DNA from: Bacteroidota bacterium
GTDB taxonomy: Bacteria > Bacteroidota > Rhodothermia > Rhodothermales > Bin80
Length of the DNA stretch: 64,000 bases
Assembly (NCBI GenBank): GCA_026709065.1
Contig: JAPOTS010000115.1
Coordinates: 5,929 to 69,928, forward strand
Reading direction: 5' to 3'
Shown here: piece after piece, positions 1 to 64,000 of the stretch
Numbering within the stretch: position 1 is the first letter of the stretch
How the letters are laid out: each line of letters starts with the position of its first letter
The notes under the pieces: generated by a model
Seen by the model: only the letters and a program-made list of their open reading frames with translations
The model's database searches: none
What the model was told of the DNA's origin: nothing
Made by a program: the position numbers and the translations under genes

Positions 1-457
1 CAAACTGGGCCACGCCCTCTAAGCCTGCGAATGATTCATTAAACCCAAAAAAGGCAATAATGATATCTGCCTCTAACCGAGTCAACCATTGATCAGGGGT
101 TTCTAAGTGTCCCTCACTCCCCGAAGGTTGGGCTAATTCGGTATAAAATGAATCGGCCCCCGGAAATGCCCAAGGAGAAACCCGACCAGAGTGGGGCCGA
201 AATCCCGGAGTATTCCCACCATCGCACATGTTACGAATCGTAAGTTTATGAACTGGAAATCGCTGATGTAATTCCGTTTCAAAGTACCCATAATTCATCA
301 TGCGGGAGCATAAATTGTTACCAATGATAACAATATGATCGTCTTCTGCAATCGGTTGGATTGGGCCTGAAGAATTGGTGTTACACTGCATGCACAGCAG
401 GGCAAGCCCGAAAACGATACATGTATGGGCTAATGAGACATTTAATGATCCACGCAT
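1..457 (-). CDS. Lipoprotein with N-terminal SGNH/GDSL-like hydrolase domain (5' part only; gene runs off the left edge)
   Basis: Absent from the ORF track because it has no stop in the window. Own translation of the minus strand from the ATG (rc of 455-457) gives MRGSLNVSLAHTCIVFGLALLCMQCNTNSS...HIVIIGNNLCSRM...IIIAFFGFNESF. This shows a signal peptide with Cys and SGNH-like blocks. Confidence 0.5.
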   Translation of the reverse strand, partial: MRGSLNVSLAHTCIVFGLALLCMQCNTNSSGPIQPIAEDDHIVIIGNNLCSRMMNYGYFETELHQRFPVHKLTIRNMCDGGNTPGFRPHSGRVSPWAFPGADSFYTELAQPSGSEGHLETPDQWLTRLEADIIIAFFGFNESFAGLEGVAQF

Positions 458-1223
458 ATGTTCAGATGATTAAGTGAGAAATAGATTGCAAAGTACGACT
501 AAATAACTGTGTCTAGCAATTCTTTGAGAGTTTGACTACAAAATAAGGGTTTTGAAGGAATGTAATGAATTGGAATGAATATGTGAGTACCCAAAAGTGA
601 ATTTATTATGTTTGGAGAGTTTAGCAGATCAATAGGATAGACAGCGAATCTACCCTGTTGCTTAACCATAACATCAACCAGACTTGATATCATGTGTATC
701 AAAAGGCTTCTAATTAATCTGACTAAAACTGTTCCTATTGAGGGATAGAGAATCGTCTGTTGCAGGACACAGTATAAAGATCACCTCCTATCTGGACTTT
801 GTGGAGAATGTAGATTTGTATGAACTATGATTCTTGGACAGAACCATGAAACGTATAAGGACGGATCAGAAACTAAGTCTTGATCACGTTACCCGTCGTT
901 AAGGAAAAATAGGTTGGTACTCCAAGTATTCATCTACTATTGTGCGGTTTACCGTGTCAATCAATCCGCCCCATGGGCTACAGTCTTCAAATGGATGCGT
1001 AGACATCCAAAACGTCATAACAGATTCCAGTTGCTGAATTCACGGTTCCAAAAAAGGACTGTTCAAGATTGTAGGACATGATGAATACATATAAAGATCG
1101 GCTGGATGAAGTTCGTACAATCAACGATCATTACTGTCATAAGCGATCAAATTTCAATTAACATGATGACTTCATGCGCTCAGAGTTATTGTGACACGAA
1201 TGCTGATCCAGCTATACTTTTAA

Positions 1224-4115
1224 TTACGGTTTTGTGTGTTTTCCTCCATGTACACTTGGCTCATTGCACCATTGTTTTCGGAGTATTGCAAGATTTTCAA
1301 GCAGATCTTCTTGGATGCCCAACAGGGTTACCAATACAGCTTTATCAAGTGCTATTCGCACATCATCTCGATAGGCTTCATTTGCAGGTAGAAACTCTTT
1401 ATCTTTAAAGTCATCAATAATTTCTTGACTCAGTGCGAACTGATCTTCAGTGAGACTTCTCACATCAATGGACAGTAGTTGAGTCAAACGCGTGATTGTC
1501 ACAATACAACGCCCTTGTTGCTGTCTTGTACCTATCCACCAATAGGATATTAGGCCAGGTGTTGTATTTGCCCATAGCGCTAGTGGAATCTCCCACTGCT
1601 GATTAGTCAGGAAATTTGGCCATGACCTCCCCCCAAGAGTCTTGATCTCTGTAAGACAAGCAGCAACCCGTTGAGAGTTTAGACCAAAATCACGATTGAA
1701 ATGTAGTCTAGATGCTCCTTTGGACCAGAGTTCTGCAGCTTGTTGTCGATACCCTTTTCGAATGATTCCTTGACAATCAGATTCTACAATTAGACGCGTC
1801 TCACGACGTACATCATGGCTCCATAAGATTGGATACTCTGAGGTTTCCAGCTGTGGTTCAAGATCAAATGGACCTCGCACAACACCTTCGCTAGTTCGCC
1901 CATTGATATCTCTGTCTAAAACTCCACGACGACCTAGTTTTTTAAGTTTACAGATTGGAATATTTTCAGGATTGCCCATTCTGGGTAGCATAAGATGTCC
2001 AGACTCAAGCGCTTTCATAAAGATGACTAGCGAGGCTTCTCTGATTCCAATAGTAGACCAGTCATCTGTCCGAAAGAAGGTGCCAATCCTATGGGTCTTG
2101 GTTAACAAAATCGTTCCTGTTTCTTGTCGTTGCTGACTACGATGATGCTCAATCATTTGGGAGGTGATCAACGCTTCTAACTGAGTCGCAGGCCTGTCAA
2201 ATAGATTGGCGACTAAGATTTCATTCCCATTGGCGCACTTGTCATTCTTGCGTGTGGCCACCACCAAGACTTCTGCCATGCCCGTATCAGCGGAAAAAGC
2301 CCGATCTGTGTTCCCGTCAGTGGCGAGGCCGACTACAACAATATTTTCATAGTATTTTCGTAGCAATAATCTGGCGTTTTCCCATGACTTTCCCTGCATA
2401 AAGGTTGCTGGTAAAACTAGTGCTAATACTCCGCCATGTCGCAGTTTGATATGGGCGAGATCAATAAAATTTGAAGCGAGTCCAGCATTACCATGTCCGG
2501 CGGGGTCCGTCAATGAATTTCTAATTTCTTTAAGGCGAGTGGCCATCTTTAATTGTTCGTCTTCCTTTGTTTGGAATCCGGCAAACGACGGAATGGGGAC
2601 TGCACTCGCTTCATGATTGGTGGGGCGTGTGAATGGAGGATTCATAATCACCAAGTCCATGGATCCATGAGGAACCTCCACCACTGCACCCCCGGGAGTA
2701 TCATCCTTCAAGGCCTCTTCCTGTCCAGCTAAAGCCTTACGTCCTGTTCCAAAGATGGCGCGTGTTTGATCTGCTTCCATCAAATCAAGTGATCCAATGG
2801 AAGCACCATTACCGTCTTGGCCTTCTCCATAGGGCATATTGATGATTCGCGTATGTCCATAGGGCTGATTAGGATGCATTCCTGATAGCGTTGCAGCCGT
2901 CAAATGGACTGCGGATGGCATGATGTCGGCAGCGGTTAACACATTTTCCATCATATGTGAATGTAGCAAACTATCATCTCCTCCAGATCGTCGATGGCGA
3001 GAAGAAAATGCATGGTAAACGGCTCCAAGAAGCGCACCAGTGCCACAGGCCAGATCTGCTACCTTCAATGAAGTAATATTATTGGGAGCCGACCAATAGA
3101 CATCTAATCGTGAGACAGCTAATTCAGCGAGAAGCGTCGCTGAAGCAGGAAGCGTATAAAATGTAGCTAGAAACTTACGATCTGTGATGAGTTGCTGGAA
3201 CATGCGACCCGATAAGTCCTGAATATCGGCCACTCCATAATCTCGCAATTCGCAGGCCATCGTGTTGAGTAGTTTGATGACTTTCTGAGCGTCTAATTCG
3301 GGTAGAAGACTTAATAAGTCAGATGCTAAACTGAAGATGGGCCAATAGTTGATGTTAAGGATCGTTTTCCAGCAATCAATGACATTGGACTTTATAAAAC
3401 CTCCAAGTTCGCCTTTACACCGTTCAAGAGGGGGAACTTCCGAGTGAAGGCGCGCTAAACGCATGTGAAAGATGACAGCATTAGCCAAGATGGCCATCGC
3501 CATACGCGTGGTTTGTTCTCCTGGTTGCTGGTGTAGATTTTCTGCGAGATCAAGTAGGATATATTCCGGGGCATGAAACTGCAGATACCCAGCGGCTTGA
3601 CTGACTCCCATCTCCAAGATCTTTACACCGTTTGCTACTCTTCGCTCTGACAAAGCAACCGTCTCAATACAGTTGGCTAAATCATCTAACCCTCCTTCAA
3701 GCCAGCCTCTAATTGGCCACCGCTCTGAGTGATCATATAATTCGTCTTTCCCATCAAAGGTGAATACTGCATAGAAGTAGCGGGCAGTTTTTATGGAGGC
3801 CTCCAGATCCTTCTGCTCTACAGTGCGAAGCGATATAGGAAGCTTAACAGCAATACATTGTTCTACATGCTGTCCAGTATGTAGGAGTGTTTGTCCTAAG
3901 CGCTCGGTGGTATCAGATTCTACATTGGAAGCAGGAGAAAATTCGGTCTCAATAATGACGGTGAGTCCACCGACATGAGACACAACTATATCGGGTTGCT
4001 TCATTTTCTCTGTGAAGACATTGGTTTGCTCGGCTCCCACCTCCCAGTTTGGAAGAGTCCCCCTCAGACTATCTGCAAGGAGTATACTGATTGTTCTTTC
4101 CGAATTTGATGGCAT
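1224..4115 (-). CDS. Large single-chain gamma-class N6-adenine DNA methyltransferase with nuclease-like N-terminus (type IIG/IIL-like R-M fusion candidate)
   Basis: 963-aa ORF with motif X FYTLPASATLLAEL, motif I VADLACGTGALLG and motif IV LVIMNPPFTRP. The N-terminus QPDIVVSHVGGLTVIIETEF resembles a PD-(D/E)xK core. About 340 aa of C-terminal region could be a target-recognition domain. Confidence 0.7.
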   Translation of the reverse strand: MPSNSERTISILLADSLRGTLPNWEVGAEQTNVFTEKMKQPDIVVSHVGGLTVIIETEFSPASNVESDTTERLGQTLLHTGQHVEQCIAVKLPISLRTVEQKDLEASIKTARYFYAVFTFDGKDELYDHSERWPIRGWLEGGLDDLANCIETVALSERRVANGVKILEMGVSQAAGYLQFHAPEYILLDLAENLHQQPGEQTTRMAMAILANAVIFHMRLARLHSEVPPLERCKGELGGFIKSNVIDCWKTILNINYWPIFSLASDLLSLLPELDAQKVIKLLNTMACELRDYGVADIQDLSGRMFQQLITDRKFLATFYTLPASATLLAELAVSRLDVYWSAPNNITSLKVADLACGTGALLGAVYHAFSSRHRRSGGDDSLLHSHMMENVLTAADIMPSAVHLTAATLSGMHPNQPYGHTRIINMPYGEGQDGNGASIGSLDLMEADQTRAIFGTGRKALAGQEEALKDDTPGGAVVEVPHGSMDLVIMNPPFTRPTNHEASAVPIPSFAGFQTKEDEQLKMATRLKEIRNSLTDPAGHGNAGLASNFIDLAHIKLRHGGVLALVLPATFMQGKSWENARLLLRKYYENIVVVGLATDGNTDRAFSADTGMAEVLVVATRKNDKCANGNEILVANLFDRPATQLEALITSQMIEHHRSQQRQETGTILLTKTHRIGTFFRTDDWSTIGIREASLVIFMKALESGHLMLPRMGNPENIPICKLKKLGRRGVLDRDINGRTSEGVVRGPFDLEPQLETSEYPILWSHDVRRETRLIVESDCQGIIRKGYRQQAAELWSKGASRLHFNRDFGLNSQRVAACLTEIKTLGGRSWPNFLTNQQWEIPLALWANTTPGLISYWWIGTRQQQGRCIVTITRLTQLLSIDVRSLTEDQFALSQEIIDDFKDKEFLPANEAYRDDVRIALDKAVLVTLLGIQEDLLENLAILRKQWCNEPSVHGGKHTKP

Positions 4116-4360
4116 TGTTCACTCTTAAACAGCGGACATGGATCCCATGAAAATAATCTTTGAGAAATGGATTGTTTAACTACAAGGGACAGAATTTACC
4201 GCTTATTGAAAAACCGATGTAGCTTCAGATGTGATAGATCGGGCACATGATCAGCGTGATACTTGCATCACTTTCTGTATCACAGCATCATTCAACTGAA
4301 CCCTAATCAAACAAACATGTTCTAACCTGAGTCGAAAATCATGATGAAGATAGCAATTTA

Positions 4361-5986
4361 ATGAAATTGGCATTGGCACAGATCAATACCACAGTAGGAG
4401 ACTTAAACGGGAATGCAGAAAAAGTATTGCAATACTGTAAGAAAGCATTCACCAAAAAGGCATCATTGGTGATATTTCCTGAACTCACGCTCACGGGTTA
4501 TCCCCCATTGGATCTATTGGAGTCACAAGATTTTATTTTACGAGAACAAGAGGTGCGAGAAAATTTAGCGAAGACCATACCCAAAGAACTCGGATTACTG
4601 ATAGGAGGTCCAAAGCAAAATCAAGATCACGGGAAGCCTCTATATAATGCGGCCTATCTCTATGAAGATGGTCGTTGTATGGGCGTGCGCTGTAAGCAAC
4701 TCCTGCCAACCTATGATGTTTTTGACGAGCGTAGGTATTTTGAACCAGAAATTGCTCCACAAACCTTGAAATGGCGGGGCATCAACTTGGCAATTCATAT
4801 ATGTGAAGATCTTTGGAATGTGCATGATCAGCGCAGAAAGCCCTATGCAAATGATCCAATTTCTATACTCAGTGAGCAGTCTCCAGATTTATTTATCAAT
4901 TTATGTGCCTCTCCTTTTGCGATTAATAAGCAGCAAGATCGTTATGCATTAATCAAACTGGTCGTACAGCGATATGGAAAGCCCTACGTCTTCACGAACT
5001 TGGTTGGAGCGAACACAGACCAGATTTTTGATGGCCGAAGCTGTGTAATGCAAGATGGCCATGTATTAGAAGCTCCTGCATTTAAGCAGGCCTTGTTAAC
5101 TTGGGATTTGGATCAACCACCAACATTAGATCCAATTGCCATGAAACCGATGGAACAAGTCATGGGCGCGTTAACTTTGGGAATACGGGATTATATAGTG
5201 AAATCTAATCTCCCCAAGAAGACCTACATTGGGTTAAGCGGGGGAATTGATTCGGCCGTGACCGCCACACTTGCTGTCCAAGCGCTGGGTTCTAATGCTG
5301 TCACAGGTGTCGCGATGCCATCAATGTATTCTTCAAAAGGTGCATGGGAGGATGCCCAAGATCTCGCCAACAATCTAAATATTAAACTTATTCAGCTTCC
5401 CATTGAGCAGCTCGTACAATCGTTTGAACTTGGCTTACAAGGTGTTTTTCACAATTGTGCTACAGATGTGACAGAAGAAAATATACAGGCACGCATCCGA
5501 GGAACGCTATTGATGGCACTTGCAAATAAATTTGGTGGAATCGTTCTTGCTACGGGCAATAAAAGTGAACTTGCTGTAGGGTATGCGACTCTGTATGGTG
5601 ATATGAATGGTGGATTATCGGTATTAGGGGATTTGTACAAAACTGAGGTCTATGAATTAGCCCGCCACATCAATGCCTCTAAGCCAGTCATTCCCCAATC
5701 CTCCATCAACAAGCCTCCCTCAGCTGAGCTGAGACCGGATCAGAAGGATACAGATAGCCTCCCGCCCTATGATGTTCTGGATTCAATCCTCGTAGAATAT
5801 ATTGAGAGGCAAAAAAGCATGACTGAGATCATCAAACAATTAAACTATTCAGAGGATCTGGTCCGATCTACTGTGGCCAAGGTACATCATTCGGAATACA
5901 AGCGGCATCAATCATCGCCTGTTCTTCGGTTAAGAGAAAAAGCCTTTGGGAGTGGGCGTAGACAACCCGTGGTGAAACGCAACTAG
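4361..5986 (+). CDS. nadE: Glutamine-dependent NAD+ synthetase
   Basis: 541 aa. N-terminal CN-hydrolase (nitrilase-like) domain plus a C-terminal NAD synthetase domain with the SGGIDS PP-loop. Confidence 0.95.
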   Translation: MKLALAQINTTVGDLNGNAEKVLQYCKKAFTKKASLVIFPELTLTGYPPLDLLESQDFILREQEVRENLAKTIPKELGLLIGGPKQNQDHGKPLYNAAYLYEDGRCMGVRCKQLLPTYDVFDERRYFEPEIAPQTLKWRGINLAIHICEDLWNVHDQRRKPYANDPISILSEQSPDLFINLCASPFAINKQQDRYALIKLVVQRYGKPYVFTNLVGANTDQIFDGRSCVMQDGHVLEAPAFKQALLTWDLDQPPTLDPIAMKPMEQVMGALTLGIRDYIVKSNLPKKTYIGLSGGIDSAVTATLAVQALGSNAVTGVAMPSMYSSKGAWEDAQDLANNLNIKLIQLPIEQLVQSFELGLQGVFHNCATDVTEENIQARIRGTLLMALANKFGGIVLATGNKSELAVGYATLYGDMNGGLSVLGDLYKTEVYELARHINASKPVIPQSSINKPPSAELRPDQKDTDSLPPYDVLDSILVEYIERQKSMTEIIKQLNYSEDLVRSTVAKVHHSEYKRHQSSPVLRLREKAFGSGRRQPVVKRN

Positions 5987-6414
5987 TCATGAGACTTAAG
6001 CCAGCGAACCGCAAGACTATACCCTGCCATCCCTAAACCCGAGATTTGACCGACACACACAGGCGCTAAATAAGAGAAGTGGCGAAAGGGCTCTCGAGAA
6101 TAGATATTACTGAGATGCACCTCAATGACAGGAGTTGCAATGGCTTTCACAGCATCTCTCAGCGCAACAGAGGTGTGCGTGTATGCACCAGGGTTGAAGA
6201 CAATCCCACTGAGACCTGATCGATGGCCCTCATGGAGCCGATCCACTAAGTCCCCTTCGTGATTACTCTGATAGAATGATAGTTCAACATCGGAGAATTC
6301 AGCACGCAACTTTTGCTCTAATGTATCAAGAGAAATATCTCCATATTGATCAGGCTCTCGCTGTCCCAATAAATTGAGGTTCGGGCCATTGAGAATTAGG
6401 ATGTGATGCTTCAT
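5983..6414 (-). CDS. aroQ: Type II 3-dehydroquinate dehydratase
   Basis: 143 aa. ILILNGPNLNLLGQREPDQYG N-terminus and a HLSNIYSREPFR block, both typical of type II dehydroquinase. Confidence 0.95.
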   Translation of the reverse strand: MKHHILILNGPNLNLLGQREPDQYGDISLDTLEQKLRAEFSDVELSFYQSNHEGDLVDRLHEGHRSGLSGIVFNPGAYTHTSVALRDAVKAIATPVIEVHLSNIYSREPFRHFSYLAPVCVGQISGLGMAGYSLAVRWLKSHD

Positions 6415-6415
6415 G

Positions 6416-7192
6416 TTAACTGGATTCTAAGAGCATGCCGTCATAACCTAAGAGCATGGACTCAGGGAGTTGTGCATTTTCGCGATCATGGAGAACTTGA
6501 TGCGCCATGTGTGTAAATACGGTTTGTTTAGCTTTGATTCTGTAGGCGACTTCAATGGCTTCGTTAATTGAAAAATGTCGGGGATGTTTCAATGGGCGTA
6601 ACGCGTCAAGGACAAGAAGATCTAGCCCCTCAAGTTTTGTATACTCTGGTTCTGGAATATGGCTTACATCGGTCACATATGCAAAGTTACCCATACGATA
6701 CCCATTGAGTTGCAAGCTTCCATGAAACACTTCAATGGGAATAACCTCTATCTGTTCAGAGCTACCGTAACGGCTCGTTATCATAAAAGGACGATCTGCA
6801 ATGAATAAATTTAGAGTCCCAGGATACATTCTGGAACTTCCCCAGATGTAAGGAAAGATTCGTTTTAATGATTCAATTGAGTCTCGATGGGCAAAACACG
6901 CCATCGGAGCGAAACATTCAAAGAAGTAGGGGCGTAGGTCATCCAGGCCCATAATATGGTCGTAATGGTGATGGGTCCACAGTACTGAATCAATCTTTCG
7001 GATATTCGCACGCAACATTTGTTGCCGAAAATCAGGTCCAGTATCAATGATAATACTGAGTTCTCCCACTTGGATATGACAGGCCGTGCGCAGGCGCTGA
7101 TCTTTTGGATCAATAGAGTGACATGTTTCACAATCACATCCGATCATAGGAATCCCTACAGATGTGCCTGTGCCCAATAGCGTGATGCGCAT
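6416..7192 (-). CDS. MBL-fold metallo-hydrolase (PhnP-like)
   Basis: 258 aa with the HHHYDH (HxHxDH) metal-binding motif. Tightly packed behind aroQ. Confidence 0.85.
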   Translation of the reverse strand: MRITLLGTGTSVGIPMIGCDCETCHSIDPKDQRLRTACHIQVGELSIIIDTGPDFRQQMLRANIRKIDSVLWTHHHYDHIMGLDDLRPYFFECFAPMACFAHRDSIESLKRIFPYIWGSSRMYPGTLNLFIADRPFMITSRYGSSEQIEVIPIEVFHGSLQLNGYRMGNFAYVTDVSHIPEPEYTKLEGLDLLVLDALRPLKHPRHFSINEAIEVAYRIKAKQTVFTHMAHQVLHDRENAQLPESMLLGYDGMLLESS

Positions 7193-7196
7193 CAGC

Positions 7197-7490
7197 TTAC
7201 TCAGAAGAATACCTCTGGATAATTGATTCTATGCGTTGGCGCATTTCCTTTTGCAAGGAGATTTCTTGCAAAGGAACATCTTTGAGTGTACGAGCCAAAA
7301 TTCCAAGATGGACTTCAGTCGGGTGATGTCGATTGAGGACAATGAGTTTATTTCCTTCAAGGGTACAGGATCCACCTTGAAACAATCCTTTATCCCAGCG
7401 AACGGAGTAGCCTGATTTCTTGGCAATCTTTTCCATAGCACGCAGAATAGCTGTATCTTTTGACATAGAAGTATAATTTAAGTGGCCCAA
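7197..7490 (-). CDS. Hypothetical small protein
   Basis: 97-aa ORF packed 4 nt upstream of the MBL hydrolase gene on the same strand. No motif recognised. Confidence 0.5.
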   Translation of the reverse strand: MGHLNYTSMSKDTAILRAMEKIAKKSGYSVRWDKGLFQGGSCTLEGNKLIVLNRHHPTEVHLGILARTLKDVPLQEISLQKEMRQRIESIIQRYSSE

Positions 7491-7865
7491 CTTGAATAAT
7501 TAGATCAACGACAAACCATTTGATCCGTTCATTCGCACTAAAAGTAGAGGCCATAGATCATAGCAATATAAAAATATGTTATATTGAGTTAAAATCAATA
7601 AACCTTTATTTAATCTGAATTAGGATGACCACATCTTTGAGTCTGAGGATTCGAGATTTTTTATTTACAGGCATAAAGATGATATTGGAACGCCGAAGTA
7701 TGCGTATCGTGGAGTTCATAGTGAGGTCAAAGATGATTGGGATGGAGGGGATCATTTGACAGAGATTAAATTTTTGATTCAAGAGTATCTCAATACGGCA
7801 TTTGGTAATGGAGTGATCATTGGGTATCGGATGACGAGTCAACCGATGCCAAGAGATTTATCGTA

Positions 7866-8129
7866 ATGGCGATTGGAAAATTTCTGTTTAGAGATGAGGC
7901 AATTAACCTGCCAAGATATTTTGCAGTGGTAAGTCCGCGATATACAAAATCACCTGGTGGCAAGTATCATAGAGGTGTGCGAGAGTGGAAATTATGGGGG
8001 TCTGATCAGGTGAGGATTAAAGAAAATACTGTGAAGCAAGTCAGAAAACATATTGACGAGGAGATCGCAAAGTTACCTGAGGATCTCCAAATTTTCTTTT
8101 TTGATAAGGACGAAATAGTCACATTATAA
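7866..8129 (+). CDS. Hypothetical small protein
   Basis: 87-aa ORF whose ATG overlaps (TAATG) the stop of an 80-codon open frame at 7624-7866 that lacks an ATG. No motif recognised. Confidence 0.3.
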   Translation: MAIGKFLFRDEAINLPRYFAVVSPRYTKSPGGKYHRGVREWKLWGSDQVRIKENTVKQVRKHIDEEIAKLPEDLQIFFFDKDEIVTL

Positions 8130-8595
8130 AAGTTGAAAACGCTACTGTGTAGGGCTTGACGACTAAACGAAGTCTAGGTTGTACATCGGCAGATTACAAA
8201 TTGATCGGATCATGCATGTAGAGCCGCAACCAAGATAGTAGATCGCATGATCTGGGAATCAAGTAGACGGATTAAATCGCAGCGGCATTTGATGCATCCA
8301 TTGATAGACCACTACACAGGTCAAAAGGATGCCATTGCGGGGTGTATTTAATTTGATTCATCATGATCAAGCGTTGTAAATCCCCCTATTCCCTAATCAT
8401 CCTAGAGAAACGCTTAGGAATCATTGATGGGGATGCTTCCTAGAAAATGATCTTGATCAGTTTAGATTTGCAGTGTAAAGTCTCACAGTGATGGTGAAAC
8501 TGGTTGCCACAATCGAAAAGTATCAACGTTAGATAATCCTTTTGACTCTGAGGATGATCTGTTGTCATGGGGTTTTGACGGGTTATCATTCCCCC

Positions 8596-9318
8596 TTACA
8601 ATTGGAGTCCTACTGAAAGGGTGTGCACAGTACCGGCGTAGTCGTATAACTCATCAATAATCTCTGTGAATACCCTTGATCCATTGACATTCCAAAACTG
8701 GTAGCGAACACTATAGCTGATTGAAAAACCAAGATTAGAAAAAGCATTCTCTACGGTGAAGAGGGCTTCTGAATCCGCTGCCCATGAAAAGCCTAATGCA
8801 TCAGCATCACGGCTTCCAGTAATTCCAGCCAAGGGCATCAATAGCATCTGGATCCGTGTCTGATGACTGAAAGCATGTTGAAAAGCTCCACCAGCTCCAA
8901 AAAGGATAGCCTGTGCATTGAATGGGGCAGGATTATTATCTGCCGAAAACCGTCGACCACTAACCAATAACCCAATAGGTATCCCAATGGTTGTCTTTTG
9001 CCGCTCACGCTTGATCCGAGAAGGCATGATCCAACCTTTGGCCGAATAATCAATAAACGAACCACTTCCGCCAGGGCGGGCGTAAAGCACAGATGCACGT
9101 AATTGATTCCCAATGTAAGTGAGTCCAATTCCAATTCCCTCATACTCAAAGGACTCAACGGTATCTACTGAGCCGACATATTTGTGGTCAATTAGCCCGA
9201 AAGTAAATGCAATTCCGTGACTGCTTCTCTGAAGAAATCTTTCTTGGGCCATTACATCTCTATATCCCACCATAATGAGTAAAATCAACAGAATTTTTTC
9301 GGGAATTCTATTGAGCAT
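8596..9318 (-). CDS. Hypothetical secreted, outer-membrane beta-barrel-like protein
   Basis: I prefer the internal start MLNRIPEKILLILLIMVGYRDVMAQ, which is signal-peptide-like, over the ATG at 9372. The protein has alternating hydrophobic beta-strand-like composition. It overlaps the rng stop by 11 nt. Confidence 0.5.
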   Translation of the reverse strand: MLNRIPEKILLILLIMVGYRDVMAQERFLQRSSHGIAFTFGLIDHKYVGSVDTVESFEYEGIGIGLTYIGNQLRASVLYARPGGSGSFIDYSAKGWIMPSRIKRERQKTTIGIPIGLLVSGRRFSADNNPAPFNAQAILFGAGGAFQHAFSHQTRIQMLLMPLAGITGSRDADALGFSWAADSEALFTVENAFSNLGFSISYSVRYQFWNVNGSRVFTEIIDELYDYAGTVHTLSVGLQL

Positions 9319-11053
9319 TGGTTGAGGGCTTGCTATGTGGTCGACGTTTTTTCTGACGGCGCACCTGACCATTGGTGGGTCTTTTAGATTTTGATGGGAC
9401 CCGATGTTTCTGGAAGGGTTTTTTTGCTTTGGAACCAGATTTTGTTGTTGAACTCTGTTTAGACTGTGCTTGAATACGAACCATGCGGGGGCTCAGATCG
9501 GTTATATCATGCTCACTGACGGCATCTAAAAATCTGAACTCATCGGGTGAAAGAGACTCACTCTCAACCACTGTAATCTGATGTTTGTATTGGCGTTGCC
9601 ATTTTGATTTCAGGCTTCGTTGCCAAAGTCCTTTTTGGATCCATGCTGCTGTAAATGGATGAACCTTTAAATAGACGCTCCCTCCGCTATGCTGTTTAAG
9701 CCATTTCTCAATTTTATTTTGGATGAATGTCGGATCGGGTGGTGGTATCCGTTTGATGCGTGATTTTTTGGATAACCGATGAGTAGATGTCACGCTAACA
9801 CGCTTACGCTCGCGCGTGATTTGTACTATGCCAAACTCGCTCATTGGTAGGTGATTGCATTGAACGCGGTCCCTGCCCAATTCTGCGGACAGTGCATCAT
9901 CCACTTTTTGGCGATTGCTCTGATATCGTAGATCAATAAAATCAATCACAATGAGTCCACTTAAATCGCGCAATCGAATTTGACGGGCAATAGACTCAAT
10001 GGCCTCCAAATTGACACGTAATGCGAGAGATTCATGATTTTGTTTCGTGCGAGTGCTTCCTGAATTGACATCAATCACATGCATGGCTTCGGTCGGCTGA
10101 ATGATCAGAGAGCCACCCGAAGGCAAGCTGACCTGCGTATCAAAGACTTCGTTAATTTGATCCTGAATTCCAGCAGCAACAAATACAGATTTTTTTCCTT
10201 TATGAAATGTGACGGTTTCAATCAGTTGGGGGGCAACGGCAAGGATGTATCCACGGATGGATCGGTACATACGATGATTGTCAACCAGGACACGCGAAAA
10301 ATCATCTGAAAACAAATCACGAATAATTGAAGAAGCTAAATTCACATCTTCATGGAGTTTGACTGGAGGATTAGGAGATCCGTTCAAGGCTTTTTCAATT
10401 TTTTGCCATCGGTCTAAGAGGTATTGTAAATCTTTTTCTAATGCCTTTTCATCTCGGCCTTCGGCAACCGTACGAGCGATCAGTCCAAATCCATAAGGGC
10501 GAATTTTTTTCATAATTGAACGAAGGCGTTGCCGTTCTTTGCGATTTTCAATTCGCCTTGAAATCGCGCTGTACTGCGCAAGGGGGATGAGAACAAGAAA
10601 GCGCCCGGCTAAGGATATATCAGTGGATAACCGAGGATTCTTGCTATGATAGGGCTCTTTGGTGATCGTCACTAAGATCTTTTGCTTTGGTTTGAGGAGA
10701 TTTGAATCTCCCCATCTGCGTCGAGATGAATCATTTTGTGGTTTAGGATGCGTTGCTGACCAATCTTTCATGACTTTAGAAACCTCCGGCTTTCGTTCTT
10801 TGACAAAAGTCAGTTGCTCTTCAAGATTAGATGACAGGTCAGAAAAGTGCAAAAACCCCTGCTGATCATCGTTGATGGTGACGAATGCAGCCTGTAATTC
10901 AGAGCGGAATGTTTCAATACGCCCCAGAAAAATATCTCCGACTGTACGCTCATTCTCGGGGCTTTCTATGTAAAACTCTGCTAACTTTCCTTCCTCAACG
11001 ATTGCAATTCTAGTTTCCGTGGGAGTGGTATTAATGATGATTTCTTTTGGCAT
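9308..11053 (-). CDS. rng: Ribonuclease E/G family endoribonuclease
   Basis: 581 aa. N-terminal S1 domain (GDIFLGRI), an RNase E/G catalytic core (HVIDVNSG, LIVIDFIDL) and a Lys/Arg-rich C-terminal tail. Confidence 0.9.
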   Translation of the reverse strand: MPKEIIINTTPTETRIAIVEEGKLAEFYIESPENERTVGDIFLGRIETFRSELQAAFVTINDDQQGFLHFSDLSSNLEEQLTFVKERKPEVSKVMKDWSATHPKPQNDSSRRRWGDSNLLKPKQKILVTITKEPYHSKNPRLSTDISLAGRFLVLIPLAQYSAISRRIENRKERQRLRSIMKKIRPYGFGLIARTVAEGRDEKALEKDLQYLLDRWQKIEKALNGSPNPPVKLHEDVNLASSIIRDLFSDDFSRVLVDNHRMYRSIRGYILAVAPQLIETVTFHKGKKSVFVAAGIQDQINEVFDTQVSLPSGGSLIIQPTEAMHVIDVNSGSTRTKQNHESLALRVNLEAIESIARQIRLRDLSGLIVIDFIDLRYQSNRQKVDDALSAELGRDRVQCNHLPMSEFGIVQITRERKRVSVTSTHRLSKKSRIKRIPPPDPTFIQNKIEKWLKQHSGGSVYLKVHPFTAAWIQKGLWQRSLKSKWQRQYKHQITVVESESLSPDEFRFLDAVSEHDITDLSPRMVRIQAQSKQSSTTKSGSKAKKPFQKHRVPSKSKRPTNGQVRRQKKRRPHSKPSTNAQ

Positions 11054-11316
11054 ATAGTGTAACTTTTGACTCTATGAGTATAATATACTGTGAGAGTCGA
11101 TGCTGTTTTTTAGAGTTTTTATCAGCGCAAGTAATGACTTGAATGTGAATATCTTACACGCAATACCTAGACAGCATTGCGATAGTTCTGTTGTATCAGA
11201 ACAAGCTAAATACGAAGATCATAAGTCTTTGATCCATTTAAGGCACATCATGGAAGATATCAAGTACAACGCTTAATTTTTAACTGGGGGCAGATCTTTT
11301 TAATTATCTCATATAA

Positions 11317-12462
11317 ATGAATCCGTCAGAAATTCCTCAAACGAATCAGGAACGTCATGTAAAAGGTCTTGAGGGTGTGATAGCACTCAACTCATCGATC
11401 TGTTATATTGATGGAGGCAAGGGGACATTAGTCTATCGGGGCTATGCAATTGAAGATCTTGCGACCCACTCCAATTTTGAAGATGTGGCTTATCTACTTT
11501 GGCATGGCCAACTTCCAAATCCTGACCAACAGATTCATGGACAGTTGGCATCCCTTCGATCAATTCCAGAGGAGGTGCTAAATTTCCTAAGCCAGCTTCC
11601 GCGTCATTTTGATCCGATGGCAACCCTACGTACTGGTATTTCGTTGCTCTCGCATTATGATCCCGAATCAAACACATCTACCCCCGAATCCAATTATCAG
11701 AAAGCGCTTCGTTTGACAGCTCAGATACCAACATTGATTACCGCATTGGCACGACATCGGCATGGGAAGTCTCCAATTGCTCCTCGGACTACAGGAAGCA
11801 CGGCCGAAAATTTTTTGTATATGTTAACTGGTGAAGAGCCAAACCCAACGGCCATCAAATCCTTGGATGCATTCTTAGTTCTACATGCGGAGCACGGTCT
11901 CAATGCCTCAACCTTCGCGGCACGTGTGATTGGAGCAACGCTCAGTGATATGTACTCTGCCATCATCGGAGCAGTTGGTGCACTCAAGGGGGCTCTGCAT
12001 GGGGGAGCCAATACCAGAGTAATGCTCATGCTTTTGGAATTACAGAAAAGTGGTGAGGCTCCAGAAGAATTTGTCATGAGAAAACTTGCCTCAAAAGAGA
12101 GAATTATGGGGTTCGGACACCGCGTCTATAAGACACTGGATCCACGCGCTGATGTCCTTCGCAAGATGCTCATTGAGTTGGGAGACCAAACGCCTGACAT
12201 GAAGTTATGGATTGATCTATGCTCTGGCTTAAGTCGAACTATGGATGAGCAAAAGGGAATTCGTGCTAACGTAGATTTTTACAGTGCCCCAATTCTGCAC
12301 CTTTTGGGTATAGATCCAGATTTCTACACGACGATTTTTGTCATGGGTAGAATCACTGGATGGACAGCCCATCTATTGGAACAATGGGAAGATAATCGGC
12401 TAATTAGACCCCGTGCGGCCTATACTGGACCTATGGGGCTCAATCTGAGTGATCACCAATAA
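11317..12462 (+). CDS. gltA: Citrate synthase
   Basis: 381 aa with the citrate synthase signature GFGHRVYKTLDPR. Lies upstream of sdhCAB. Confidence 0.95.
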   Translation: MNPSEIPQTNQERHVKGLEGVIALNSSICYIDGGKGTLVYRGYAIEDLATHSNFEDVAYLLWHGQLPNPDQQIHGQLASLRSIPEEVLNFLSQLPRHFDPMATLRTGISLLSHYDPESNTSTPESNYQKALRLTAQIPTLITALARHRHGKSPIAPRTTGSTAENFLYMLTGEEPNPTAIKSLDAFLVLHAEHGLNASTFAARVIGATLSDMYSAIIGAVGALKGALHGGANTRVMLMLLELQKSGEAPEEFVMRKLASKERIMGFGHRVYKTLDPRADVLRKMLIELGDQTPDMKLWIDLCSGLSRTMDEQKGIRANVDFYSAPILHLLGIDPDFYTTIFVMGRITGWTAHLLEQWEDNRLIRPRAAYTGPMGLNLSDHQ

Positions 12463-12532
12463 TGACGTGAATGAGAACATGGAAAGACTTTTTTCGTTGA
12501 CCTCCACATTGGATAACCATTTAGCGTGAATC

Positions 12533-13219
12533 ATGAAATTGATGTCTGCCTTGATGTCCCCCGTTGGGCGAAAAGTTTTGACAGGTGTAACGGGAATAGG
12601 TCTAGTCGCGTTTGTGATTGCACATATGATAGGCAATCTCACCTATCTCTCTCCCAATGAACACGCGTATAATACTTATGCATATAAGCTGATCAGTTTA
12701 GGGTGGATTTTTTACACCATTGAAATTCTCCTTGCACTGTGTTTTATTCTTCATGCCATTGTTGGAATTTCTATCCAAATAAGGCGGCGAAAAGCCCGCC
12801 CTGATGGATACAAAAAATATAAAAGTGCAGGTTCGCCCAGCTATCAAGGATATAGCGCCCGCTCAATGATCTTTACGGGGATTATTCTATTGGGGTTCTT
12901 GGTTTTACATCTGATTTCATTTAAATATGGTCCTGGGCAAGCGGAGGGATATACCGTGACACTGCCAAGTGGGGAAGAAGTGCGAGATCTGCGTCGGCTG
13001 ATGACCGAGAAATTTCAGGAACCGCTCTATGCTTTTGGATACCCTATCATCATGCTTCTTTTGGGGATGCATATGCGACATGGAGTATGGAGTGCGTTAC
13101 AATCTCTCGGAATGATGAGTCGGCGCTTATCACCGTTGGTTTACAGCCTTGCTGCTGTCTTAGGAATATTGGTGGCAGTAGGATTTTTGTTTGTTCCACT
13201 ATATATCTATTTCTGGTAA
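12533..13219 (+). CDS. sdhC: Succinate dehydrogenase/fumarate reductase cytochrome b subunit (b558 type)
   Basis: 228 aa with about 5 hydrophobic helices and conserved His residues. Sits immediately upstream of sdhA and sdhB. Confidence 0.85.
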   Translation: MKLMSALMSPVGRKVLTGVTGIGLVAFVIAHMIGNLTYLSPNEHAYNTYAYKLISLGWIFYTIEILLALCFILHAIVGISIQIRRRKARPDGYKKYKSAGSPSYQGYSARSMIFTGIILLGFLVLHLISFKYGPGQAEGYTVTLPSGEEVRDLRRLMTEKFQEPLYAFGYPIIMLLLGMHMRHGVWSALQSLGMMSRRLSPLVYSLAAVLGILVAVGFLFVPLYIYFW

Positions 13220-13225
13220 ACGGAT

Positions 13226-15172
13226 ATGGCTCATTCTGCACGGCAATCTCAAGTTCACAGTCCTCGCCTTGATTCCAAGGTGCCATCAGGACTACTTCAA
13301 CAAAAATGGGATATCTATAAAAACCAAGTATCTCTGGTCAGCCCTGCAAATAAACGCTCTCATCATATTCTAGTCGTTGGATCTGGACTTGCGGGCGCAT
13401 CTGCGGCCGCAACCCTCGCTGGTCTCGGTTATCAAGTGACGTGTTTCTGTATTCAGGATTCTCCTCGTCGGGCACACTCAATCGCAGCACAGGGTGGAAT
13501 CAACGCTGCAAAGAATTACCCTAATGATGGAGATACAGTCTGGCGATTGTTTTATGATACCATCAAGGGGGGAGACTATCGCTCACGTGAAGCAAATGTC
13601 TATCGGTTGGCGGAAGTCTCTAACAATATCATTGATCAGGCCGTTGCTCAGGGAGTCCCATTTGCGCGTGAATATGGGGGTGTCCTTTCAAACAGATCGT
13701 TTGGTGGAGCTCAGGTATCGCGTACGTTCTATGCAAGGGGGCAGACTGGCCAACAACTTTTACTAGGGGCTTATCAGGCACTTAGCCATCAAATCGCAGG
13801 TGGGCGTGTCAAAATGTTACCCCGAAGAGAAATGGTTGACTTGGTGGTGGCCAATGACCGTGCCTGCGGCTTGATTGCTCGGAATCTGCTTACCGGTGAG
13901 TTAGAGCGCTATGCGGGCGATGCAGTTTTGCTCTGTACTGGCGGATATGGAAACGCCTACTACCTGTCAACGAATGCAAAAAACTCTAATGTGACTGCTG
14001 CATGGCGCTGCCATAAACGAGGTGCCTTTTTTGCGAACCCCTGTTACACGCAAATTCATCCTACATGCATTCCTGTCTCTGGTGACTATCAATCTAAGCT
14101 GACACTCATGAGCGAGAGTCTTCGCAATGATGGACGAGTTTGGGTTCCCAACGACCCTCATGATGAGCGGGCACCAGAAATGATCCCAGAAGATGCCCGA
14201 GACTATTATTTGGAACGTCGTTATCCCAGTTTTGGTAATCTAGTGCCTAGGGATGTCGCGTCAAGAGCTTCTAAAAAAGAATGTGACGAAGGCCGGGGTG
14301 TTGGCGAAACCCGTCTTGCGGTGTATCTTGATTTTGCACATTCAATTGAGCGGCTCGGGGAGCATACCATTCGGGAGCGTTACGGTAATCTTTTTGAAAT
14401 GTACCAACGCATAACGGGTGATAATCCATATCAGACTCCGATGAGAATCTATCCGGCTGTCCATTACACGATGGGAGGATTATGGGTTGACTATGAGCTT
14501 CAAAGTACTGTCCCTGGATTATTTGTCCTTGGCGAGGCAAACTTTAGTGATCACGGTGCAAACAGGCTTGGAGCGAGTGCTCTCATGCAGGGCTTAGCTG
14601 ACGGATACTTTGTCATTCCTTACACATTGGGGGCCTATTTGGCGGGCCATAATCAATCTGATCAGGTTTCTGAAACACATGATAGTTTCGCAGCAGTGGA
14701 GAAAGAGGCCAGTGATCGGATTGATCGGATTCTTCACAATGATGGTGATAAGTCTCCGACTGTGTTTCATCGTGAACTTGGACGTTTACTTTGGGACCAT
14801 GTCGGCATGTCGCGTCATCGGGAAGGCTTAGAATCGTCTTTGCAAGCGATTGAGACATTAGAGGACGAGTTTTGGGAGCGAATCTGTGTCCCCGGATCTG
14901 CGGATCGTTACAATAAAAACCTTGAGTTTGCTGGTCGTGTCGCCGACTTTCTTGAACTTGGTTCGCTGATGGCTCGGGATGCACTTCGTCGCGAGGAGTC
15001 ATGTGGCGGACATTTTCGGGAAGAATATCAGACTCCTGAGGGAGAAGCAGCCCGTGATGATGAGGCTTATGCCGATGTCGCTGCTTGGGAGTATCAAGGA
15101 CGTGATCCGATCTTACATCTTGAGCAACTCACCTTTGAGAGTGTGCATCCATCTAAACGTAGCTATAAATAA
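13226..15172 (+). CDS. sdhA: Succinate dehydrogenase/fumarate reductase flavoprotein subunit
   Basis: 648 aa. FAD-binding [12 protein letters not shown], the covalent-FAD region [14 protein letters not shown], and HYTMGG. Confidence 0.95.
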
Positions 15173-15176
15173 TTCC

Positions 15177-15920
15177 ATGGTTATCAATTTGCGCGTCTGG
15201 AGACAAGAGGGCCCTGATTCCTCAGGAAGGCTTGTAGACTATACGGTCAACCAAGCGAGTGAGCATATGTCATTTCTTGAACTGTTAGATGTTCTGAATG
15301 AGCAGTTATTGCAGAGTGGAGATGATCCAGTGGAGTTTGACAGTGACTGTCGAGAGGGCATCTGTGGATCATGTGGATTGATGGTTGCAGGCATCGCTCA
15401 TGGGCCGCAGAAGCGGACCGCTGTCTGTCAGCTTCATATGCGTAGCTTCAAAGATGGAGATACGATCACGGTAGAGCCCTTTCGTGCGCGTGCTTTTCCG
15501 ATCATCCGTGACCTTGTTGTAGATCGTAGTGCATTTGACCGGATCATTGCTGCGCATGGATATGTGTCTGTCACCACGGGGTCTGCACCTGATGCGAATG
15601 CGATTCCGATTTCTAAGGATCTTGCTGATGATGCGATGGATTATGCGGCGTGTATTGGCTGCGGGGCTTGTGTGGCTGCGTGTCCCAATGGGAGTGCTTC
15701 GTTGTTTACAGCTGCCAAGATCTCTCATTTAGGATTACTTCCTCAGGGTCGGGTGGAGGCATCTCAACGGGTCATGGCGATGGTTGATCAGATGGATGTC
15801 GAGGGATTTGGGGATTGTTCAAACTATGCTGAATGTGAAGCGGTATGTCCTAAGGGAATTTCGATTGAGGGGATTGCTCGGATGAGGCGTTCTTACATGA
15901 AGGGAGTTTTGTCAGAGTAG
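15177..15920 (+). CDS. sdhB: Succinate dehydrogenase/fumarate reductase iron-sulfur subunit
   Basis: Start set at [12 protein letters not shown], 5 nt after the sdhA stop. Cys clusters [22 protein letters not shown] and [12 protein letters not shown]. Confidence 0.93.
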
Positions 15921-15968
15921 TTTACTCTAATGACATTCTATATCCCATGTATGAGTAGGGGGCGTTAA

Positions 15969-17231
15969 TTGGCCATTGCAATCCATATCGGCTTACTGAT
16001 TTTATCAGTATATGTCATTGTCAAGTCCAGTGATTCACTGGTAGATTTAGCCAGTGGAATTGGCCAGAGGGCGAATCTAAGTGACTTCTTTATTGGGAGC
16101 TTTCTTGTTGGAATTGGAACCTCTTTACCAGAGCTTTTTACATCCATTGCTGCTGCTAATTCTGGGACTCCTGAATTAGTAAGTCCAAACGTTTTTGGTA
16201 CTGTTGTTGCTAATTTAGGTGCAGGGTTTGGACTTGGTGTCTTATCTCTGTTCTTTTTTGTTCGGTTGGACGATGGGCATCTCCGTGTGTTTACTCGGGC
16301 ACACGCCTTGTCCAATGGGTACCTTGATTTTAGCAATACGAATGTTAGTCCGATCCTTTTTGCATCACTCTCGGTACTTCTCGCAGTTGCACTCTGTTAT
16401 GATGGCTTATTTGACCGTTTGGATGCTGTCATCTTTTTTATATGCTATGTTGGCTTTATGGGGTGGCAGTTTTATCAAAGTCGCCAACCGACCCTATCTG
16501 AAACCTCGCCTCCATCCAGAAAAGAGATTGGAACTTCCAAGAATGAGCATAGGCTCCGTACAAAGGCTTTGGTGGAGATCGTTCCAGCGTGCAGTGCTTT
16601 TATATTAGCGGTTATTTCCGTTGTCATTCCTAGTTTTCGACAGGAATTGATGGAGGTAGCAGAGGGCAGTTTTGCGGTGGCTTTTTTCCTTGTTGGTCTC
16701 ATTTTATTGCTCGGATTACAATTGTGGGATTATTGGCCTGAACTGACTTCTCGGGGTGGTCCAGAGTTATCTAATGTTGCCTCAGTTCCTGTATGGATAG
16801 GGCTGATATTATTTGGTGTCATCATTGCCATTTTGTATTCCAGTGGTGTCATCGTTGTTGGATCTTTGGTGAAGTTATCAGAAGATCTTGGAATCAATTC
16901 TGGTGCACTTGCAGCGAGTGCGTTAGCAATTGGAACCTCGTTACCTGACATTGTCGTGGCTTTAAATGTGGTACGGCGGGGTCGACATAAGCTTTTGGTT
17001 GGTCATATCTTTCAGTCTAATGTCTTTGATGTATTTCTGATCATGGCAATATGCGGTTTGATAGTACCGCTTCCCGAGGTCAATGAGGGTTCTTCAATCA
17101 TTTCAATTTGGACAGCGGTGATTTTAACTCTGCCGTTACTGCTAACTCTGAGGTACAAAAAGATCTCAGGGATTGGTGGGCTATTATTATTTATTGGCTT
17201 TATGGTATTTCTTTTCTATCTCTATGGTTAA
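15969..17231 (+). CDS. Na+/Ca2+ exchanger (CaCA, YrbG-like) family membrane protein
   Basis: 420 aa and polytopic. Duplicated alpha-repeat motifs GTSLPELFTSI and GTSLPDIVVAL. Confidence 0.85.
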   Translation: MAIAIHIGLLILSVYVIVKSSDSLVDLASGIGQRANLSDFFIGSFLVGIGTSLPELFTSIAAANSGTPELVSPNVFGTVVANLGAGFGLGVLSLFFFVRLDDGHLRVFTRAHALSNGYLDFSNTNVSPILFASLSVLLAVALCYDGLFDRLDAVIFFICYVGFMGWQFYQSRQPTLSETSPPSRKEIGTSKNEHRLRTKALVEIVPACSAFILAVISVVIPSFRQELMEVAEGSFAVAFFLVGLILLLGLQLWDYWPELTSRGGPELSNVASVPVWIGLILFGVIIAILYSSGVIVVGSLVKLSEDLGINSGALAASALAIGTSLPDIVVALNVVRRGRHKLLVGHIFQSNVFDVFLIMAICGLIVPLPEVNEGSSIISIWTAVILTLPLLLTLRYKKISGIGGLLLFIGFMVFLFYLYG

Positions 17232-17440
17232 CCTGCAAGGGAAGATCATTTGAACTATGAAAATAGTTGCTAACTCAACAGCATTATGAGACCAATCGGC
17301 ACATAAATCTATAATCAGAATTACCCTCTGGATAGTCTTTAGATCTCTCATGTTATCTACTGACAAGTTACTGGTATCTATGGTACTTCTCCTGACATGA
17401 TCGTCGGGTGAGAGAAATATTCCTTCAACTCTGGATTATA

Positions 17441-18151
17441 TCAATGGGTAGGCATTTGATCCCATGTTCTGCCATCAAGTGTCCGTCCTGTGTGCTTCTT
17501 GAAGACACCACCCCATTGTTTGAAGAAAAATGGTACATGCGTTTTTATACACAAATCCCGGAGATCTCTGACCCACTCTGCTTCCATTGGTCGTGCCCCT
17601 GGACCAGATTCTCCTCCAACAATGACCCAGTCAATTCCACTGACGGGGAGACTAGGAAGAGGTCCTAAGAGCGGTTCAAGTGAGAGAAATTTGCAATATG
17701 CGTGAGTCTTTTTTAATTCGTCCAGTCGAAATTGCCATTTCTGTGATTCAATACTCGTTCCGAGCCAAATATTTGGGCTCCAAGTTAAGTCTTTCTCAAT
17801 TTCAAGGACGCGCCCAGGTCTTTTGGTAAGAACTTGGAATGTATGTTGTGATGCGAGGTTCATTGTCTTAAAGGTTGATTTAATAAACGACACATCAACA
17901 TCTTCGTGAAAGAGGTCTGACATAGAGTTTACGAACACTAGTTTGGGTTTTTGCCATTTAAGTGGCTCTTCAAGTATAGAAGGATGCATCGTTACGGAAA
18001 AACCATTTTGATATTTTTTCACGCCCATCGCTTGAAGTCTTTTGGCCATTCGTTCGGCGTAGCAAAATTTACATCCATGGCTAATTTTCGTGCACCCCGT
18101 TACGGGATTCCAAGTTGTTTCTGTCCACTCAATTCCAGAATGTGTTGACAT
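17441..18151 (-). CDS. DUF5131 (phage Gp37/Gp68 family) protein
   Basis: 236 aa. N-terminus [30 protein letters not shown] carries the three-Cys motif characteristic of this family. Confidence 0.85.
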
Positions 18152-18154
18152 GAT

Positions 18155-18603
18155 TCACAGAGATAAAAGGTGTTTGGCGATATTCTTGGCCAGATGGATT
18201 GCTTTGGGTTGATCACTGCCGACGCAGAACATAAGTTCGTAAAGACTGGAATTTCTTGAGTTTTTCAGTGTTACTGAATTTTCAAGAAATCGGTTACCAA
18301 ATAATTCACGAAGTCTATTCTTATAGATGGTGATTAAATTTTCTGCACCCGATTCTCGCTCATGTCGGGGTTTGTTGAATAATTCCTGTTGGAGACTCAA
18401 TTGATACATTGATGATTAAAGGCGAAATGATAAGGAGAATTCTTCCCTAAACATTCTATGTGTACCCGGTTGTAGATAACCAGTTTGGGGTCAAATTCTG
18501 GTGATATTGCCTTAACTTTGAGGCTAAACAAGATCATTTTAGTATTGTTCTGAGTAATATCATCAATCAAAAGGAGAATATTCTGATATCCACTACCAAG
18601 ATA
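18155..18603 (-). pseudogene. Decayed three-Cys-motif partner protein (TcmP-like) remnant
   Basis: The 84-aa ORF ends in SSLYELMFCVGSDQPKAIHLAKNI, like the TcmP C-terminus. The upstream part (YLGSGYQNILLLIDDIT...) lies in a different frame with no N-terminal region. It occupies the usual partner position next to DUF5131. Confidence 0.4.
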
Positions 18604-18727
18604 TTACTATGTCTCAAATAAAAGGGAAAGTTGAATAACAGTTCATCATAACGCACGAATAAAATTGAAACGGTTATATCCGACATTTGATAAATGATAT
18701 GACATTAGGCACTCCTGACTTCTCTGA

Positions 18728-18998
18728 AATAGCAAAAATACCGAAAACATTAAACAACGGGAAATAATTGAGAGTATCTTGAGTTCACCCGGAAAATTCC
18801 GCTCGGCGGAGTTGGTGAGCAAGGTGACCCTGGAAGGGTTTGATAAACGCAGACGTGAATACAAACATCTAGGCTGGGTATACGTAGCCCAGAATTCTTG
18901 TTTTGCAGACAAAGTCTTCAAGATTGGACAAACCCAGAGATCCCCATAAGAACGGATGGATACCCTCAGCGCGTCAACCTCCTTAAACAAAAAATTTG
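18728..18998 (+). pseudogene. T5orf172 (GIY-YIG-like) domain gene, 5' fragment, interrupted by insertion and an in-frame TAA
   Basis: Own translation gives ...RREYKHLGWVYVAQNSCFADKVFKIGQTQRSP*ERMDTLSASTSLNKKF. The stop at 18947-18949 sits where homologs have Glu. There is no ATG start. Confidence 0.7.
18990..18998. repeat. Left copy of the 9-bp direct repeat AAAAATTTG (candidate target-site duplication)
   Basis: An identical 9-mer is present at 24123-24131, just outside the other end of the cassette. Confidence 0.7.
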
Positions 18999-19020
18999 GG
19001 AATTATCCAACTAACTGTAA
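18999..19020. repeat. Left terminal inverted repeat GGAATTATCCAACTAACTGTAA
   Basis: Matches the reverse complement of 24100-24121 (GGAACTATACGCCAACCTGTAA) at 16 of 22 positions. Confidence 0.6.
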
Positions 19021-19032
19021 CCAACTCCTATC

Positions 19033-19425
19033 TTGATGAGTCATATAAGTGAACACAAAAGCATGGACGCGCAACATATAATGACGGGACCTGACAAGGC
19101 TTTCCGACGTGGAATTAGTTTCTTTGAGTTGATCAAGCTCATCCCTGATGAAGAAACAGCGATCAAGTGGTTTGAGTCCATCTTCTGGCTAGATGGTCGC
19201 AGATGCCCCAAATGTCAGGGGTGCAACACGTACGAGACCAATAATAGCAATGGCATGCGGTATTGGTGCAGAGACTGCAAGCGATACTTCTCGGTGATGA
19301 CTGGCACCGGTCAAATCCTAAGTATTCCACAAATTATTCAAGATTGTGTTATATTTACATCAATAAACAAACCACTGCCAATTGATGCAAACCAACGCCC
19401 TTTACTACGGGGATTGCCATGCTAA
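19033..19425 (+). pseudogene. IS1595-family transposase, N-terminal zinc-ribbon part only (no DDE domain)
   Basis: IPDEETAIKWFESIFWLDGRRCPKCQGCNTYE...YWCRDCKRYFSVMTGT matches the IS1595-type Zn-ribbon N-terminus. Similarity ends near 19320. Confidence 0.7.
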
Positions 19426-21441
19426 CTAAGTCCCCCTTGAATTACCTACGGCACCTGGAGACTGTGCTACAGGAGTCACCTAAGTACATGGTTGATGGTA
19501 AATTGGTGAAACATCTTATAGTGGAAGACGCTCTGAAATGCGACCAGGTACTGCTGGATTTACTCCTCCGAGATGAAGAAACAAAGTCGAAGTTTTTCGA
19601 AAAAATGGGGGGGGGGTATTTTCGTTTTCGACAAGGTGGCATTTCAAAAATATGTTACCCATGAGCAGTTCCTCCCTGGAAGCTACACGGTTTTCGAGAA
19701 TAAGATTGGGATATCCCAAGATCAGGCGTTTTTGACGCGAACGGGGGAGATCGTGCTTGACTTCCCCTACAAGGATAGCGTATTTCATGGGATACAGTCA
19801 CACGAGGATGCAGGGCACGATGAGATATTGGTAAATACTACCATCCATCAAAGGGATGTTGACAGACTGTTTCACCCCAAAGTTTTTACGAATTGGAGGA
19901 TGTACGAGGGTGGGACGGAGGACGAGATAGCCGCATTGCCTCGCGACATGGATGGCATGGTAGCCTCCAATCTAATTGTGAAGGGGAATAATCTGGTGGC
20001 ACTCCATTCACTGGTGAAGGTGTATAGACAGAAAGTTAAGATGATCTATATTGATCCACCCTACAATACTGGGGGGCCTGCAAATGCCTTTGGCTACAAC
20101 AACAACTACTCTCGCTCCACATGGTATACATTTATGCACAACCGATTGAAAGTCGCAAGAGATTTCCTGCGGGATGATGGTTTCATTGCAATAGCTATTG
20201 ATCACTATGAACTTGGATACTTGATTGTATTAGCCGATGAGATTTTTGGGCGAGAAAATAGAATAGGCATTATCACTGTTGTCAACAACCCCGCACTGAG
20301 AAATCAGGTAAAGTTCTTCTCCCCCACCAATGACTTCATGATCGTTTATGCACGCGATAAGGATGTATGCTCCATGAACAACGTGATCCTTCATGGAGAA
20401 TCCTTAGCGGAGTTCAACGAGGAGGACGAGGAGGGGAAGTTCAAATGGGTAGAGTTTATGCGCACAGGCGGTGGGCCACTTGGTCTTAGGGAAAATAAGT
20501 CAGAAAACTTCTGGTACCCGCTGTATGTAAGCGGTGATCTCCAAACCGTGTCTACCGAGCCACTTTTAGATCCCAGCTCAACTCCTGTATACCCCATAAG
20601 TCCGACAGGAAAGGAACGTACATGGGATGTAACAAAGGACTCAGCTCAGGAACTCGTCCAAGAATTATCCGCTAAGTTTCACGAGAAGCGGGGTTGTGTT
20701 GTCATCTACAAGAAGTATCGCGTCAGCAAAGGGGAAAAGGTGCCCACGGTTTGGTGGAAGAAGAAATATAACTCCAAGGAACACGGAACCAAATTGTTAT
20801 CGAAAATACTTGGTCGCAAGAATAGTGGATTTAACTATCCCAAATCCGTCTTCACCTTAGAGGACATCATCCGCACGCTCACGGAGCCTACGGATATCGT
20901 CTTGGATTTTTTTGCGGGGAGCGGAACAACAGGGCACGCAGTCCTCAACCTCAACTGGAAGTATGGAGAAAGCCGACGCTTCATTATGATTGAGCAGATG
21001 GACTACATTGAAGATGTCACACTCGCTAGGATTAACTCGGTGATCGCGGACGATATGTTTACCACTTGGCCGTCGGAGGTGCAAGGTGCAACTGAAGTGG
21101 CGAAGCCGACAGAATCAGGATCAAACGATAGGCTAATCTACATGGAGCTCGCCAGCCTGAAGCAAATTGATCTCGAGCGGATCAGGAATGCAACCAAAAA
21201 AGAACTGCTTGATCTATGGATCGGATTCCAGAGTGACCCGTTCATCTCCTATAGGGTTGAATTTGATAAGACCTCGGATGAGGAGTTCGCGAGGCTGCCT
21301 GTGCATTCACAGAAGAAAATCTTGCAGAAGATCATAGATCTCAACATGCTATATATTCCCTACTCGGAGATAAATGATGACTCATTCAAGGTTAGTGACA
21401 TAGACCGCCATCTAAACAAAGATTTTTACGGCAATGGGTAG
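19419..21441 (+). CDS. mod: Type III R-M DNA methyltransferase Mod; reading frame broken at a G10 tract (two ORFs, 19419-19664 and 19573-21441)
   Basis: Motif IV IYIDPPYNTGG and motif I FFAGSGTTGHAV. The Mod-like N-terminus continues across the G tract (...SKFFEKMGGG / IFVFDKVAFQKYVTHEQFLPGSYTVFENKIG). Loss of one G would give a continuous 673-aa protein. Confidence 0.85.
19607..19616 (+). repeat. Homopolymeric G10 tract inside mod
   Basis: Read directly from the sequence as aaaaATGGGGGGGGGGtatt. Confidence 0.9.
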
Positions 21442-24061
21442 ATCTTCGCTCTTGAATACTGCATCCGTACTCTACGAAGAAGGTCGCATGGCGAGTGAGG
21501 TGCGCGAATGGATTACACCCAATTTAAACCCCGCTTTTAATCTGCGACCTTACCAGACGGAAGCACTGATCAAGTACGATTGGGTCTATAATGAGAAACG
21601 TGAATTCAGACACCTGCTGTTTCAGATGGCTACGGGCAGCGGGAAGACGCTGATTATGGCGGGTATCCTGTTGGACCTCTATAAGAAGGGGTTCAGGGAT
21701 TTCATTTTTTTTGCTCACAGAACTGTGATTATAGAGAAGACGCGAGCCAACTTCCTGAACCCAGATTCATCAAAATACTTATTCGCAGATACTGTTTCCA
21801 TTGATGGTACCACCGTAGAGATTGTAGAAGTGCCAAAGTTCGGTGCGGGGCGGGAGGAGGACATGAACATTGTATTTACGACATTACACCAATTAGATAT
21901 CGATCTTAATAAGAAACCGTCAGAGAATGGATGCACATATGGGGATTTTAGGCGAAGGAGGGTCGTGCTAATCTCAGATGAAGCACATCACACTAATGCC
22001 AGCACAAGGGAGGGGGCACAGAAAACATGGGAGGAAACAGCCATACGTATATTTAAATCTCACCCCGATAATTACCTGTTTGAATTTACCGCCACTGCAG
22101 ACTTAGAGAATGAAAAGATATACAAGAAGTACGAGAACAAACACTTAGTTGACTACCCACTCAGAGAATTTAGGGCAAGCGGGTATTCCAAGGAGGTAAT
22201 GCTTATAGATTCGGATGTGGATAACGACTTTGAGCGCGCTCTGCTGGCGGTCTTGCTTAGTCAGTACAGGCTAAAGGTATTCGTCCATAATAGGATATTG
22301 ATCAAGCCTGTCATCCTCTTCAAGTCCAGCTCGATCAATAGTAGCGAGAAGTTTTTCGGAGATTTCGTGAGGGGGATAAGTGCTTTGACACCTGAGAGGT
22401 TGGAGCGGGTGCGGAAGCGGACGGAAAAGCAGGTGATCCGCGATATGTTTCAATACTTCGTTCAACATGGTATCACTTTCGAGAATTTGGTCTTAGAGAT
22501 ACAAGAAGACTTTTCAAGCGAGAAATGCGTTATGATCAACAGTAAACCTGATCAGGAAAATCAGCAGAAACAACTCATTGTTAACAGCATAGAGGATGCA
22601 GATAATCCTTACAGGGCCCTGTTCTCTGTCGACAAACTGAACGAAGGGTGGGATGTGCTCAATCTGTTTGATATAGTGAGGCAGCCCCCCAAGAACAAGA
22701 AGGGCACGAAATACAAAGAAACAATATCCGAAGCACAACTGATTGGGCGAGGCGCAAGATACTGCCCATTTAGGATATCCGAAGAGCAACCACTCTACCA
22801 AAGAAAATACGACGATTGCGAAACCTCAAAAAGCGGGCACCTCAAGATTTGCGAGCATCTGTACTATCACTGTGAGGGAACACGTAGCTACATAACTCAA
22901 CTCACAGATTCACTCAAGGAATCAGGAGTCAATGTAATGGGTGGGAGCGTGTCTAAAAAACTTGTCCTAAAGGATTCATTCAGAAAAACAGATATCTATA
23001 CTAATGGGGTTATTTACCTCAACGAGCAGGTGCCAGCACACAACATCCCAGAGGTAGACATTAGGGAGATGGTCTTGAAACATGAGTCCCATATACGATT
23101 TGCCACAGGTTACATGTCTATTGGTTCACTTGATGACCGCGTCCAGCAAGGTGGTCACGAAGAGCAAAGTCTCCCCGAGTCGCGCGTGTTCATGGTGCAT
23201 GAATTCCGCGAAGCCCTTATTCGCAAGGCACTCAATCGGGTACGTTTCTACAGGTTTGACAATCTCGTCAAGTACATACCATACCTACGGTCAGTCAACG
23301 ACTTTCTCCCCCACCTCAGCGATCTTAAAATTGGCTTCAGCGGGAACGCAGAGCAGGTATCCCGTCCCACACCTGAGATGAGATTGCAAGCACTCGTTTC
23401 TGCATTAGAGGATCTATCGTCCACGATTAAGCAGGAACACCGTGTTTACAGGGGGACAAAGAAATTCAAGGGGTATAGAATCAAAAAGATTTTCGGCAAG
23501 AATTCTGACGGGAAAACATTGCACTTTACCTTGTATGCCAATTCTGAGAGTGAAAGAGAATTCGGGAAACCACAATCCGAATCCCCAAGATCTGACTTGC
23601 AGATTGACTTATCACGTGAGGATTGGTATGCGTTCAATGAAAATTATGGCACATCTGAAGAGAAACACTTTGTCAGATATGTTAAGAACATAAAGGGCCA
23701 GTTACCAGTCGACTATGAGTTATACCTGCTCCGCAATGCAGGACATTTCAAGCTGTACACTTTTGACGGAGGATCCGCCTTTGAGCCCGATTTCGCAATG
23801 TTCATCATAAATAAACAGACGCACGAAACGCTGTGCTACCAGATTTTTGTTGAGCCGAAGGGGGAGCACCTCCTGTCCAATGACGATAGTCAATCAAAGG
23901 AGGTTTTTTTGAAGCAGATAACCGAAGAGTACGGTGCAGACACTCTACTGGATAACAGGCACTATCGGCTGATCGGGATGCCTCTGTACAACAAGGAGAA
24001 AAGAGGCAGGTCATTTGACAGGCAGTTAAAATCAATCCTGAATTTGCCTGAGGTTCCCTGA
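21434..24061 (+). CDS. res: Type III restriction enzyme Res subunit (helicase-nuclease)
   Basis: 875 aa. Helicase motif I QMATGSGKT, motif II LISDEAHH, and a C-terminal PD-(D/E)xK-like block FEPDFAMF...IFVEPKGEHL. Overlaps the mod stop by 8 nt. Confidence 0.9.
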   Translation: MGRSSLLNTASVLYEEGRMASEVREWITPNLNPAFNLRPYQTEALIKYDWVYNEKREFRHLLFQMATGSGKTLIMAGILLDLYKKGFRDFIFFAHRTVIIEKTRANFLNPDSSKYLFADTVSIDGTTVEIVEVPKFGAGREEDMNIVFTTLHQLDIDLNKKPSENGCTYGDFRRRRVVLISDEAHHTNASTREGAQKTWEETAIRIFKSHPDNYLFEFTATADLENEKIYKKYENKHLVDYPLREFRASGYSKEVMLIDSDVDNDFERALLAVLLSQYRLKVFVHNRILIKPVILFKSSSINSSEKFFGDFVRGISALTPERLERVRKRTEKQVIRDMFQYFVQHGITFENLVLEIQEDFSSEKCVMINSKPDQENQQKQLIVNSIEDADNPYRALFSVDKLNEGWDVLNLFDIVRQPPKNKKGTKYKETISEAQLIGRGARYCPFRISEEQPLYQRKYDDCETSKSGHLKICEHLYYHCEGTRSYITQLTDSLKESGVNVMGGSVSKKLVLKDSFRKTDIYTNGVIYLNEQVPAHNIPEVDIREMVLKHESHIRFATGYMSIGSLDDRVQQGGHEEQSLPESRVFMVHEFREALIRKALNRVRFYRFDNLVKYIPYLRSVNDFLPHLSDLKIGFSGNAEQVSRPTPEMRLQALVSALEDLSSTIKQEHRVYRGTKKFKGYRIKKIFGKNSDGKTLHFTLYANSESEREFGKPQSESPRSDLQIDLSREDWYAFNENYGTSEEKHFVRYVKNIKGQLPVDYELYLLRNAGHFKLYTFDGGSAFEPDFAMFIINKQTHETLCYQIFVEPKGEHLLSNDDSQSKEVFLKQITEEYGADTLLDNRHYRLIGMPLYNKEKRGRSFDRQLKSILNLPEVP

Positions 24062-24099
24062 GATTGTACCGTGACTACACGTATATACCCTGTAGCGAA

Positions 24100-24121
24100 T
24101 TACAGGTTGGCGTATAGTTCC
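24100..24121. repeat. Right terminal inverted repeat
   Basis: TTACAGGTTGGCGTATAGTTCC is the inverted partner of 18999-19020. Confidence 0.6.
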
Positions 24122-24122
24122 T

Positions 24123-24131
24123 AAAAATTTG
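24123..24131. repeat. Right copy of the 9-bp direct repeat AAAAATTTG
   Basis: Identical to 18990-18998. Confidence 0.7.
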
Positions 24132-24457
24132 ATCTCGTCTACTTTGTGCATGTATCAGAGCATCTGGCCGCCGAGAAATATGTCCATCAGACATTGAAAG
24201 ATTTCCGGTTAAATCCTGGAAAAGAATTCTTTAATGCCCCCCTTATGACCATCGTTAAGACTCTTGATGAAGCTGGTAACATATTTCAAATACCTCTTGG
24301 AAAAACTCAACACGCTGGCATGCTACCTCCAGCTCTGGAAAAACAGATCGTTCCCTGTCCTAGATGTAAAATGAAAAGCCGAGTTCCATTACTCGGAATT
24401 GATATATCAGTTACCTGCAGAGCATGTAATGCTCCTTACAAAGTCATAAACGATTGA
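24123..24457 (+). pseudogene. T5orf172-domain gene, 3' fragment with C-terminal zinc ribbon
   Basis: KFDLVYFVHVSEHLAAEKYVHQTLKDFRLNPGKEFFNA continues the 5' fragment in frame. The C-terminus has CPRC...CRAC. Confidence 0.7.
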
Positions 24458-24763
24458 TTTCGTCAAAAGCGGGTCGTCTCCATCTATTCAATATTTCCAA
24501 TTTCCACGATTTATCTTTCTTCTACCTCATTGCTCAACTTGGTCAATGTGAACTGCTTCTGATAGATAGTTGTGATTGTACAATCTATGCAATGCGTCTT
24601 GTTTTCGTAGCATAACGAAGGCTATCCATGGATTCTATACAAAGAATGTAAGATAATACAAGGGCAGCTGAAGCGAGTATGATCCAAATGACTATCCTGC
24701 GTGAATAAATTAGTTCTGATTATTAGGACACCGGGTGTATTTCAGTAGTATTGGAAAGGCGTA

Positions 24764-26031
24764 TCAATCAGGAATGAGTTCAGAGGGACACCAAGAAAAA
24801 TAGAAGACTGGGAAATCTGAACTGGATTCTGCTCCGAACAAACCGCTATCGCGTCGAAATGGAATATACAACGATATATGACCGTAGATTTCAGACTCAA
24901 CACTCGCATACGCTCGCCCCCCTTGTATCGTTTTTAAGAGTAAATTTGAGGGCAATTCCATTTCTCCAACCAATTTGTTATCTGAATCTATAATCATCCA
25001 CTGAGCGAATTCTGCGTCTGTGTCAGGGTACTGTCTGATCCAGATATGTCCATGATCATCAACCACCATTGCATCATATGCTGGTTTTGTTTCTGGAATT
25101 AATTCAGATTGAAGTATCACCTTGTGGTTTTCCTCCATGTAATTTGAGGCAACGATAGACTCTAATTCTTTCCGAGTAACAGACTGAACTTCATGTTCGG
25201 CTTTGATGTTTTGTATTTGTTCTCCCATATCTGAAATAATAGAGATATTAATCGTGTCATTCCATCCAGCATACAACACGCCGTTCTTAAAGACGAAAAA
25301 GGGCGACCTGCCAAAGGGTCGTAGCATTACAGTAATGGAAGACCCCTGAGTCTTAACTAAGCGCTCTGTGGCAGGAAGTTCTGCCATGGGGTGTAGCGCC
25401 TTAACATCTTGCCAGTCTACAAAATTTATTACACTAGTTCTAGGATCATCGGGTTCTATGCCCCATTCATTCCCAGGAGTGCGGTATGGTGTGTCAAATT
25501 TGTACAGATATCCCTTTTTCGTAACGCTAAGTAATTTAGAGGGACTGGAAAAATTTGATTCAGTGTTAATTGTATTCCTGCTGTAAGCGTATTGTAGCGT
25601 TTTTGGGTCAAATACTACGAGTCTATTTAACCCCCGGTCAAAAACATAGATTGAATCTTCAAGTCCAATGACTACGCTAGTGCTATTTCTGAACTCCCCA
25701 GGACCTTCGCCCTCGGCCCCTAAATGCCTGCGAAATCTCCTCTGTCCGAGAATGACATGATTGGAGATTCACCCCATCCACCTCCAACAAATAACTGGCT
25801 GTTACTATTCACGGCAATCTGTGAATTTAAATGAGATCTGAACAGGATAGTATCGCCAGCAGACTCGTCTCCAATTCTAAAAATCTCCGTAAACTGGTAA
25901 GGAGACTGGTTCACCTGAGCCTCTGTCTCTTGATGTAGGACAAAAGAAAAAGCACAAAGTATGGGGAAAAACGAGATAACTCTTACAGAAGACTTCATCA
26001 AAAACAGGATAGTGAGGTAGTAAAGGGTCAA
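24764..26031 (-). pseudogene. Secreted 6-bladed beta-propeller (NHL-like) protein with a single frameshift
   Basis: An N-terminal ORF with signal peptide ends in ...GDFAGI*. The next frame continues directly with GAEGEGPGEFRNSTSVVIGLEDSIYVFDRG... and runs into the 207-aa ORF. The frames differ by 1 nt at a T run near 25720-25726. Confidence 0.6.
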
Positions 26032-26109
26032 CGATGGAGATTAACGCAAGTTCGCTTAGCATGAAAAAAATGAACCGGTCTCTATGAAACTAGAAGAGTC
26101 GGCCTTGAG

Positions 26110-26340
26110 TTCTCAAGGCTTGGAGCGATGTCTCGGCTGGCTACTCCGAAATCAGTTTGATCCCATGAAAAAAGTCTCTAAGACGATTAAAAATCATCTC
26201 TGGGAATTATCAATGACATTGTTTGTTCTTTAACTAATGGCCCGCTGAAAGAATCAATAGCCGGATTAAAACCATCAAAGAGTGTGCACTAGGATTCCGA
26301 CATCAACAAAGATTAGTTTCCTGCTTGCGAACCGCCCCTT
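26110..26340 (+). pseudogene. ISL3-family transposase C-terminal relic
   Basis: Across frames: CLGWLLRNQFDPMKKVSKTIKNHL..., TNGPAERINSRIKTIKECALGFRHQQ. This resembles the ISL3 C-terminus (TNGxxEGxNxKIKxIKRxAYGFRN). Several stops and frameshifts are present. Confidence 0.5.
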
Positions 26341-26388
26341 TGGGCAAACAGATCTATCTTCATTCCAATGATTAGTCCATCCTCATCA

Positions 26389-27600
26389 TTACTCAAACAT
26401 CGCCCAGGGAAGCCGAGACACCAGCACAGGATCTCCTTTTGATGGATTGATTACATCCTCTTCAAGATGAATTAGACAATTTGCATGTTGTAGAGATGAA
26501 TACAAATTTGATGCCTGAGGCCCCGTAGTATGAACTATCAATGCTCCATCCTCTTGCGATTCTGCAATGCCCCGAACAAAATGATGCAACCCACTCTTTT
26601 TTTGAATTGACTCGGCTAAATAGGCTTTGTATTTAGGGGAATGTATCTGATGTCCCCCCATTAATTTTAATAATGTTGGGCGCACATATTGCTGAAAACA
26701 CACGGACGCAGAAACTGGGTTCCCAGGTAATCCAAAAACTAATGTTGACTCAAGCATCCCAAATAACATCGGACCTCCTGGTCGCTGACGAACCCGCCAA
26801 AAAACTTCTTCAAATCCCAATTCCAACAGAACACCCTTTACAAAATCATATTCCCCAACCGAAACCCCTCCGCTCATCACGATTACATCTGCATCTCTGC
26901 TATTGATAATTGCATCAGATATACTATTTTTATTATCTCTGGCTGTGATTGAACCTATCACATTCCCATTAACTTCCATAATCTGAGCAGATAAACCTGG
27001 TCCATTTGTGTCACGAATCCGTGCAGGTGGAAGAGCGCCTATTTCACTATACAATTCATCTCCAGTTACAATCAGTGCGACATCAGGAACCCTTCCTACC
27101 ATTACTTTCTGATACCCTGCTGTTGCAATCATACCTATGATCGGTGGAGTGATTCTAATTCCACTGTTAACAACAATATCTTTTTCTCTTACATCCTGTG
27201 ATGCCCGCCTAATGAATGTCGTTTCTTCGGGTTTTTGATGTATTCGTATGATAGTATCATTGATTTGGGTTGTCCATTCAACTGGAACAACTGCCCCAGT
27301 ATTGATAGGAATTTGTCCTCCCGTCATGATGCGGATACATTTTCCTGACTCTAATGGTATCTCTGGGACTTTACCTGCAGGAATTTCATCAATAATGGCT
27401 AAATCGTTAGGTAATAACTCCAAATCATCACTAATCACTGCAAATCCATCCATCGCTGAATTATCAAATGGAGGTATCTGCTCTCTGGTTCTAATGTCTT
27501 CACGTAATACTCTTCCCAAAGCACTGATCAGAGTAATTTCCACCTTTGGTAATAGAGGTGTCTTTGAATGTATTATTTGGAGTGCCTGTGATGGTGTCAT
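26389..27600 (-). CDS. moeA: Molybdopterin molybdotransferase
   Basis: MoeA/gephyrin E-domain-like over the full length ([23 protein letters not shown]-like block). I prefer the internal start [10 protein letters not shown] over the ATG at 27663. Confidence 0.88.
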
Positions 27601-27693
27601 TAAATCCTTATTTTTTGATCGTTGTCTTAGTGGAAAGGTTTGGTTAAACCGAATATCTGCCAATTGATGATAAATGTGAAATGTTTGAATATT

Positions 27694-27934
27694 AGTGGAT
27701 AACCTGTCGTACTATGGGTCATGATTCCTGACCTCAGATTCTTGTTTCTAAGTCTTGGGGATAAAGTATCACTTATACACATGAATTACACAAACATCAA
27801 AACCGATAAATCACATAAATATACCTATCAGAGCTCCACATTGACTACTTATCAACATATCCACATTCTCTACAACATTAAAGTTTTTAATTTTTAAAAT
27901 ACAATTGATGTTAAATCATGAAATTTGTGGATAA
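27694..27934. promoter_or_regulatory. DnaA-box cluster with adjacent AT-rich tract (candidate oriC or DnaA-titrating locus)
   Basis: Six 9-mers with at most one mismatch to TTATCCACA: 27694-27702 (rc TTATCCACT), 27756-27764 (rc TTATCCCCA), 27773-27781 TTATACACA, 27849-27857 TTATCAACA, 27857-27865 ATATCCACA, and 27926-27934 (rc, perfect). An AT-rich stretch at 27880-27925 lies between the last two boxes. Confidence 0.5.
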
Positions 27935-29329
27935 ATGAAAATTAGATTGAAACTTGGGTTACTTTTTTGATGTAATCAACTTTGAAAGCTCAATGGATTC
28001 CGTTTTATGATTGAGTAATTATCTGATCTGGTAGAGAATATGTCAGTGATTCTCAAAATTAAACATTTTATCCAAGCCTAACAGTCAACTTTGTTTTGTA
28101 TAGCTTCCATTTATATCCGCACTAATGATACTTTGTAATTCAGAATAGACTATTGATTTTATCAAGCTATCATTTTAGGAGATTATTATGAGTGTATAGT
28201 TAAATTCCAATAGGGAGTTGTTATCATGAAGGACAATCTGCTCTATCGTATAATCAACCGATAATAAAATGTACATACAATAACACAGACCCCACAGCTA
28301 AGAGAGGTTGACATGCAATGATTTTGTTGATGTCCAGAGGGATCAGGTTTGACTCATCCGAAGCATAGGGGAAGCAAATATATGTAGTCCCCGAACAAAG
28401 TGAAAAGCGATAAATTTTTTTTGAGCAGGCGATTGATGAGCAAATGCGGAGTTCCTGACCCACATTATATGGTCCATTGATTGCGAACCTATGAGGGCTT
28501 AAAAAGTTAACGGAGTTAGACTTTTGAAGATTAACATCCGATCATGGATGCAAACAGAGATTCCAGTCAATTATTCTAGCAAATGATTAAGGTCTCTCGC
28601 CCTTTTTTCAAGGCTGAAAAGATATTAGGACTACTTTTAGTAAAGTGCATGGAAACAGAATTCTTGATGTGGGGACACCTTCTTGATACAAGGTCCAATA
28701 GGAGTTGGAAAGACAGCGTTGATTGATATAATCGCGAACGATACGAACGAAGCGGATTGAAAATCATGCGCCCATTCCCAATGCTCTATACATAGATGAA
28801 GGATAGATTTACTACTTACCAATGGAAATGGGTCAATACTACTATAATACGATACACGGGCAGATTTTATTGGAAGATAAGCGGGAAGCTCTGGCACGAT
28901 TCGTCATAGGTCCAATAGACGATACAACGATTAGATCTGCCATTTGTACAGACTACTGCAGCGTGGACTCATTCAAAAAGAATCAGTTAATCTATCTATT
29001 CACCTTAGCACTTTCACAGGGAATAATTGATCAGCGAAAATGTGGGCGCATAGCATCCCGCTCTTATTTATGCACAACTGGTTAATTAAGTGGTACGTTA
29101 GATTCAGTAGTCAAAATATCCAGCGCTTAGGCAAAGGATGGACTGCAGGAAGACAGCCGTTATCCTTCTCCCGTAAAGGAGGGGCATCAATTGGGGTGAA
29201 GAAAGATAAGCATAGAATTACAATCGGGTTCCAAAAGCAACGATTACATAAGACGCGGATGGCACACCCTAAAATGAATGGTGTTGACACACTCTGCGTA
29301 GACATGAATCTAATTTCCCTATTTAGTAG

Positions 29330-29833
29330 ATGACGGTTCACCCTCGTCGGCGCGCCCGATATGCTGTTCTACAGTCACTTTACGCATTAATGCACAGTGG
29401 TGATTCTCAGTCTCATATCTGTCAGACCGTGCTTAAACCAAGACTACCCCGTCAAGATGGAGCCATGCAAATGGGCTTTGAATTATTTGAGAAAGTGATC
29501 ATTAACCATAAACTCATTGATCAAATCATCTCCGAAAATGCCCAGAATTGGGATATTGAACGAATCCTCAAGATTGATTTAATCATACTTCGCATGGCCG
29601 TGTGCGAGTTTTTACATTTTGAACAGGTTCCACCAAAAGCAACCATTAATGAAGCAATTGATTTGGCCAAAATATTTAGCACTGAGGATAGCAAAAATTT
29701 TGTGAATGGGGTTCTTGATTCTATAGCGTTCAAATTGAGAAAAGATGGTCGATTAATAAAAAGTGGTACGGGGCTTCAAGGTTGGGACGAGATGGTTAAA
29801 CATCAGGATTCTCAACATCAAGAGAGTCAATAA
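29330..29833 (+). CDS. nusB: Transcription antitermination factor NusB
   Basis: 167 aa. RRRARYAVLQSLYA N-terminus and an INEAIDLAKIFSTEDSKNFVNGVLDSI block typical of NusB. Confidence 0.85.
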   Translation: MTVHPRRRARYAVLQSLYALMHSGDSQSHICQTVLKPRLPRQDGAMQMGFELFEKVIINHKLIDQIISENAQNWDIERILKIDLIILRMAVCEFLHFEQVPPKATINEAIDLAKIFSTEDSKNFVNGVLDSIAFKLRKDGRLIKSGTGLQGWDEMVKHQDSQHQESQ

Positions 29834-30127
29834 TCTGGATCCTAAGAAATTAACTATCTGCGACTCACTGATAGAGTTTGAATTAAAAGTAAGATTGGTA
29901 TATTATTCGTAACAACCGACCAAGGCTTTAACTTCGTAGAATGCACCAATCGTTAGGCAATTATTTTGATGGAACGGGAAACATTAATTATGCATAGATG
30001 CCATAATTCTTAGGGATTGTCCACATATAGCCATGCATAAGTAAGCGTTGATACTGAAAGAGAGGGAAGATTTCAATCAAATGCAGACTGAGATAAATAC
30101 TTCTCCACTAGATAACTTTTCTCTGCG

Positions 30128-30613
30128 CTAATTTTGGAGCGAAAACCAAACCCCAAACCGAGTAATTGGACGTTGCATTCCTAATTCAAAAAACAATGTG
30201 AGATCCTGATATGGTTGAGTGTATCTCAAAAAGGGATCTAGAAAAAGACTAAACTGACGATTCTTTTCTGCATGAGTTGGACGTTGCAGGAAATGAAGTG
30301 CTGGGCCAAATCGAATGCCGATATAAAAATCATACTGATAATCAGCACGCCCAATCACTCTTAAAATTCCAAGTGGTCTAAGAGCCGCTCCGACACCTGC
30401 GGAAAGATAAAACGGGGTTCGGCTTTTCCAAAGCTCAGAATCAAAAGATGCTAAGACTTCAACAGAATGCACACTATAAGACTCTACATACACAAATTGA
30501 GCGCCAGCCCCAGGCCATCCACCGAGTCCTATTTGAAGTTGCGAGGGCTGTGCAGACGCATCAAACCCAAGTAACAACGGAATCAAGAGTATCATCAATC
30601 GACGATAAGGCAT
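30128..30613 (-). CDS. Hypothetical secreted small beta-barrel-like protein
   Basis: 161 aa with signal peptide MILLIPLLLGFDASAQ and an aromatic C-terminus. No motif recognised. Confidence 0.5.
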   Translation of the reverse strand: MPYRRLMILLIPLLLGFDASAQPSQLQIGLGGWPGAGAQFVYVESYSVHSVEVLASFDSELWKSRTPFYLSAGVGAALRPLGILRVIGRADYQYDFYIGIRFGPALHFLQRPTHAEKNRQFSLFLDPFLRYTQPYQDLTLFFELGMQRPITRFGVWFSLQN

Positions 30614-31133
30614 AATTATCTTACAGAATAAAAGATTCTCTTTTGGAAAGTCTCAGGAAAATTAAGGACTAATTTATGGAAGTTAAAAGAGCAAAGGACA
30701 ATAACAACTTTCTATGCAAATTAGTCCACGCTTAATCATCAAGAGAACATCCTAATTTGATGTGTAGTGAACTATACCAGTACAAATCAATATTTGAATT
30801 TCATAAACCCGTTAAAATTCACAGGAATAAGCAATCAGATTAGCATAAATTTCATTTATCCTACCCTCGTGCTTAAATAAAGGATGCAAGAAATTTCTCA
30901 ATGGTTTCTATTGCAGAAAGCGTCAGATATTGCGCTATTGATCCAAAGTAATCAATCGCTGAATAACGAATAGTCGTTTGAATTTGAAAGAAATAAACAG
31001 AAAGTAAATTAATTCGTATATTAAACTAAATTAAATCTAAAGGATGCTTTAAAATTGCAGGATTTCATGTCTAACATGAACGTGAGATCATCTGTTTTAA
31101 GCATAAAATCACTCACCACTAAATCGTAGCAAT

Positions 31134-34100
31134 ATGAAATACCGTTACTTTTTCTTCTTTTCCATCATTTTGACGGCAGTAGGATTCACTGCGCCCCCCA
31201 TTTTTGCCCAAAACGGACAAATTGCAGGGTCTATCGTTGATGAAAACGATGAACCATTAGCTGGGGTCAATGTGCTGATCTCAGAGCTCACTGCCGTTGG
31301 CAGTGTTTCTAATGTAGATGGAAATTATATCATTGATAATCTTGAACCTGGTACTTACACGGTAGTCGCTTCATTTGTTGGCTTTACCACGCAAGAATAT
31401 CCGGGCATTCAAGTTAACGCTGGAGAAACCACTGAACTCGACATTGTTCTGGTCCAATCTGCATTGGAGCTGAGTGGGCTTGTTGTTACAGCGTTAGGCG
31501 TTGAGCGCGAAGAACGCTCCTTATCCTACGGAACCCAGACGATCACTCCAGAGGAAATAGCTCAGGCACGAGAGTTAAATGTCGGGTTTTCCTTGGCTGG
31601 TCGGATTGCAGGTCTATCTGTAAATCAGGCTGGTACGGGTCTGGGAGGACAAACGCGGATGATCTTACGCGGAAATCGCTCTATTAGCGGAAGTAGCCAG
31701 CCGTTATTTGTGGTTGACGGAGTTCCAATTCGTGGTGATATTAGCAATATCAATCAGAGTGATATTTCCAATATCACGGTCTTGAAAGGAGCCAATGCCG
31801 CAGCACTCTATGGAAGTGCAGCTCAAAATGGAGCGGTAATTATAACCACCAATCAAGGAACTGCGGGAACGATTTCAGCGCGGTTTAGCACAAACTATAC
31901 CGTACAGGAGCCTCTCATCCTTACAAAATTCCAAAACGAATATGGTCAGGGCAGTGCTGGGCAATACATTGCTAACTCTGAGTTCTCTTGGGGTCCAAGA
32001 ATGGAAGGACAAAGCATGGCTCATTGGAGCCCTGACGAATCCGAAAATGCTCCAGATTATTCATTTTCACCGCAACCAGACAATGTTGCAGATGTGTTTC
32101 GTAGCGGGTATCAGTCCACCAGCAACCTCTCTCTGAATGTTGGATCTCGGGAAATTCAGGGGTACTTTTCCTACGCCTATACCGATGCTAAAGGTATTGT
32201 GCCGGGTAATTCCTTGATTCGTCATAGTGCCCAAGTTCGAGTGACAGCAAAACCCTCCAGCCAATTAACCATTGACGGGAAGTTGAACTACATTCGCTCG
32301 GATTTGAGAAACAGATTGGATACTGGCGAATCGTTCTCAAATCCCATACGCCATGCTTTTCGTCTACCCCGTAATATCAGCACCGTGGAAGCGGAAAACT
32401 ATCATTACGAAGATCCAGTCACCGGTAATCTCCGACAACGATATTGGGTTCCAGGCTCTAATGGCGGTGCTAATCCCTATTGGACATTGAACCGAAATTT
32501 ACGCACCGGCTCGGATGATCGAATCATTCTGCTGAGTTCTATTAATTATGAATTTATTGATGGACTTTCATTGATGGTTCGTGGTTCCTATGATGGTAAT
32601 GCAGGTAGCGGAACCAGAACGTTGTGGGCCGATAGTTACATTATTGCTGATAATGGTCGATATTCTCTTAGTAAGAGTAATTCCTACATATTTAATGGAG
32701 ACGCTCTTCTCACCTATCAGACTTTGCTACCAGAGCTTGATCTTGATATTGAAGTCAGTGCTGGAGGTAATACTCAGAAGAGGCGAAATACGTCACTTAC
32801 GGCAGATACAGGGACATCTCTCATTGTTCGAAACTTTTTCACACTATCCAATACGCTACGAAGTAATGCCTCTCAAGGGGTCGGTTCGCCCATAGACATC
32901 AATTCGGTTTATGGATTTGCAAAAATTGGATGGAGAGATGCCTTGTACTTGGACATCACGGCACGCAATGACTGGAGTTCTACATTGCCAGAGGATAATT
33001 GGTCTTATTTCTACCCATCGGTAGGACTTTCTGCGGTGTTCTCCGAACTGCTTCCTTTGCCTGATGCGATTAGCTTTGGACGGATTCGAGCCTCTTATGC
33101 ACAGGTCGGCAATAGCACCTCTCCCTTCCAACTTTTTCGAACTGCAGGAATTGCAGGGGGTGGATTGAACGGATTTGTAGATTTGAGTGGAACGATTCCC
33201 AATGAAAATCTGCTTCCCGAAGAGACAGCGTCTATTGAATTAGGATTAGACATGCGCTTTCTTCAAAGCCGTTTCGGGTTTGACTTGACGTATTACAACA
33301 CACAAACTCAAAACCAGCTCTTCTCCGTTGCCCTACCGATTGGTTCAGGTGCGGGCAACTTCTTTACCAATGGAGGAGATGTTCGCAATGAAGGCTTTGA
33401 GGTCATGTTGAATGTCGTCCCCGTCCGAACGGATGATGTCAATGTGAATGTGGATCTGAACTTTTCCGCCAACACCAACATGGTGGAGTCAATTTCGGTT
33501 GAATCCCCACGCGTGCAAATCGCTAGTGACTTCCTACGTGCATACTTCATTGAGGAAGGAGAAGAGTTTGGCAATGTCTATTCTCGCGGGTTCATGCGTG
33601 ATGACCAGAACCGAGTCATAGTGGGTGATAATGGTGTACCAATGGTTACCCCCGGTCGTGATATACCGGTTGCTAACTATAATCCAGATTGGCTTGGAAG
33701 CATAGTCTTGACGGGATCATACAAGAATTGGGATGCTAGCCTTCTGATAGACCATCGTCAAGGAGGGACAATCACATCCATCACCAATGCAATCATGTAC
33801 GCCGACGGTGTAACTGAGGAAACGCTTCAAGGCCGCGATGGAGGACTCATTTTTGGTGACAACTTCTGGGGAGATATAGATGCTGTCAACGAAGACGGGT
33901 CGCCCAATACCACTCCTGTGGATGCCGAAACCTTCTGGCGTGCAGTCGGAGGTCGCAACGCTCCTGTTGGCGAAGCCTTTGTTGTAGATGCCACCAATAC
34001 TCGCCTGCGTGAATTTACGCTTGGATACACCTTTCCCGCTTCGGTATTTGGGAATGCTCCGATTTCGGGTATAAGGCTGTCACTGGTTGGAAGAAACCTA

Positions 34101-34235
34101 TTGTATATTTATCGAAAGTCGGAAAATATTGACCCTGATGTCCTCATTGGCACAGGTAAGGCTGCCGAAGGGTTTGATTCTTTCGCCCCGCCATCTTCGC
34201 GCTCATTTGGGTTCAATCTCTCCATCGATTATTAA
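31134..34235 (+). CDS. SusC/RagA-family TonB-dependent outer-membrane transporter
   Basis: 1033 aa. Signal peptide, a carboxypeptidase-regulatory-like domain (GSIVDENDEPLAGVNV), a plug (ITVLKGANAAALYGSAAQNGAVIITT) and a C-terminal barrel ending in an aromatic residue. Confidence 0.92.
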   Translation: MKYRYFFFFSIILTAVGFTAPPIFAQNGQIAGSIVDENDEPLAGVNVLISELTAVGSVSNVDGNYIIDNLEPGTYTVVASFVGFTTQEYPGIQVNAGETTELDIVLVQSALELSGLVVTALGVEREERSLSYGTQTITPEEIAQARELNVGFSLAGRIAGLSVNQAGTGLGGQTRMILRGNRSISGSSQPLFVVDGVPIRGDISNINQSDISNITVLKGANAAALYGSAAQNGAVIITTNQGTAGTISARFSTNYTVQEPLILTKFQNEYGQGSAGQYIANSEFSWGPRMEGQSMAHWSPDESENAPDYSFSPQPDNVADVFRSGYQSTSNLSLNVGSREIQGYFSYAYTDAKGIVPGNSLIRHSAQVRVTAKPSSQLTIDGKLNYIRSDLRNRLDTGESFSNPIRHAFRLPRNISTVEAENYHYEDPVTGNLRQRYWVPGSNGGANPYWTLNRNLRTGSDDRIILLSSINYEFIDGLSLMVRGSYDGNAGSGTRTLWADSYIIADNGRYSLSKSNSYIFNGDALLTYQTLLPELDLDIEVSAGGNTQKRRNTSLTADTGTSLIVRNFFTLSNTLRSNASQGVGSPIDINSVYGFAKIGWRDALYLDITARNDWSSTLPEDNWSYFYPSVGLSAVFSELLPLPDAISFGRIRASYAQVGNSTSPFQLFRTAGIAGGGLNGFVDLSGTIPNENLLPEETASIELGLDMRFLQSRFGFDLTYYNTQTQNQLFSVALPIGSGAGNFFTNGGDVRNEGFEVMLNVVPVRTDDVNVNVDLNFSANTNMVESISVESPRVQIASDFLRAYFIEEGEEFGNVYSRGFMRDDQNRVIVGDNGVPMVTPGRDIPVANYNPDWLGSIVLTGSYKNWDASLLIDHRQGGTITSITNAIMYADGVTEETLQGRDGGLIFGDNFWGDIDAVNEDGSPNTTPVDAETFWRAVGGRNAPVGEAFVVDATNTRLREFTLGYTFPASVFGNAPISGIRLSLVGRNLLYIYRKSENIDPDVLIGTGKAAEGFDSFAPPSSRSFGFNLSIDY

Positions 34236-34280
34236 TTGCACATGTACCGCTCACATAACCCTTCAAACGAAAGGATAACA

Positions 34281-35885
34281 ATGAAAAAAAGATTACTAAA
34301 TACAAAACATTGGATCTTACTGGTTGCATTTTGCACAGTACTGTCTTTTTCTGTGTCTAGTTGCACAGACGATTTTGTAGATTTGAATACGCCGCCCAAC
34401 CAGATCTCTGCAGAAAACATTGATGTGGGACTTGGACAAGCGTTTGCACGCTCTCAGTATTTAGGCATGTTGGGACTACACTGGGTGTTTCAAATTGGTG
34501 AAAACCTTTTTGCCGATTTGTATGCTCAGTACTATGCAACCACTGCAGAAAACTTTGATTCTGACCAGTATGTACAAGTTGGACGCTGGTCTGATCTTCT
34601 TTGGTCACGGTTCTACGGAAATGGAGCTCGGAGTTTAGATGTCGTTGAAAAATTCACGGCCGATCCAGAGAATCCAGGACTTGAGCTACCCAATGCTATG
34701 GCGAAGCTGTGGAGAGTTCAGCTGTATCACCGGATTACCGACTATTGGGGTCCGGTCCTGTATACGAATTATGGTAATGGAGAGACCTCTGTATCCTACG
34801 ATTCACAGCAGGATATCTATATGAATTTCTTTACTACACTTGATGAGGCACTCGCTGTAATGAATCAGAATCAAGGTGGGAACGTTTTTGCCGGGCACGA
34901 CCAAGTGTATAATGGAAGTGTAGACAGCTGGATTACCTTTGCCAATTCGCTTAGACTGCGCTTAGCCATGCGCATCCGATATGCAGATCCTTCCAAAGCT
35001 CAGGCAGAGGCCGAAAAGGCTGTAGCAGCTGGAGTGATGCTGGAGAATTCGCATAATGCTATGATGCTGACCGCTGCTGGCTCCGAACACCCCCTTACCA
35101 CCATTACCAACTGGGGTGAATTTCGTATGAGTTCGGCCATGGAAAGTCTTCTGGAAGGATACAATGACCCAAGGATAGAAACCTATTTCAGTGCTGCCAA
35201 GAATGGAGATGCAGATGGAGATGGCAGTGAATATGAGGGATTGAGAAACGGCTTGCCTCGTACACAGAAGGGTGCTTCAATCAACCCAGTGTATTCTGAT
35301 GTCGGTGAAAGGTGGGAGCCACCTCGTAGAGGCGGAACCCCCATTCGAGTTATGGGTGCATCAGAGATCTACTTCCTCCGTGCGGAGGGTGCTCTTTTGG
35401 GTTGGAATATGGGAGGAACTCCTCAGGAACTCTATGAGGAGGGGATTCGAGTTTCCATGACGGAAGAACGTATAGGAGCCGATATGGCTTCGATTGATGC
35501 ATATATCGCTAGTGAAAGTCTTCCATCAGCACCCCATGAGAACGAAGATCAATGGCAGGATACGCCACCACTGAGCGATATTCCCGTTGCATTTGACACA
35601 GGTGGTTCCATGGAGCGCCAGCTGGAGCAGATCATTACTCAAAAATGGTTGGCGATTTTTCCAGATGGAATGGAAGCTTGGGCCGAGTATCGCCGCACGG
35701 GTTATCCAAAGTTATACCCAATCATTAATTCGGAAAATCCAAATGTTGCCGCGGATGAGGTGATGCGACGCTTGACGTTCGTTACTAGCGAATATGATAA
35801 CAATACGGATGCCACGAACGCGGCCATATCACTACTTGGAGGCCCTGATCAGAATGACACGAAATTGTGGTGGGATAAGAAATAG
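34281..35885 (+). CDS. SusD/RagB-family nutrient-binding lipoprotein
   Basis: Start at MKKRLLNTKHWILLVAFCTVLSFSVSSCTDDF (lipobox). Follows SusC directly. C-terminal QKWLAIFPDGMEAWAEYRRTGYPKL motif. Confidence 0.9.
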   Translation: MKKRLLNTKHWILLVAFCTVLSFSVSSCTDDFVDLNTPPNQISAENIDVGLGQAFARSQYLGMLGLHWVFQIGENLFADLYAQYYATTAENFDSDQYVQVGRWSDLLWSRFYGNGARSLDVVEKFTADPENPGLELPNAMAKLWRVQLYHRITDYWGPVLYTNYGNGETSVSYDSQQDIYMNFFTTLDEALAVMNQNQGGNVFAGHDQVYNGSVDSWITFANSLRLRLAMRIRYADPSKAQAEAEKAVAAGVMLENSHNAMMLTAAGSEHPLTTITNWGEFRMSSAMESLLEGYNDPRIETYFSAAKNGDADGDGSEYEGLRNGLPRTQKGASINPVYSDVGERWEPPRRGGTPIRVMGASEIYFLRAEGALLGWNMGGTPQELYEEGIRVSMTEERIGADMASIDAYIASESLPSAPHENEDQWQDTPPLSDIPVAFDTGGSMERQLEQIITQKWLAIFPDGMEAWAEYRRTGYPKLYPIINSENPNVAADEVMRRLTFVTSEYDNNTDATNAAISLLGGPDQNDTKLWWDKK

Positions 35886-35956
35886 TTGTCTACAGGGCTA
35901 CAAAGTCTTATCATACATCCTTTTAATTACGGAATACTCTCCTAATTAGGATCGGA

Positions 35957-36007
35957 ATCACCCTCTACTTTAGTCGAAAGACACAGAGTAGAGGGTGATT
36001 TATTTAT
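35957..36007 (+). terminator. Rho-independent terminator candidate after the susD-like gene
   Basis: A 13-bp perfect stem, ATCACCCTCTACT (35957-35969) with AGTAGAGGGTGAT (35987-35999), and a 17-nt loop, followed by TTTATTT. Confidence 0.6.
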
Positions 36008-36067
36008 GGAAGAGACACAATCTCCTTCATCAGTATTCTCCAACGCCATCCCTAATCCGTAGGAACA

Positions 36068-39000
36068 ATGAAGCATTTTATCGGAGTGGAAAATCTTCCT
36101 GGTAAAATCACTGCTATCACAAGTGTTTTCATTGGAGGCTTGATCAGCCTTAGCACTGCCGGGTGTGGAAAGAATCCTTCTTCCCCTGCCATGTTTGAGC
36201 GGATCATGCCATCTCATTCAGGGATTCATTTTGTCAACAACGTGTCCTACACGGACTCGCTTAATATCTATTCCTACAATAATTTTTATGCTGGCGGTGG
36301 AGTTGCACTTGCGGACTTTAATGGAGATTCTCAACTAGATATTTACTTGGTCAGTAATCAAGATACCAACAGGCTGTATCTGAATCAAGGTGGTTTTGTA
36401 TTTGAAGATGCAACCGAAACGGCAGGAGTGTCGGGTGCTTTCCCATGGTCTACTGGTGCAAGTGTGGTAGATATTAATGCCGACGGCTTCCCAGATTTAT
36501 ATGTCACAAATGCGGGGGCATTCCAATCCGAGTTTCGATCAAATGAACTGTTTATCAACAATGGAGATGGAACATTCACCCAGAGAGCTCAGCATTATGG
36601 GCTTGCAGATGAAGGTTACTCCATTCATGCCGTATTTTTTGATTATGATCGTGATGGTTTATTAGATGTTTACATCGCTAACAATTACCATTCAAAACCC
36701 ATTGCAGCGTATGATCCAAGCCAGTTGGATCGCACCGTTGCATACTTTGAAGGTGGTGACCGGTTGTACCGTAATGAAGGACAATCTTTTTTAGATGTAA
36801 CCGCTTCCGCGGGCATATACAGTTCGGAGGCAGGATTTACTCTCGGGGCCACTGCAGGTGATCTCAATCGAGACGGATGCATGGATCTCTATGTCTCAAA
36901 CGATTTCTTTGAGCGGGATTATCTCTATATCAATCAATGCGATGGAACCTTCAAGGAATCGCTTCAACAAACATTCTCAAGCATCAGCACCACATCTATG
37001 AGTGGTGATATTGCAGATTTGAATAATGATGGTGCCCCAGAGATCTTTATATCGGATATGCTCCCAGCCACACACGCGCGCATTAAGAGCGTGTCCAACT
37101 TTATAGAATGGGAAAAATACCTTGAAGAAGTTCGCCTTGATTACCATCACAAATTTCTTCGAAATACACTCCACTTGAACAATGATGATGGGTCATTTAG
37201 TGAGATTGGCCGCTATGCAGGGGTGGAATCAACCGATTGGAGTTGGGGTGGGTTGATAGCCGATTTTAGCCTGAATGGATGGCGAGAGATCTTTGTTCCA
37301 AACGGATTCTATAAAGATGTCACGGACAAAGATTTACTGATGGCTTCTGCAGGCCTTCGTGCTACGGGGCTCCAAGGTCAATCGTTTGTTCGACAAGTGA
37401 TAGAAATGATGCCAAGTGTGCCCATTTCAAATCACATGTTTCAAAACATGGGATCAATGCGATTCGCTGACAGGGCTATGGATTGGGGATTGGATACACC
37501 AGGATTTTCAAGTGGAGCTGCTTATGGAGATTTGGACGGAGACGGAGATCTTGACCTTGTTGTTAATAATGTGAACATGGAGGCATTCATCTATGAGAAT
37601 AAAGCCATAGAGCAGTTTCCTAATCGTAGCTGGATCAGCATTGAATTACTCGGAGAGTCACCCAATGTCATGGCAGTAGGGGCTCAAGTTGATGTTAAGC
37701 ATCAAGATCAATTCTGGTATATAGAACAGATGCCTCAGAGAGGGTTTCAGTCATCAGTAGATCCTGTGCTTCATTTGGGGCTTGGCTTAGAGGTTGACCG
37801 CTTGGATACGGTATTGGTGAGCTGGCCTGATGGGCGCATTTCATTATTATCTAACATTGAAACGCATCAGCGACTTTCTCTTGATCAGCGCGATGCAGTC
37901 TGGCCTGATTCAAGCCATCAACGACTTTCTTCAGATGGGTTGACATATGCTGATCCTTTTCTGACAGATATATCCATAAACTTGGGGGCTATGTGGAGTC
38001 ATATTGAGCAACCCTTCAATGATTTTCAGGATTCACCATTGCTGTTCCATATGCGATCAACAGAAGGGCCTCCCCTTTGTCCACAGGATTTTGATTCGGA
38101 TGGGCGCGATGATGTGTTTGTTGGTGGAGGGAGAGGACAGCCAGGCATGCTACTCAAACATATCACAGATGGACAACTGATCCAAACTCATCAGCCCATC
38201 TTGGAAGAAGATAAGAATGCAGAAGATGTTGTGTGCGAGTGGGTAGACCTCAATGGGGATGGTCGTCCAGAGTTGTATGTTGCAAGTGGAAGCAGTGAAT
38301 TTCCGAGCGGACATCCTGATCTATCAGATCGCGTGTATGAGATAAATCCGGACGGTTTTCTTCAGCGTTTTGAATTTCTGTTACCCAACTCTAAGACTCC
38401 GACAGGAGTTGTTCGTGCGGGTGATCCTGACATTGATGGGGATGTAGATATTCTAATTGGAATTCGCCATGGTGCCACATATGGCCAACCTGTGGATATC
38501 CAGCTTTTATCCAATGATGGTGATGGGAGGTTACATGATGCGACACAACAAATGATACCTGAAATTTCTGAGTTATCTATTCCAGGTATTACAGATGCGC
38601 AATGGGGAGACCTCAACAGAGATGGATATCCTGACTTGGTAGTCGTTGGAGAGTGGATGCCCATCATGATATTTCTCAATCAAGATGGAATTCTACAGCG
38701 TATTGATCCAGAAAAGATAGGGTTATCAAATACATCGGGATGGTGGCAGTCTGTTGAGCTCTCGGATCTCAATGGAGATGGTGCTTTAGATATCATTGCT
38801 GGTAATCATGGACTTAACTCACGCTTCAAGGCCAGTCCAAGTCAACCACTTGAGTTATGGGTTCATGACTTTGATCGTAATCAGCAATTGGATCAGATCA
38901 TCTCAGGCTATGATAAGACGGGCGGTCCATGGCCGTTTGCTCAGCGCGAGTTTCTTCTGTCATATTTTGGTCTTGCTCCCTTTATTGCCCGAAGTCAGAT

Positions 39001-39517
39001 GGGCTTTGGGCAACAGGAACTGCAGATGATTTTTCAGCGCCTGCCCCATTTATCTCCGCTTGCCGAACCATTTGACTCCTATGCTACCATGACAGTCCAT
39101 GATCTCTTTAGCGATGAGTTAAACCATGCCCTACATTATTCAGCAGAGCTCATGGAATCCGTGGTTGCTTGGAATCAGCAAGATGGCACATTTGAGCTTG
39201 AAGTGCTACCGTTTCGCTCGCAGTTGACACCTGTTTACGGCATTTTTACTGAGGATTTTGACGCTGATGGACGCTCTGAAATCCTCATCGGAGGTAATTT
39301 ATATAACGCAATTCCTCAGGCGGGGCGTTATGATGCGGGATATGGCATCATGCTAACCCAAGACTCTACGGGGCAGTATGTAGAGGTCCCTCCAATCGAA
39401 AGTGGTTTTCATATTGAAGGAGAAATTCGTGCGATTAAAGGCCTGCGTTCTCAGCACCATCTGTACATTGTTGTTTCCACCAGTGGAGGCCTGCTTCATC
39501 TATTTCGCGTTGAGTAG
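36068..39517 (+). CDS. FG-GAP/VCBS repeat lipoprotein with ASPIC/UnbV domain (CRTAC1-like)
   Basis: 1149 aa with lipobox LSTAGCG. Repeated DxNGDGxxD(L/I)(Y/V)V motifs. An UnbV/ASPIC-like segment reads WISIELLGESPNVMAVGAQVDV. Confidence 0.85.
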   Translation: MKHFIGVENLPGKITAITSVFIGGLISLSTAGCGKNPSSPAMFERIMPSHSGIHFVNNVSYTDSLNIYSYNNFYAGGGVALADFNGDSQLDIYLVSNQDTNRLYLNQGGFVFEDATETAGVSGAFPWSTGASVVDINADGFPDLYVTNAGAFQSEFRSNELFINNGDGTFTQRAQHYGLADEGYSIHAVFFDYDRDGLLDVYIANNYHSKPIAAYDPSQLDRTVAYFEGGDRLYRNEGQSFLDVTASAGIYSSEAGFTLGATAGDLNRDGCMDLYVSNDFFERDYLYINQCDGTFKESLQQTFSSISTTSMSGDIADLNNDGAPEIFISDMLPATHARIKSVSNFIEWEKYLEEVRLDYHHKFLRNTLHLNNDDGSFSEIGRYAGVESTDWSWGGLIADFSLNGWREIFVPNGFYKDVTDKDLLMASAGLRATGLQGQSFVRQVIEMMPSVPISNHMFQNMGSMRFADRAMDWGLDTPGFSSGAAYGDLDGDGDLDLVVNNVNMEAFIYENKAIEQFPNRSWISIELLGESPNVMAVGAQVDVKHQDQFWYIEQMPQRGFQSSVDPVLHLGLGLEVDRLDTVLVSWPDGRISLLSNIETHQRLSLDQRDAVWPDSSHQRLSSDGLTYADPFLTDISINLGAMWSHIEQPFNDFQDSPLLFHMRSTEGPPLCPQDFDSDGRDDVFVGGGRGQPGMLLKHITDGQLIQTHQPILEEDKNAEDVVCEWVDLNGDGRPELYVASGSSEFPSGHPDLSDRVYEINPDGFLQRFEFLLPNSKTPTGVVRAGDPDIDGDVDILIGIRHGATYGQPVDIQLLSNDGDGRLHDATQQMIPEISELSIPGITDAQWGDLNRDGYPDLVVVGEWMPIMIFLNQDGILQRIDPEKIGLSNTSGWWQSVELSDLNGDGALDIIAGNHGLNSRFKASPSQPLELWVHDFDRNQQLDQIISGYDKTGGPWPFAQREFLLSYFGLAPFIARSQMGFGQQELQMIFQRLPHLSPLAEPFDSYATMTVHDLFSDELNHALHYSAELMESVVAWNQQDGTFELEVLPFRSQLTPVYGIFTEDFDADGRSEILIGGNLYNAIPQAGRYDAGYGIMLTQDSTGQYVEVPPIESGFHIEGEIRAIKGLRSQHHLYIVVSTSGGLLHLFRVE

Positions 39518-39687
39518 CAGAAGACTTTGAAGGAATATCTCATCCATTAGTGATAGATCATTAACCACTCCTGATGTAGCATAAGCATTCGCACATCGTA
39601 TAACTCCTAAATTTCATCTATCTCATTTTTAATGGAGAACGCGCACAGATTCATTGATCCCCACTCAAAGTTTAATGGATTAAGTAA

Positions 39688-40785
39688 ATGTCTTTGAATT
39701 GTGGGATCGTTGGTCTTCCAAATATTGGAAAATCAACCCTCTTCAATGCGCTCAGCGGAATTGGAGCAGCGGCTGCCAATTATCCGTTCTGTACCATTGA
39801 GCCTAATCGGGGCATTGTCCCTGTTCCAGATCAGAGGCTTCATCAGTTAGTAGCAGTTTCTCCGTCGGCAAAAGTGGTTCCAAGTTCGATAGAGTTTGTT
39901 GATATTGCGGGCCTAGTTTCTGGAGCATCACGTGGAGAGGGTTTAGGGAATGCTTTTTTGGGTCATATTCGGCAGGTAGATGCAATCGTGCATGTTGTAC
40001 GATGTTTTGAAGCATCAGACATATCTCATGTGGAGGGTAGTATAGATCCAAAGCGCGATATTGAGATCATCCAGACCGAACTCTTACTCAAAGATCTGGA
40101 AACTGCAGAGCGCTTCAAGGAAAAATGGGAAAAAGCGGCCAAAAGTGGAAGCTCAGATGCAGTAGCACGTGCAACACTTGGGGCGCGGATTGCATCTCAT
40201 TTGTCTGAGGGAAGACCAGTGAGACTTCTTGAGAGCCTTTCCAGAGAAGAACATCTCTACCTCAAAGAGCTCTGCTTACTGACAAGTCGCCCGGTTTTGT
40301 ATGTTGCAAATGTTGCCGAATCTGATTTGCCTGACGGAAATATTTGGTCAAAGCAGGTTGAAAAGATTGCGGGTTCAGAACAGGCCGAATCTATCGTCAT
40401 CAGTGCAGAATTTGAGGCACAGCTCAATGAGCTGGATGACGAAGAAAAACAAAATTTTCTGAGCTACGAAGGACTAGTTGTCGATGGATTACATCAATTA
40501 CTTCATGCCGCGTATAAATTACTTAACCTCATAACATTCTTTACCCATGGCCCGAATGAAACCCGTGCATGGGCGGTAACGAAAGGAATCACAGCTCCCC
40601 AGGCAGGGGGCGTGATTCATAGCGATTTTGAGAGAGGGTTCATTAGAGCAGAGACAGTGCATGTCAAGGATTTGATTCAAGTAGGTTCTGAAGTAGCTGC
40701 GCGCGCATCTGGAATCATGCGTTCGGAAGGGAAAGATTATGTCGTTCAGGATGGTGATGTTATCCTATTTAGGTTTAATGTGTGA
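39688..40785 (+). CDS. ychF: Redox-regulated ribosome-binding ATPase YchF
   Basis: 365 aa. GIVGLPNIGKSTLFNAL P-loop, DIAGLV, and a C-terminal TGS-like region ending DGDVILFRFNV. Confidence 0.95.
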   Translation: MSLNCGIVGLPNIGKSTLFNALSGIGAAAANYPFCTIEPNRGIVPVPDQRLHQLVAVSPSAKVVPSSIEFVDIAGLVSGASRGEGLGNAFLGHIRQVDAIVHVVRCFEASDISHVEGSIDPKRDIEIIQTELLLKDLETAERFKEKWEKAAKSGSSDAVARATLGARIASHLSEGRPVRLLESLSREEHLYLKELCLLTSRPVLYVANVAESDLPDGNIWSKQVEKIAGSEQAESIVISAEFEAQLNELDDEEKQNFLSYEGLVVDGLHQLLHAAYKLLNLITFFTHGPNETRAWAVTKGITAPQAGGVIHSDFERGFIRAETVHVKDLIQVGSEVAARASGIMRSEGKDYVVQDGDVILFRFNV

Positions 40786-40961
40786 ATTGTATCAATAAGA
40801 TAATACCATACATTCAATCATTTAGACTGTAATCAGACTGAGAGTGTTCAAGTTTTCTTACTATTGGCTCTTCACAGGCCGTGGTATTTTGTAGGATGAT
40901 CGTTGATCAATTACTGCAGGCTGATCTACGCCGCTTTCGAGATCGTCTCTTTGTGTGCCTT

Positions 40962-41440
40962 TCAGTGTTGCGGTAACAGCTAATACAATTCAACTTCGGC
41001 AATCGTATCAATCCGTATGAGCAGTCCACCATCACTCCTCTTGTTTAACCCGTGCAAGGTGCATATCATGAGCATCAAATAGATAATATCCGCACATTGA
41101 GCCGCTTCATGTGAGCCCGCAAACAAATAGTTCTTTCGTCTTATTGTAACCGGGCGGATTCTGTTTTCTACGAGATTCGTTTGACCTCTACATCATCTAA
41201 AAATCGGGCCAGCTCCTACCAACGTACCAACGCATAGTGGACAGACTGCTTCCAAGACTTGGAAATATCATTGTAGTTCACTCTAAAAACGCCTTTATTT
41301 TATCAAAGAGTGGAGCTGATTCCTTCTGACGTTCATCTCATCAAACATCGCATCAATCTTCTTTTTGTACACATCCATCCCAACTGAGATCAAAGATGCA
41401 AAAGGGAACGTTTTGGCATAGGACTGTTCCTGTCTAGTCA
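40962..41440 (-). pseudogene. IS66-family transposase C-terminal relic
   Basis: Own minus-strand translation across frames gives SAPLFDKIKAFLE..., SVHYALVRW*ELARFLDD, IRPVTIRRKNYLFAGSHEAAQCADIIYLML and ...LLPQH*. This matches the conserved IS66 C-terminal third but is interrupted by stops. Confidence 0.6.
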
Positions 41441-51126: not shown

Positions 51127-51536
51127 TGTTAGAGAAATATTTTCTTCTTAAAGATTCCCACTTGACTGAATCGCTTGATCAAGGAACCAACACCTGGATC
51201 AATTATCCCAATCCGGTTTCATCTGGATTGTTTGTAGCCGTTGCCGAAATTTTCCCTGGAAAAGGTCATGACTTTCACTGCCACCCTGGACGTGAAGAGT
51301 TGATTGTGGTGATGCAAGGATCCATTGAACAATGGATTGGAGAAACATGTAAAGTTCTGACCGAGGGTGATGCAGTGATGATTCCCGAAGGAGTTCCGCA
51401 TGCCTCCTTCAATACGGGTTCAATTCCCACGACCCTCGTTGTGTCTCTCACGCATCCAGAACTTGAGCTTCCGCTCTCCGAAGACTTATCCACCCAAAGG
51501 CCTTGGAATACACTTCGTTCTACTGATTCTTTCTGA
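51126..51536 (+). CDS. Cupin domain protein
   Basis: 136 aa. GHDFHCHPGREELIVVMQG...GDAVMIPEGVPHA has a cupin motif 1/2 arrangement. The start overlaps the upstream stop (TAATG). Confidence 0.7.
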   Translation: MLEKYFLLKDSHLTESLDQGTNTWINYPNPVSSGLFVAVAEIFPGKGHDFHCHPGREELIVVMQGSIEQWIGETCKVLTEGDAVMIPEGVPHASFNTGSIPTTLVVSLTHPELELPLSEDLSTQRPWNTLRSTDSF

Positions 51537-54484
51537 TGAAATCCATCTATTTTATTAGCACTCTCTTTCTCATTTTGACAGGCTGTTCTGGGGAGACAGT
51601 CCTGCGTTATACAACCGAGAGTAATGGCATAGGTTTTCATGAACTCCAACTGCCTCTAACCCCCGAGGAAACACTCACACAACTTGAAGTTCCAGAAGGA
51701 TTTAAGGCTCATATTTTTGCTCATGAACCCGATATCGTCAATCCAATTGCTCTCACTTGGGATGAGCGTGGACGACTATGGGTGGTTGAATCAACCAACT
51801 ATCCCCATGATCATGTTGGTGAAAAATCAGGCAGGGATCGTATCACCATTTGTGAGGACACCGATGGAGATCTTCGTGCAGATACCTTTATACGCTTTGC
51901 GGAAAATCTCCCCCTTACCACTGGAATTGCACTTGTGAAAGATGGGGCTATTGTTGGTCAAGCCCCCCACCTTGTCTTGCTTAAAGATACCGATGGCGAT
52001 GATCGTGCAGACCAACAACAGATCCTTGTCAAAGATGCCTTTGGTACGTATGATACGCACGCGGTCATGAGTAATCTGAAAATCGGGATTGATAATTTTC
52101 TTTGGGGAGCAGTCGGATACAGTGGACTCTACGAACCTGGGCATGCACCCGATCCTGATGCACTGACTCTAAAAAGGGGAATCTTCCGGGTGGGTATTGA
52201 TGGAACACAGCTTGAACCGATTGCCGAGTTTAGCAATAATACATGGGGGCTAGGCATTGGCGAGGATAATACGATCTATGGATCTACGGCAAATAATAAT
52301 CATGCAGTCGTTGTAGGGATTCCCCTACGCTATGAAGCTGGACTGAATGTTGCATATGTCCAAAGCCATTATGCTGTGAAACATTCTTCTCCTCGTCCAC
52401 TTCAACAGGTAGATTTTCGGGATGGATTCACTGCCGCTGCTGGTGCGTTTCCATACAATGGCCGACGTTTCCCGTCAGACTATTGGGGAGCTCTCATGGT
52501 CGCAGAACCGACGGCACATATTGTACATGTCGGACAACTTGAGCCTGATGGGAGTATTGAAAAAGAATCGGAAGGAGAAATTTTAAATATCCTTGCCAGT
52601 CGTGATGAATGGGTTGCTCCTGTTTTTGCAGATATTGGCCCTGACGAAAATCTTTGGATCGCGGATTGGTACAATCCAGTTATTCAGCATAACCCCGATC
52701 GGCGGGGGATGGTGAATCAGATTTGGAATGATAGCACGGGGCCAGGCAATGCCCACCTCAACCCACTACGTGATCAAACCCATGGACGCATTTATGTGGT
52801 TTCTTATGGAGAGTCTTCTGGGCAACATCATCTGTCCTATGATGAACCTCAGGGATTGGTGGATGCACTCAGCCATACCAACCAATTCTGGCGACTGACC
52901 GCTCAGCGAATGTTGGTAGAAAGTAAGCCTGATGGGATTGAAGAGGATCTCATACAACTCGTTACTCGTCATGCAATAGATGAAACAGGATTTGATCCAG
53001 GAGCGGTGCATGCACTTTGGACATTAAAGGGACTTGGAGCTGATGATGCATTAGAAATCGCTTTGGATGCGGCTCTGCCACACCCTTCACCTGCCGTGCG
53101 AAAGGCCAGTATTCAAACTCTTCCTCATCGTTACAAAAGTAGTGAATTGTTGATACGGCATAATGCTTTACGTGACGAGAACTTGCATGTACGCTTACAT
53201 GCTCTATTGGCCGCCATTGATATTGGATTTCAATCCCATCCACGAATTTTATCAGAGGCGATGAAGTCATTGCGAGGAGGAGATTCATGGATCATTGCGG
53301 CATACTCTGCTCTGGCTCCTATCGGCATGATTGAGACTCCTCCCGATCCAATTCTAATTCCTGAACCTGAACCTGAATTACTTCCCCCTGCAGTGTTGAT
53401 GCTAACAGCACCTGATGGTCTAATGAGATTTGAGCCGACCGTTTTGCATGCTTTTTCTGGTCAACCCATTACGATCGACTTTATGAATCAGCATCCAGAT
53501 CTCCACAATGTTGTCATCCTACCGTCTAACACAGATATAGAGGCGTTAGGGGAAGATCTAAACCAGTATATGACCGATGCATCTAGTTCGGATACAGACT
53601 ACATTCCTCCATCACGCCTTGATGAGATTCTCGGATCAAGTTCTGTATTGTCTCAAAGCGACTCGTCAACGGATACAATAGGATCTCTTGCCAAAGGAAG
53701 CTATCCATTTTTGTGTACTGTACCAGGACATTGGTCCCTCATGCAGGGAATGCTGCATGTCATGGATCCCCCTGAACTCCCACGAAACGATGCTGGCTGG
53801 ACTTGGACTGGATCGGATCCCCAGCTTGCCCCGATCGTGTCTCTGGCAGGAGCTCAAAGCCGCACCTCTCAGTCCCACTATCATGCTCGAGTATTTGGAT
53901 TTACAGATGGACAGATCCTCTATGGTGCAGGGGATCGTACATTTGTTTACACAGAGGCAGCGGATGAAACCTTTGAGCGTCTACTTGAAGATGCTTCTCT
54001 GCTTATGCTTGCCAATAATAAGCCTATAGAGAGACTCGAAAGTCGTCAAGCAATCTTCAATCATGTCAACAATGGTCGTCCATTAATCATTATTCATCCA
54101 GCGACATGGTATAATTGGGAGGATTGGCCAGAATATAATGAGTTACTTGTGGGTGGCGGTGCACGAAGCCATGAGCCACTTCAACCCTTTTCAGTGGAAA
54201 TTCTCCAACGAGATCATCCGTTAATGGAGGATGTTCCGACGAACTTTGAAATTACCGATGAATTGTATCGTGCTGAGTTGAACCCAGATTCAAACGCAAA
54301 TATTTTAGCCATTGGTCGGTCCTTTGAAACCGGTGAAACCTATCCAGTGATCTGGACGCGCCAGATTGGAGATGCTATGATTTTGGTCAACACATTAGGG
54401 CATGATGACCGTGCACATGATCACATGGCATATAAACGCATCCTATTCAATGCACGTGGTTGGTTGCTGCAGGAAACCAAGTAG
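51536..54484 (+). CDS. Multidomain lipoprotein: membrane-bound-dehydrogenase-type beta-propeller, HEAT repeats, azurin-like cupredoxin and a ThuA-like domain
   Basis: 982 aa with lipobox LILTGCSG. The N-terminal region (LEVPEGFKAHIFAHEPDIVNPIALTWDERGRLWVVE, DTDGDLRAD, DTDGDDRAD) looks like the Planctomycetes/Verrucomicrobia dehydrogenase domain. HEAT-like PSPAVRKASIQTL and NLHVRLHAL. Blue-copper ligand pattern H657...C727-TVPG-H732-WSL-M736. The C-terminal ThuA-like region reads IIIHPATWYNWEDWPEY...LGHD. The start overlaps the upstream stop (TGATG). Confidence 0.75.
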   Translation: MKSIYFISTLFLILTGCSGETVLRYTTESNGIGFHELQLPLTPEETLTQLEVPEGFKAHIFAHEPDIVNPIALTWDERGRLWVVESTNYPHDHVGEKSGRDRITICEDTDGDLRADTFIRFAENLPLTTGIALVKDGAIVGQAPHLVLLKDTDGDDRADQQQILVKDAFGTYDTHAVMSNLKIGIDNFLWGAVGYSGLYEPGHAPDPDALTLKRGIFRVGIDGTQLEPIAEFSNNTWGLGIGEDNTIYGSTANNNHAVVVGIPLRYEAGLNVAYVQSHYAVKHSSPRPLQQVDFRDGFTAAAGAFPYNGRRFPSDYWGALMVAEPTAHIVHVGQLEPDGSIEKESEGEILNILASRDEWVAPVFADIGPDENLWIADWYNPVIQHNPDRRGMVNQIWNDSTGPGNAHLNPLRDQTHGRIYVVSYGESSGQHHLSYDEPQGLVDALSHTNQFWRLTAQRMLVESKPDGIEEDLIQLVTRHAIDETGFDPGAVHALWTLKGLGADDALEIALDAALPHPSPAVRKASIQTLPHRYKSSELLIRHNALRDENLHVRLHALLAAIDIGFQSHPRILSEAMKSLRGGDSWIIAAYSALAPIGMIETPPDPILIPEPEPELLPPAVLMLTAPDGLMRFEPTVLHAFSGQPITIDFMNQHPDLHNVVILPSNTDIEALGEDLNQYMTDASSSDTDYIPPSRLDEILGSSSVLSQSDSSTDTIGSLAKGSYPFLCTVPGHWSLMQGMLHVMDPPELPRNDAGWTWTGSDPQLAPIVSLAGAQSRTSQSHYHARVFGFTDGQILYGAGDRTFVYTEAADETFERLLEDASLLMLANNKPIERLESRQAIFNHVNNGRPLIIIHPATWYNWEDWPEYNELLVGGGARSHEPLQPFSVEILQRDHPLMEDVPTNFEITDELYRAELNPDSNANILAIGRSFETGETYPVIWTRQIGDAMILVNTLGHDDRAHDHMAYKRILFNARGWLLQETK

Positions 54485-54572
54485 TATGGGATTTGAATGA
54501 ACGTATCTACATCACAACAAACCCCTTGTTGATGTAATCTTGCCTGAATCTTGTCTGTTCCTGTCGGTCAAA

Positions 54573-55790
54573 ATGAACAGTGGAGTCCTGCCTTTACTGG
54601 TTTGCATGGTAGCTTGCTCGTCGGATCCCCGCCCCAATATTGTCCTTATTATGGCTGATGATATGGGCTATAAAATCCTTTTGATCAATGGTGGCTCAGT
54701 TATGACACTCTAAATTTAGACTCCCTTGCTGAGCATGGAATGCGCGCTTTACCATAAATTCTCTACCCCACTCTGTACCCCCTCAAGGGTACAATTGATG
54801 ACGGGGAAATATAATTTTAGAAACTACCGTGGATTTGGGATTTTGGCTCCTCAGGAGCAGATCATGGCTAACTTGTTACAAGATCTTGGATACACCAATG
54901 GGGTTGTGGGCAAGTGGCAACTCTATGGAAACGAGTATCTGCGAACATTGGCAGAAAGTGATGGAGCCTCTCCTACTCAAGCTGGGTTTGAAGAATTTGC
55001 TCTGTGAAGCTATTTGAACTTGGCAGTCGGTATTATTCCCCTACCATTCATTATTCGGGTAACGAGCCTATAGTATTTCCAGACTCCTACGGGCCGATCT
55101 TTTTGCCGACTATATTGAAGAATTCTTCCAACCACATCAGGAAGATTCATGCTTTTTGTATTTCCCAATGGTTCTTCCGCACGATCCATTTTTCCAACTC
55201 CAAGTCACCCCGATTTTGATCTTTCTTTAACGGATAGCGACCCAAATATTTTCCTGTCATGACCAACCATGTGGATCAAGTTGTAGGCCGTATAACAGAT
55301 CAACTTTATGCATTGGATCTTGACCGTAAAACAGTGCTCTTATTCACGACAGATAATGGCTGCATCGAAGCATTACATCACGTCTCATGTGATGGGTTTG
55401 ATCCAAGGCAATAAAGGGTATCTGATACCGCTGGAACGCATGTACCCCTGATTGCATACTAGCCCAGTATTATCAATCCGAATATTGTTGATGATGCACT
55501 CATTGATTTTACGGATTTTCTTGCGACCTGATGGAAGTCGCTGGAAGTACAGTTCCAGATCAGTTTGTATCTGATGGACTGAGTTTCTAAGGTCATTTGA
55601 CTGGGAATGCAGATACAACCCGCCAGTGGATATACTGCCATTATCGTCCAGGGTGGGGGTCATTTAAGCCAGCACGATGGGCACAGAATCATCACTGGAA
55701 CTCTATGGAGATGGTAAGTTTTTCAACTGGTCACAGATGATGAAGAAGTTAAGACAGAGTTTATTCAACTTGAACGTCTATCTGCGCAGG
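54573..55790 (+). pseudogene. Sulfatase (arylsulfatase-like) pseudogene with multiple frameshifts and stops
   Basis: Fragments lie in different frames: signal peptide plus PNIVLIMADDMGY; LNLDSLAEHGMR; STPLCTPSRVQLMTGKY (C-x-P-x-R formylglycine motif); VVGKWQL; LLFTTDNG. Confidence 0.7.
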
Positions 55791-55879
55791 CATCGTACAT
55801 GATCATTCGCATTAACTTCCACGGTATAATCTCCCTAACAGTAAACAATCGCTTAATGATGCTCATGTCGGCAGAGTGA

Positions 55880-56620
55880 TTACTCCCAATGTACATAAGA
55901 ACCTACCTTTTCTCCAAACATAATTTTTTGGAGAGTGCCTGAGCGCGTTATATTGCAGACAACAATCGGTAGCTTAGACTCTTCACATAAAGTGAAAGCC
56001 GTCTTATCCATCACGCGGAGCCCACGACGGATCACCTCGTGTCCGCCTATATAGGCAAAATGCTCAGCGTGTTGATGTAACTCTGGATCATCCGAATAAA
56101 TTCCGTCTACACGGGTGGCTTTAATCAGCACATCGGCATCAATTTCTAAGGCACGCAGAGCTGCCGCTGTATCAGTGGTGAAGTAGGGATTCCCTGTTCC
56201 AGATCCAAAAATTACAATGCGTCCCTTCTCTAAATGACGAATCGCTCGTCTTCGAATAAAGGGCTCCGCAATCTCTTCCATCTTTATCCCCGAAAGCAGT
56301 CTAGTCTTGAGAGATAGCTGCTCCAAGGCATCCTGCAAGGCCATAGCATTGATCATAGTCGCAAGCATTCCCATATAATCACCGTGAGCACGGGTCATCC
56401 CTTGTGTGGTAGTCATCTCGCCACGAAATATATTCCCTCCACCAATAACGATGGCTAACTCAACATCATGATCTATGACGGATTTAAGGTCCTTTGCCCA
56501 AGCATCAAGGACCTTCGCATCAATGCCGAAAGATTGATCTCCAAGAAGGGCTTCACCGCTAAGTTTGATCAATACCCGTTTGTAAATGGGCTTCTCTGAG
56601 GGAGCGGTTTGTAATGCCAT
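55880..56620 (-). CDS. pyrH: UMP kinase
   Basis: YKRVLIKLSGEAL, IVIGGGNIFRG and GTGNPYFTTDTAAALRA. I prefer the start at MALQTAPSEK, which avoids overlap with tsf. Confidence 0.95.
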   Translation of the reverse strand: MALQTAPSEKPIYKRVLIKLSGEALLGDQSFGIDAKVLDAWAKDLKSVIDHDVELAIVIGGGNIFRGEMTTTQGMTRAHGDYMGMLATMINAMALQDALEQLSLKTRLLSGIKMEEIAEPFIRRRAIRHLEKGRIVIFGSGTGNPYFTTDTAAALRALEIDADVLIKATRVDGIYSDDPELHQHAEHFAYIGGHEVIRRGLRVMDKTAFTLCEESKLPIVVCNITRSGTLQKIMFGEKVGSYVHWE

Positions 56621-56631
56621 CACATTGGGAA

Positions 56632-57462
56632 CTATTCCCCCAGCGCACAACGAACAAACCCCTTCACATCGGCACCTGCCGCTTTGAGAACCTCTCGGAC
56701 TCGCTGAGAGGCATCCTTGACAAATGGTTGCTCAACAAGAACATTGTCCTTAAAAAATCGCTCCAACTTCCCCTGAGCAATCCTATCAAGAATCTGTTCA
56801 GGCTTGCCCTCCATTCGTGCAGACTCTCGGCCAATTTCAAATTCTTTATCTTGAATCTCCTGAGGGACATCGTTGCGCTGAGCTGCAATAGGGTTAAGTG
56901 CAGCAACCTGCATGGCGATATCTCTACCCGTAGAAGACAAATCGCCTTGACCAGTAAGAGAAACCAAAACGCCCAAGCGGTCTCCAGGGTGGATATAATC
57001 AATCACTTGACCTCCTTCAGAAGACAGGGTGAAAAATCGGCGCACTTGAAGCTTTTCTCCGATCTTGCCCGTGAGATCAGTGATCGTTTCCATGACAGTA
57101 CGGCCATGATTAAGTGGCAAGGCTAATAAATCGTCAAGCGTTGAGGGTTGGCAATTGAGAATTACATCAGCAACCGAATTTGTAAATAAAACAAACTCAT
57201 CATTGCGCGCAACGAAATCGGTTTCACAATTCACCTCAACAATAATTCCCGTTTGCTGAGAATCATCAATGCGGGTGACAATCAACCCTTGAAGTGCCTC
57301 GCGCTCAGCCCGTTTGGCCGCAACTTGTTGACCTTTCTTACGCAACAGATCAATGGCAGCATCCAAATCACCACCAGAATCTTGTAAAGCACGCTTGCAA
57401 TCCATCATGCCAGCGCCCGTAAGGTCACGAAGTTGTTTTACATCTTTTGCTGAAATAGACAT
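56632..57462 (-). CDS. tsf: Elongation factor Ts
   Basis: 276 aa with UBA-like N-terminus VKQLRDLTGAGMMDCKRAL. Confidence 0.95.
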   Translation of the reverse strand: MSISAKDVKQLRDLTGAGMMDCKRALQDSGGDLDAAIDLLRKKGQQVAAKRAEREALQGLIVTRIDDSQQTGIIVEVNCETDFVARNDEFVLFTNSVADVILNCQPSTLDDLLALPLNHGRTVMETITDLTGKIGEKLQVRRFFTLSSEGGQVIDYIHPGDRLGVLVSLTGQGDLSSTGRDIAMQVAALNPIAAQRNDVPQEIQDKEFEIGRESARMEGKPEQILDRIAQGKLERFFKDNVLVEQPFVKDASQRVREVLKAAGADVKGFVRCALGE

Positions 57463-57526
57463 GAAATCGTTTAGTTAAGTAGGTTTCGGGAGGACGGTCA
57501 ACACAAGTTCAAAAGCTTAGGAGCAA

Positions 57527-58324
57527 TTAAGTGCTTACCGTCCCCTTTTGCTTCTGATCACTCTGACGCTTCGCCTCTGCAGCCTTTTTATTTTCAGCGT
57601 CAATTTGGCCCGATTTTCGTCCTTCACTGATAGCCTGCGCTATAGTATTGGTCACAATCTGAATGGATTTGAAGGCATCATCATTACAAGGAATCACATG
57701 ATTCACTAAATCTGGATCACAGTTGGAATCAACTAAGGCAATAATCGGAATTCCAAGTTTACGAGCTTCATTTACAGCAATGCGTTCCCTGCGAATATCC
57801 ACAACAAATAAACAGCCAGGAGTGCGTGGCATAGATGCAATACCCCCCAGATTCCTCTGCAACTTGTCTAATTCACGAGACTTCATCAAACGCTCTTTCT
57901 TTTTCAGTTGATCAAGCGTACCATCCTCCCCCATTTTAGCTAAATTCTCCATACGCCGGATGCTGTTACGAATCGTCTGAAAGTTGGTGAGGGTTCCACC
58001 GAGCCATCGTTCAACCACATAGGGGGAATCGCACGATTGCGCCGCTTGGCGAACAGTGTCTCTGGCCTGCTTTTTTGTGCCAACAAACAAAATAGATTTT
58101 CCCTGTTTAGCAAACCGAGCTGCAACTGCCGCTGCCTGCGAAAGCATCTTTTGAGTTTGGAGCAGATCAATGATATGGATCCCATTGCGTTGCATAAAGA
58201 TGTAGCTACGCATTTTTGGATTCCATCGACTGGTCAAATGCCCAAAATGTGTTCCAGCTTTAAGCAGATCATCAACAGGGACGATATGATCGCTGGGGTT
58301 GGTCGTAGAGTGTGTATTGGTCAT
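57527..58324 (-). CDS. rpsB: 30S ribosomal protein S2
   Basis: 265 aa; LLKAGTHFGHLTSRWNPKM and WLGGTLTNF. Confidence 0.95.
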   Translation of the reverse strand: MTNTHSTTNPSDHIVPVDDLLKAGTHFGHLTSRWNPKMRSYIFMQRNGIHIIDLLQTQKMLSQAAAVAARFAKQGKSILFVGTKKQARDTVRQAAQSCDSPYVVERWLGGTLTNFQTIRNSIRRMENLAKMGEDGTLDQLKKKERLMKSRELDKLQRNLGGIASMPRTPGCLFVVDIRRERIAVNEARKLGIPIIALVDSNCDPDLVNHVIPCNDDAFKSIQIVTNTIAQAISEGRKSGQIDAENKKAAEAKRQSDQKQKGTVST

Positions 58325-58419
58325 AAAGGAAAATGGGTTTAACCGCCAAGATGATCATTTACAATAGCCAACCAGAAGGCACCCGGCCAAGCATCACATC
58401 TCGTGCGAGGTGGAATAAA

Positions 58420-58815
58420 TTATCGTTTAGAAAATTGGAATCGTTTACGTGCCTTGGGGCGTCCGTATTTTTTGCGCTCAACCATCCGAGGATCACGGGT
58501 TAAAAATCCTGCATCCCTCAGTGGCTTACGATGCTCTTCATCTGCCAGCACAAGTGCACGAGATGCGCCAAGACGAATGGCTTCGGATTGACCTGTCAGC
58601 CCCCCGCCTTTAACATTTACTAAAAGGTCATATTGACCAGCAGTTCCCGTGACATCAAAGGGAGACAATAGGGCTTGCCGTCGGGTTTCAACTTTGAAAT
58701 ACTCGTCAATCGGTCGCCGATTAATGAGTATCTCTCCACTTCCAGGACGCAGATATACACGAGCAGTTGACGTTTTTCTACGACCGATACCAATGAATTG
58801 AGTAAGATTCGCCAT
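58420..58815 (-). CDS. rpsI: 30S ribosomal protein S9
   Basis: 131 aa; C-terminus [17 protein letters not shown]. Confidence 0.95.
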
Positions 58816-58835
58816 AAAAGATTGATAGAGTATTG

Positions 58836-59279
58836 CTAGAGTGAGAGTTCTTCAGGTTGTTGTGCAGTGTGCGGATGCTCATGCCCAGAGTAGACCTTGA
58901 GTTTAGTCAACATTTGCCGGCCAAGCGGCCCCTTTGGCAACATTCCCTTAACAGCATGACGCAAGAGATGCTCAGGCTTTCTTTGTCGCATGACGCTGGC
59001 GCTTCGAGATTTTAAGCCGCCTGGGTAACCGCTATAGCTGTAATATAATTTGGCTTCTTCCTTGTTACCAGTGAAGCGAACCTTGTCAGCATTGACGATG
59101 ATAACAAAATCGCCCGTGTCAACATGAGGAGTAAACGAAGGCTTGTGTTTGCCGCGCAAAAGGGTTGCAACTTGCGATGCTAATCGACCGACTACCACCT
59201 GCTCAGCGTCAATCACATACCATTTGCGTTGTACCTCAGAGGCTTTTACACTGCGAGTTTTGTAACTTTGTGTGTCCAT
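58836..59279 (-). CDS. rplM: 50S ribosomal protein L13
   Basis: 147 aa; [35 protein letters not shown]. Confidence 0.95.
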
Positions 59280-59349
59280 TGCTTGGATAAAATTAAGCGT
59301 AGGACACTGAAACGCAGTACTAAATAATAAAGTTCATTTTGATCAGCAA

Positions 59350-60480
59350 TTACTCAAGTTTATTGAGCATGATGGGCATGATCAAAAACGTGAGATGAAT
59401 GTCATCATCTTGTGGGACGGGCTTTAACAGAGCAGCTCGATTGGGAATGCCCATAGATAGCGTAATCTCGTCTGACGGTAGATATCGGAGCAGTTCCAAG
59501 AGATACTGGGCATTGAAACCGATTTGTGTTGGCTCCCCACTGTAGGAGCAATTGACAGTTTCGGATCCTTTGGAAGAGCGTTCAACATCCACTGCATTGA
59601 TGACAATTGTATCATCTTTGCAATCTAAAACGATATGATTTGAGTTCTCCGATGCAAAAATATTGACGCGTTGAATACTACCGAGAAGCTCTCTTCGATC
59701 CACAAGAACAATCTTGTCATTTTCTTCTGGGATTGCACGTTCATACTTTGGGAATTTCGCGTTAATCAGCCGGCTGATGACCTGTGCGTATCCTAAGTCA
59801 AGACATAGATGATTCTCGGTAATCTGAATTGAGCATTTATCAAGACCGTCGATGCGTGCAAATTGTTGAAATGCCTTATGAGGAGCTAAGGCTTTTACGT
59901 CTAGATCGCCATCATATGACTTGAAGATGCAACGTGTGAGACGATGTCCATCAGTTGAAACAACTCGTGCGGAGCCCTCCAGAATTTCAAACAGAATTCC
60001 CATCATTCCAGGTCGTGAAGCATCTTGGCCAGTCGCAAACCCGACCAAATCAAATCCCGTCTTTAGGAGTTGACGGTCAAATTGAATCTCTTGCGCATCA
60101 GTGATAGACGGAAATTCAGGGAAAGATTCTCCTTTATATCCCATCCAGTCATACTGCCCACTCGCGTGAGAAAGAACGATCTTACATTTGTCGTCAATCT
60201 CACAGGTAATCGGGATATCGGGAAGGGATCTGCATGTATCTAGAAATTCTTGGGCAGGAACAGCGATCACATTAGGTTCATCACCTTCTTCGCTTAGAAA
60301 ATTGACTGGAATCTTATGACGGATGGATATTTCCATGTCAGTAGCACGAAGTTCTAGGAGATCATTCTTGCGCTCCAAGAGGACACATTTGAGAATTTCC
60401 TTTTCAGGTTTTTTTGGTAAGGCACCACATACACCATCAAGTGCACGATAGAGATCGGTATTAACAGTTGTAAATTTCAT
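59350..60480 (-). CDS. dnaN: DNA polymerase III beta sliding clamp
   Basis: 376 aa with three-domain clamp length. Lies immediately downstream of dnaA. Confidence 0.93.
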   Translation of the reverse strand: MKFTTVNTDLYRALDGVCGALPKKPEKEILKCVLLERKNDLLELRATDMEISIRHKIPVNFLSEEGDEPNVIAVPAQEFLDTCRSLPDIPITCEIDDKCKIVLSHASGQYDWMGYKGESFPEFPSITDAQEIQFDRQLLKTGFDLVGFATGQDASRPGMMGILFEILEGSARVVSTDGHRLTRCIFKSYDGDLDVKALAPHKAFQQFARIDGLDKCSIQITENHLCLDLGYAQVISRLINAKFPKYERAIPEENDKIVLVDRRELLGSIQRVNIFASENSNHIVLDCKDDTIVINAVDVERSSKGSETVNCSYSGEPTQIGFNAQYLLELLRYLPSDEITLSMGIPNRAALLKPVPQDDDIHLTFLIMPIMLNKLE

Positions 60481-60493
60481 AGTAGGAAGTTAT

Positions 60494-61909
60494 TCAATCA
60501 GATGATAGATGAACCTTGCGCCGAATTTCTTCTACTCGGTTCTGGTAATTTGCATCGGTTTCAATAAGGTTATTGACGCTTTTAATTGCGTGAACAACGG
60601 TCGAGTGATCCCGACCTCCAAATTGTAGGCCGATCGCTTTGTGAGTATAATCAAGTTCTCTACATAGATACATTGCGAGTTGTCGAACTTGAACGATTTC
60701 TCTTTTCTTAGTTTTTTCATGGAGCCGATGTTGGTCAATGCCAAAAAACTCACAGACCAGCTTTTGAACCCTGTCAATTGAAAGTGTTGCATGTGGGCGT
60801 TGAACGAAGTCTTTCAATGCAATCCTGACCAACTCTTCATTAATGTCTTGTTGGGTATAGGTGGCTTGCGCAAGAAGTCGAACGAGAGCGCCTTCAAGTT
60901 CGCGAACATTTTTTGTGATATTGTGGGCAATATAATCAACGACGGGAGAAGGAAGATTTAGTCCAAATTCTTCGGACTTTCTCAGTAGGATCGCTGTACG
61001 AGTTTCTAAGTCTGGTGGTTGTAGATCTGCCTGAAGGCCCCAACAGAAGCGGGACAGTAGGCGCTCCTCAATTCCGCTAATCTCTTTCGGTGGACGGTCA
61101 GCACTTAGTACGATCTGATTGCCGTTTTGTTGGAGATCATTGAAAATGCAGAAGAACTCCTCTTGGGTTTTTTCTTTTCCACCAAAAAACTGGACATCAT
61201 CTATAATGAGCAGATCAATTTTCCTGTACGCACTCGAGAATTTCGAAATCTGCTTTTCTTGAATGGCCTTAACAAAATCGGTTGTGAATCGCTCACTGGA
61301 AACATAGAGGACTTTTTTCTCAGGATGGTAATCGCGAACATGATTACCAATCGCCTGCATCAAATGCGTTTTCCCAAGCCCAACACCGCCATAAATTAAA
61401 AATGGATTGTACGCAGTTCCACCAGGACAGTCAGCAATGGCTTGAGAGGCGCTGTAAGCAAGATTGTTGCAGTCCCCTACAATGAATTTGTCAAACGTGT
61501 AGCTTTCAATGAGAGGGCTTTTTTTCTTAGAGTCGTTAGTATTTGTTACCTTCGGCTTAGGATTTATGCTTGTTTTCGTGGATGCTTGGACATGATAAGA
61601 TTGCTGGTCTTGCTCAGTGCTTTGTGTCACGACCACTTCATAATATAACAGACTCTGCTCCCCAAGAACTTGGGTCAAAGCCGAACGAATCAGCCCGCTA
61701 TACTGACCTTCAAGATATTCATAATGGAACGGTGCAGGAACGCGAATAATCAACTTTATGTTACCCGATTCTTCCTCTAAAACCACAGGTTCTAATTTGG
61801 TGAACCATGTTGCAAAGCCTTGGGGCGCAATGTGATTCCGAATAATAGCGAGGCATTCCCTCCAAGCAGATTCAGCAGTATGAGGCATAAAGGGAAAAGT
61901 CTGATTCAA
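60494..61909 (-). CDS. dnaA: Chromosomal replication initiator DnaA
   Basis: 471 aa. AAA+ Walker A GGVGLGKTHLMQAIGN, Walker B LLIIDDVQF, and C-terminal DNA-binding domain GGRDHSTVVHA. Confidence 0.95.
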   Translation of the reverse strand: MNQTFPFMPHTAESAWRECLAIIRNHIAPQGFATWFTKLEPVVLEEESGNIKLIIRVPAPFHYEYLEGQYSGLIRSALTQVLGEQSLLYYEVVVTQSTEQDQQSYHVQASTKTSINPKPKVTNTNDSKKKSPLIESYTFDKFIVGDCNNLAYSASQAIADCPGGTAYNPFLIYGGVGLGKTHLMQAIGNHVRDYHPEKKVLYVSSERFTTDFVKAIQEKQISKFSSAYRKIDLLIIDDVQFFGGKEKTQEEFFCIFNDLQQNGNQIVLSADRPPKEISGIEERLLSRFCWGLQADLQPPDLETRTAILLRKSEEFGLNLPSPVVDYIAHNITKNVRELEGALVRLLAQATYTQQDINEELVRIALKDFVQRPHATLSIDRVQKLVCEFFGIDQHRLHEKTKKREIVQVRQLAMYLCRELDYTHKAIGLQFGGRDHSTVVHAIKSVNNLIETDANYQNRVEEIRRKVHLSSD

Positions 61910-61998
61910 TCTGAATTAAGAAAAGCTGATCTTGTAAAAATAGGAAGAACTACAAATATAACCATTGAATAAGCTAGGATATAACAATGTTGCAAAAG

Positions 61999-62211
61999 TT
62001 ATCCACAACTTGTTCACAAAAATTTGACCATTTCAAATCACTCTGAAATCTGGAAAATTAGTGACAATTTTAAGGCGAGTTGACATTTCGGGGTAGAAAA
62101 TGACTAATTTCCGCCCAAAATATGCCAATAAATCGCTTTTCACTAAAAGTTACGACACTCAGATCAAATTCACGCCCAATCCAGTCTAAACTTATCCACA
62201 AGTTATTCACA
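61999..62211. promoter_or_regulatory. DnaA boxes upstream of dnaA
   Basis: Perfect TTATCCACA at 61999-62007 and 62192-62200. TTATTCACA at 62203-62211 has 1 mismatch and TTGTTCACA at 62010-62018 has 2. The surroundings are AT-rich. Confidence 0.6.
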
Positions 62212-62952
62212 GTTGTAAGAATTTTTCTAAATGAAATTGTAAAATTCTCAAATCGTTACAATTTCAGGCAATAGTCTATCAAATTTAGTGTATAAATATG
62301 CGGATTTGCTCCCATATTGCTAAGCATTGATGACCAGATTTTTCGAGGCATTAGTAATTCTTAGAGCAGACTTAAGTGATCCTATGAACAGGTATTTAAG
62401 TGGCTTTTGACAATCATTTGAAAGTCAATCCTATCAGATGGTTCAATGGGTAGATTTCATTTCTCCAATGATGATCAGATCTAAGTTTCATTCACGTCAT
62501 TGTTGTGGCCTTTTTGAATAGAGAGTGTTCCATTCCAATCTAATATGCAATGTCATCAGCACTAGTCAATCTATGTTTGATCAGTTGACGATACTCTGGA
62601 GTGCCAATAATGACGATCGTTGAACTGTGACTGATGGACTTAATAGGCACGAAGGGGCCATTCTATCTGCTATGATTTTGTCAAATTCAAGGAGGATGGA
62701 CGTTGAGACATTACGTAGTGTGCCGTAAATGACGATGGGTTTTCTCAACAAAGCATGTGCTACAATGGTATCTATACGAAAATCCCAAATGACACGATCC
62801 ATTGGTATGGATCCACTGACGAAGATGACGCTTACTGAATTCTGACATAGGCGAATAGAGGATCAACACTGAATTCGCGATCAGATCGCAGTTCATTCTG
62901 ATTATTTACTGAAAAAAATTGTAAAAAATCTTTTAAACGTGATGTACATATT

Positions 62953-63276
62953 ATGAAGAGCAACCCACCCGTTTCTGACCTGCCTTTGAACCTCTGTTTG
63001 ATCGCTATGCTTGGCGAGCAGAGTGCTCAGCGCGTACTGGAACTGGTGCACAAATTAGGAGACGATGGCGAAGAACTGGTGATGCTGTTGATTACAGAAT
63101 TGATCACTGCTAAAGAAGAGATCTTCAATGCACAAGAGACGATAGACTACCTTCAACGTCGTTTGTATGGGCAAAATCGGGAGCGTTTTACAGATCCCGA
63201 ACAAACTGAGCTCTTTGATGACTATATCCCTGAGGTGCATGCCCCCGAGAGTGAGGAGGAGGAAGAATTCGTGTAA
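62953..63276 (+). pseudogene. IS66-family transposase N-terminal fragment
   Basis: The 107-aa ORF has a coiled-coil and LQRRLYGQNRERFTDPEQTELFDD, resembling the IS66 N-terminal RxLFGxKSExxxxxQxxLF block. No downstream catalytic region follows. Confidence 0.5.
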
Positions 63277-63303
63277 ATTCCGTTCATTGATCAATTCACC
63301 AAA

Positions 63304-63522
63304 ATGGCTCTTTGCCCAATGGGGCGTATGACCTCTCGGGTTTTGGAGGCCGTTCGCCCCCACGCTGAGCAGGAGATTTTTTATGTATGGGATCCTCTGG
63401 CAGCGGTTTACTTGGTGCATCCTAATGTTGTGAGCTTGGAGCGATTTCCAGTTTCGGTTCAACCATCGGGCCCAATGCGGGCCCCTCCAGAAAGTCCAAC
63501 ACAGGATGTGAGTTTTCGGTAG
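63304..63522 (+). pseudogene. Possible nucleoside hydrolase C-terminal relic
   Basis: YVWDPLAAVYLVHPNVVSLERFPVSVQ resembles the (H)DPLAxAxxxxPxxxxxxxxxVxVE block of IU-nucleoside hydrolases. It is an isolated fragment. Confidence 0.3.
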
Positions 63523-64000
63523 CCATCAATGCAGAAGGGAACTGTTTATGCGTTACTTTATCGCCCCGTTTGTTGAGCTGACACTGTGATGCAATTGCAT
63601 GCGAGTTTGGCTTGAATTGAGCGATCAGACCAATGGTACTAATGATGGGCAATCACGGATATCTGGGCTTCTCAAATGAACCATCTTTGAAAGATATTGT
63701 AGGAAATGTAGTTTGTGATTGCATTCCCTGTCTAATGGATCTTTTGTAACCTACAAGAATCCTTGATCCAGGGTGCATTGCAAAGGGGGCCAGAACTAAA
63801 AATGTGCTTATTCAGGGTAGTGTGAATCTGAGAGTATGACCCATGATGAGTGTTGTCTGAGGTTTTTGTTTTGACACTATTGTTCTGAAATCATACGATA
63901 TCAGTGATCAAAGATACCGCACGAGTTATTGAGTTTTGTAATTTACGAATAGATATGCTATTATTTTATGATTCACCCCCATTTTTTCTTGTTTTTGAGT

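What the first reader, a model, noticed from the sequence alone, without database searches (positions are those of the whole stretch)
18990..24131. Complete Type III R-M system carried inside an IS1595-like TIR/TSD-bounded cassette that split a T5orf172 gene
The left end GGAATTATCCAACTAACTGTAA and the reverse complement of the right end GGAACTATACGCCAACCTGTAA agree at 16 of 22 positions, including the outer GGAA and inner CTGTAA. AAAAATTTG lies immediately outside both ends, with one extra T on the right. Deleting the 5.1-kb element and one repeat copy rejoins the flanks in frame into a single T5orf172-like ORF. The rejoined sequence reads ...GWVYVAQNSCFADKVFKIGQTQRSP*ERMDTLSASTSLNKKF|DLVYFVHVSEHLAAEKYVHQTLKDFRLNPGKEFFNA.... 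The first gene inside is only the zinc-ribbon N-terminus of an IS1595-type transposase. The position of its DDE domain is occupied by mod-res. This suggests an R-M system became IS cargo, or replaced the IS core. The result would be a non-autonomous defence cassette that could be mobilised in trans. I do not know this to be a described vehicle for Type III systems.
Basis: partly seen in the sequence, partly recalled or inferred. Interest (0 to 1): 0.75.

Follow-up and report, generated by a model that had tools for sequence, protein, structure and literature searches.

The report
Restriction-modification genes riding a transposase-less transposon
A 5.1-kb piece of DNA carrying a Type III restriction-modification system sits between the end-repeats of a decayed IS1595-type insertion sequence and has jumped as one unit into at least two different genes in related marine-type bacteria; this kind of vehicle for such systems was described in 2010, so it is a clean new example rather than a new principle.

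Summary
The element spans window 18998-24122 (5125 bp). It has imperfect 23-bp terminal inverted repeats (GGGAATTATCC.../AGGAACTATAC...) and a perfect AT-rich target duplication. That duplication is best read as 8 bp (AAAAATTT), not 9 bp plus a stray T. Removing the element restores one collinear T5orf172 gene.

The decisive new evidence is a second copy. The same cassette, 98.9% identical with the same ends, lies at an unrelated site in a 3.1-Mb Rhodothermales genome. There it splits an IS4-like transposase pseudogene and has its own 8-bp duplication (ACATTTTA). A 214-bp MITE with the same ends exists in another Rhodothermaceae MAG.

The first ORF matches only residues 4-78 of a 316-position IS1595 transposase profile. 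No DDE domain exists anywhere in the 64 kb, so the element is non-autonomous. No full-length IS1595 with these ends was found, so mobilisation in trans is inferred.

It is G10, G11 and G13 in three assemblies, all out of frame, which suggests phase variation.

Transposon-like, repeat-bounded restriction-modification units with 8-bp duplications were described by Furuta et al. 2010. This is a new member of a known kind.

The parts
18779..18997 (+). 5' half of the interrupted T5orf172 (GIY-YIG-like) gene. An in-frame TAA at 18947-18949 replaces a conserved Ser codon.
   Evidence: Pfam T5orf172 on the rejoined product. Gap-free alignment to intact homologues.
18990..18997 (.). Left copy of the target-site duplication AAAAATTT (8-bp model). 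The 9-bp reading is 18990-18998.
   Evidence: Uninterrupted copies in L001 and L006 hold a single ACAAAAAATTTGATC. The rejoined sequence aligns as one HSP.
18998..19020 (+). Left terminal inverted repeat GGGAATTATCCAACTAACTGTAA.
   Evidence: Identical in the second copy, L010.
19033..19425 (+). Truncated transposase ORF. Residues 18-92 (to about nt 19308) are the zinc-ribbon N-terminus of IS1595-family transposases. The last ~37 residues are unrelated read-through.
   Evidence: Pfam PF12760. 1284 relatives, with homology nearly always ending near residue 93. Profile alignment to positions 4-78 of 316. 6 non-synonymous and 0 synonymous changes against L010.
19312..19418 (+). Junction between the IS remnant and the cargo, and upstream region of mod.
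   Evidence: Homology to transposases stops by nt 19311. The mod ATG is at 19419.
19419..21441 (+). Type III mod (N6-adenine methyltransferase subunit), read as two overlapping ORFs (19419-19664 and 19573-21441) because of a frameshift in the G tract.
   Evidence: Removing one G gives a 673-aa protein with a continuous TypeIII_RM_meth domain at 62.6 bits. Related to EcoP15I Mod, 4zcf_A, E = 1.8e-33.
19607..19616 (+). Poly-G tract (G10) inside mod. In-frame lengths would be G9 or G12.
   Evidence: G10 in the window, G11 in L002, G13 in L010. It is the only G/C homopolymer of 8 or more in the 64 kb. It is absent from related mod genes.
21434..24061 (+). Type III res (helicase-nuclease subunit, 875 aa). 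Its start overlaps the mod stop by 8 nt.
   Evidence: Pfam ResIII. Precomputed HI_1054_N and HI_1054 families. A 99% identical copy in L010.
24100..24122 (-). Right terminal inverted repeat. Its reverse complement is AGGAACTATACGCCAACCTGTAA (GGGAAC... in L010).
   Evidence: Homology with the L010 copy ends exactly at 24121.
24123..24130 (.). Right copy of the target-site duplication AAAAATTT.
24131..24457 (+). 3' half of the interrupted T5orf172 gene, including a C-terminal CxxC...CxxC zinc ribbon.

Best explanation
The 5125-bp segment at 18998-24122 is a non-autonomous transposable cassette derived from an IS1595-family insertion sequence. It resembles a 'mobile insertion cassette'.

It keeps both IS ends (23-bp imperfect inverted repeats starting GGGAA) and the first ~92 codons of the transposase gene (the zinc ribbon only). 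Everything from there to about 40 bp before the right end is a Type III mod-res operon instead of the HTH and DDE catalytic parts.

The whole unit has transposed by a DDE-type reaction that duplicates 8 bp of AT-rich target. This has happened at least twice: once into a T5orf172 gene (this window), and once into an IS4-like transposase pseudogene in another Rhodothermales genome.

Because the element encodes no catalytic domain, the transposase must have come in trans from a full-length IS1595-family relative that recognises the same ends. This step is inferred.

The cargo looks functional but switchable. mod and res show more synonymous than expected-neutral change. mod also carries a hypermutable poly-G tract whose length sets the reading frame. 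Res needs Mod, so a mod-OFF state silences the whole system.
For: Shown by tool results:
- A precise insertion with a perfect target duplication, and a collinear rejoined T5orf172 gene.
- A second copy 98.9% identical over 5131 nt, with identical left and near-identical right ends, at an unrelated locus of OZ241385.1. It is flanked by ACATTTTA on both sides and splits ...GDYIL|ADRGY... of a DDE_Tnp_1-like pseudogene in frame.
- A 214-bp MITE with 22/23-matching ends of the same family in Rhodothermaceae bin80.
- The N-terminal fragment is homologous to bona fide IS1595 transposases.
- No DDE domain in six frames of the 64 kb.
- The transposase remnant evolves without constraint (0 synonymous, 6 non-synonymous codon changes), whereas mod shows 12 synonymous to 7 non-synonymous and res 11 to 12.
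- The nearest other mod-res relatives (48-49% Res identity) have an HTH_3 gene upstream, and no zinc-ribbon gene or these repeats. The zinc-ribbon ORF is therefore not a usual partner of this R-M clade.

From the literature:
- IS1595 members usually make 8-bp duplications and carry an N-terminal zinc finger plus a C-terminal DDE_Tnp_IS1595 domain (PMC8101967).
- An IS1595-family composite transposon duplicates 8-bp AT-rich targets (PMC7835479).
- Elements without a transposase can be moved by a cognate transposase from a related intact IS (PMC3129680).
Against: - No full-length IS1595 element with these ends was found. The degenerate end pattern scanned over 185,579 species genomes returned only the cassette, a MITE, one solo-looking end and a chance hit. 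OZ241385.1 holds only the cassette's own two ends.
- The word-indexed protein search found no close relative of the N-terminal fragment other than itself.
- The closest full-length relatives fetched with DNA (L015, 57% over the N-terminus, and two plasmid copies) show no comparable repeats. Assignment of the ends to IS1595 therefore rests on position, duplication length and the adjacent gene remnant.
- No empty site in the same genomic context exists in the databases. The 'empty site' evidence comes from paralogous or orthologous T5orf172 copies elsewhere.
- The MITE's flanks are not a clean duplication (4/8 match).
- All three mod alleles seen are out of frame, so current R-M activity is unproven.
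Confidence: 0.8

Rival explanations
1. The zinc-ribbon ORF is a working gene of the cassette rather than a dead remnant. It could be an InsA-like end-binding repressor or recruiter, or a regulator of mod-res.
For: The ORF is open in both copies. It sits 12 nt inside the left repeat and directly upstream of mod. The zinc-ribbon cysteines are conserved. From general knowledge, IS1, a relative of IS1595, uses its N-terminal product InsA as a repressor that binds the ends.
Against: All 6 codon differences between the two copies are non-synonymous, against roughly 1:1 to 1:2 in res and mod. The HTH that follows the zinc ribbon in full-length relatives is missing. The gene caller did not call the ORF in L010. 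The tail after residue 93 is unrelated read-through. The nearest mod-res relatives have no such gene.
Confidence: 0.1
2. The unit moves without an IS1595 transposase. The R-M proteins themselves or host recombination insert it, and the repeats are incidental.
For: Furuta et al. 2010 left open whether R-M gene products could act as the transposase in repeat-bounded R-M units (PMC2853133). No cognate transposase was found here.
Against: Two independent insertions end at exactly the same bases and each has a perfect 8-bp duplication, which is the signature of staggered DDE-type strand transfer. A cargo-less MITE carries the same ends. A transposase gene remnant lies just inside the left end in the usual orientation. 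Res carries a helicase domain plus a PD...ExK-type nuclease motif, which is not a transposase fold (and reading of the sequence).
Confidence: 0.04
3. The element is an immobile fossil. It transposed when it was still a transposase-bearing 'transporter IS' with mod-res as passenger, and the DDE part was deleted afterwards, independently of any trans-mobilisation.
For: IS1595 members carrying passenger genes are documented (Siguier et al. 2009, cited in PMC3129680). No helper transposase was found.
Against: The two copies at different sites share the same internal truncation point and the same remnant-to-cargo junction, and are 98.9% identical throughout. The deletion therefore predates at least one of the two insertions. 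Otherwise the identical deletion would have had to occur twice.
Confidence: 0.06

Closest known systems
Transposon-like R-M units flanked by inverted repeats with 8-bp target duplication (Furuta, Abe and Kobayashi 2010, PMC2853133): a Xanthomonas oryzae Type II unit, and a Neisseria gonorrhoeae Type IIG unit with a likely inactivated transposase gene (COG3677)
   Same: R-M genes lie between imperfect terminal inverted repeats. There is an 8-bp direct duplication against an empty site. There is no working transposase inside, and the N. gonorrhoeae unit also carries a transposase remnant. [quoted passage not shown]
   Different: Here the cargo is a Type III mod-res pair with a poly-G switch. The remnant can be assigned to the IS1595 family by profile. 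Two independent insertion sites of the same unit and a MITE sibling are documented, which makes transposition of the unit much firmer. The host is an uncultured Rhodothermales lineage.
Mobile insertion cassettes (MICs), e.g. IS231-MIC231 of Bacillus cereus (De Palmenaer et al. 2004, cited in PMC3129680)
   Same: IS-type ends, passenger genes, no transposase, and mobilisation expected from a cognate IS in trans.
   Different: MIC231 derives from an IS4-family element and its trans-mobilisation was shown experimentally (from memory). Here the family is IS1595, a transposase stub is retained, and the helper has not been identified.
IS1595-family 'transporter IS' with passenger genes (ISPna2+ and ISNwi1+ groups; Siguier, Gagnevin and Chandler 2009, cited in PMC3129680 and PMC8101967)
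   Same: IS1595-type ends, 8-bp duplication, and extra non-transposition genes between the ends.
   Different: Those elements keep a full transposase. This one has lost the HTH and DDE parts. From memory, the ISNwi1 group's end consensus (ggnnatTAT) fits GGGAATTAT. That could not be checked because ISfinder was not available.
Phase-variable Type III mod genes (phasevarions), e.g. Helicobacter pylori modH with a G[n] tract (Atack et al. 2018, PMC5909438)
   Same: A mononucleotide G tract of 9 or more inside the mod ORF, whose length sets the frame. Tract length differs between assemblies.
   Different: The tract sits on a transposable cassette in an environmental lineage. No in-frame (ON) allele has been seen yet. 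No methylome or expression data exist.

Membership tests
IS1595 family insertion sequence | N-terminal Zn_ribbon_IS1595 (Zn_Tnp_IS1595) domain in the transposase | tested here: met
   PF12760 at 27.4 bits against a cutoff of 25.4. 116.6 bits against a profile of 21 full-length relatives. 54% identity to P0062, which passes NCBIfam transpos_IS1595.
IS1595 family insertion sequence | C-terminal DDE_Tnp_IS1595 catalytic domain | tested here: not met
   Homology stops at residue 92-93. A six-frame profile scan of all 64 kb finds nothing else. The element is therefore a derivative, not an autonomous member.
IS1595 family insertion sequence | 8-bp target-site duplication (PMC8101967) | tested here: met
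   AAAAATTT in the window and ACATTTTA in L010, both perfect. A reading of 9 bp plus one base is formally possible. It is less consistent with the GGGAA start of all related ends.
IS1595 family insertion sequence | Terminal inverted repeats shared with a named, full-length IS1595-family element | tested here: inconclusive
   The scan of genome contigs with the degenerate end pattern found the cassette, a MITE, a solo-looking end and a chance hit, but no full-length IS. More distant full-length relatives gave no clear repeats. ISfinder was not available.
Mobile insertion cassette / non-autonomous DNA transposon | IS-type inverted repeats at both ends, passenger genes inside, no transposase | tested here: met
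Mobile insertion cassette / non-autonomous DNA transposon | Same unit at more than one site, each with its own target duplication | tested here: met
   The window site (T5orf172) and the L010 site (IS4-like pseudogene). 98.9% identity over 5131 nt.
Mobile insertion cassette / non-autonomous DNA transposon | Mobilisation by a cognate transposase supplied in trans | not testable with these tools
   No helper was identified. This needs whole-genome scans of the hosts and a transposition assay.
Type III restriction-modification system | Mod subunit with a TypeIII_RM_meth N-terminal domain and a beta-class N6_N4 methyltransferase core (DPPY before FxGxG) | tested here: met
   PF12564 at 62.6 bits and PF01555 at 116.4 bits on the G9-corrected protein. 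IDPPYN precedes FFAGSGTTG in the translation. Related to EcoP15I Mod, 4zcf_A.
Type III restriction-modification system | Res subunit with a ResIII helicase domain and a C-terminal nuclease, encoded directly downstream of mod | tested here: met
   PF04851 at 97.6 bits. HI_1054_N and HI_1054 families. An EPDF...VEPKG motif is visible near the C-terminus. mod and res overlap by 8 nt. No PDB sequence hit for Res at E <= 0.001.
Type III restriction-modification system | Both genes intact and active | tested here: not met
   mod is out of frame at the G tract in the window (G10), L002 (G11) and L010 (G13). Activity was not testable.
Phase-variable mod (phasevarion) | Mononucleotide repeat of 9 or more within the ORF (criterion of PMC5909438), and length variation between isolates | tested here: met
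   G10, G11 and G13 in three assemblies. Caveat: two are short-read metagenome assemblies, in which homopolymer lengths are less reliable.
Phase-variable mod (phasevarion) | Observed ON and OFF alleles, and methylation-dependent gene regulation | not testable with these tools
   Only OFF lengths were seen. No read-level or methylome data were available.
T5orf172 / GIY-YIG-like nuclease family (the interrupted target gene) | Pfam T5orf172 domain continuous across the rejoined junction | tested here: met
   PF10544 at 48.5 bits, residues 32-119 matching profile positions 1-98 of 101. 77% identity over 100% of the length to the intact P0002.

The most novel reading that the evidence does not exclude
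The GGGAAYTAT...CTGTAA ends mark a family of IS1595-derived, transposase-less cassettes in Rhodothermales that shuttle different defence cargos. Here the cargo is a phase-variable Type III R-M system. In OZ244857.1 it may be an AAA_16/STAND-like ATPase gene placed right beside a CRISPR array. The cassettes would be moved by an unseen helper transposase and would land preferentially in other selfish genes. That would make small IS-derived cassettes a dedicated route for building defence islands.
Probability: 0.15. Interest if true: 0.6.

Novelty: new member of a known kind. Interest (0 to 1): 0.4.

Why it matters
How defence systems move between genomes is an active question. Most documented vehicles are phages, plasmids, integrative elements and large transposons. 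This case gives unusually clean sequence evidence that a complete Type III system can travel as the cargo of a minimal, transposase-less IS derivative. The evidence is two insertion sites with the same ends, two different perfect duplications, and a MITE sibling. It also places a poly-G contingency switch on the mobile unit itself, so the cassette may arrive silent and switch on later. That could ease establishment of a potentially self-toxic system in a new host. The principle was proposed in 2010, so the value is as a well-supported example and a starting point for finding the helper transposase, not as a new mechanism.

Tried and rejected
- Word-indexed homologue search with the zinc-ribbon ORF returned only itself. 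The exhaustive HMMER search was needed to see relatives.
- I looked for a full-length IS1595 with the same ends. The genome contigs pattern scan gave no autonomous copy. A viral contigs pattern scan gave one chance hit inside phage DNA with no partner end. A viral contigs protein scan gave nothing. The metagenome contigs protein scan gave one full-length IS1595-like gene (L015/L016, 57% over the N-terminus) without recognisable matching repeats.
- I tried to derive family-typical ends from annotated plasmid IS1595 copies (Entomospira, Pseudosulfitobacter). No clear terminal repeats were found in single copies.
- The L012 (Cytophagales) hit lies inside a 1077-aa surface-protein gene and was rejected as chance.
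- A tblastn extension of P0062 beyond residue 93, up to nt 19473, suggested a longer remnant. The profile search did not support it, and the tail is low-identity read-through containing stops.
- An empty site in the same genomic context was not found. No intact T5orf172 above 78% identity exists in the protein database, and all 10 contigs carrying the 3' fragment also carry the cassette or break inside it.
- The ISfinder end consensus for IS1595 subgroups could not be retrieved from the held literature.
- Res gave no PDB sequence match.
Full report
**1. Observation**

The left end GGAATTATCCAACTAACTGTAA is at 18999-19020. The right end TTACAGGTTGGCGTATAGTTCC is at 24100-24121. They match at 16 of 22 positions when one is reverse-complemented. 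AAAAATTTG lies at 18990-18998 and again at 24123-24131, with a T at 24122 in between.

An inverted repeat of this quality is not rare in itself. The repeat finder lists 872 inverted pairs in the 6.2-kb region, and this pair ranks second among equals. Its weight comes from its position exactly inside a direct duplication. At fixed positions, a 16/22 match has a probability of about 1e-5.

**2. The interrupted gene**

Joining 18779-18998 to 24132-24457 gives a 181-codon frame. Its product matches Pfam T5orf172 across the junction, residues 32-119 on profile positions 1-98 of 101.

A database search found 58 relatives. Several are intact proteins of 166-191 aa at 70-78% identity from Rhodothermaceae and related MAGs. 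The alignment shows no gap at the junction...STSLNKKF|DLVYFVHV... against ...STSVYKKFDLVYFVHV.... At the DNA level, uninterrupted copies in L001 and L006 carry ACAAAAAATTTGATCTC once. With the element and one repeat copy removed, the window aligns to them as a single 680-686-nt blastn HSP at 88% identity.

The in-frame TAA at 18947-18949 replaces a Ser (TCA) that is invariant in the homologues covering that column. The gene is a pseudogene in addition to being split.

**3. Exact borders**

Seven related ends were collected: both ends of the window copy, both ends of L010, both ends of the L011 MITE, and the L013 end. Six of them begin GGGAA, and the window's right end begins AGGAA.

The simplest model is therefore a 23-bp terminal repeat (18998-19020 and 24100-24122) with an 8-bp duplication AAAAATTT (18990-18997 and 24123-24130). 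The apparent ninth duplicated base, G, is the element's first base on the left and ordinary target sequence on the right.

An 8-bp duplication is what the IS1595 family usually makes (PMC8101967). An IS1595-family composite transposon was shown experimentally to duplicate 8-bp AT-rich targets (PMC7835479).

**4. Contents**

The element holds three coding regions.

- ORF 19033-19425 starts 12 nt inside the left repeat and matches Zn_ribbon_IS1595.
  - An exhaustive HMMER search found 1284 relatives, and the match nearly always ends at query residue 92-94.
  - Full-length relatives such as P0062 (335 aa, 54% identity over the shared part) carry DDE_Tnp_IS1595 and pass NCBIfam transpos_IS1595.
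  - A profile built from 21 full-length relatives aligns to residues 18-92 of the ORF, profile positions 4-78 of 316, and stops there.
  - The same profile scanned over all six frames of the 64-kb window hits nothing else. The element has no catalytic domain.
- mod follows at 19419-21441 (TypeIII_RM_meth plus N6_N4_Mtase), and is related to EcoP15I Mod.
- res follows at 21434-24061 (ResIII; HI_1054 families), overlapping mod by 8 nt.
- Only about 40 nt separate the res stop from the right repeat.

**5. Evidence that the unit moves**

The best Res hit, at 99% identity, comes from a 3,116,805-nt contig, later identified as OZ241385.1, a Rhodothermales MAG chromosome.

There the whole cassette is 98.9% identical over 5131 nt. 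Homology stops exactly at the right repeat and, at most, four bases outside the left one. The surroundings are unrelated: an aldolase gene on one side and a DDE_Tnp_1 fragment and a TolB-like gene on the other. The flanks read ...GATTACATTTTA|GGGAATT... and ...TTCCC|ACATTTTAGCCGAC..., a perfect 8-bp duplication of ACATTTTA. Rejoining them restores ...GDYILADRGY..., the DDE region of an already decayed IS4-like transposase gene.

Two sites, the same ends and two different perfect duplications together show transposition of the whole unit.

A second assembly of the window's own locus from another sample (L002) differs from the window at a single position.

**6. A family of ends**

The degenerate end pattern, scanned over one genome for each of 185,579 species, gave four loci.

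- L014 holds the L010 cassette.
- L011 (Rhodothermaceae bin80) holds a 214-bp MITE whose two ends match each other at 22 of 23 positions. Its left end resembles the cassette's right end over about 30 nt.
- L013 (OZ244857.1) holds one end that is 22/23 identical to the window's left repeat. It lies about 75 nt after the last repeat of a CRISPR array and upstream of an AAA_16-like ATPase ORF. The stored locus ends before any partner could be seen.
- L012 is a chance match inside a large surface-protein gene.

No full-length IS1595 with these ends was recovered. This is the main gap in the trans-mobilisation model.

**7. Is the cargo alive?**

Between the two cassette copies, the transposase remnant has 0 synonymous and 6 non-synonymous codon changes. 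mod has 12 synonymous and 7 non-synonymous, and res has 11 and 12. The counts are small. They fit a decaying remnant next to cargo under purifying selection.

mod, however, is split by a run of ten G at 19607-19616. The upstream frame (19419-) and the downstream frame (19573-) each carry part of the TypeIII_RM_meth domain. Removing one G gives a 673-aa protein with a continuous domain at 62.6 bits.

The tract is G10 here, G11 in L002 and G13 in L010. In-frame lengths would be G9 or G12, so all three observed lengths are out of frame. It is the only G/C homopolymer of eight or more in the 64 kb. It is missing from related mod genes, which read ...FFTEVDKIAVFDK... at that point.

By the criterion of Atack et al. 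2018 (a mononucleotide tract of nine or more), this is a candidate phase-variable mod (PMC5909438). Because Res activity depends on Mod (PMC2853133, introduction), an OFF mod silences restriction as well.

Two of the three lengths come from short-read assemblies, so read-level confirmation is needed.

**8. Rivals**

- A functional zinc-ribbon regulator is not excluded. It is disfavoured by the substitution pattern, by the missing HTH, and by the absence of such a gene next to the nearest mod-res relatives. Those relatives have an HTH_3 gene upstream instead, and an extra small gene between mod and res.
- Movement by the R-M proteins themselves does not explain the MITE or the IS-like duplications.
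- A 'fossil' that lost its DDE only after its last jump would require the same deletion twice, because both copies share one truncation point.

**9. Comparison with known systems**

Furuta, Abe and Kobayashi 2010 (PMC2853133) reported R-M genes flanked by imperfect inverted repeats for all R-M types. Two cases were resolved against empty sites, and both had 8-bp duplications. The Neisseria gonorrhoeae unit also carries a likely inactivated transposase gene. The authors explicitly raised insertion by a transposase acting in trans.

Mobile insertion cassettes, MITEs and IS1595 'transporter IS' with passenger genes are established categories (PMC3129680).

What is added here:
- assignment of the vehicle to IS1595 through the gene remnant and the duplication length;
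- a Type III cargo carrying a poly-G switch;
- two independent insertions of one unit;
- a MITE sibling.

My recollection that the ISNwi1 subgroup's end consensus (ggnnatTAT) fits GGGAATTAT could not be checked.

**10. Verdict**

This is a new member of a known kind, of moderate interest. The helper transposase and the right-hand side of the L013 element are the two things most worth finding.

Noticed in passing
It is G10, G11 and G13 in three assemblies, all out of frame (in frame would be G9 or G12). It is the only long G/C homopolymer in the 64 kb and is absent from related mod genes. It is a candidate contingency (phase-variation) switch carried on a mobile cassette.
   Followed up: yes
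window 18711-18997 + 24123-24520; L001 7761-8428; L006 5888-6562; L007, L008 and L009 likewise: The T5orf172 gene, with only about 65 nt on each side, is itself a discrete ~685-bp unit. It is found at 77-88% DNA identity in unrelated genomic contexts: next to an integrase in a defence island, beside IS605/IS66 genes, and between pgk and an exonuclease gene. This fits a free-standing homing-type nuclease gene. Several copies are decaying (TAA at window 18947; a different TAA in L001; a C-terminal frameshift in L006).
   Followed up: partly
L013 (OZ244857.1) 4375-7024 and 7098-8000: An end 22/23 identical to the cassette's left repeat lies about 75 nt after a CRISPR array (37-nt repeat ...CCCCGCTCATCAGGGGATTGAAAC, period 76). 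It is followed by an ORF for an AAA_16/STAND-like ATPase. The locus is cut at 8000, so it is unknown whether this is a second cassette with different cargo or a solo end.
   Followed up: partly
L011 (MPNB01000092.1) 6073-6286: A 214-bp MITE with 22/23-matching ends of the same family lies 33 nt upstream of an ftsH-like gene start. Its flanks (AATCTTTT and TAAAATTT) are not a clean duplication.
   Followed up: partly
L010 7273-7507 and 12644-13406: The second cassette copy is inserted in an IS4-like (DDE_Tnp_1) transposase gene that already carries stops and frameshifts. Both known targets of the cassette are thus themselves selfish or mobile genes.
   Followed up: partly
window 17300-25400: The stretch around the insertion has lower G+C (0.35-0.42) than the sequence to its left (0.48-0.51). 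It holds a DUF5131 (phage Gp37/Gp68-like) gene at 17441-18151, an 84-aa ORF, the T5orf172 pseudogene and a 207-aa ORF with no Pfam match. It lies between a Na/Ca exchanger gene and moeA. It may be a small accessory island.
   Followed up: no
L003, L004 and L005 (contig ends): Three other assemblies of this locus break inside the 3' part of mod, or 8 nt before the right repeat (L005). This may be plain fragmentation, or strain heterogeneity at the cassette.
   Followed up: no
L020 2050-7628; L021 2491-7637: The nearest other mod-res relatives (48-49% Res identity) have a different layout: a small HTH_3 (controller-like) gene, then mod, then an extra 145-263-aa gene, then res. The cassette version lacks both extra genes.
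   Followed up: no

Follow-up and report, generated by a model that had tools for sequence, protein, structure and literature searches.

A ThuA-bearing DUF7133 lipoprotein with a predicted type-1 copper domain from a sponge symbiont, a candidate periplasmic carbohydrate-oxidising enzyme

The PVC-type heme-binding CxxCH proteins of Planctomycetota, Verrucomicrobiota and Lentisphaerota combine a TIGR02604/DUF7133 propeller with a HEAT-like arm, have an electron-carrier domain after the arm and are frequently fused to ThuA. We found the same plan in a 982-aa protein of a sponge-symbiont bacterium, encoded in a 64-kb stretch of DNA that was analysed as a whole (hereafter the window). However, this protein has a cupredoxin where the PVC-type proteins have a C-terminal CxxCH heme domain, and its ThuA domain is C-terminal rather than N-terminal. 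The DUF7133 family comprises about 10,000 clusters at 50% identity, and a literature search for papers on it found none.

The other parts of the protein also have described counterparts. The cupredoxin resembles auracyanins A and B of Chloroflexus and azurin in its fold, in the pattern His...Cys-x4-His-x3-Met and in the Asn after the first His. However, auracyanins and azurin are free or lipid-anchored single-domain carriers, whereas here a domain of ~25% identity to them, with a predicted copper site, lies inside a 982-aa enzyme. ThuA of the thuEFGKAB trehalose/sucrose-isomer utilisation operon of Sinorhizobium and Agrobacterium shares the Pfam family, the fold and, in related loci, the association with Gfo/Idh/MocA proteins; here, in contrast, ThuA is exported as part of a fusion with a propeller/copper module, and the window contains no ThuB-like gene. 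The PQQ-dependent soluble glucose/aldose dehydrogenases (sGDH; E. coli YliI/Asd; Pfam GSDH) have the same six-bladed propeller, give the best Foldseek E-values and align, with low confidence, at an invariant His, but the 982-aa protein shows no profile-level membership in this group. Quinohemoprotein dehydrogenases attach a one-electron carrier to a propeller, a logic resembling that of the 982-aa protein, whose predicted carrier is copper and not heme. Functionally, the closest precedent for such a copper outlet is offered by the TTQ amine dehydrogenases (methylamine dehydrogenase with amicyanin, aromatic amine dehydrogenase with azurin), periplasmic enzymes from which single electrons pass to type-1 copper, then to cytochrome c and to an oxidase. 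This likeness would be one of working principle only, as the TTQ enzymes have unrelated catalytic folds and cofactors, separate partner proteins and amine substrates. Finally, the BT2158-family glycoside 3-dehydrogenase pathway of Bacteroides (PMC8121099) is a precedent for periplasmic glycoside oxidation in Bacteroidota, and a Tat-exported Gfo/Idh/MocA relative with distant similarity to that family is encoded beside Rhodothermales orthologues; this relative is a neighbour of the orthologues rather than a part of the 982-aa protein, and the window lacks it. From the features described below, the 982-aa protein is most likely a periplasmic carbohydrate-oxidising enzyme from which electrons would reach the respiratory chain via type-1 copper.

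The fusion gene is a single ATG-initiated ORF of 982 codons encoding, in order, a six-bladed propeller, a HEAT-like helical arm, a cupredoxin and ThuA (Table 1). A sequence-only reading of this DNA had named these four domains, and all of them hold by Pfam and NCBIfam profiles, phmmer and Foldseek. The same reading described a lipoprotein with three Cys (lipobox, 106 and 727) and no CxxCH, which the sequence bears out: the N-terminal MKSIYFISTLFLILTG-C17 constitutes a lipoprotein signal, Cys is present at residues 17, 106 and 727 only, and no CxxCH was found when the whole translation was scanned. Pfam and NCBIfam profile searches returned no cytochrome family for the protein. The signal peptides of relatives are either Cys-containing or plain. 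The AlphaFold2 model (mean pLDDT 88), parsed with Foldseek, recovered the propeller, cupredoxin and ThuA folds and, between propeller and cupredoxin, helices at residues 438-593 with high pLDDT. Four independent sponge-metagenome assemblies contain the gene in intact form, with three SNPs (two synonymous and one S525G) and no indels; it is neither a chance ORF nor an assembly artefact. Against a 90%-identical orthologue, dN/dS was 0.135 overall and ranged from 0.07 to 0.29 among domains (propeller 0.07, cupredoxin 0.12, ThuA 0.17), and all modules are under purifying selection.

Table 1 Features of the fusion gene and its flanking genes (window positions)
Feature	Position	Strand	Evidence
PEP_hydrolase-like TIM-barrel protein, no signal peptide, first gene of conserved triad	50245..51126	+	Pfam PF09370, E 1.6e-100
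Cupin-domain protein, 136 aa, no signal peptide	51126..51536	+	Pfam Cupin_2, E 5.5e-13
982-aa exported lipoprotein: DUF7133 propeller, HEAT arm, predicted type-1 copper cupredoxin, ThuA	51536..54484	+	ORF/translation, profile matches, AlphaFold2 model, four assemblies, dN/dS
Signal peptide with lipobox L-T-G-C17	51536..51586	+	Read from sequence; Cys-containing N-terminal signal kept in orthologues
DUF7133/TIGR02604 six-bladed beta-propeller, aa 43-423, presumed catalytic module	51662..52804	+	Pfam E 2.5e-94, NCBIfam E 2e-61
HEAT-like alpha-helical repeat arm, aa 436-600	52841..53335	+	HEAT_2 below cut-off; modelled helices; region profile
Pro/Glu-rich flexible linker, aa 601-617	53336..53386	+	Low pLDDT, dN/dS
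Auracyanin/azurin-like cupredoxin, aa 618-745	53387..53770	+	PDB phmmer, Foldseek, invariant ligands
Predicted copper-ligand codons	H657 53504-53506; C727 53714-53716; H732 53729-53731; M736 53741-53743	+	Ligand-motif alignment
ThuA-like domain, aa 765-982, without Cys	53828..54481	+	Pfam ThuA, Foldseek, invariant residues
Decayed sulfatase pseudogene	54590..55760	+	tblastn with the sulfatase of locus L001: aa 3-391, two frames, stops and frameshifts

At the profile level, the HEAT arm and the cupredoxin fell short: HEAT_2 (E 7e-5), Cupredoxin_1 (E 1.7e-3, 18.8 bits against 27) and the azurin profile TIGR02695 (E 6e-5, 23.4 bits against 105) all scored below their curated cut-offs. A profile built on the arm region matched all relatives, heme and copper types alike. 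The linker that follows the arm has a pLDDT below 50 over residues 597-613 and a dN/dS of 0.67. The cupredoxin was nevertheless recognized by phmmer against PDB sequences, with auracyanin A matched at E 2.7e-8 and its His and C-x4-H-x3-M segment aligned, and by Foldseek, with TMt values of 0.87 to 2aan, 0.83 to 6kol and 0.77-0.80 to azurins (probability 1.0). Close relatives exceed the Pfam Copper-bind cut-off (e.g., P0084, 42.6 bits against 21.2). The azurin ligand pattern H657/C727/H732/M736 claimed earlier is present in the contexts NQHPDL-H657-N and C727-TVPG-H732-WSL-M736, and these four residues and N658 are invariant across 83 homologues. By sequence and model, the domain is a predicted type-1 copper cupredoxin of the auracyanin/azurin kind.

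The proposed replacement of the heme domain by a cupredoxin held in a survey of the representatives of the 150 nearest clusters at 50% identity. Behind the HEAT arm, 27 of them carry a cupredoxin and 66 a CxxCH/Pfam Cytochrom_C domain, and none has both. Copper and c-type heme exclude each other at this post-HEAT position, where two-thirds of the classifiable relatives have a c-type cytochrome. The 93 clusters with an electron-carrier domain leave a remainder that is mostly fragments, and a carrier domain is the rule in the family, which argues for redox chemistry by the propeller. One heme member and one copper member have a CBM_4_9 insertion ahead of the carrier domain, and a family member from Pirellulaceae has a fused sulfatase domain. 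The copper-type combination is no rarity: it is found in more than 7,200 clusters at 90% identity and in at least 579 species-level genomes of Bacteroidota and Gemmatimonadota, and it is already annotated in generic terms: NCBI labels these proteins 'ThuA domain-containing' or, wrongly, 'PVC-type heme-binding CxxCH protein'. The gene studied here is one more member of a widespread, database-listed family.

ThuA is not a peculiarity of this protein either. Most family members have ThuA fused at one end or the other, and ThuA-DUF7133-HEAT-(heme or Cu) is the common family architecture; N-terminal ThuA is usual, and only the C-terminal placement seen here is a minority order. The domain matched Pfam ThuA (PF06283) over residues 806-976 (E 2e-22, 80.8 bits against a cut-off of 33.4) and, via Foldseek, the structures 4jqs, 4pxy, 4e5v and 1t0b, with E-values of 7e-10 to 3e-8 (TMt 0.64-0.75 for 4jqs, 4e5v and 1t0b). 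Its invariant residues are Y805, N827, H854, H879, D908, E909, Y911, W940 and H956.

The stop of the PEP_hydrolase-like gene and the start of the cupin gene share 1 nt, and so do the cupin stop and the fusion-gene start. Among related loci, 23 have a PEP_hydrolase-like gene upstream of the fusion gene, and the cupin gene is directly adjacent to the latter in 17 of the 19 loci possessing one. Judged from this arrangement, the fusion gene is translationally coupled to two conserved, predicted-cytoplasmic genes. Flavobacterial relatives additionally have a presumably co-transcribed UPF0261 kinase-fold protein. The earlier description of a 'self-contained' module is doubtful in view of this coupling and because a one-electron carrier domain still requires an external acceptor. 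The window also carries sdhA and citrate synthase, which fits an aerobic setting. The sulfatase pseudogene downstream is equally decayed in independent assemblies, while in locus L001 an intact sulfatase gene follows the orthologue of the fusion gene. The purifying selection on the fusion gene contrasts with the decay of this neighbour.

Related loci point to sugar metabolism. Besides MFS proteins, the neighbours of the ThuA-first subfamily include a Gfo/Idh/MocA protein in 45 loci, a TIM barrel resembling xylose isomerases and keto-sugar epimerases in 44 loci and AraC in 37 loci, and an Arenibacter locus additionally contains GH43, aldose epimerase, glycerate kinase and MFS genes. The linked Gfo/Idh/MocA proteins of this subfamily have no signal peptide and are therefore cytoplasmic. 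In 11 Rhodothermales loci, a Gfo/Idh/MocA protein with a Tat signal is encoded upstream on the opposite strand, as a divergent neighbour. Among NCBIfam families, this protein matches that of the BT_2158 glycoside 3-dehydrogenase best. As for the pairing of ThuA with a ThuB-like Gfo/Idh/MocA oxidoreductase, no Gfo/Idh/MocA homologue was found within the 64-kb window, although such genes are present beside most relatives.

These neighbours allow another division of labour, in which ThuA would dock a Tat-exported, ThuB- or BT2158-like Gfo/Idh/MocA enzyme that binds NAD(P) tightly, and the propeller-HEAT-copper part would re-oxidise this enzyme and pass its electrons to the respiratory chain. Such an arrangement would amount to a ThuAB-like system for glycoside 3-dehydrogenation with blue copper as its electron outlet. 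According to work cited in PMC8121099, ThuA and the Gfo/Idh/MocA protein ThuB of rhizobia form 3-keto-disaccharides, a cooperation that speaks for the docking role, as do the Tat-signal proteins of the 11 Rhodothermales loci. The acceptor that re-oxidises BT2158-type enzymes is not known (PMC8121099), which also counts in its favour. However, we consider it unlikely, as the partner gene is missing from the window, the Gfo/Idh/MocA proteins of the larger ThuA-first subfamily are cytoplasmic, the BT_2158 match of 129 bits is far under the equivalog cut-off of 750, and the conserved propeller would be left without a catalytic role.

The reading that we prefer, a sugar-oxidising propeller with a copper outlet, depends on the nature of the propeller. 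Like ThuA, the propeller passed its profile cut-offs clearly, with 317 bits against 27 for DUF7133 (PF23500) and 208.3 bits against 122.2 for TIGR02604 (residues 55-425). Across 112 domains, the family-wide invariant propeller residues are P90, G137, D173, H175, G194, N235, G238, P369, D377, H385, R412 and R418, with R412 and R418 counted as lying just past the aa 43-423 segment. D173, H175, D377, H385, R412, R418 and a few Gly, Pro and Asn are the sole residues invariant across heme, copper and truncated types. A six-bladed fold, common to sGDH and to non-redox propellers, is supported by the AlphaFold2 model and Foldseek. The lowest Foldseek E-values were to the sGDH-like structures 2ism, 5min, 7cdy, 2g8s and 1c9u (1e-8 to 1e-6), while TM-scores to the gluconolactonase 3e5z (0.67), the lactonase Drp35 (0.62) and NHL (0.68) equalled or exceeded the sGDH-like ones. 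No Pfam GSDH match was found for the protein at E up to 1, the propeller had no profile-level match to any dehydrogenase family, and a search of the DUF7133 profile against PDB sequences retrieved no sGDH chain and no solved structure. With hhalign, which gave probabilities of 10-20%, DUF7133 and five sGDH-family sequences were collinear over 292 columns (E 1e-3), and H175 fell opposite the catalytic His of YliI (NHFGGR motif) in a low-confidence alignment (Prob 20%). The name 'beta-propeller dehydrogenase' given by the earlier reading has fold similarity to sGDH and the low-probability hhalign alignment behind it, but no profile-level match. That the propeller is a dehydrogenase is not established; the fold resemblance, the H175 alignment and the sugar-related neighbours and fusions suggest it. 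We infer that the propeller is the catalytic site, built like PQQ-dependent sGDH. D173/H175 may act as the base and R412/R418 may bind an anionic cofactor.

Electrons could also flow the other way, with blue copper (heme c in relatives) taking them from the respiratory chain and the propeller reducing a periplasmic substrate. Cytochrome cd1 nitrite reductase and nitrous oxide reductase pair a propeller with a one-electron entry domain, and high-potential type-1 copper and heme c are electron entry points in several periplasmic reductases. The computed evidence is compatible with either direction, and the propeller and cupredoxin taken together were weakly matched to nitrous oxide reductases by Foldseek. 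However, the TM-score to nitrous oxide reductase was poor (0.26), this enzyme is a seven-bladed propeller with seven His ligands whereas DUF7133 has only two invariant His, and the genomic context is one of sugar metabolism rather than denitrification or stress response, so that we regard reversed flow as distinctly unlikely. A non-redox propeller (a lactonase, lyase, hydrolase or binding module), with the cupredoxin serving a separate role such as copper handling or persisting as a structural remnant, would suit the TM-scores and the lack of a dehydrogenase profile match but is very unlikely, given that none of 83 sequences departs from the four predicted copper ligands or the neighbouring Asn, that the cupredoxin is constrained (dN/dS 0.12), and that the c-type cytochrome found at the same position in two-thirds of classifiable relatives is hard to explain without one-electron transfer in the job.

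We return to the sugar-oxidising enzyme with a copper outlet. In our proposal, the propeller of this exported, lipid-anchored protein would oxidise a sugar or glycoside in the periplasm, which may come from sulfated host glycans. Single electrons would leave through the blue copper centre, carried by the HEAT arm, and reach an acceptor of the aerobic respiratory chain in the periplasm or membrane. ThuA may work on the same substrate or product, or dock a partner, and the oxidised product would be imported and processed by the co-transcribed PEP-hydrolase-like TIM barrel and cupin, together with the UPF0261 protein in flavobacterial relatives. We judge the chances of this full explanation, including the downstream cytoplasmic processing, to be evenly balanced. 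Sugar oxidation itself is plausible from the genomic context. Counting against the full explanation are the weak sGDH link (no GSDH match, hhalign Prob 20%), TM-scores of non-redox six-bladed propellers as good as those of sGDH, the conserved neighbours of the window-type gene, which are cytoplasmic and have no assigned function, and the absence from the window of the Tat-exported Gfo/Idh/MocA protein of the Rhodothermales orthologues.

For the family as a whole, we tentatively suggest, with rather less than even confidence, that copper-type DUF7133 proteins are an undescribed class of periplasmic carbohydrate dehydrogenases that use blue copper instead of heme c to reach the aerobic chain, with ThuA as an integral catalytic or docking part. 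If true, this would provide the first function for three large orphan groups, namely DUF7133, ThuA and the PVC-type heme proteins, and would mean that heme c and type-1 copper modules have been repeatedly swapped on one enzyme scaffold.

The fusion gene is a single ATG-initiated open reading frame of 982 codons. The N-terminal signal of its product closes with L-T-G-C17, a lipoprotein lipobox, and Cys occurs only at residues 17, 106 and 727. No C..CH motif was found anywhere in the 982-aa protein, in agreement with the absence of CxxCH claimed in the sequence-only reading, and the ligand residues named there (H657; C727-TVPG-H732-WSL-M736) were all present. One base is shared between the start codon and the stop of the cupin gene upstream, and likewise between the cupin gene and the stop of the PEP_hydrolase-like gene; therefore, the three genes are probably translated as a unit. 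A promoter and terminator scan of 49700-54800 gave a count no better than that of shuffled sequence, which says nothing on the transcription unit. The fusion gene is no assembly artefact: contigs from four independent sponge-metagenome runs cover it, showing no indels and three SNPs, of which two are synonymous. Purifying selection acts on all parts of the protein, with a dN/dS against the 90%-identical orthologue of 0.135 overall (propeller 0.07, helical arm 0.29, cupredoxin 0.12, ThuA 0.17). Neither a second copy nor a heme-type paralogue was found within the window.

Coordinates of features in the window, in the fusion protein (residues) and at related loci
Feature	Position	Strand	Details
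962-aa ORF	1224-4115	-	no Pfam family at E up to 1e-5
Stretches >1 kb without ORF >=150 aa (examples)	7192-8596, 18151-19573, 27663-29330, 61909-64000
Type III restriction-modification pair	19573-24061	+	Mod methylase 622 aa, Res helicase-nuclease 875 aa
SusC-like TonB receptor, SusD-like lipoprotein, then FG-GAP/ASPIC-UnbV protein	31134-39517	+	last protein 1,149 aa
DnaB helicase, 734 aa	44067-46271	-	mini-intein (Pfam Intein_splicing, residues 238-482) interrupting DnaB_C
rpsB-tsf-pyrH-frr cluster	49152-58324		usually contiguous
frr	49152-49721	-
PEP_hydrolase-like gene	50245-51126	+
Cupin gene	51126-51536	+
Fusion gene	51536-54484	+
Sulfatase pseudogene	54590-55760	+	directly downstream of fusion gene; several in-frame stops and frameshifts
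pyrH	55880-56650	-
dnaN adjoining dnaA	59350-61909	-
DUF7133 (Pfam)	residues 43-423		E 2.5e-94, above cut-off
TIGR02604 (NCBIfam)	residues 55-425		E 2e-61, above cut-off
Helical repeats	residues 438-593		from model
Pro/Glu-rich linker	residues 597-613		low model confidence
ThuA (Pfam)	residues 806-976		E 2e-22, above cut-off
HEAT_2, Cupredoxin_1, azurin TIGR02695			weak matches under curated cut-offs
Tat-signal Gfo/Idh/MocA, locus of the 90%-identical orthologue (L001)	5254-6573	opposite to triad	upstream of triad
Tat-signal Gfo/Idh/MocA, Rhodothermales locus L006	4197-5519	opposite to triad	upstream of triad
FG-GAP/UnbV protein, Arenibacter locus L004	15644-19189		near fusion gene

Profile searches bore out two of the domains proposed from the sequence alone, TIGR02604 and ThuA, whereas those for HEAT and cupredoxin scored under the curated cut-offs. 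Despite these scores the cupredoxin assignment is secure, since four results agree on it. A phmmer search of PDB sequences matched auracyanin A (E 2.7e-8), aligning both the first His and C-x4-H-x3-M; the domain in an AlphaFold2 model built from 72 sequences (mean pLDDT 88) fits auracyanin A with a TM-score of 0.87 and azurins with 0.77-0.80; relatives of the fusion protein pass the Pfam Copper-bind threshold; and none of H657, N658, C727, H732 and M736 varies among 83 homologues of both domain orders. The azurin ligand pattern proposed earlier is thereby upheld. The C-terminal ThuA domain also resembles the ThuA-like structures 4jqs, 4e5v and 1t0b in a Foldseek search of the model, and its invariant residues are Y805, N827, H854, H879, D908, E909, Y911, W940 and H956. 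It has no Cys and is therefore ruled out as an amidotransferase. The gene encodes an exported lipoprotein in which a propeller and a helical arm are followed by a predicted type-1 copper domain bearing the complete invariant ligand set, and then by ThuA.

A search of 5.8 billion proteins returned >7,200 clusters with E no higher than 1e-10. Among the matches listed, CxxCH was absent from all 120, and C-[TS]-[VF]-P-G-H-W-x-x-M was kept in all 120 bar two fragments. When each species was represented by a single genome, at least 579 genomes carried a relative; the nearest were Rhodothermales associated with sponges and corals, and the remaining carriers belonged to Flavobacteriia, Cytophagia, Sphingobacteriia, Chitinophagia, Saprospiria and Gemmatimonadota. 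The order ThuA-DUF7133-HEAT-Cu was found at 58 of 85 loci examined, the fusion protein's own order, DUF7133-HEAT-Cu-ThuA, at 21, and DUF7133-HEAT-Cu at four, with no heme motif in the domain orders of these 85 loci. The fusion gene belongs to a heme-free copper branch of the DUF7133 family that is common in Bacteroidota. Because public databases hold thousands of such entries with precomputed domain hits, it is no new kind of gene; it is a further member of a catalogued, experimentally undescribed one. In NCBI records these proteins appear either as 'ThuA domain-containing protein' or as 'PVC-type heme-binding CxxCH protein'. The latter name is wrong for heme-free copper types, presumably arises from the N-terminal TIGR02604 domain by itself, and was given to eight relatives with the copper motif and no heme (P0036, P0050, P0061, P0077, P0079, P0084, P0102 and P0116). 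The misnaming of copper-type relatives is systematic. For P0061, an exact look-up gave no record.

DUF7133 propellers form a very large family for which no function is known from experiment. When the propeller of the fusion protein was searched by phmmer against 1.84 billion cluster representatives, 9,964 clusters at 50% identity were recovered at E up to 1e-3, of which 870 had an E of 1e-30 or lower. The best 150 clusters were sorted with a profile that we built for each domain and with the CxxCH motif, which bears on the earlier question of how often cupredoxin replaces the heme domain: 27 had a cupredoxin and no heme motif, 66 lacked a cupredoxin and had CxxCH behind the HEAT arm, 57 (mostly fragments) had neither, and none had both. 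Copper and heme are thus alternatives at one position. Pfam confirmed Cytochrom_C in the heme types, two of which were from Lentisphaeraceae and Pirellulaceae. An N-terminal ThuA was present in about two-thirds of the heme types (45/66); therefore, the usual plan of the family is ThuA-propeller-arm-carrier, the carrier being either heme c or blue copper. This clean either-or of heme c and type-1 copper hints strongly at a role of the family in electron transfer. When 112 propeller domains were placed in a rough neighbour-joining tree, drawn without support values, copper types fell at three or more separate positions, and the clade of the fusion protein lay apart from the large ThuA-first copper clade, suggesting that the carrier was exchanged more than once.

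The modelled propeller has six blades. Its best Foldseek E-values among propellers were to sGDH-like PQQ enzymes (2ism, 5min, 7cdy, 2g8s and 1c9u; 1e-8 to 1e-6), with equally good TM-scores to NHL domains, gluconolactonase and Drp35. Pfam GSDH did not match the fusion protein. A 51-sequence propeller profile found no dehydrogenase in the PDB, only chance WD40 and lipase matches, and by this search no solved structure of a propeller relative appears to exist. With hhalign, YliI alone was aligned over one blade at 10% probability; five sGDH-family sequences, in an alignment rebuilt from PDB alignments, gave 20% probability (E 1e-3, collinear over 292 columns), and this low-probability alignment sets H175 on the His of the NHFGGR motif of YliI. 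These values suggest, and do not prove, homology to sGDH. Across the 112 propeller domains of all types, only P90, G137, D173, H175, G194, N235, G238, P369, D377, H385, R412 and R418 are invariant. Position 106 is Cys or Leu in the same domains, which rules out C106 as a cofactor or redox Cys. Thus, of the beta-propeller dehydrogenase proposed earlier, the propeller stands (DUF7133, TIGR02604 and the model) and the dehydrogenase is not established; given the weak sequence link to sGDH, the latter label is a reasonable hypothesis and not a result.

Loci of the window type keep a triad, the fusion gene preceded by the cupin gene and the PEP_hydrolase-like TIM barrel, across a range that runs from Rhodothermales (59-90% identity) to Arenibacter (44%). 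Among them, flavobacterial and saprospiral loci add a UPF0261 protein, whose fold was recently shown to be a kinase, MarK (PMC12624787). The Arenibacter locus also holds glycerate kinase, MFS, GH43, aldose epimerase and a stand-alone ThuA; its FG-GAP/UnbV protein, similar to the one encoded in the window, may be a coincidence. Neighbours of the ThuA-first type are a cytoplasmic Gfo/Idh/MocA at 45 loci, a xylose-isomerase-like TIM barrel that resembles keto-sugar epimerases at 44, and an AraC regulator at 37, together with MFS transporters. A CBM_4_9 carbohydrate-binding module lies between HEAT arm and carrier in one heme-type and one copper-type relative, and a sulfatase domain is fused C-terminally in a Pirellulaceae relative (P0161, P0127 and P0228 being the relatives with these fusions). 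An intact sulfatase gene (426 aa) follows the closest orthologue. The decay of the window's sulfatase was seen again in independent sponge-metagenome assemblies, and this pseudogene carries SNPs about five times as densely as the fusion gene. These neighbours and fusions point to carbohydrate metabolism and do not identify the substrate.

The triad and the sulfatase remnant form a four-gene block between pyrH and frr that splits the rpsB-tsf-pyrH-frr cluster. No flanking repeats indicating a mobile element were found around it, and the 90%-identical orthologue has another neighbourhood (PFK, amt, glnB, Gfo/Idh/MocA). Elsewhere in the window, the ORF-poor stretches may hide further pseudogenes, and the adjacency of dnaN and dnaA places the chromosomal replication origin probably just beyond 61909. 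The source is an abundant sponge-associated Rhodothermales bacterium: nine sponge-metagenome runs contain 93-100% of the words sampled from the window, at a depth of up to ~325x.

We propose that the propeller would oxidise a periplasmic sugar or glycoside and that electrons would leave one by one via the copper centre to the aerobic respiratory chain; sdhA and citrate synthase are also encoded in the window. ThuA may act on the same substrate or product, or dock a partner, and the product would be imported and then processed by the co-transcribed cytoplasmic enzymes. We give this joint model an even chance, and the reading of the fusion protein as a copper-wired sugar dehydrogenase a somewhat lower one. 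It is unlikely that the fusion protein instead serves to drain electrons from another dehydrogenase, a Tat-exported Gfo/Idh/MocA docking on ThuA. A Tat-signal protein of this kind (~440 aa) is encoded at L001, L006 and nine other Rhodothermales loci, upstream of the triad and on the opposite strand. In NCBIfam it comes closest, though distantly, to the BT_2158 glycoside 3-dehydrogenase family; its gene is absent from the 64-kb window. Slightly less probable is that the same machine runs as a reductase. A non-redox propeller with an unrelated or vestigial cupredoxin is the least probable, given the invariance of the ligands and the heme alternative at the same position.

Compared with known systems, the fusion protein has the propeller of the 'PVC-type heme-binding' family but not its heme, both the fold and the ligands of type-1 copper proteins, and a ThuA profile match but no ThuB neighbour in the window; with sGDH it has only the fold in common. 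In working principle, its nearest precedents may be quinohemoprotein dehydrogenases and the pairs of amine dehydrogenase with amicyanin or azurin. Neither DUF7133 nor the copper variant was the subject of any publication that our literature search turned up; ThuAB and BT2158 provide useful context (PMC8121099).

The fusion gene exposes a systematic misnomer, by which many records of the copper branch are labelled 'heme-binding CxxCH protein'. The finding corrects this annotation and frames a testable hypothesis, and it shows no new principle. Type-1 copper, with its blue colour and EPR signal, offers a simple spectroscopic entry into a very large orphan family. For the symbiont, the fusion gene was kept under purifying selection while the neighbouring sulfatase decayed; therefore, it probably matters for the use of host-derived or seawater carbohydrates.
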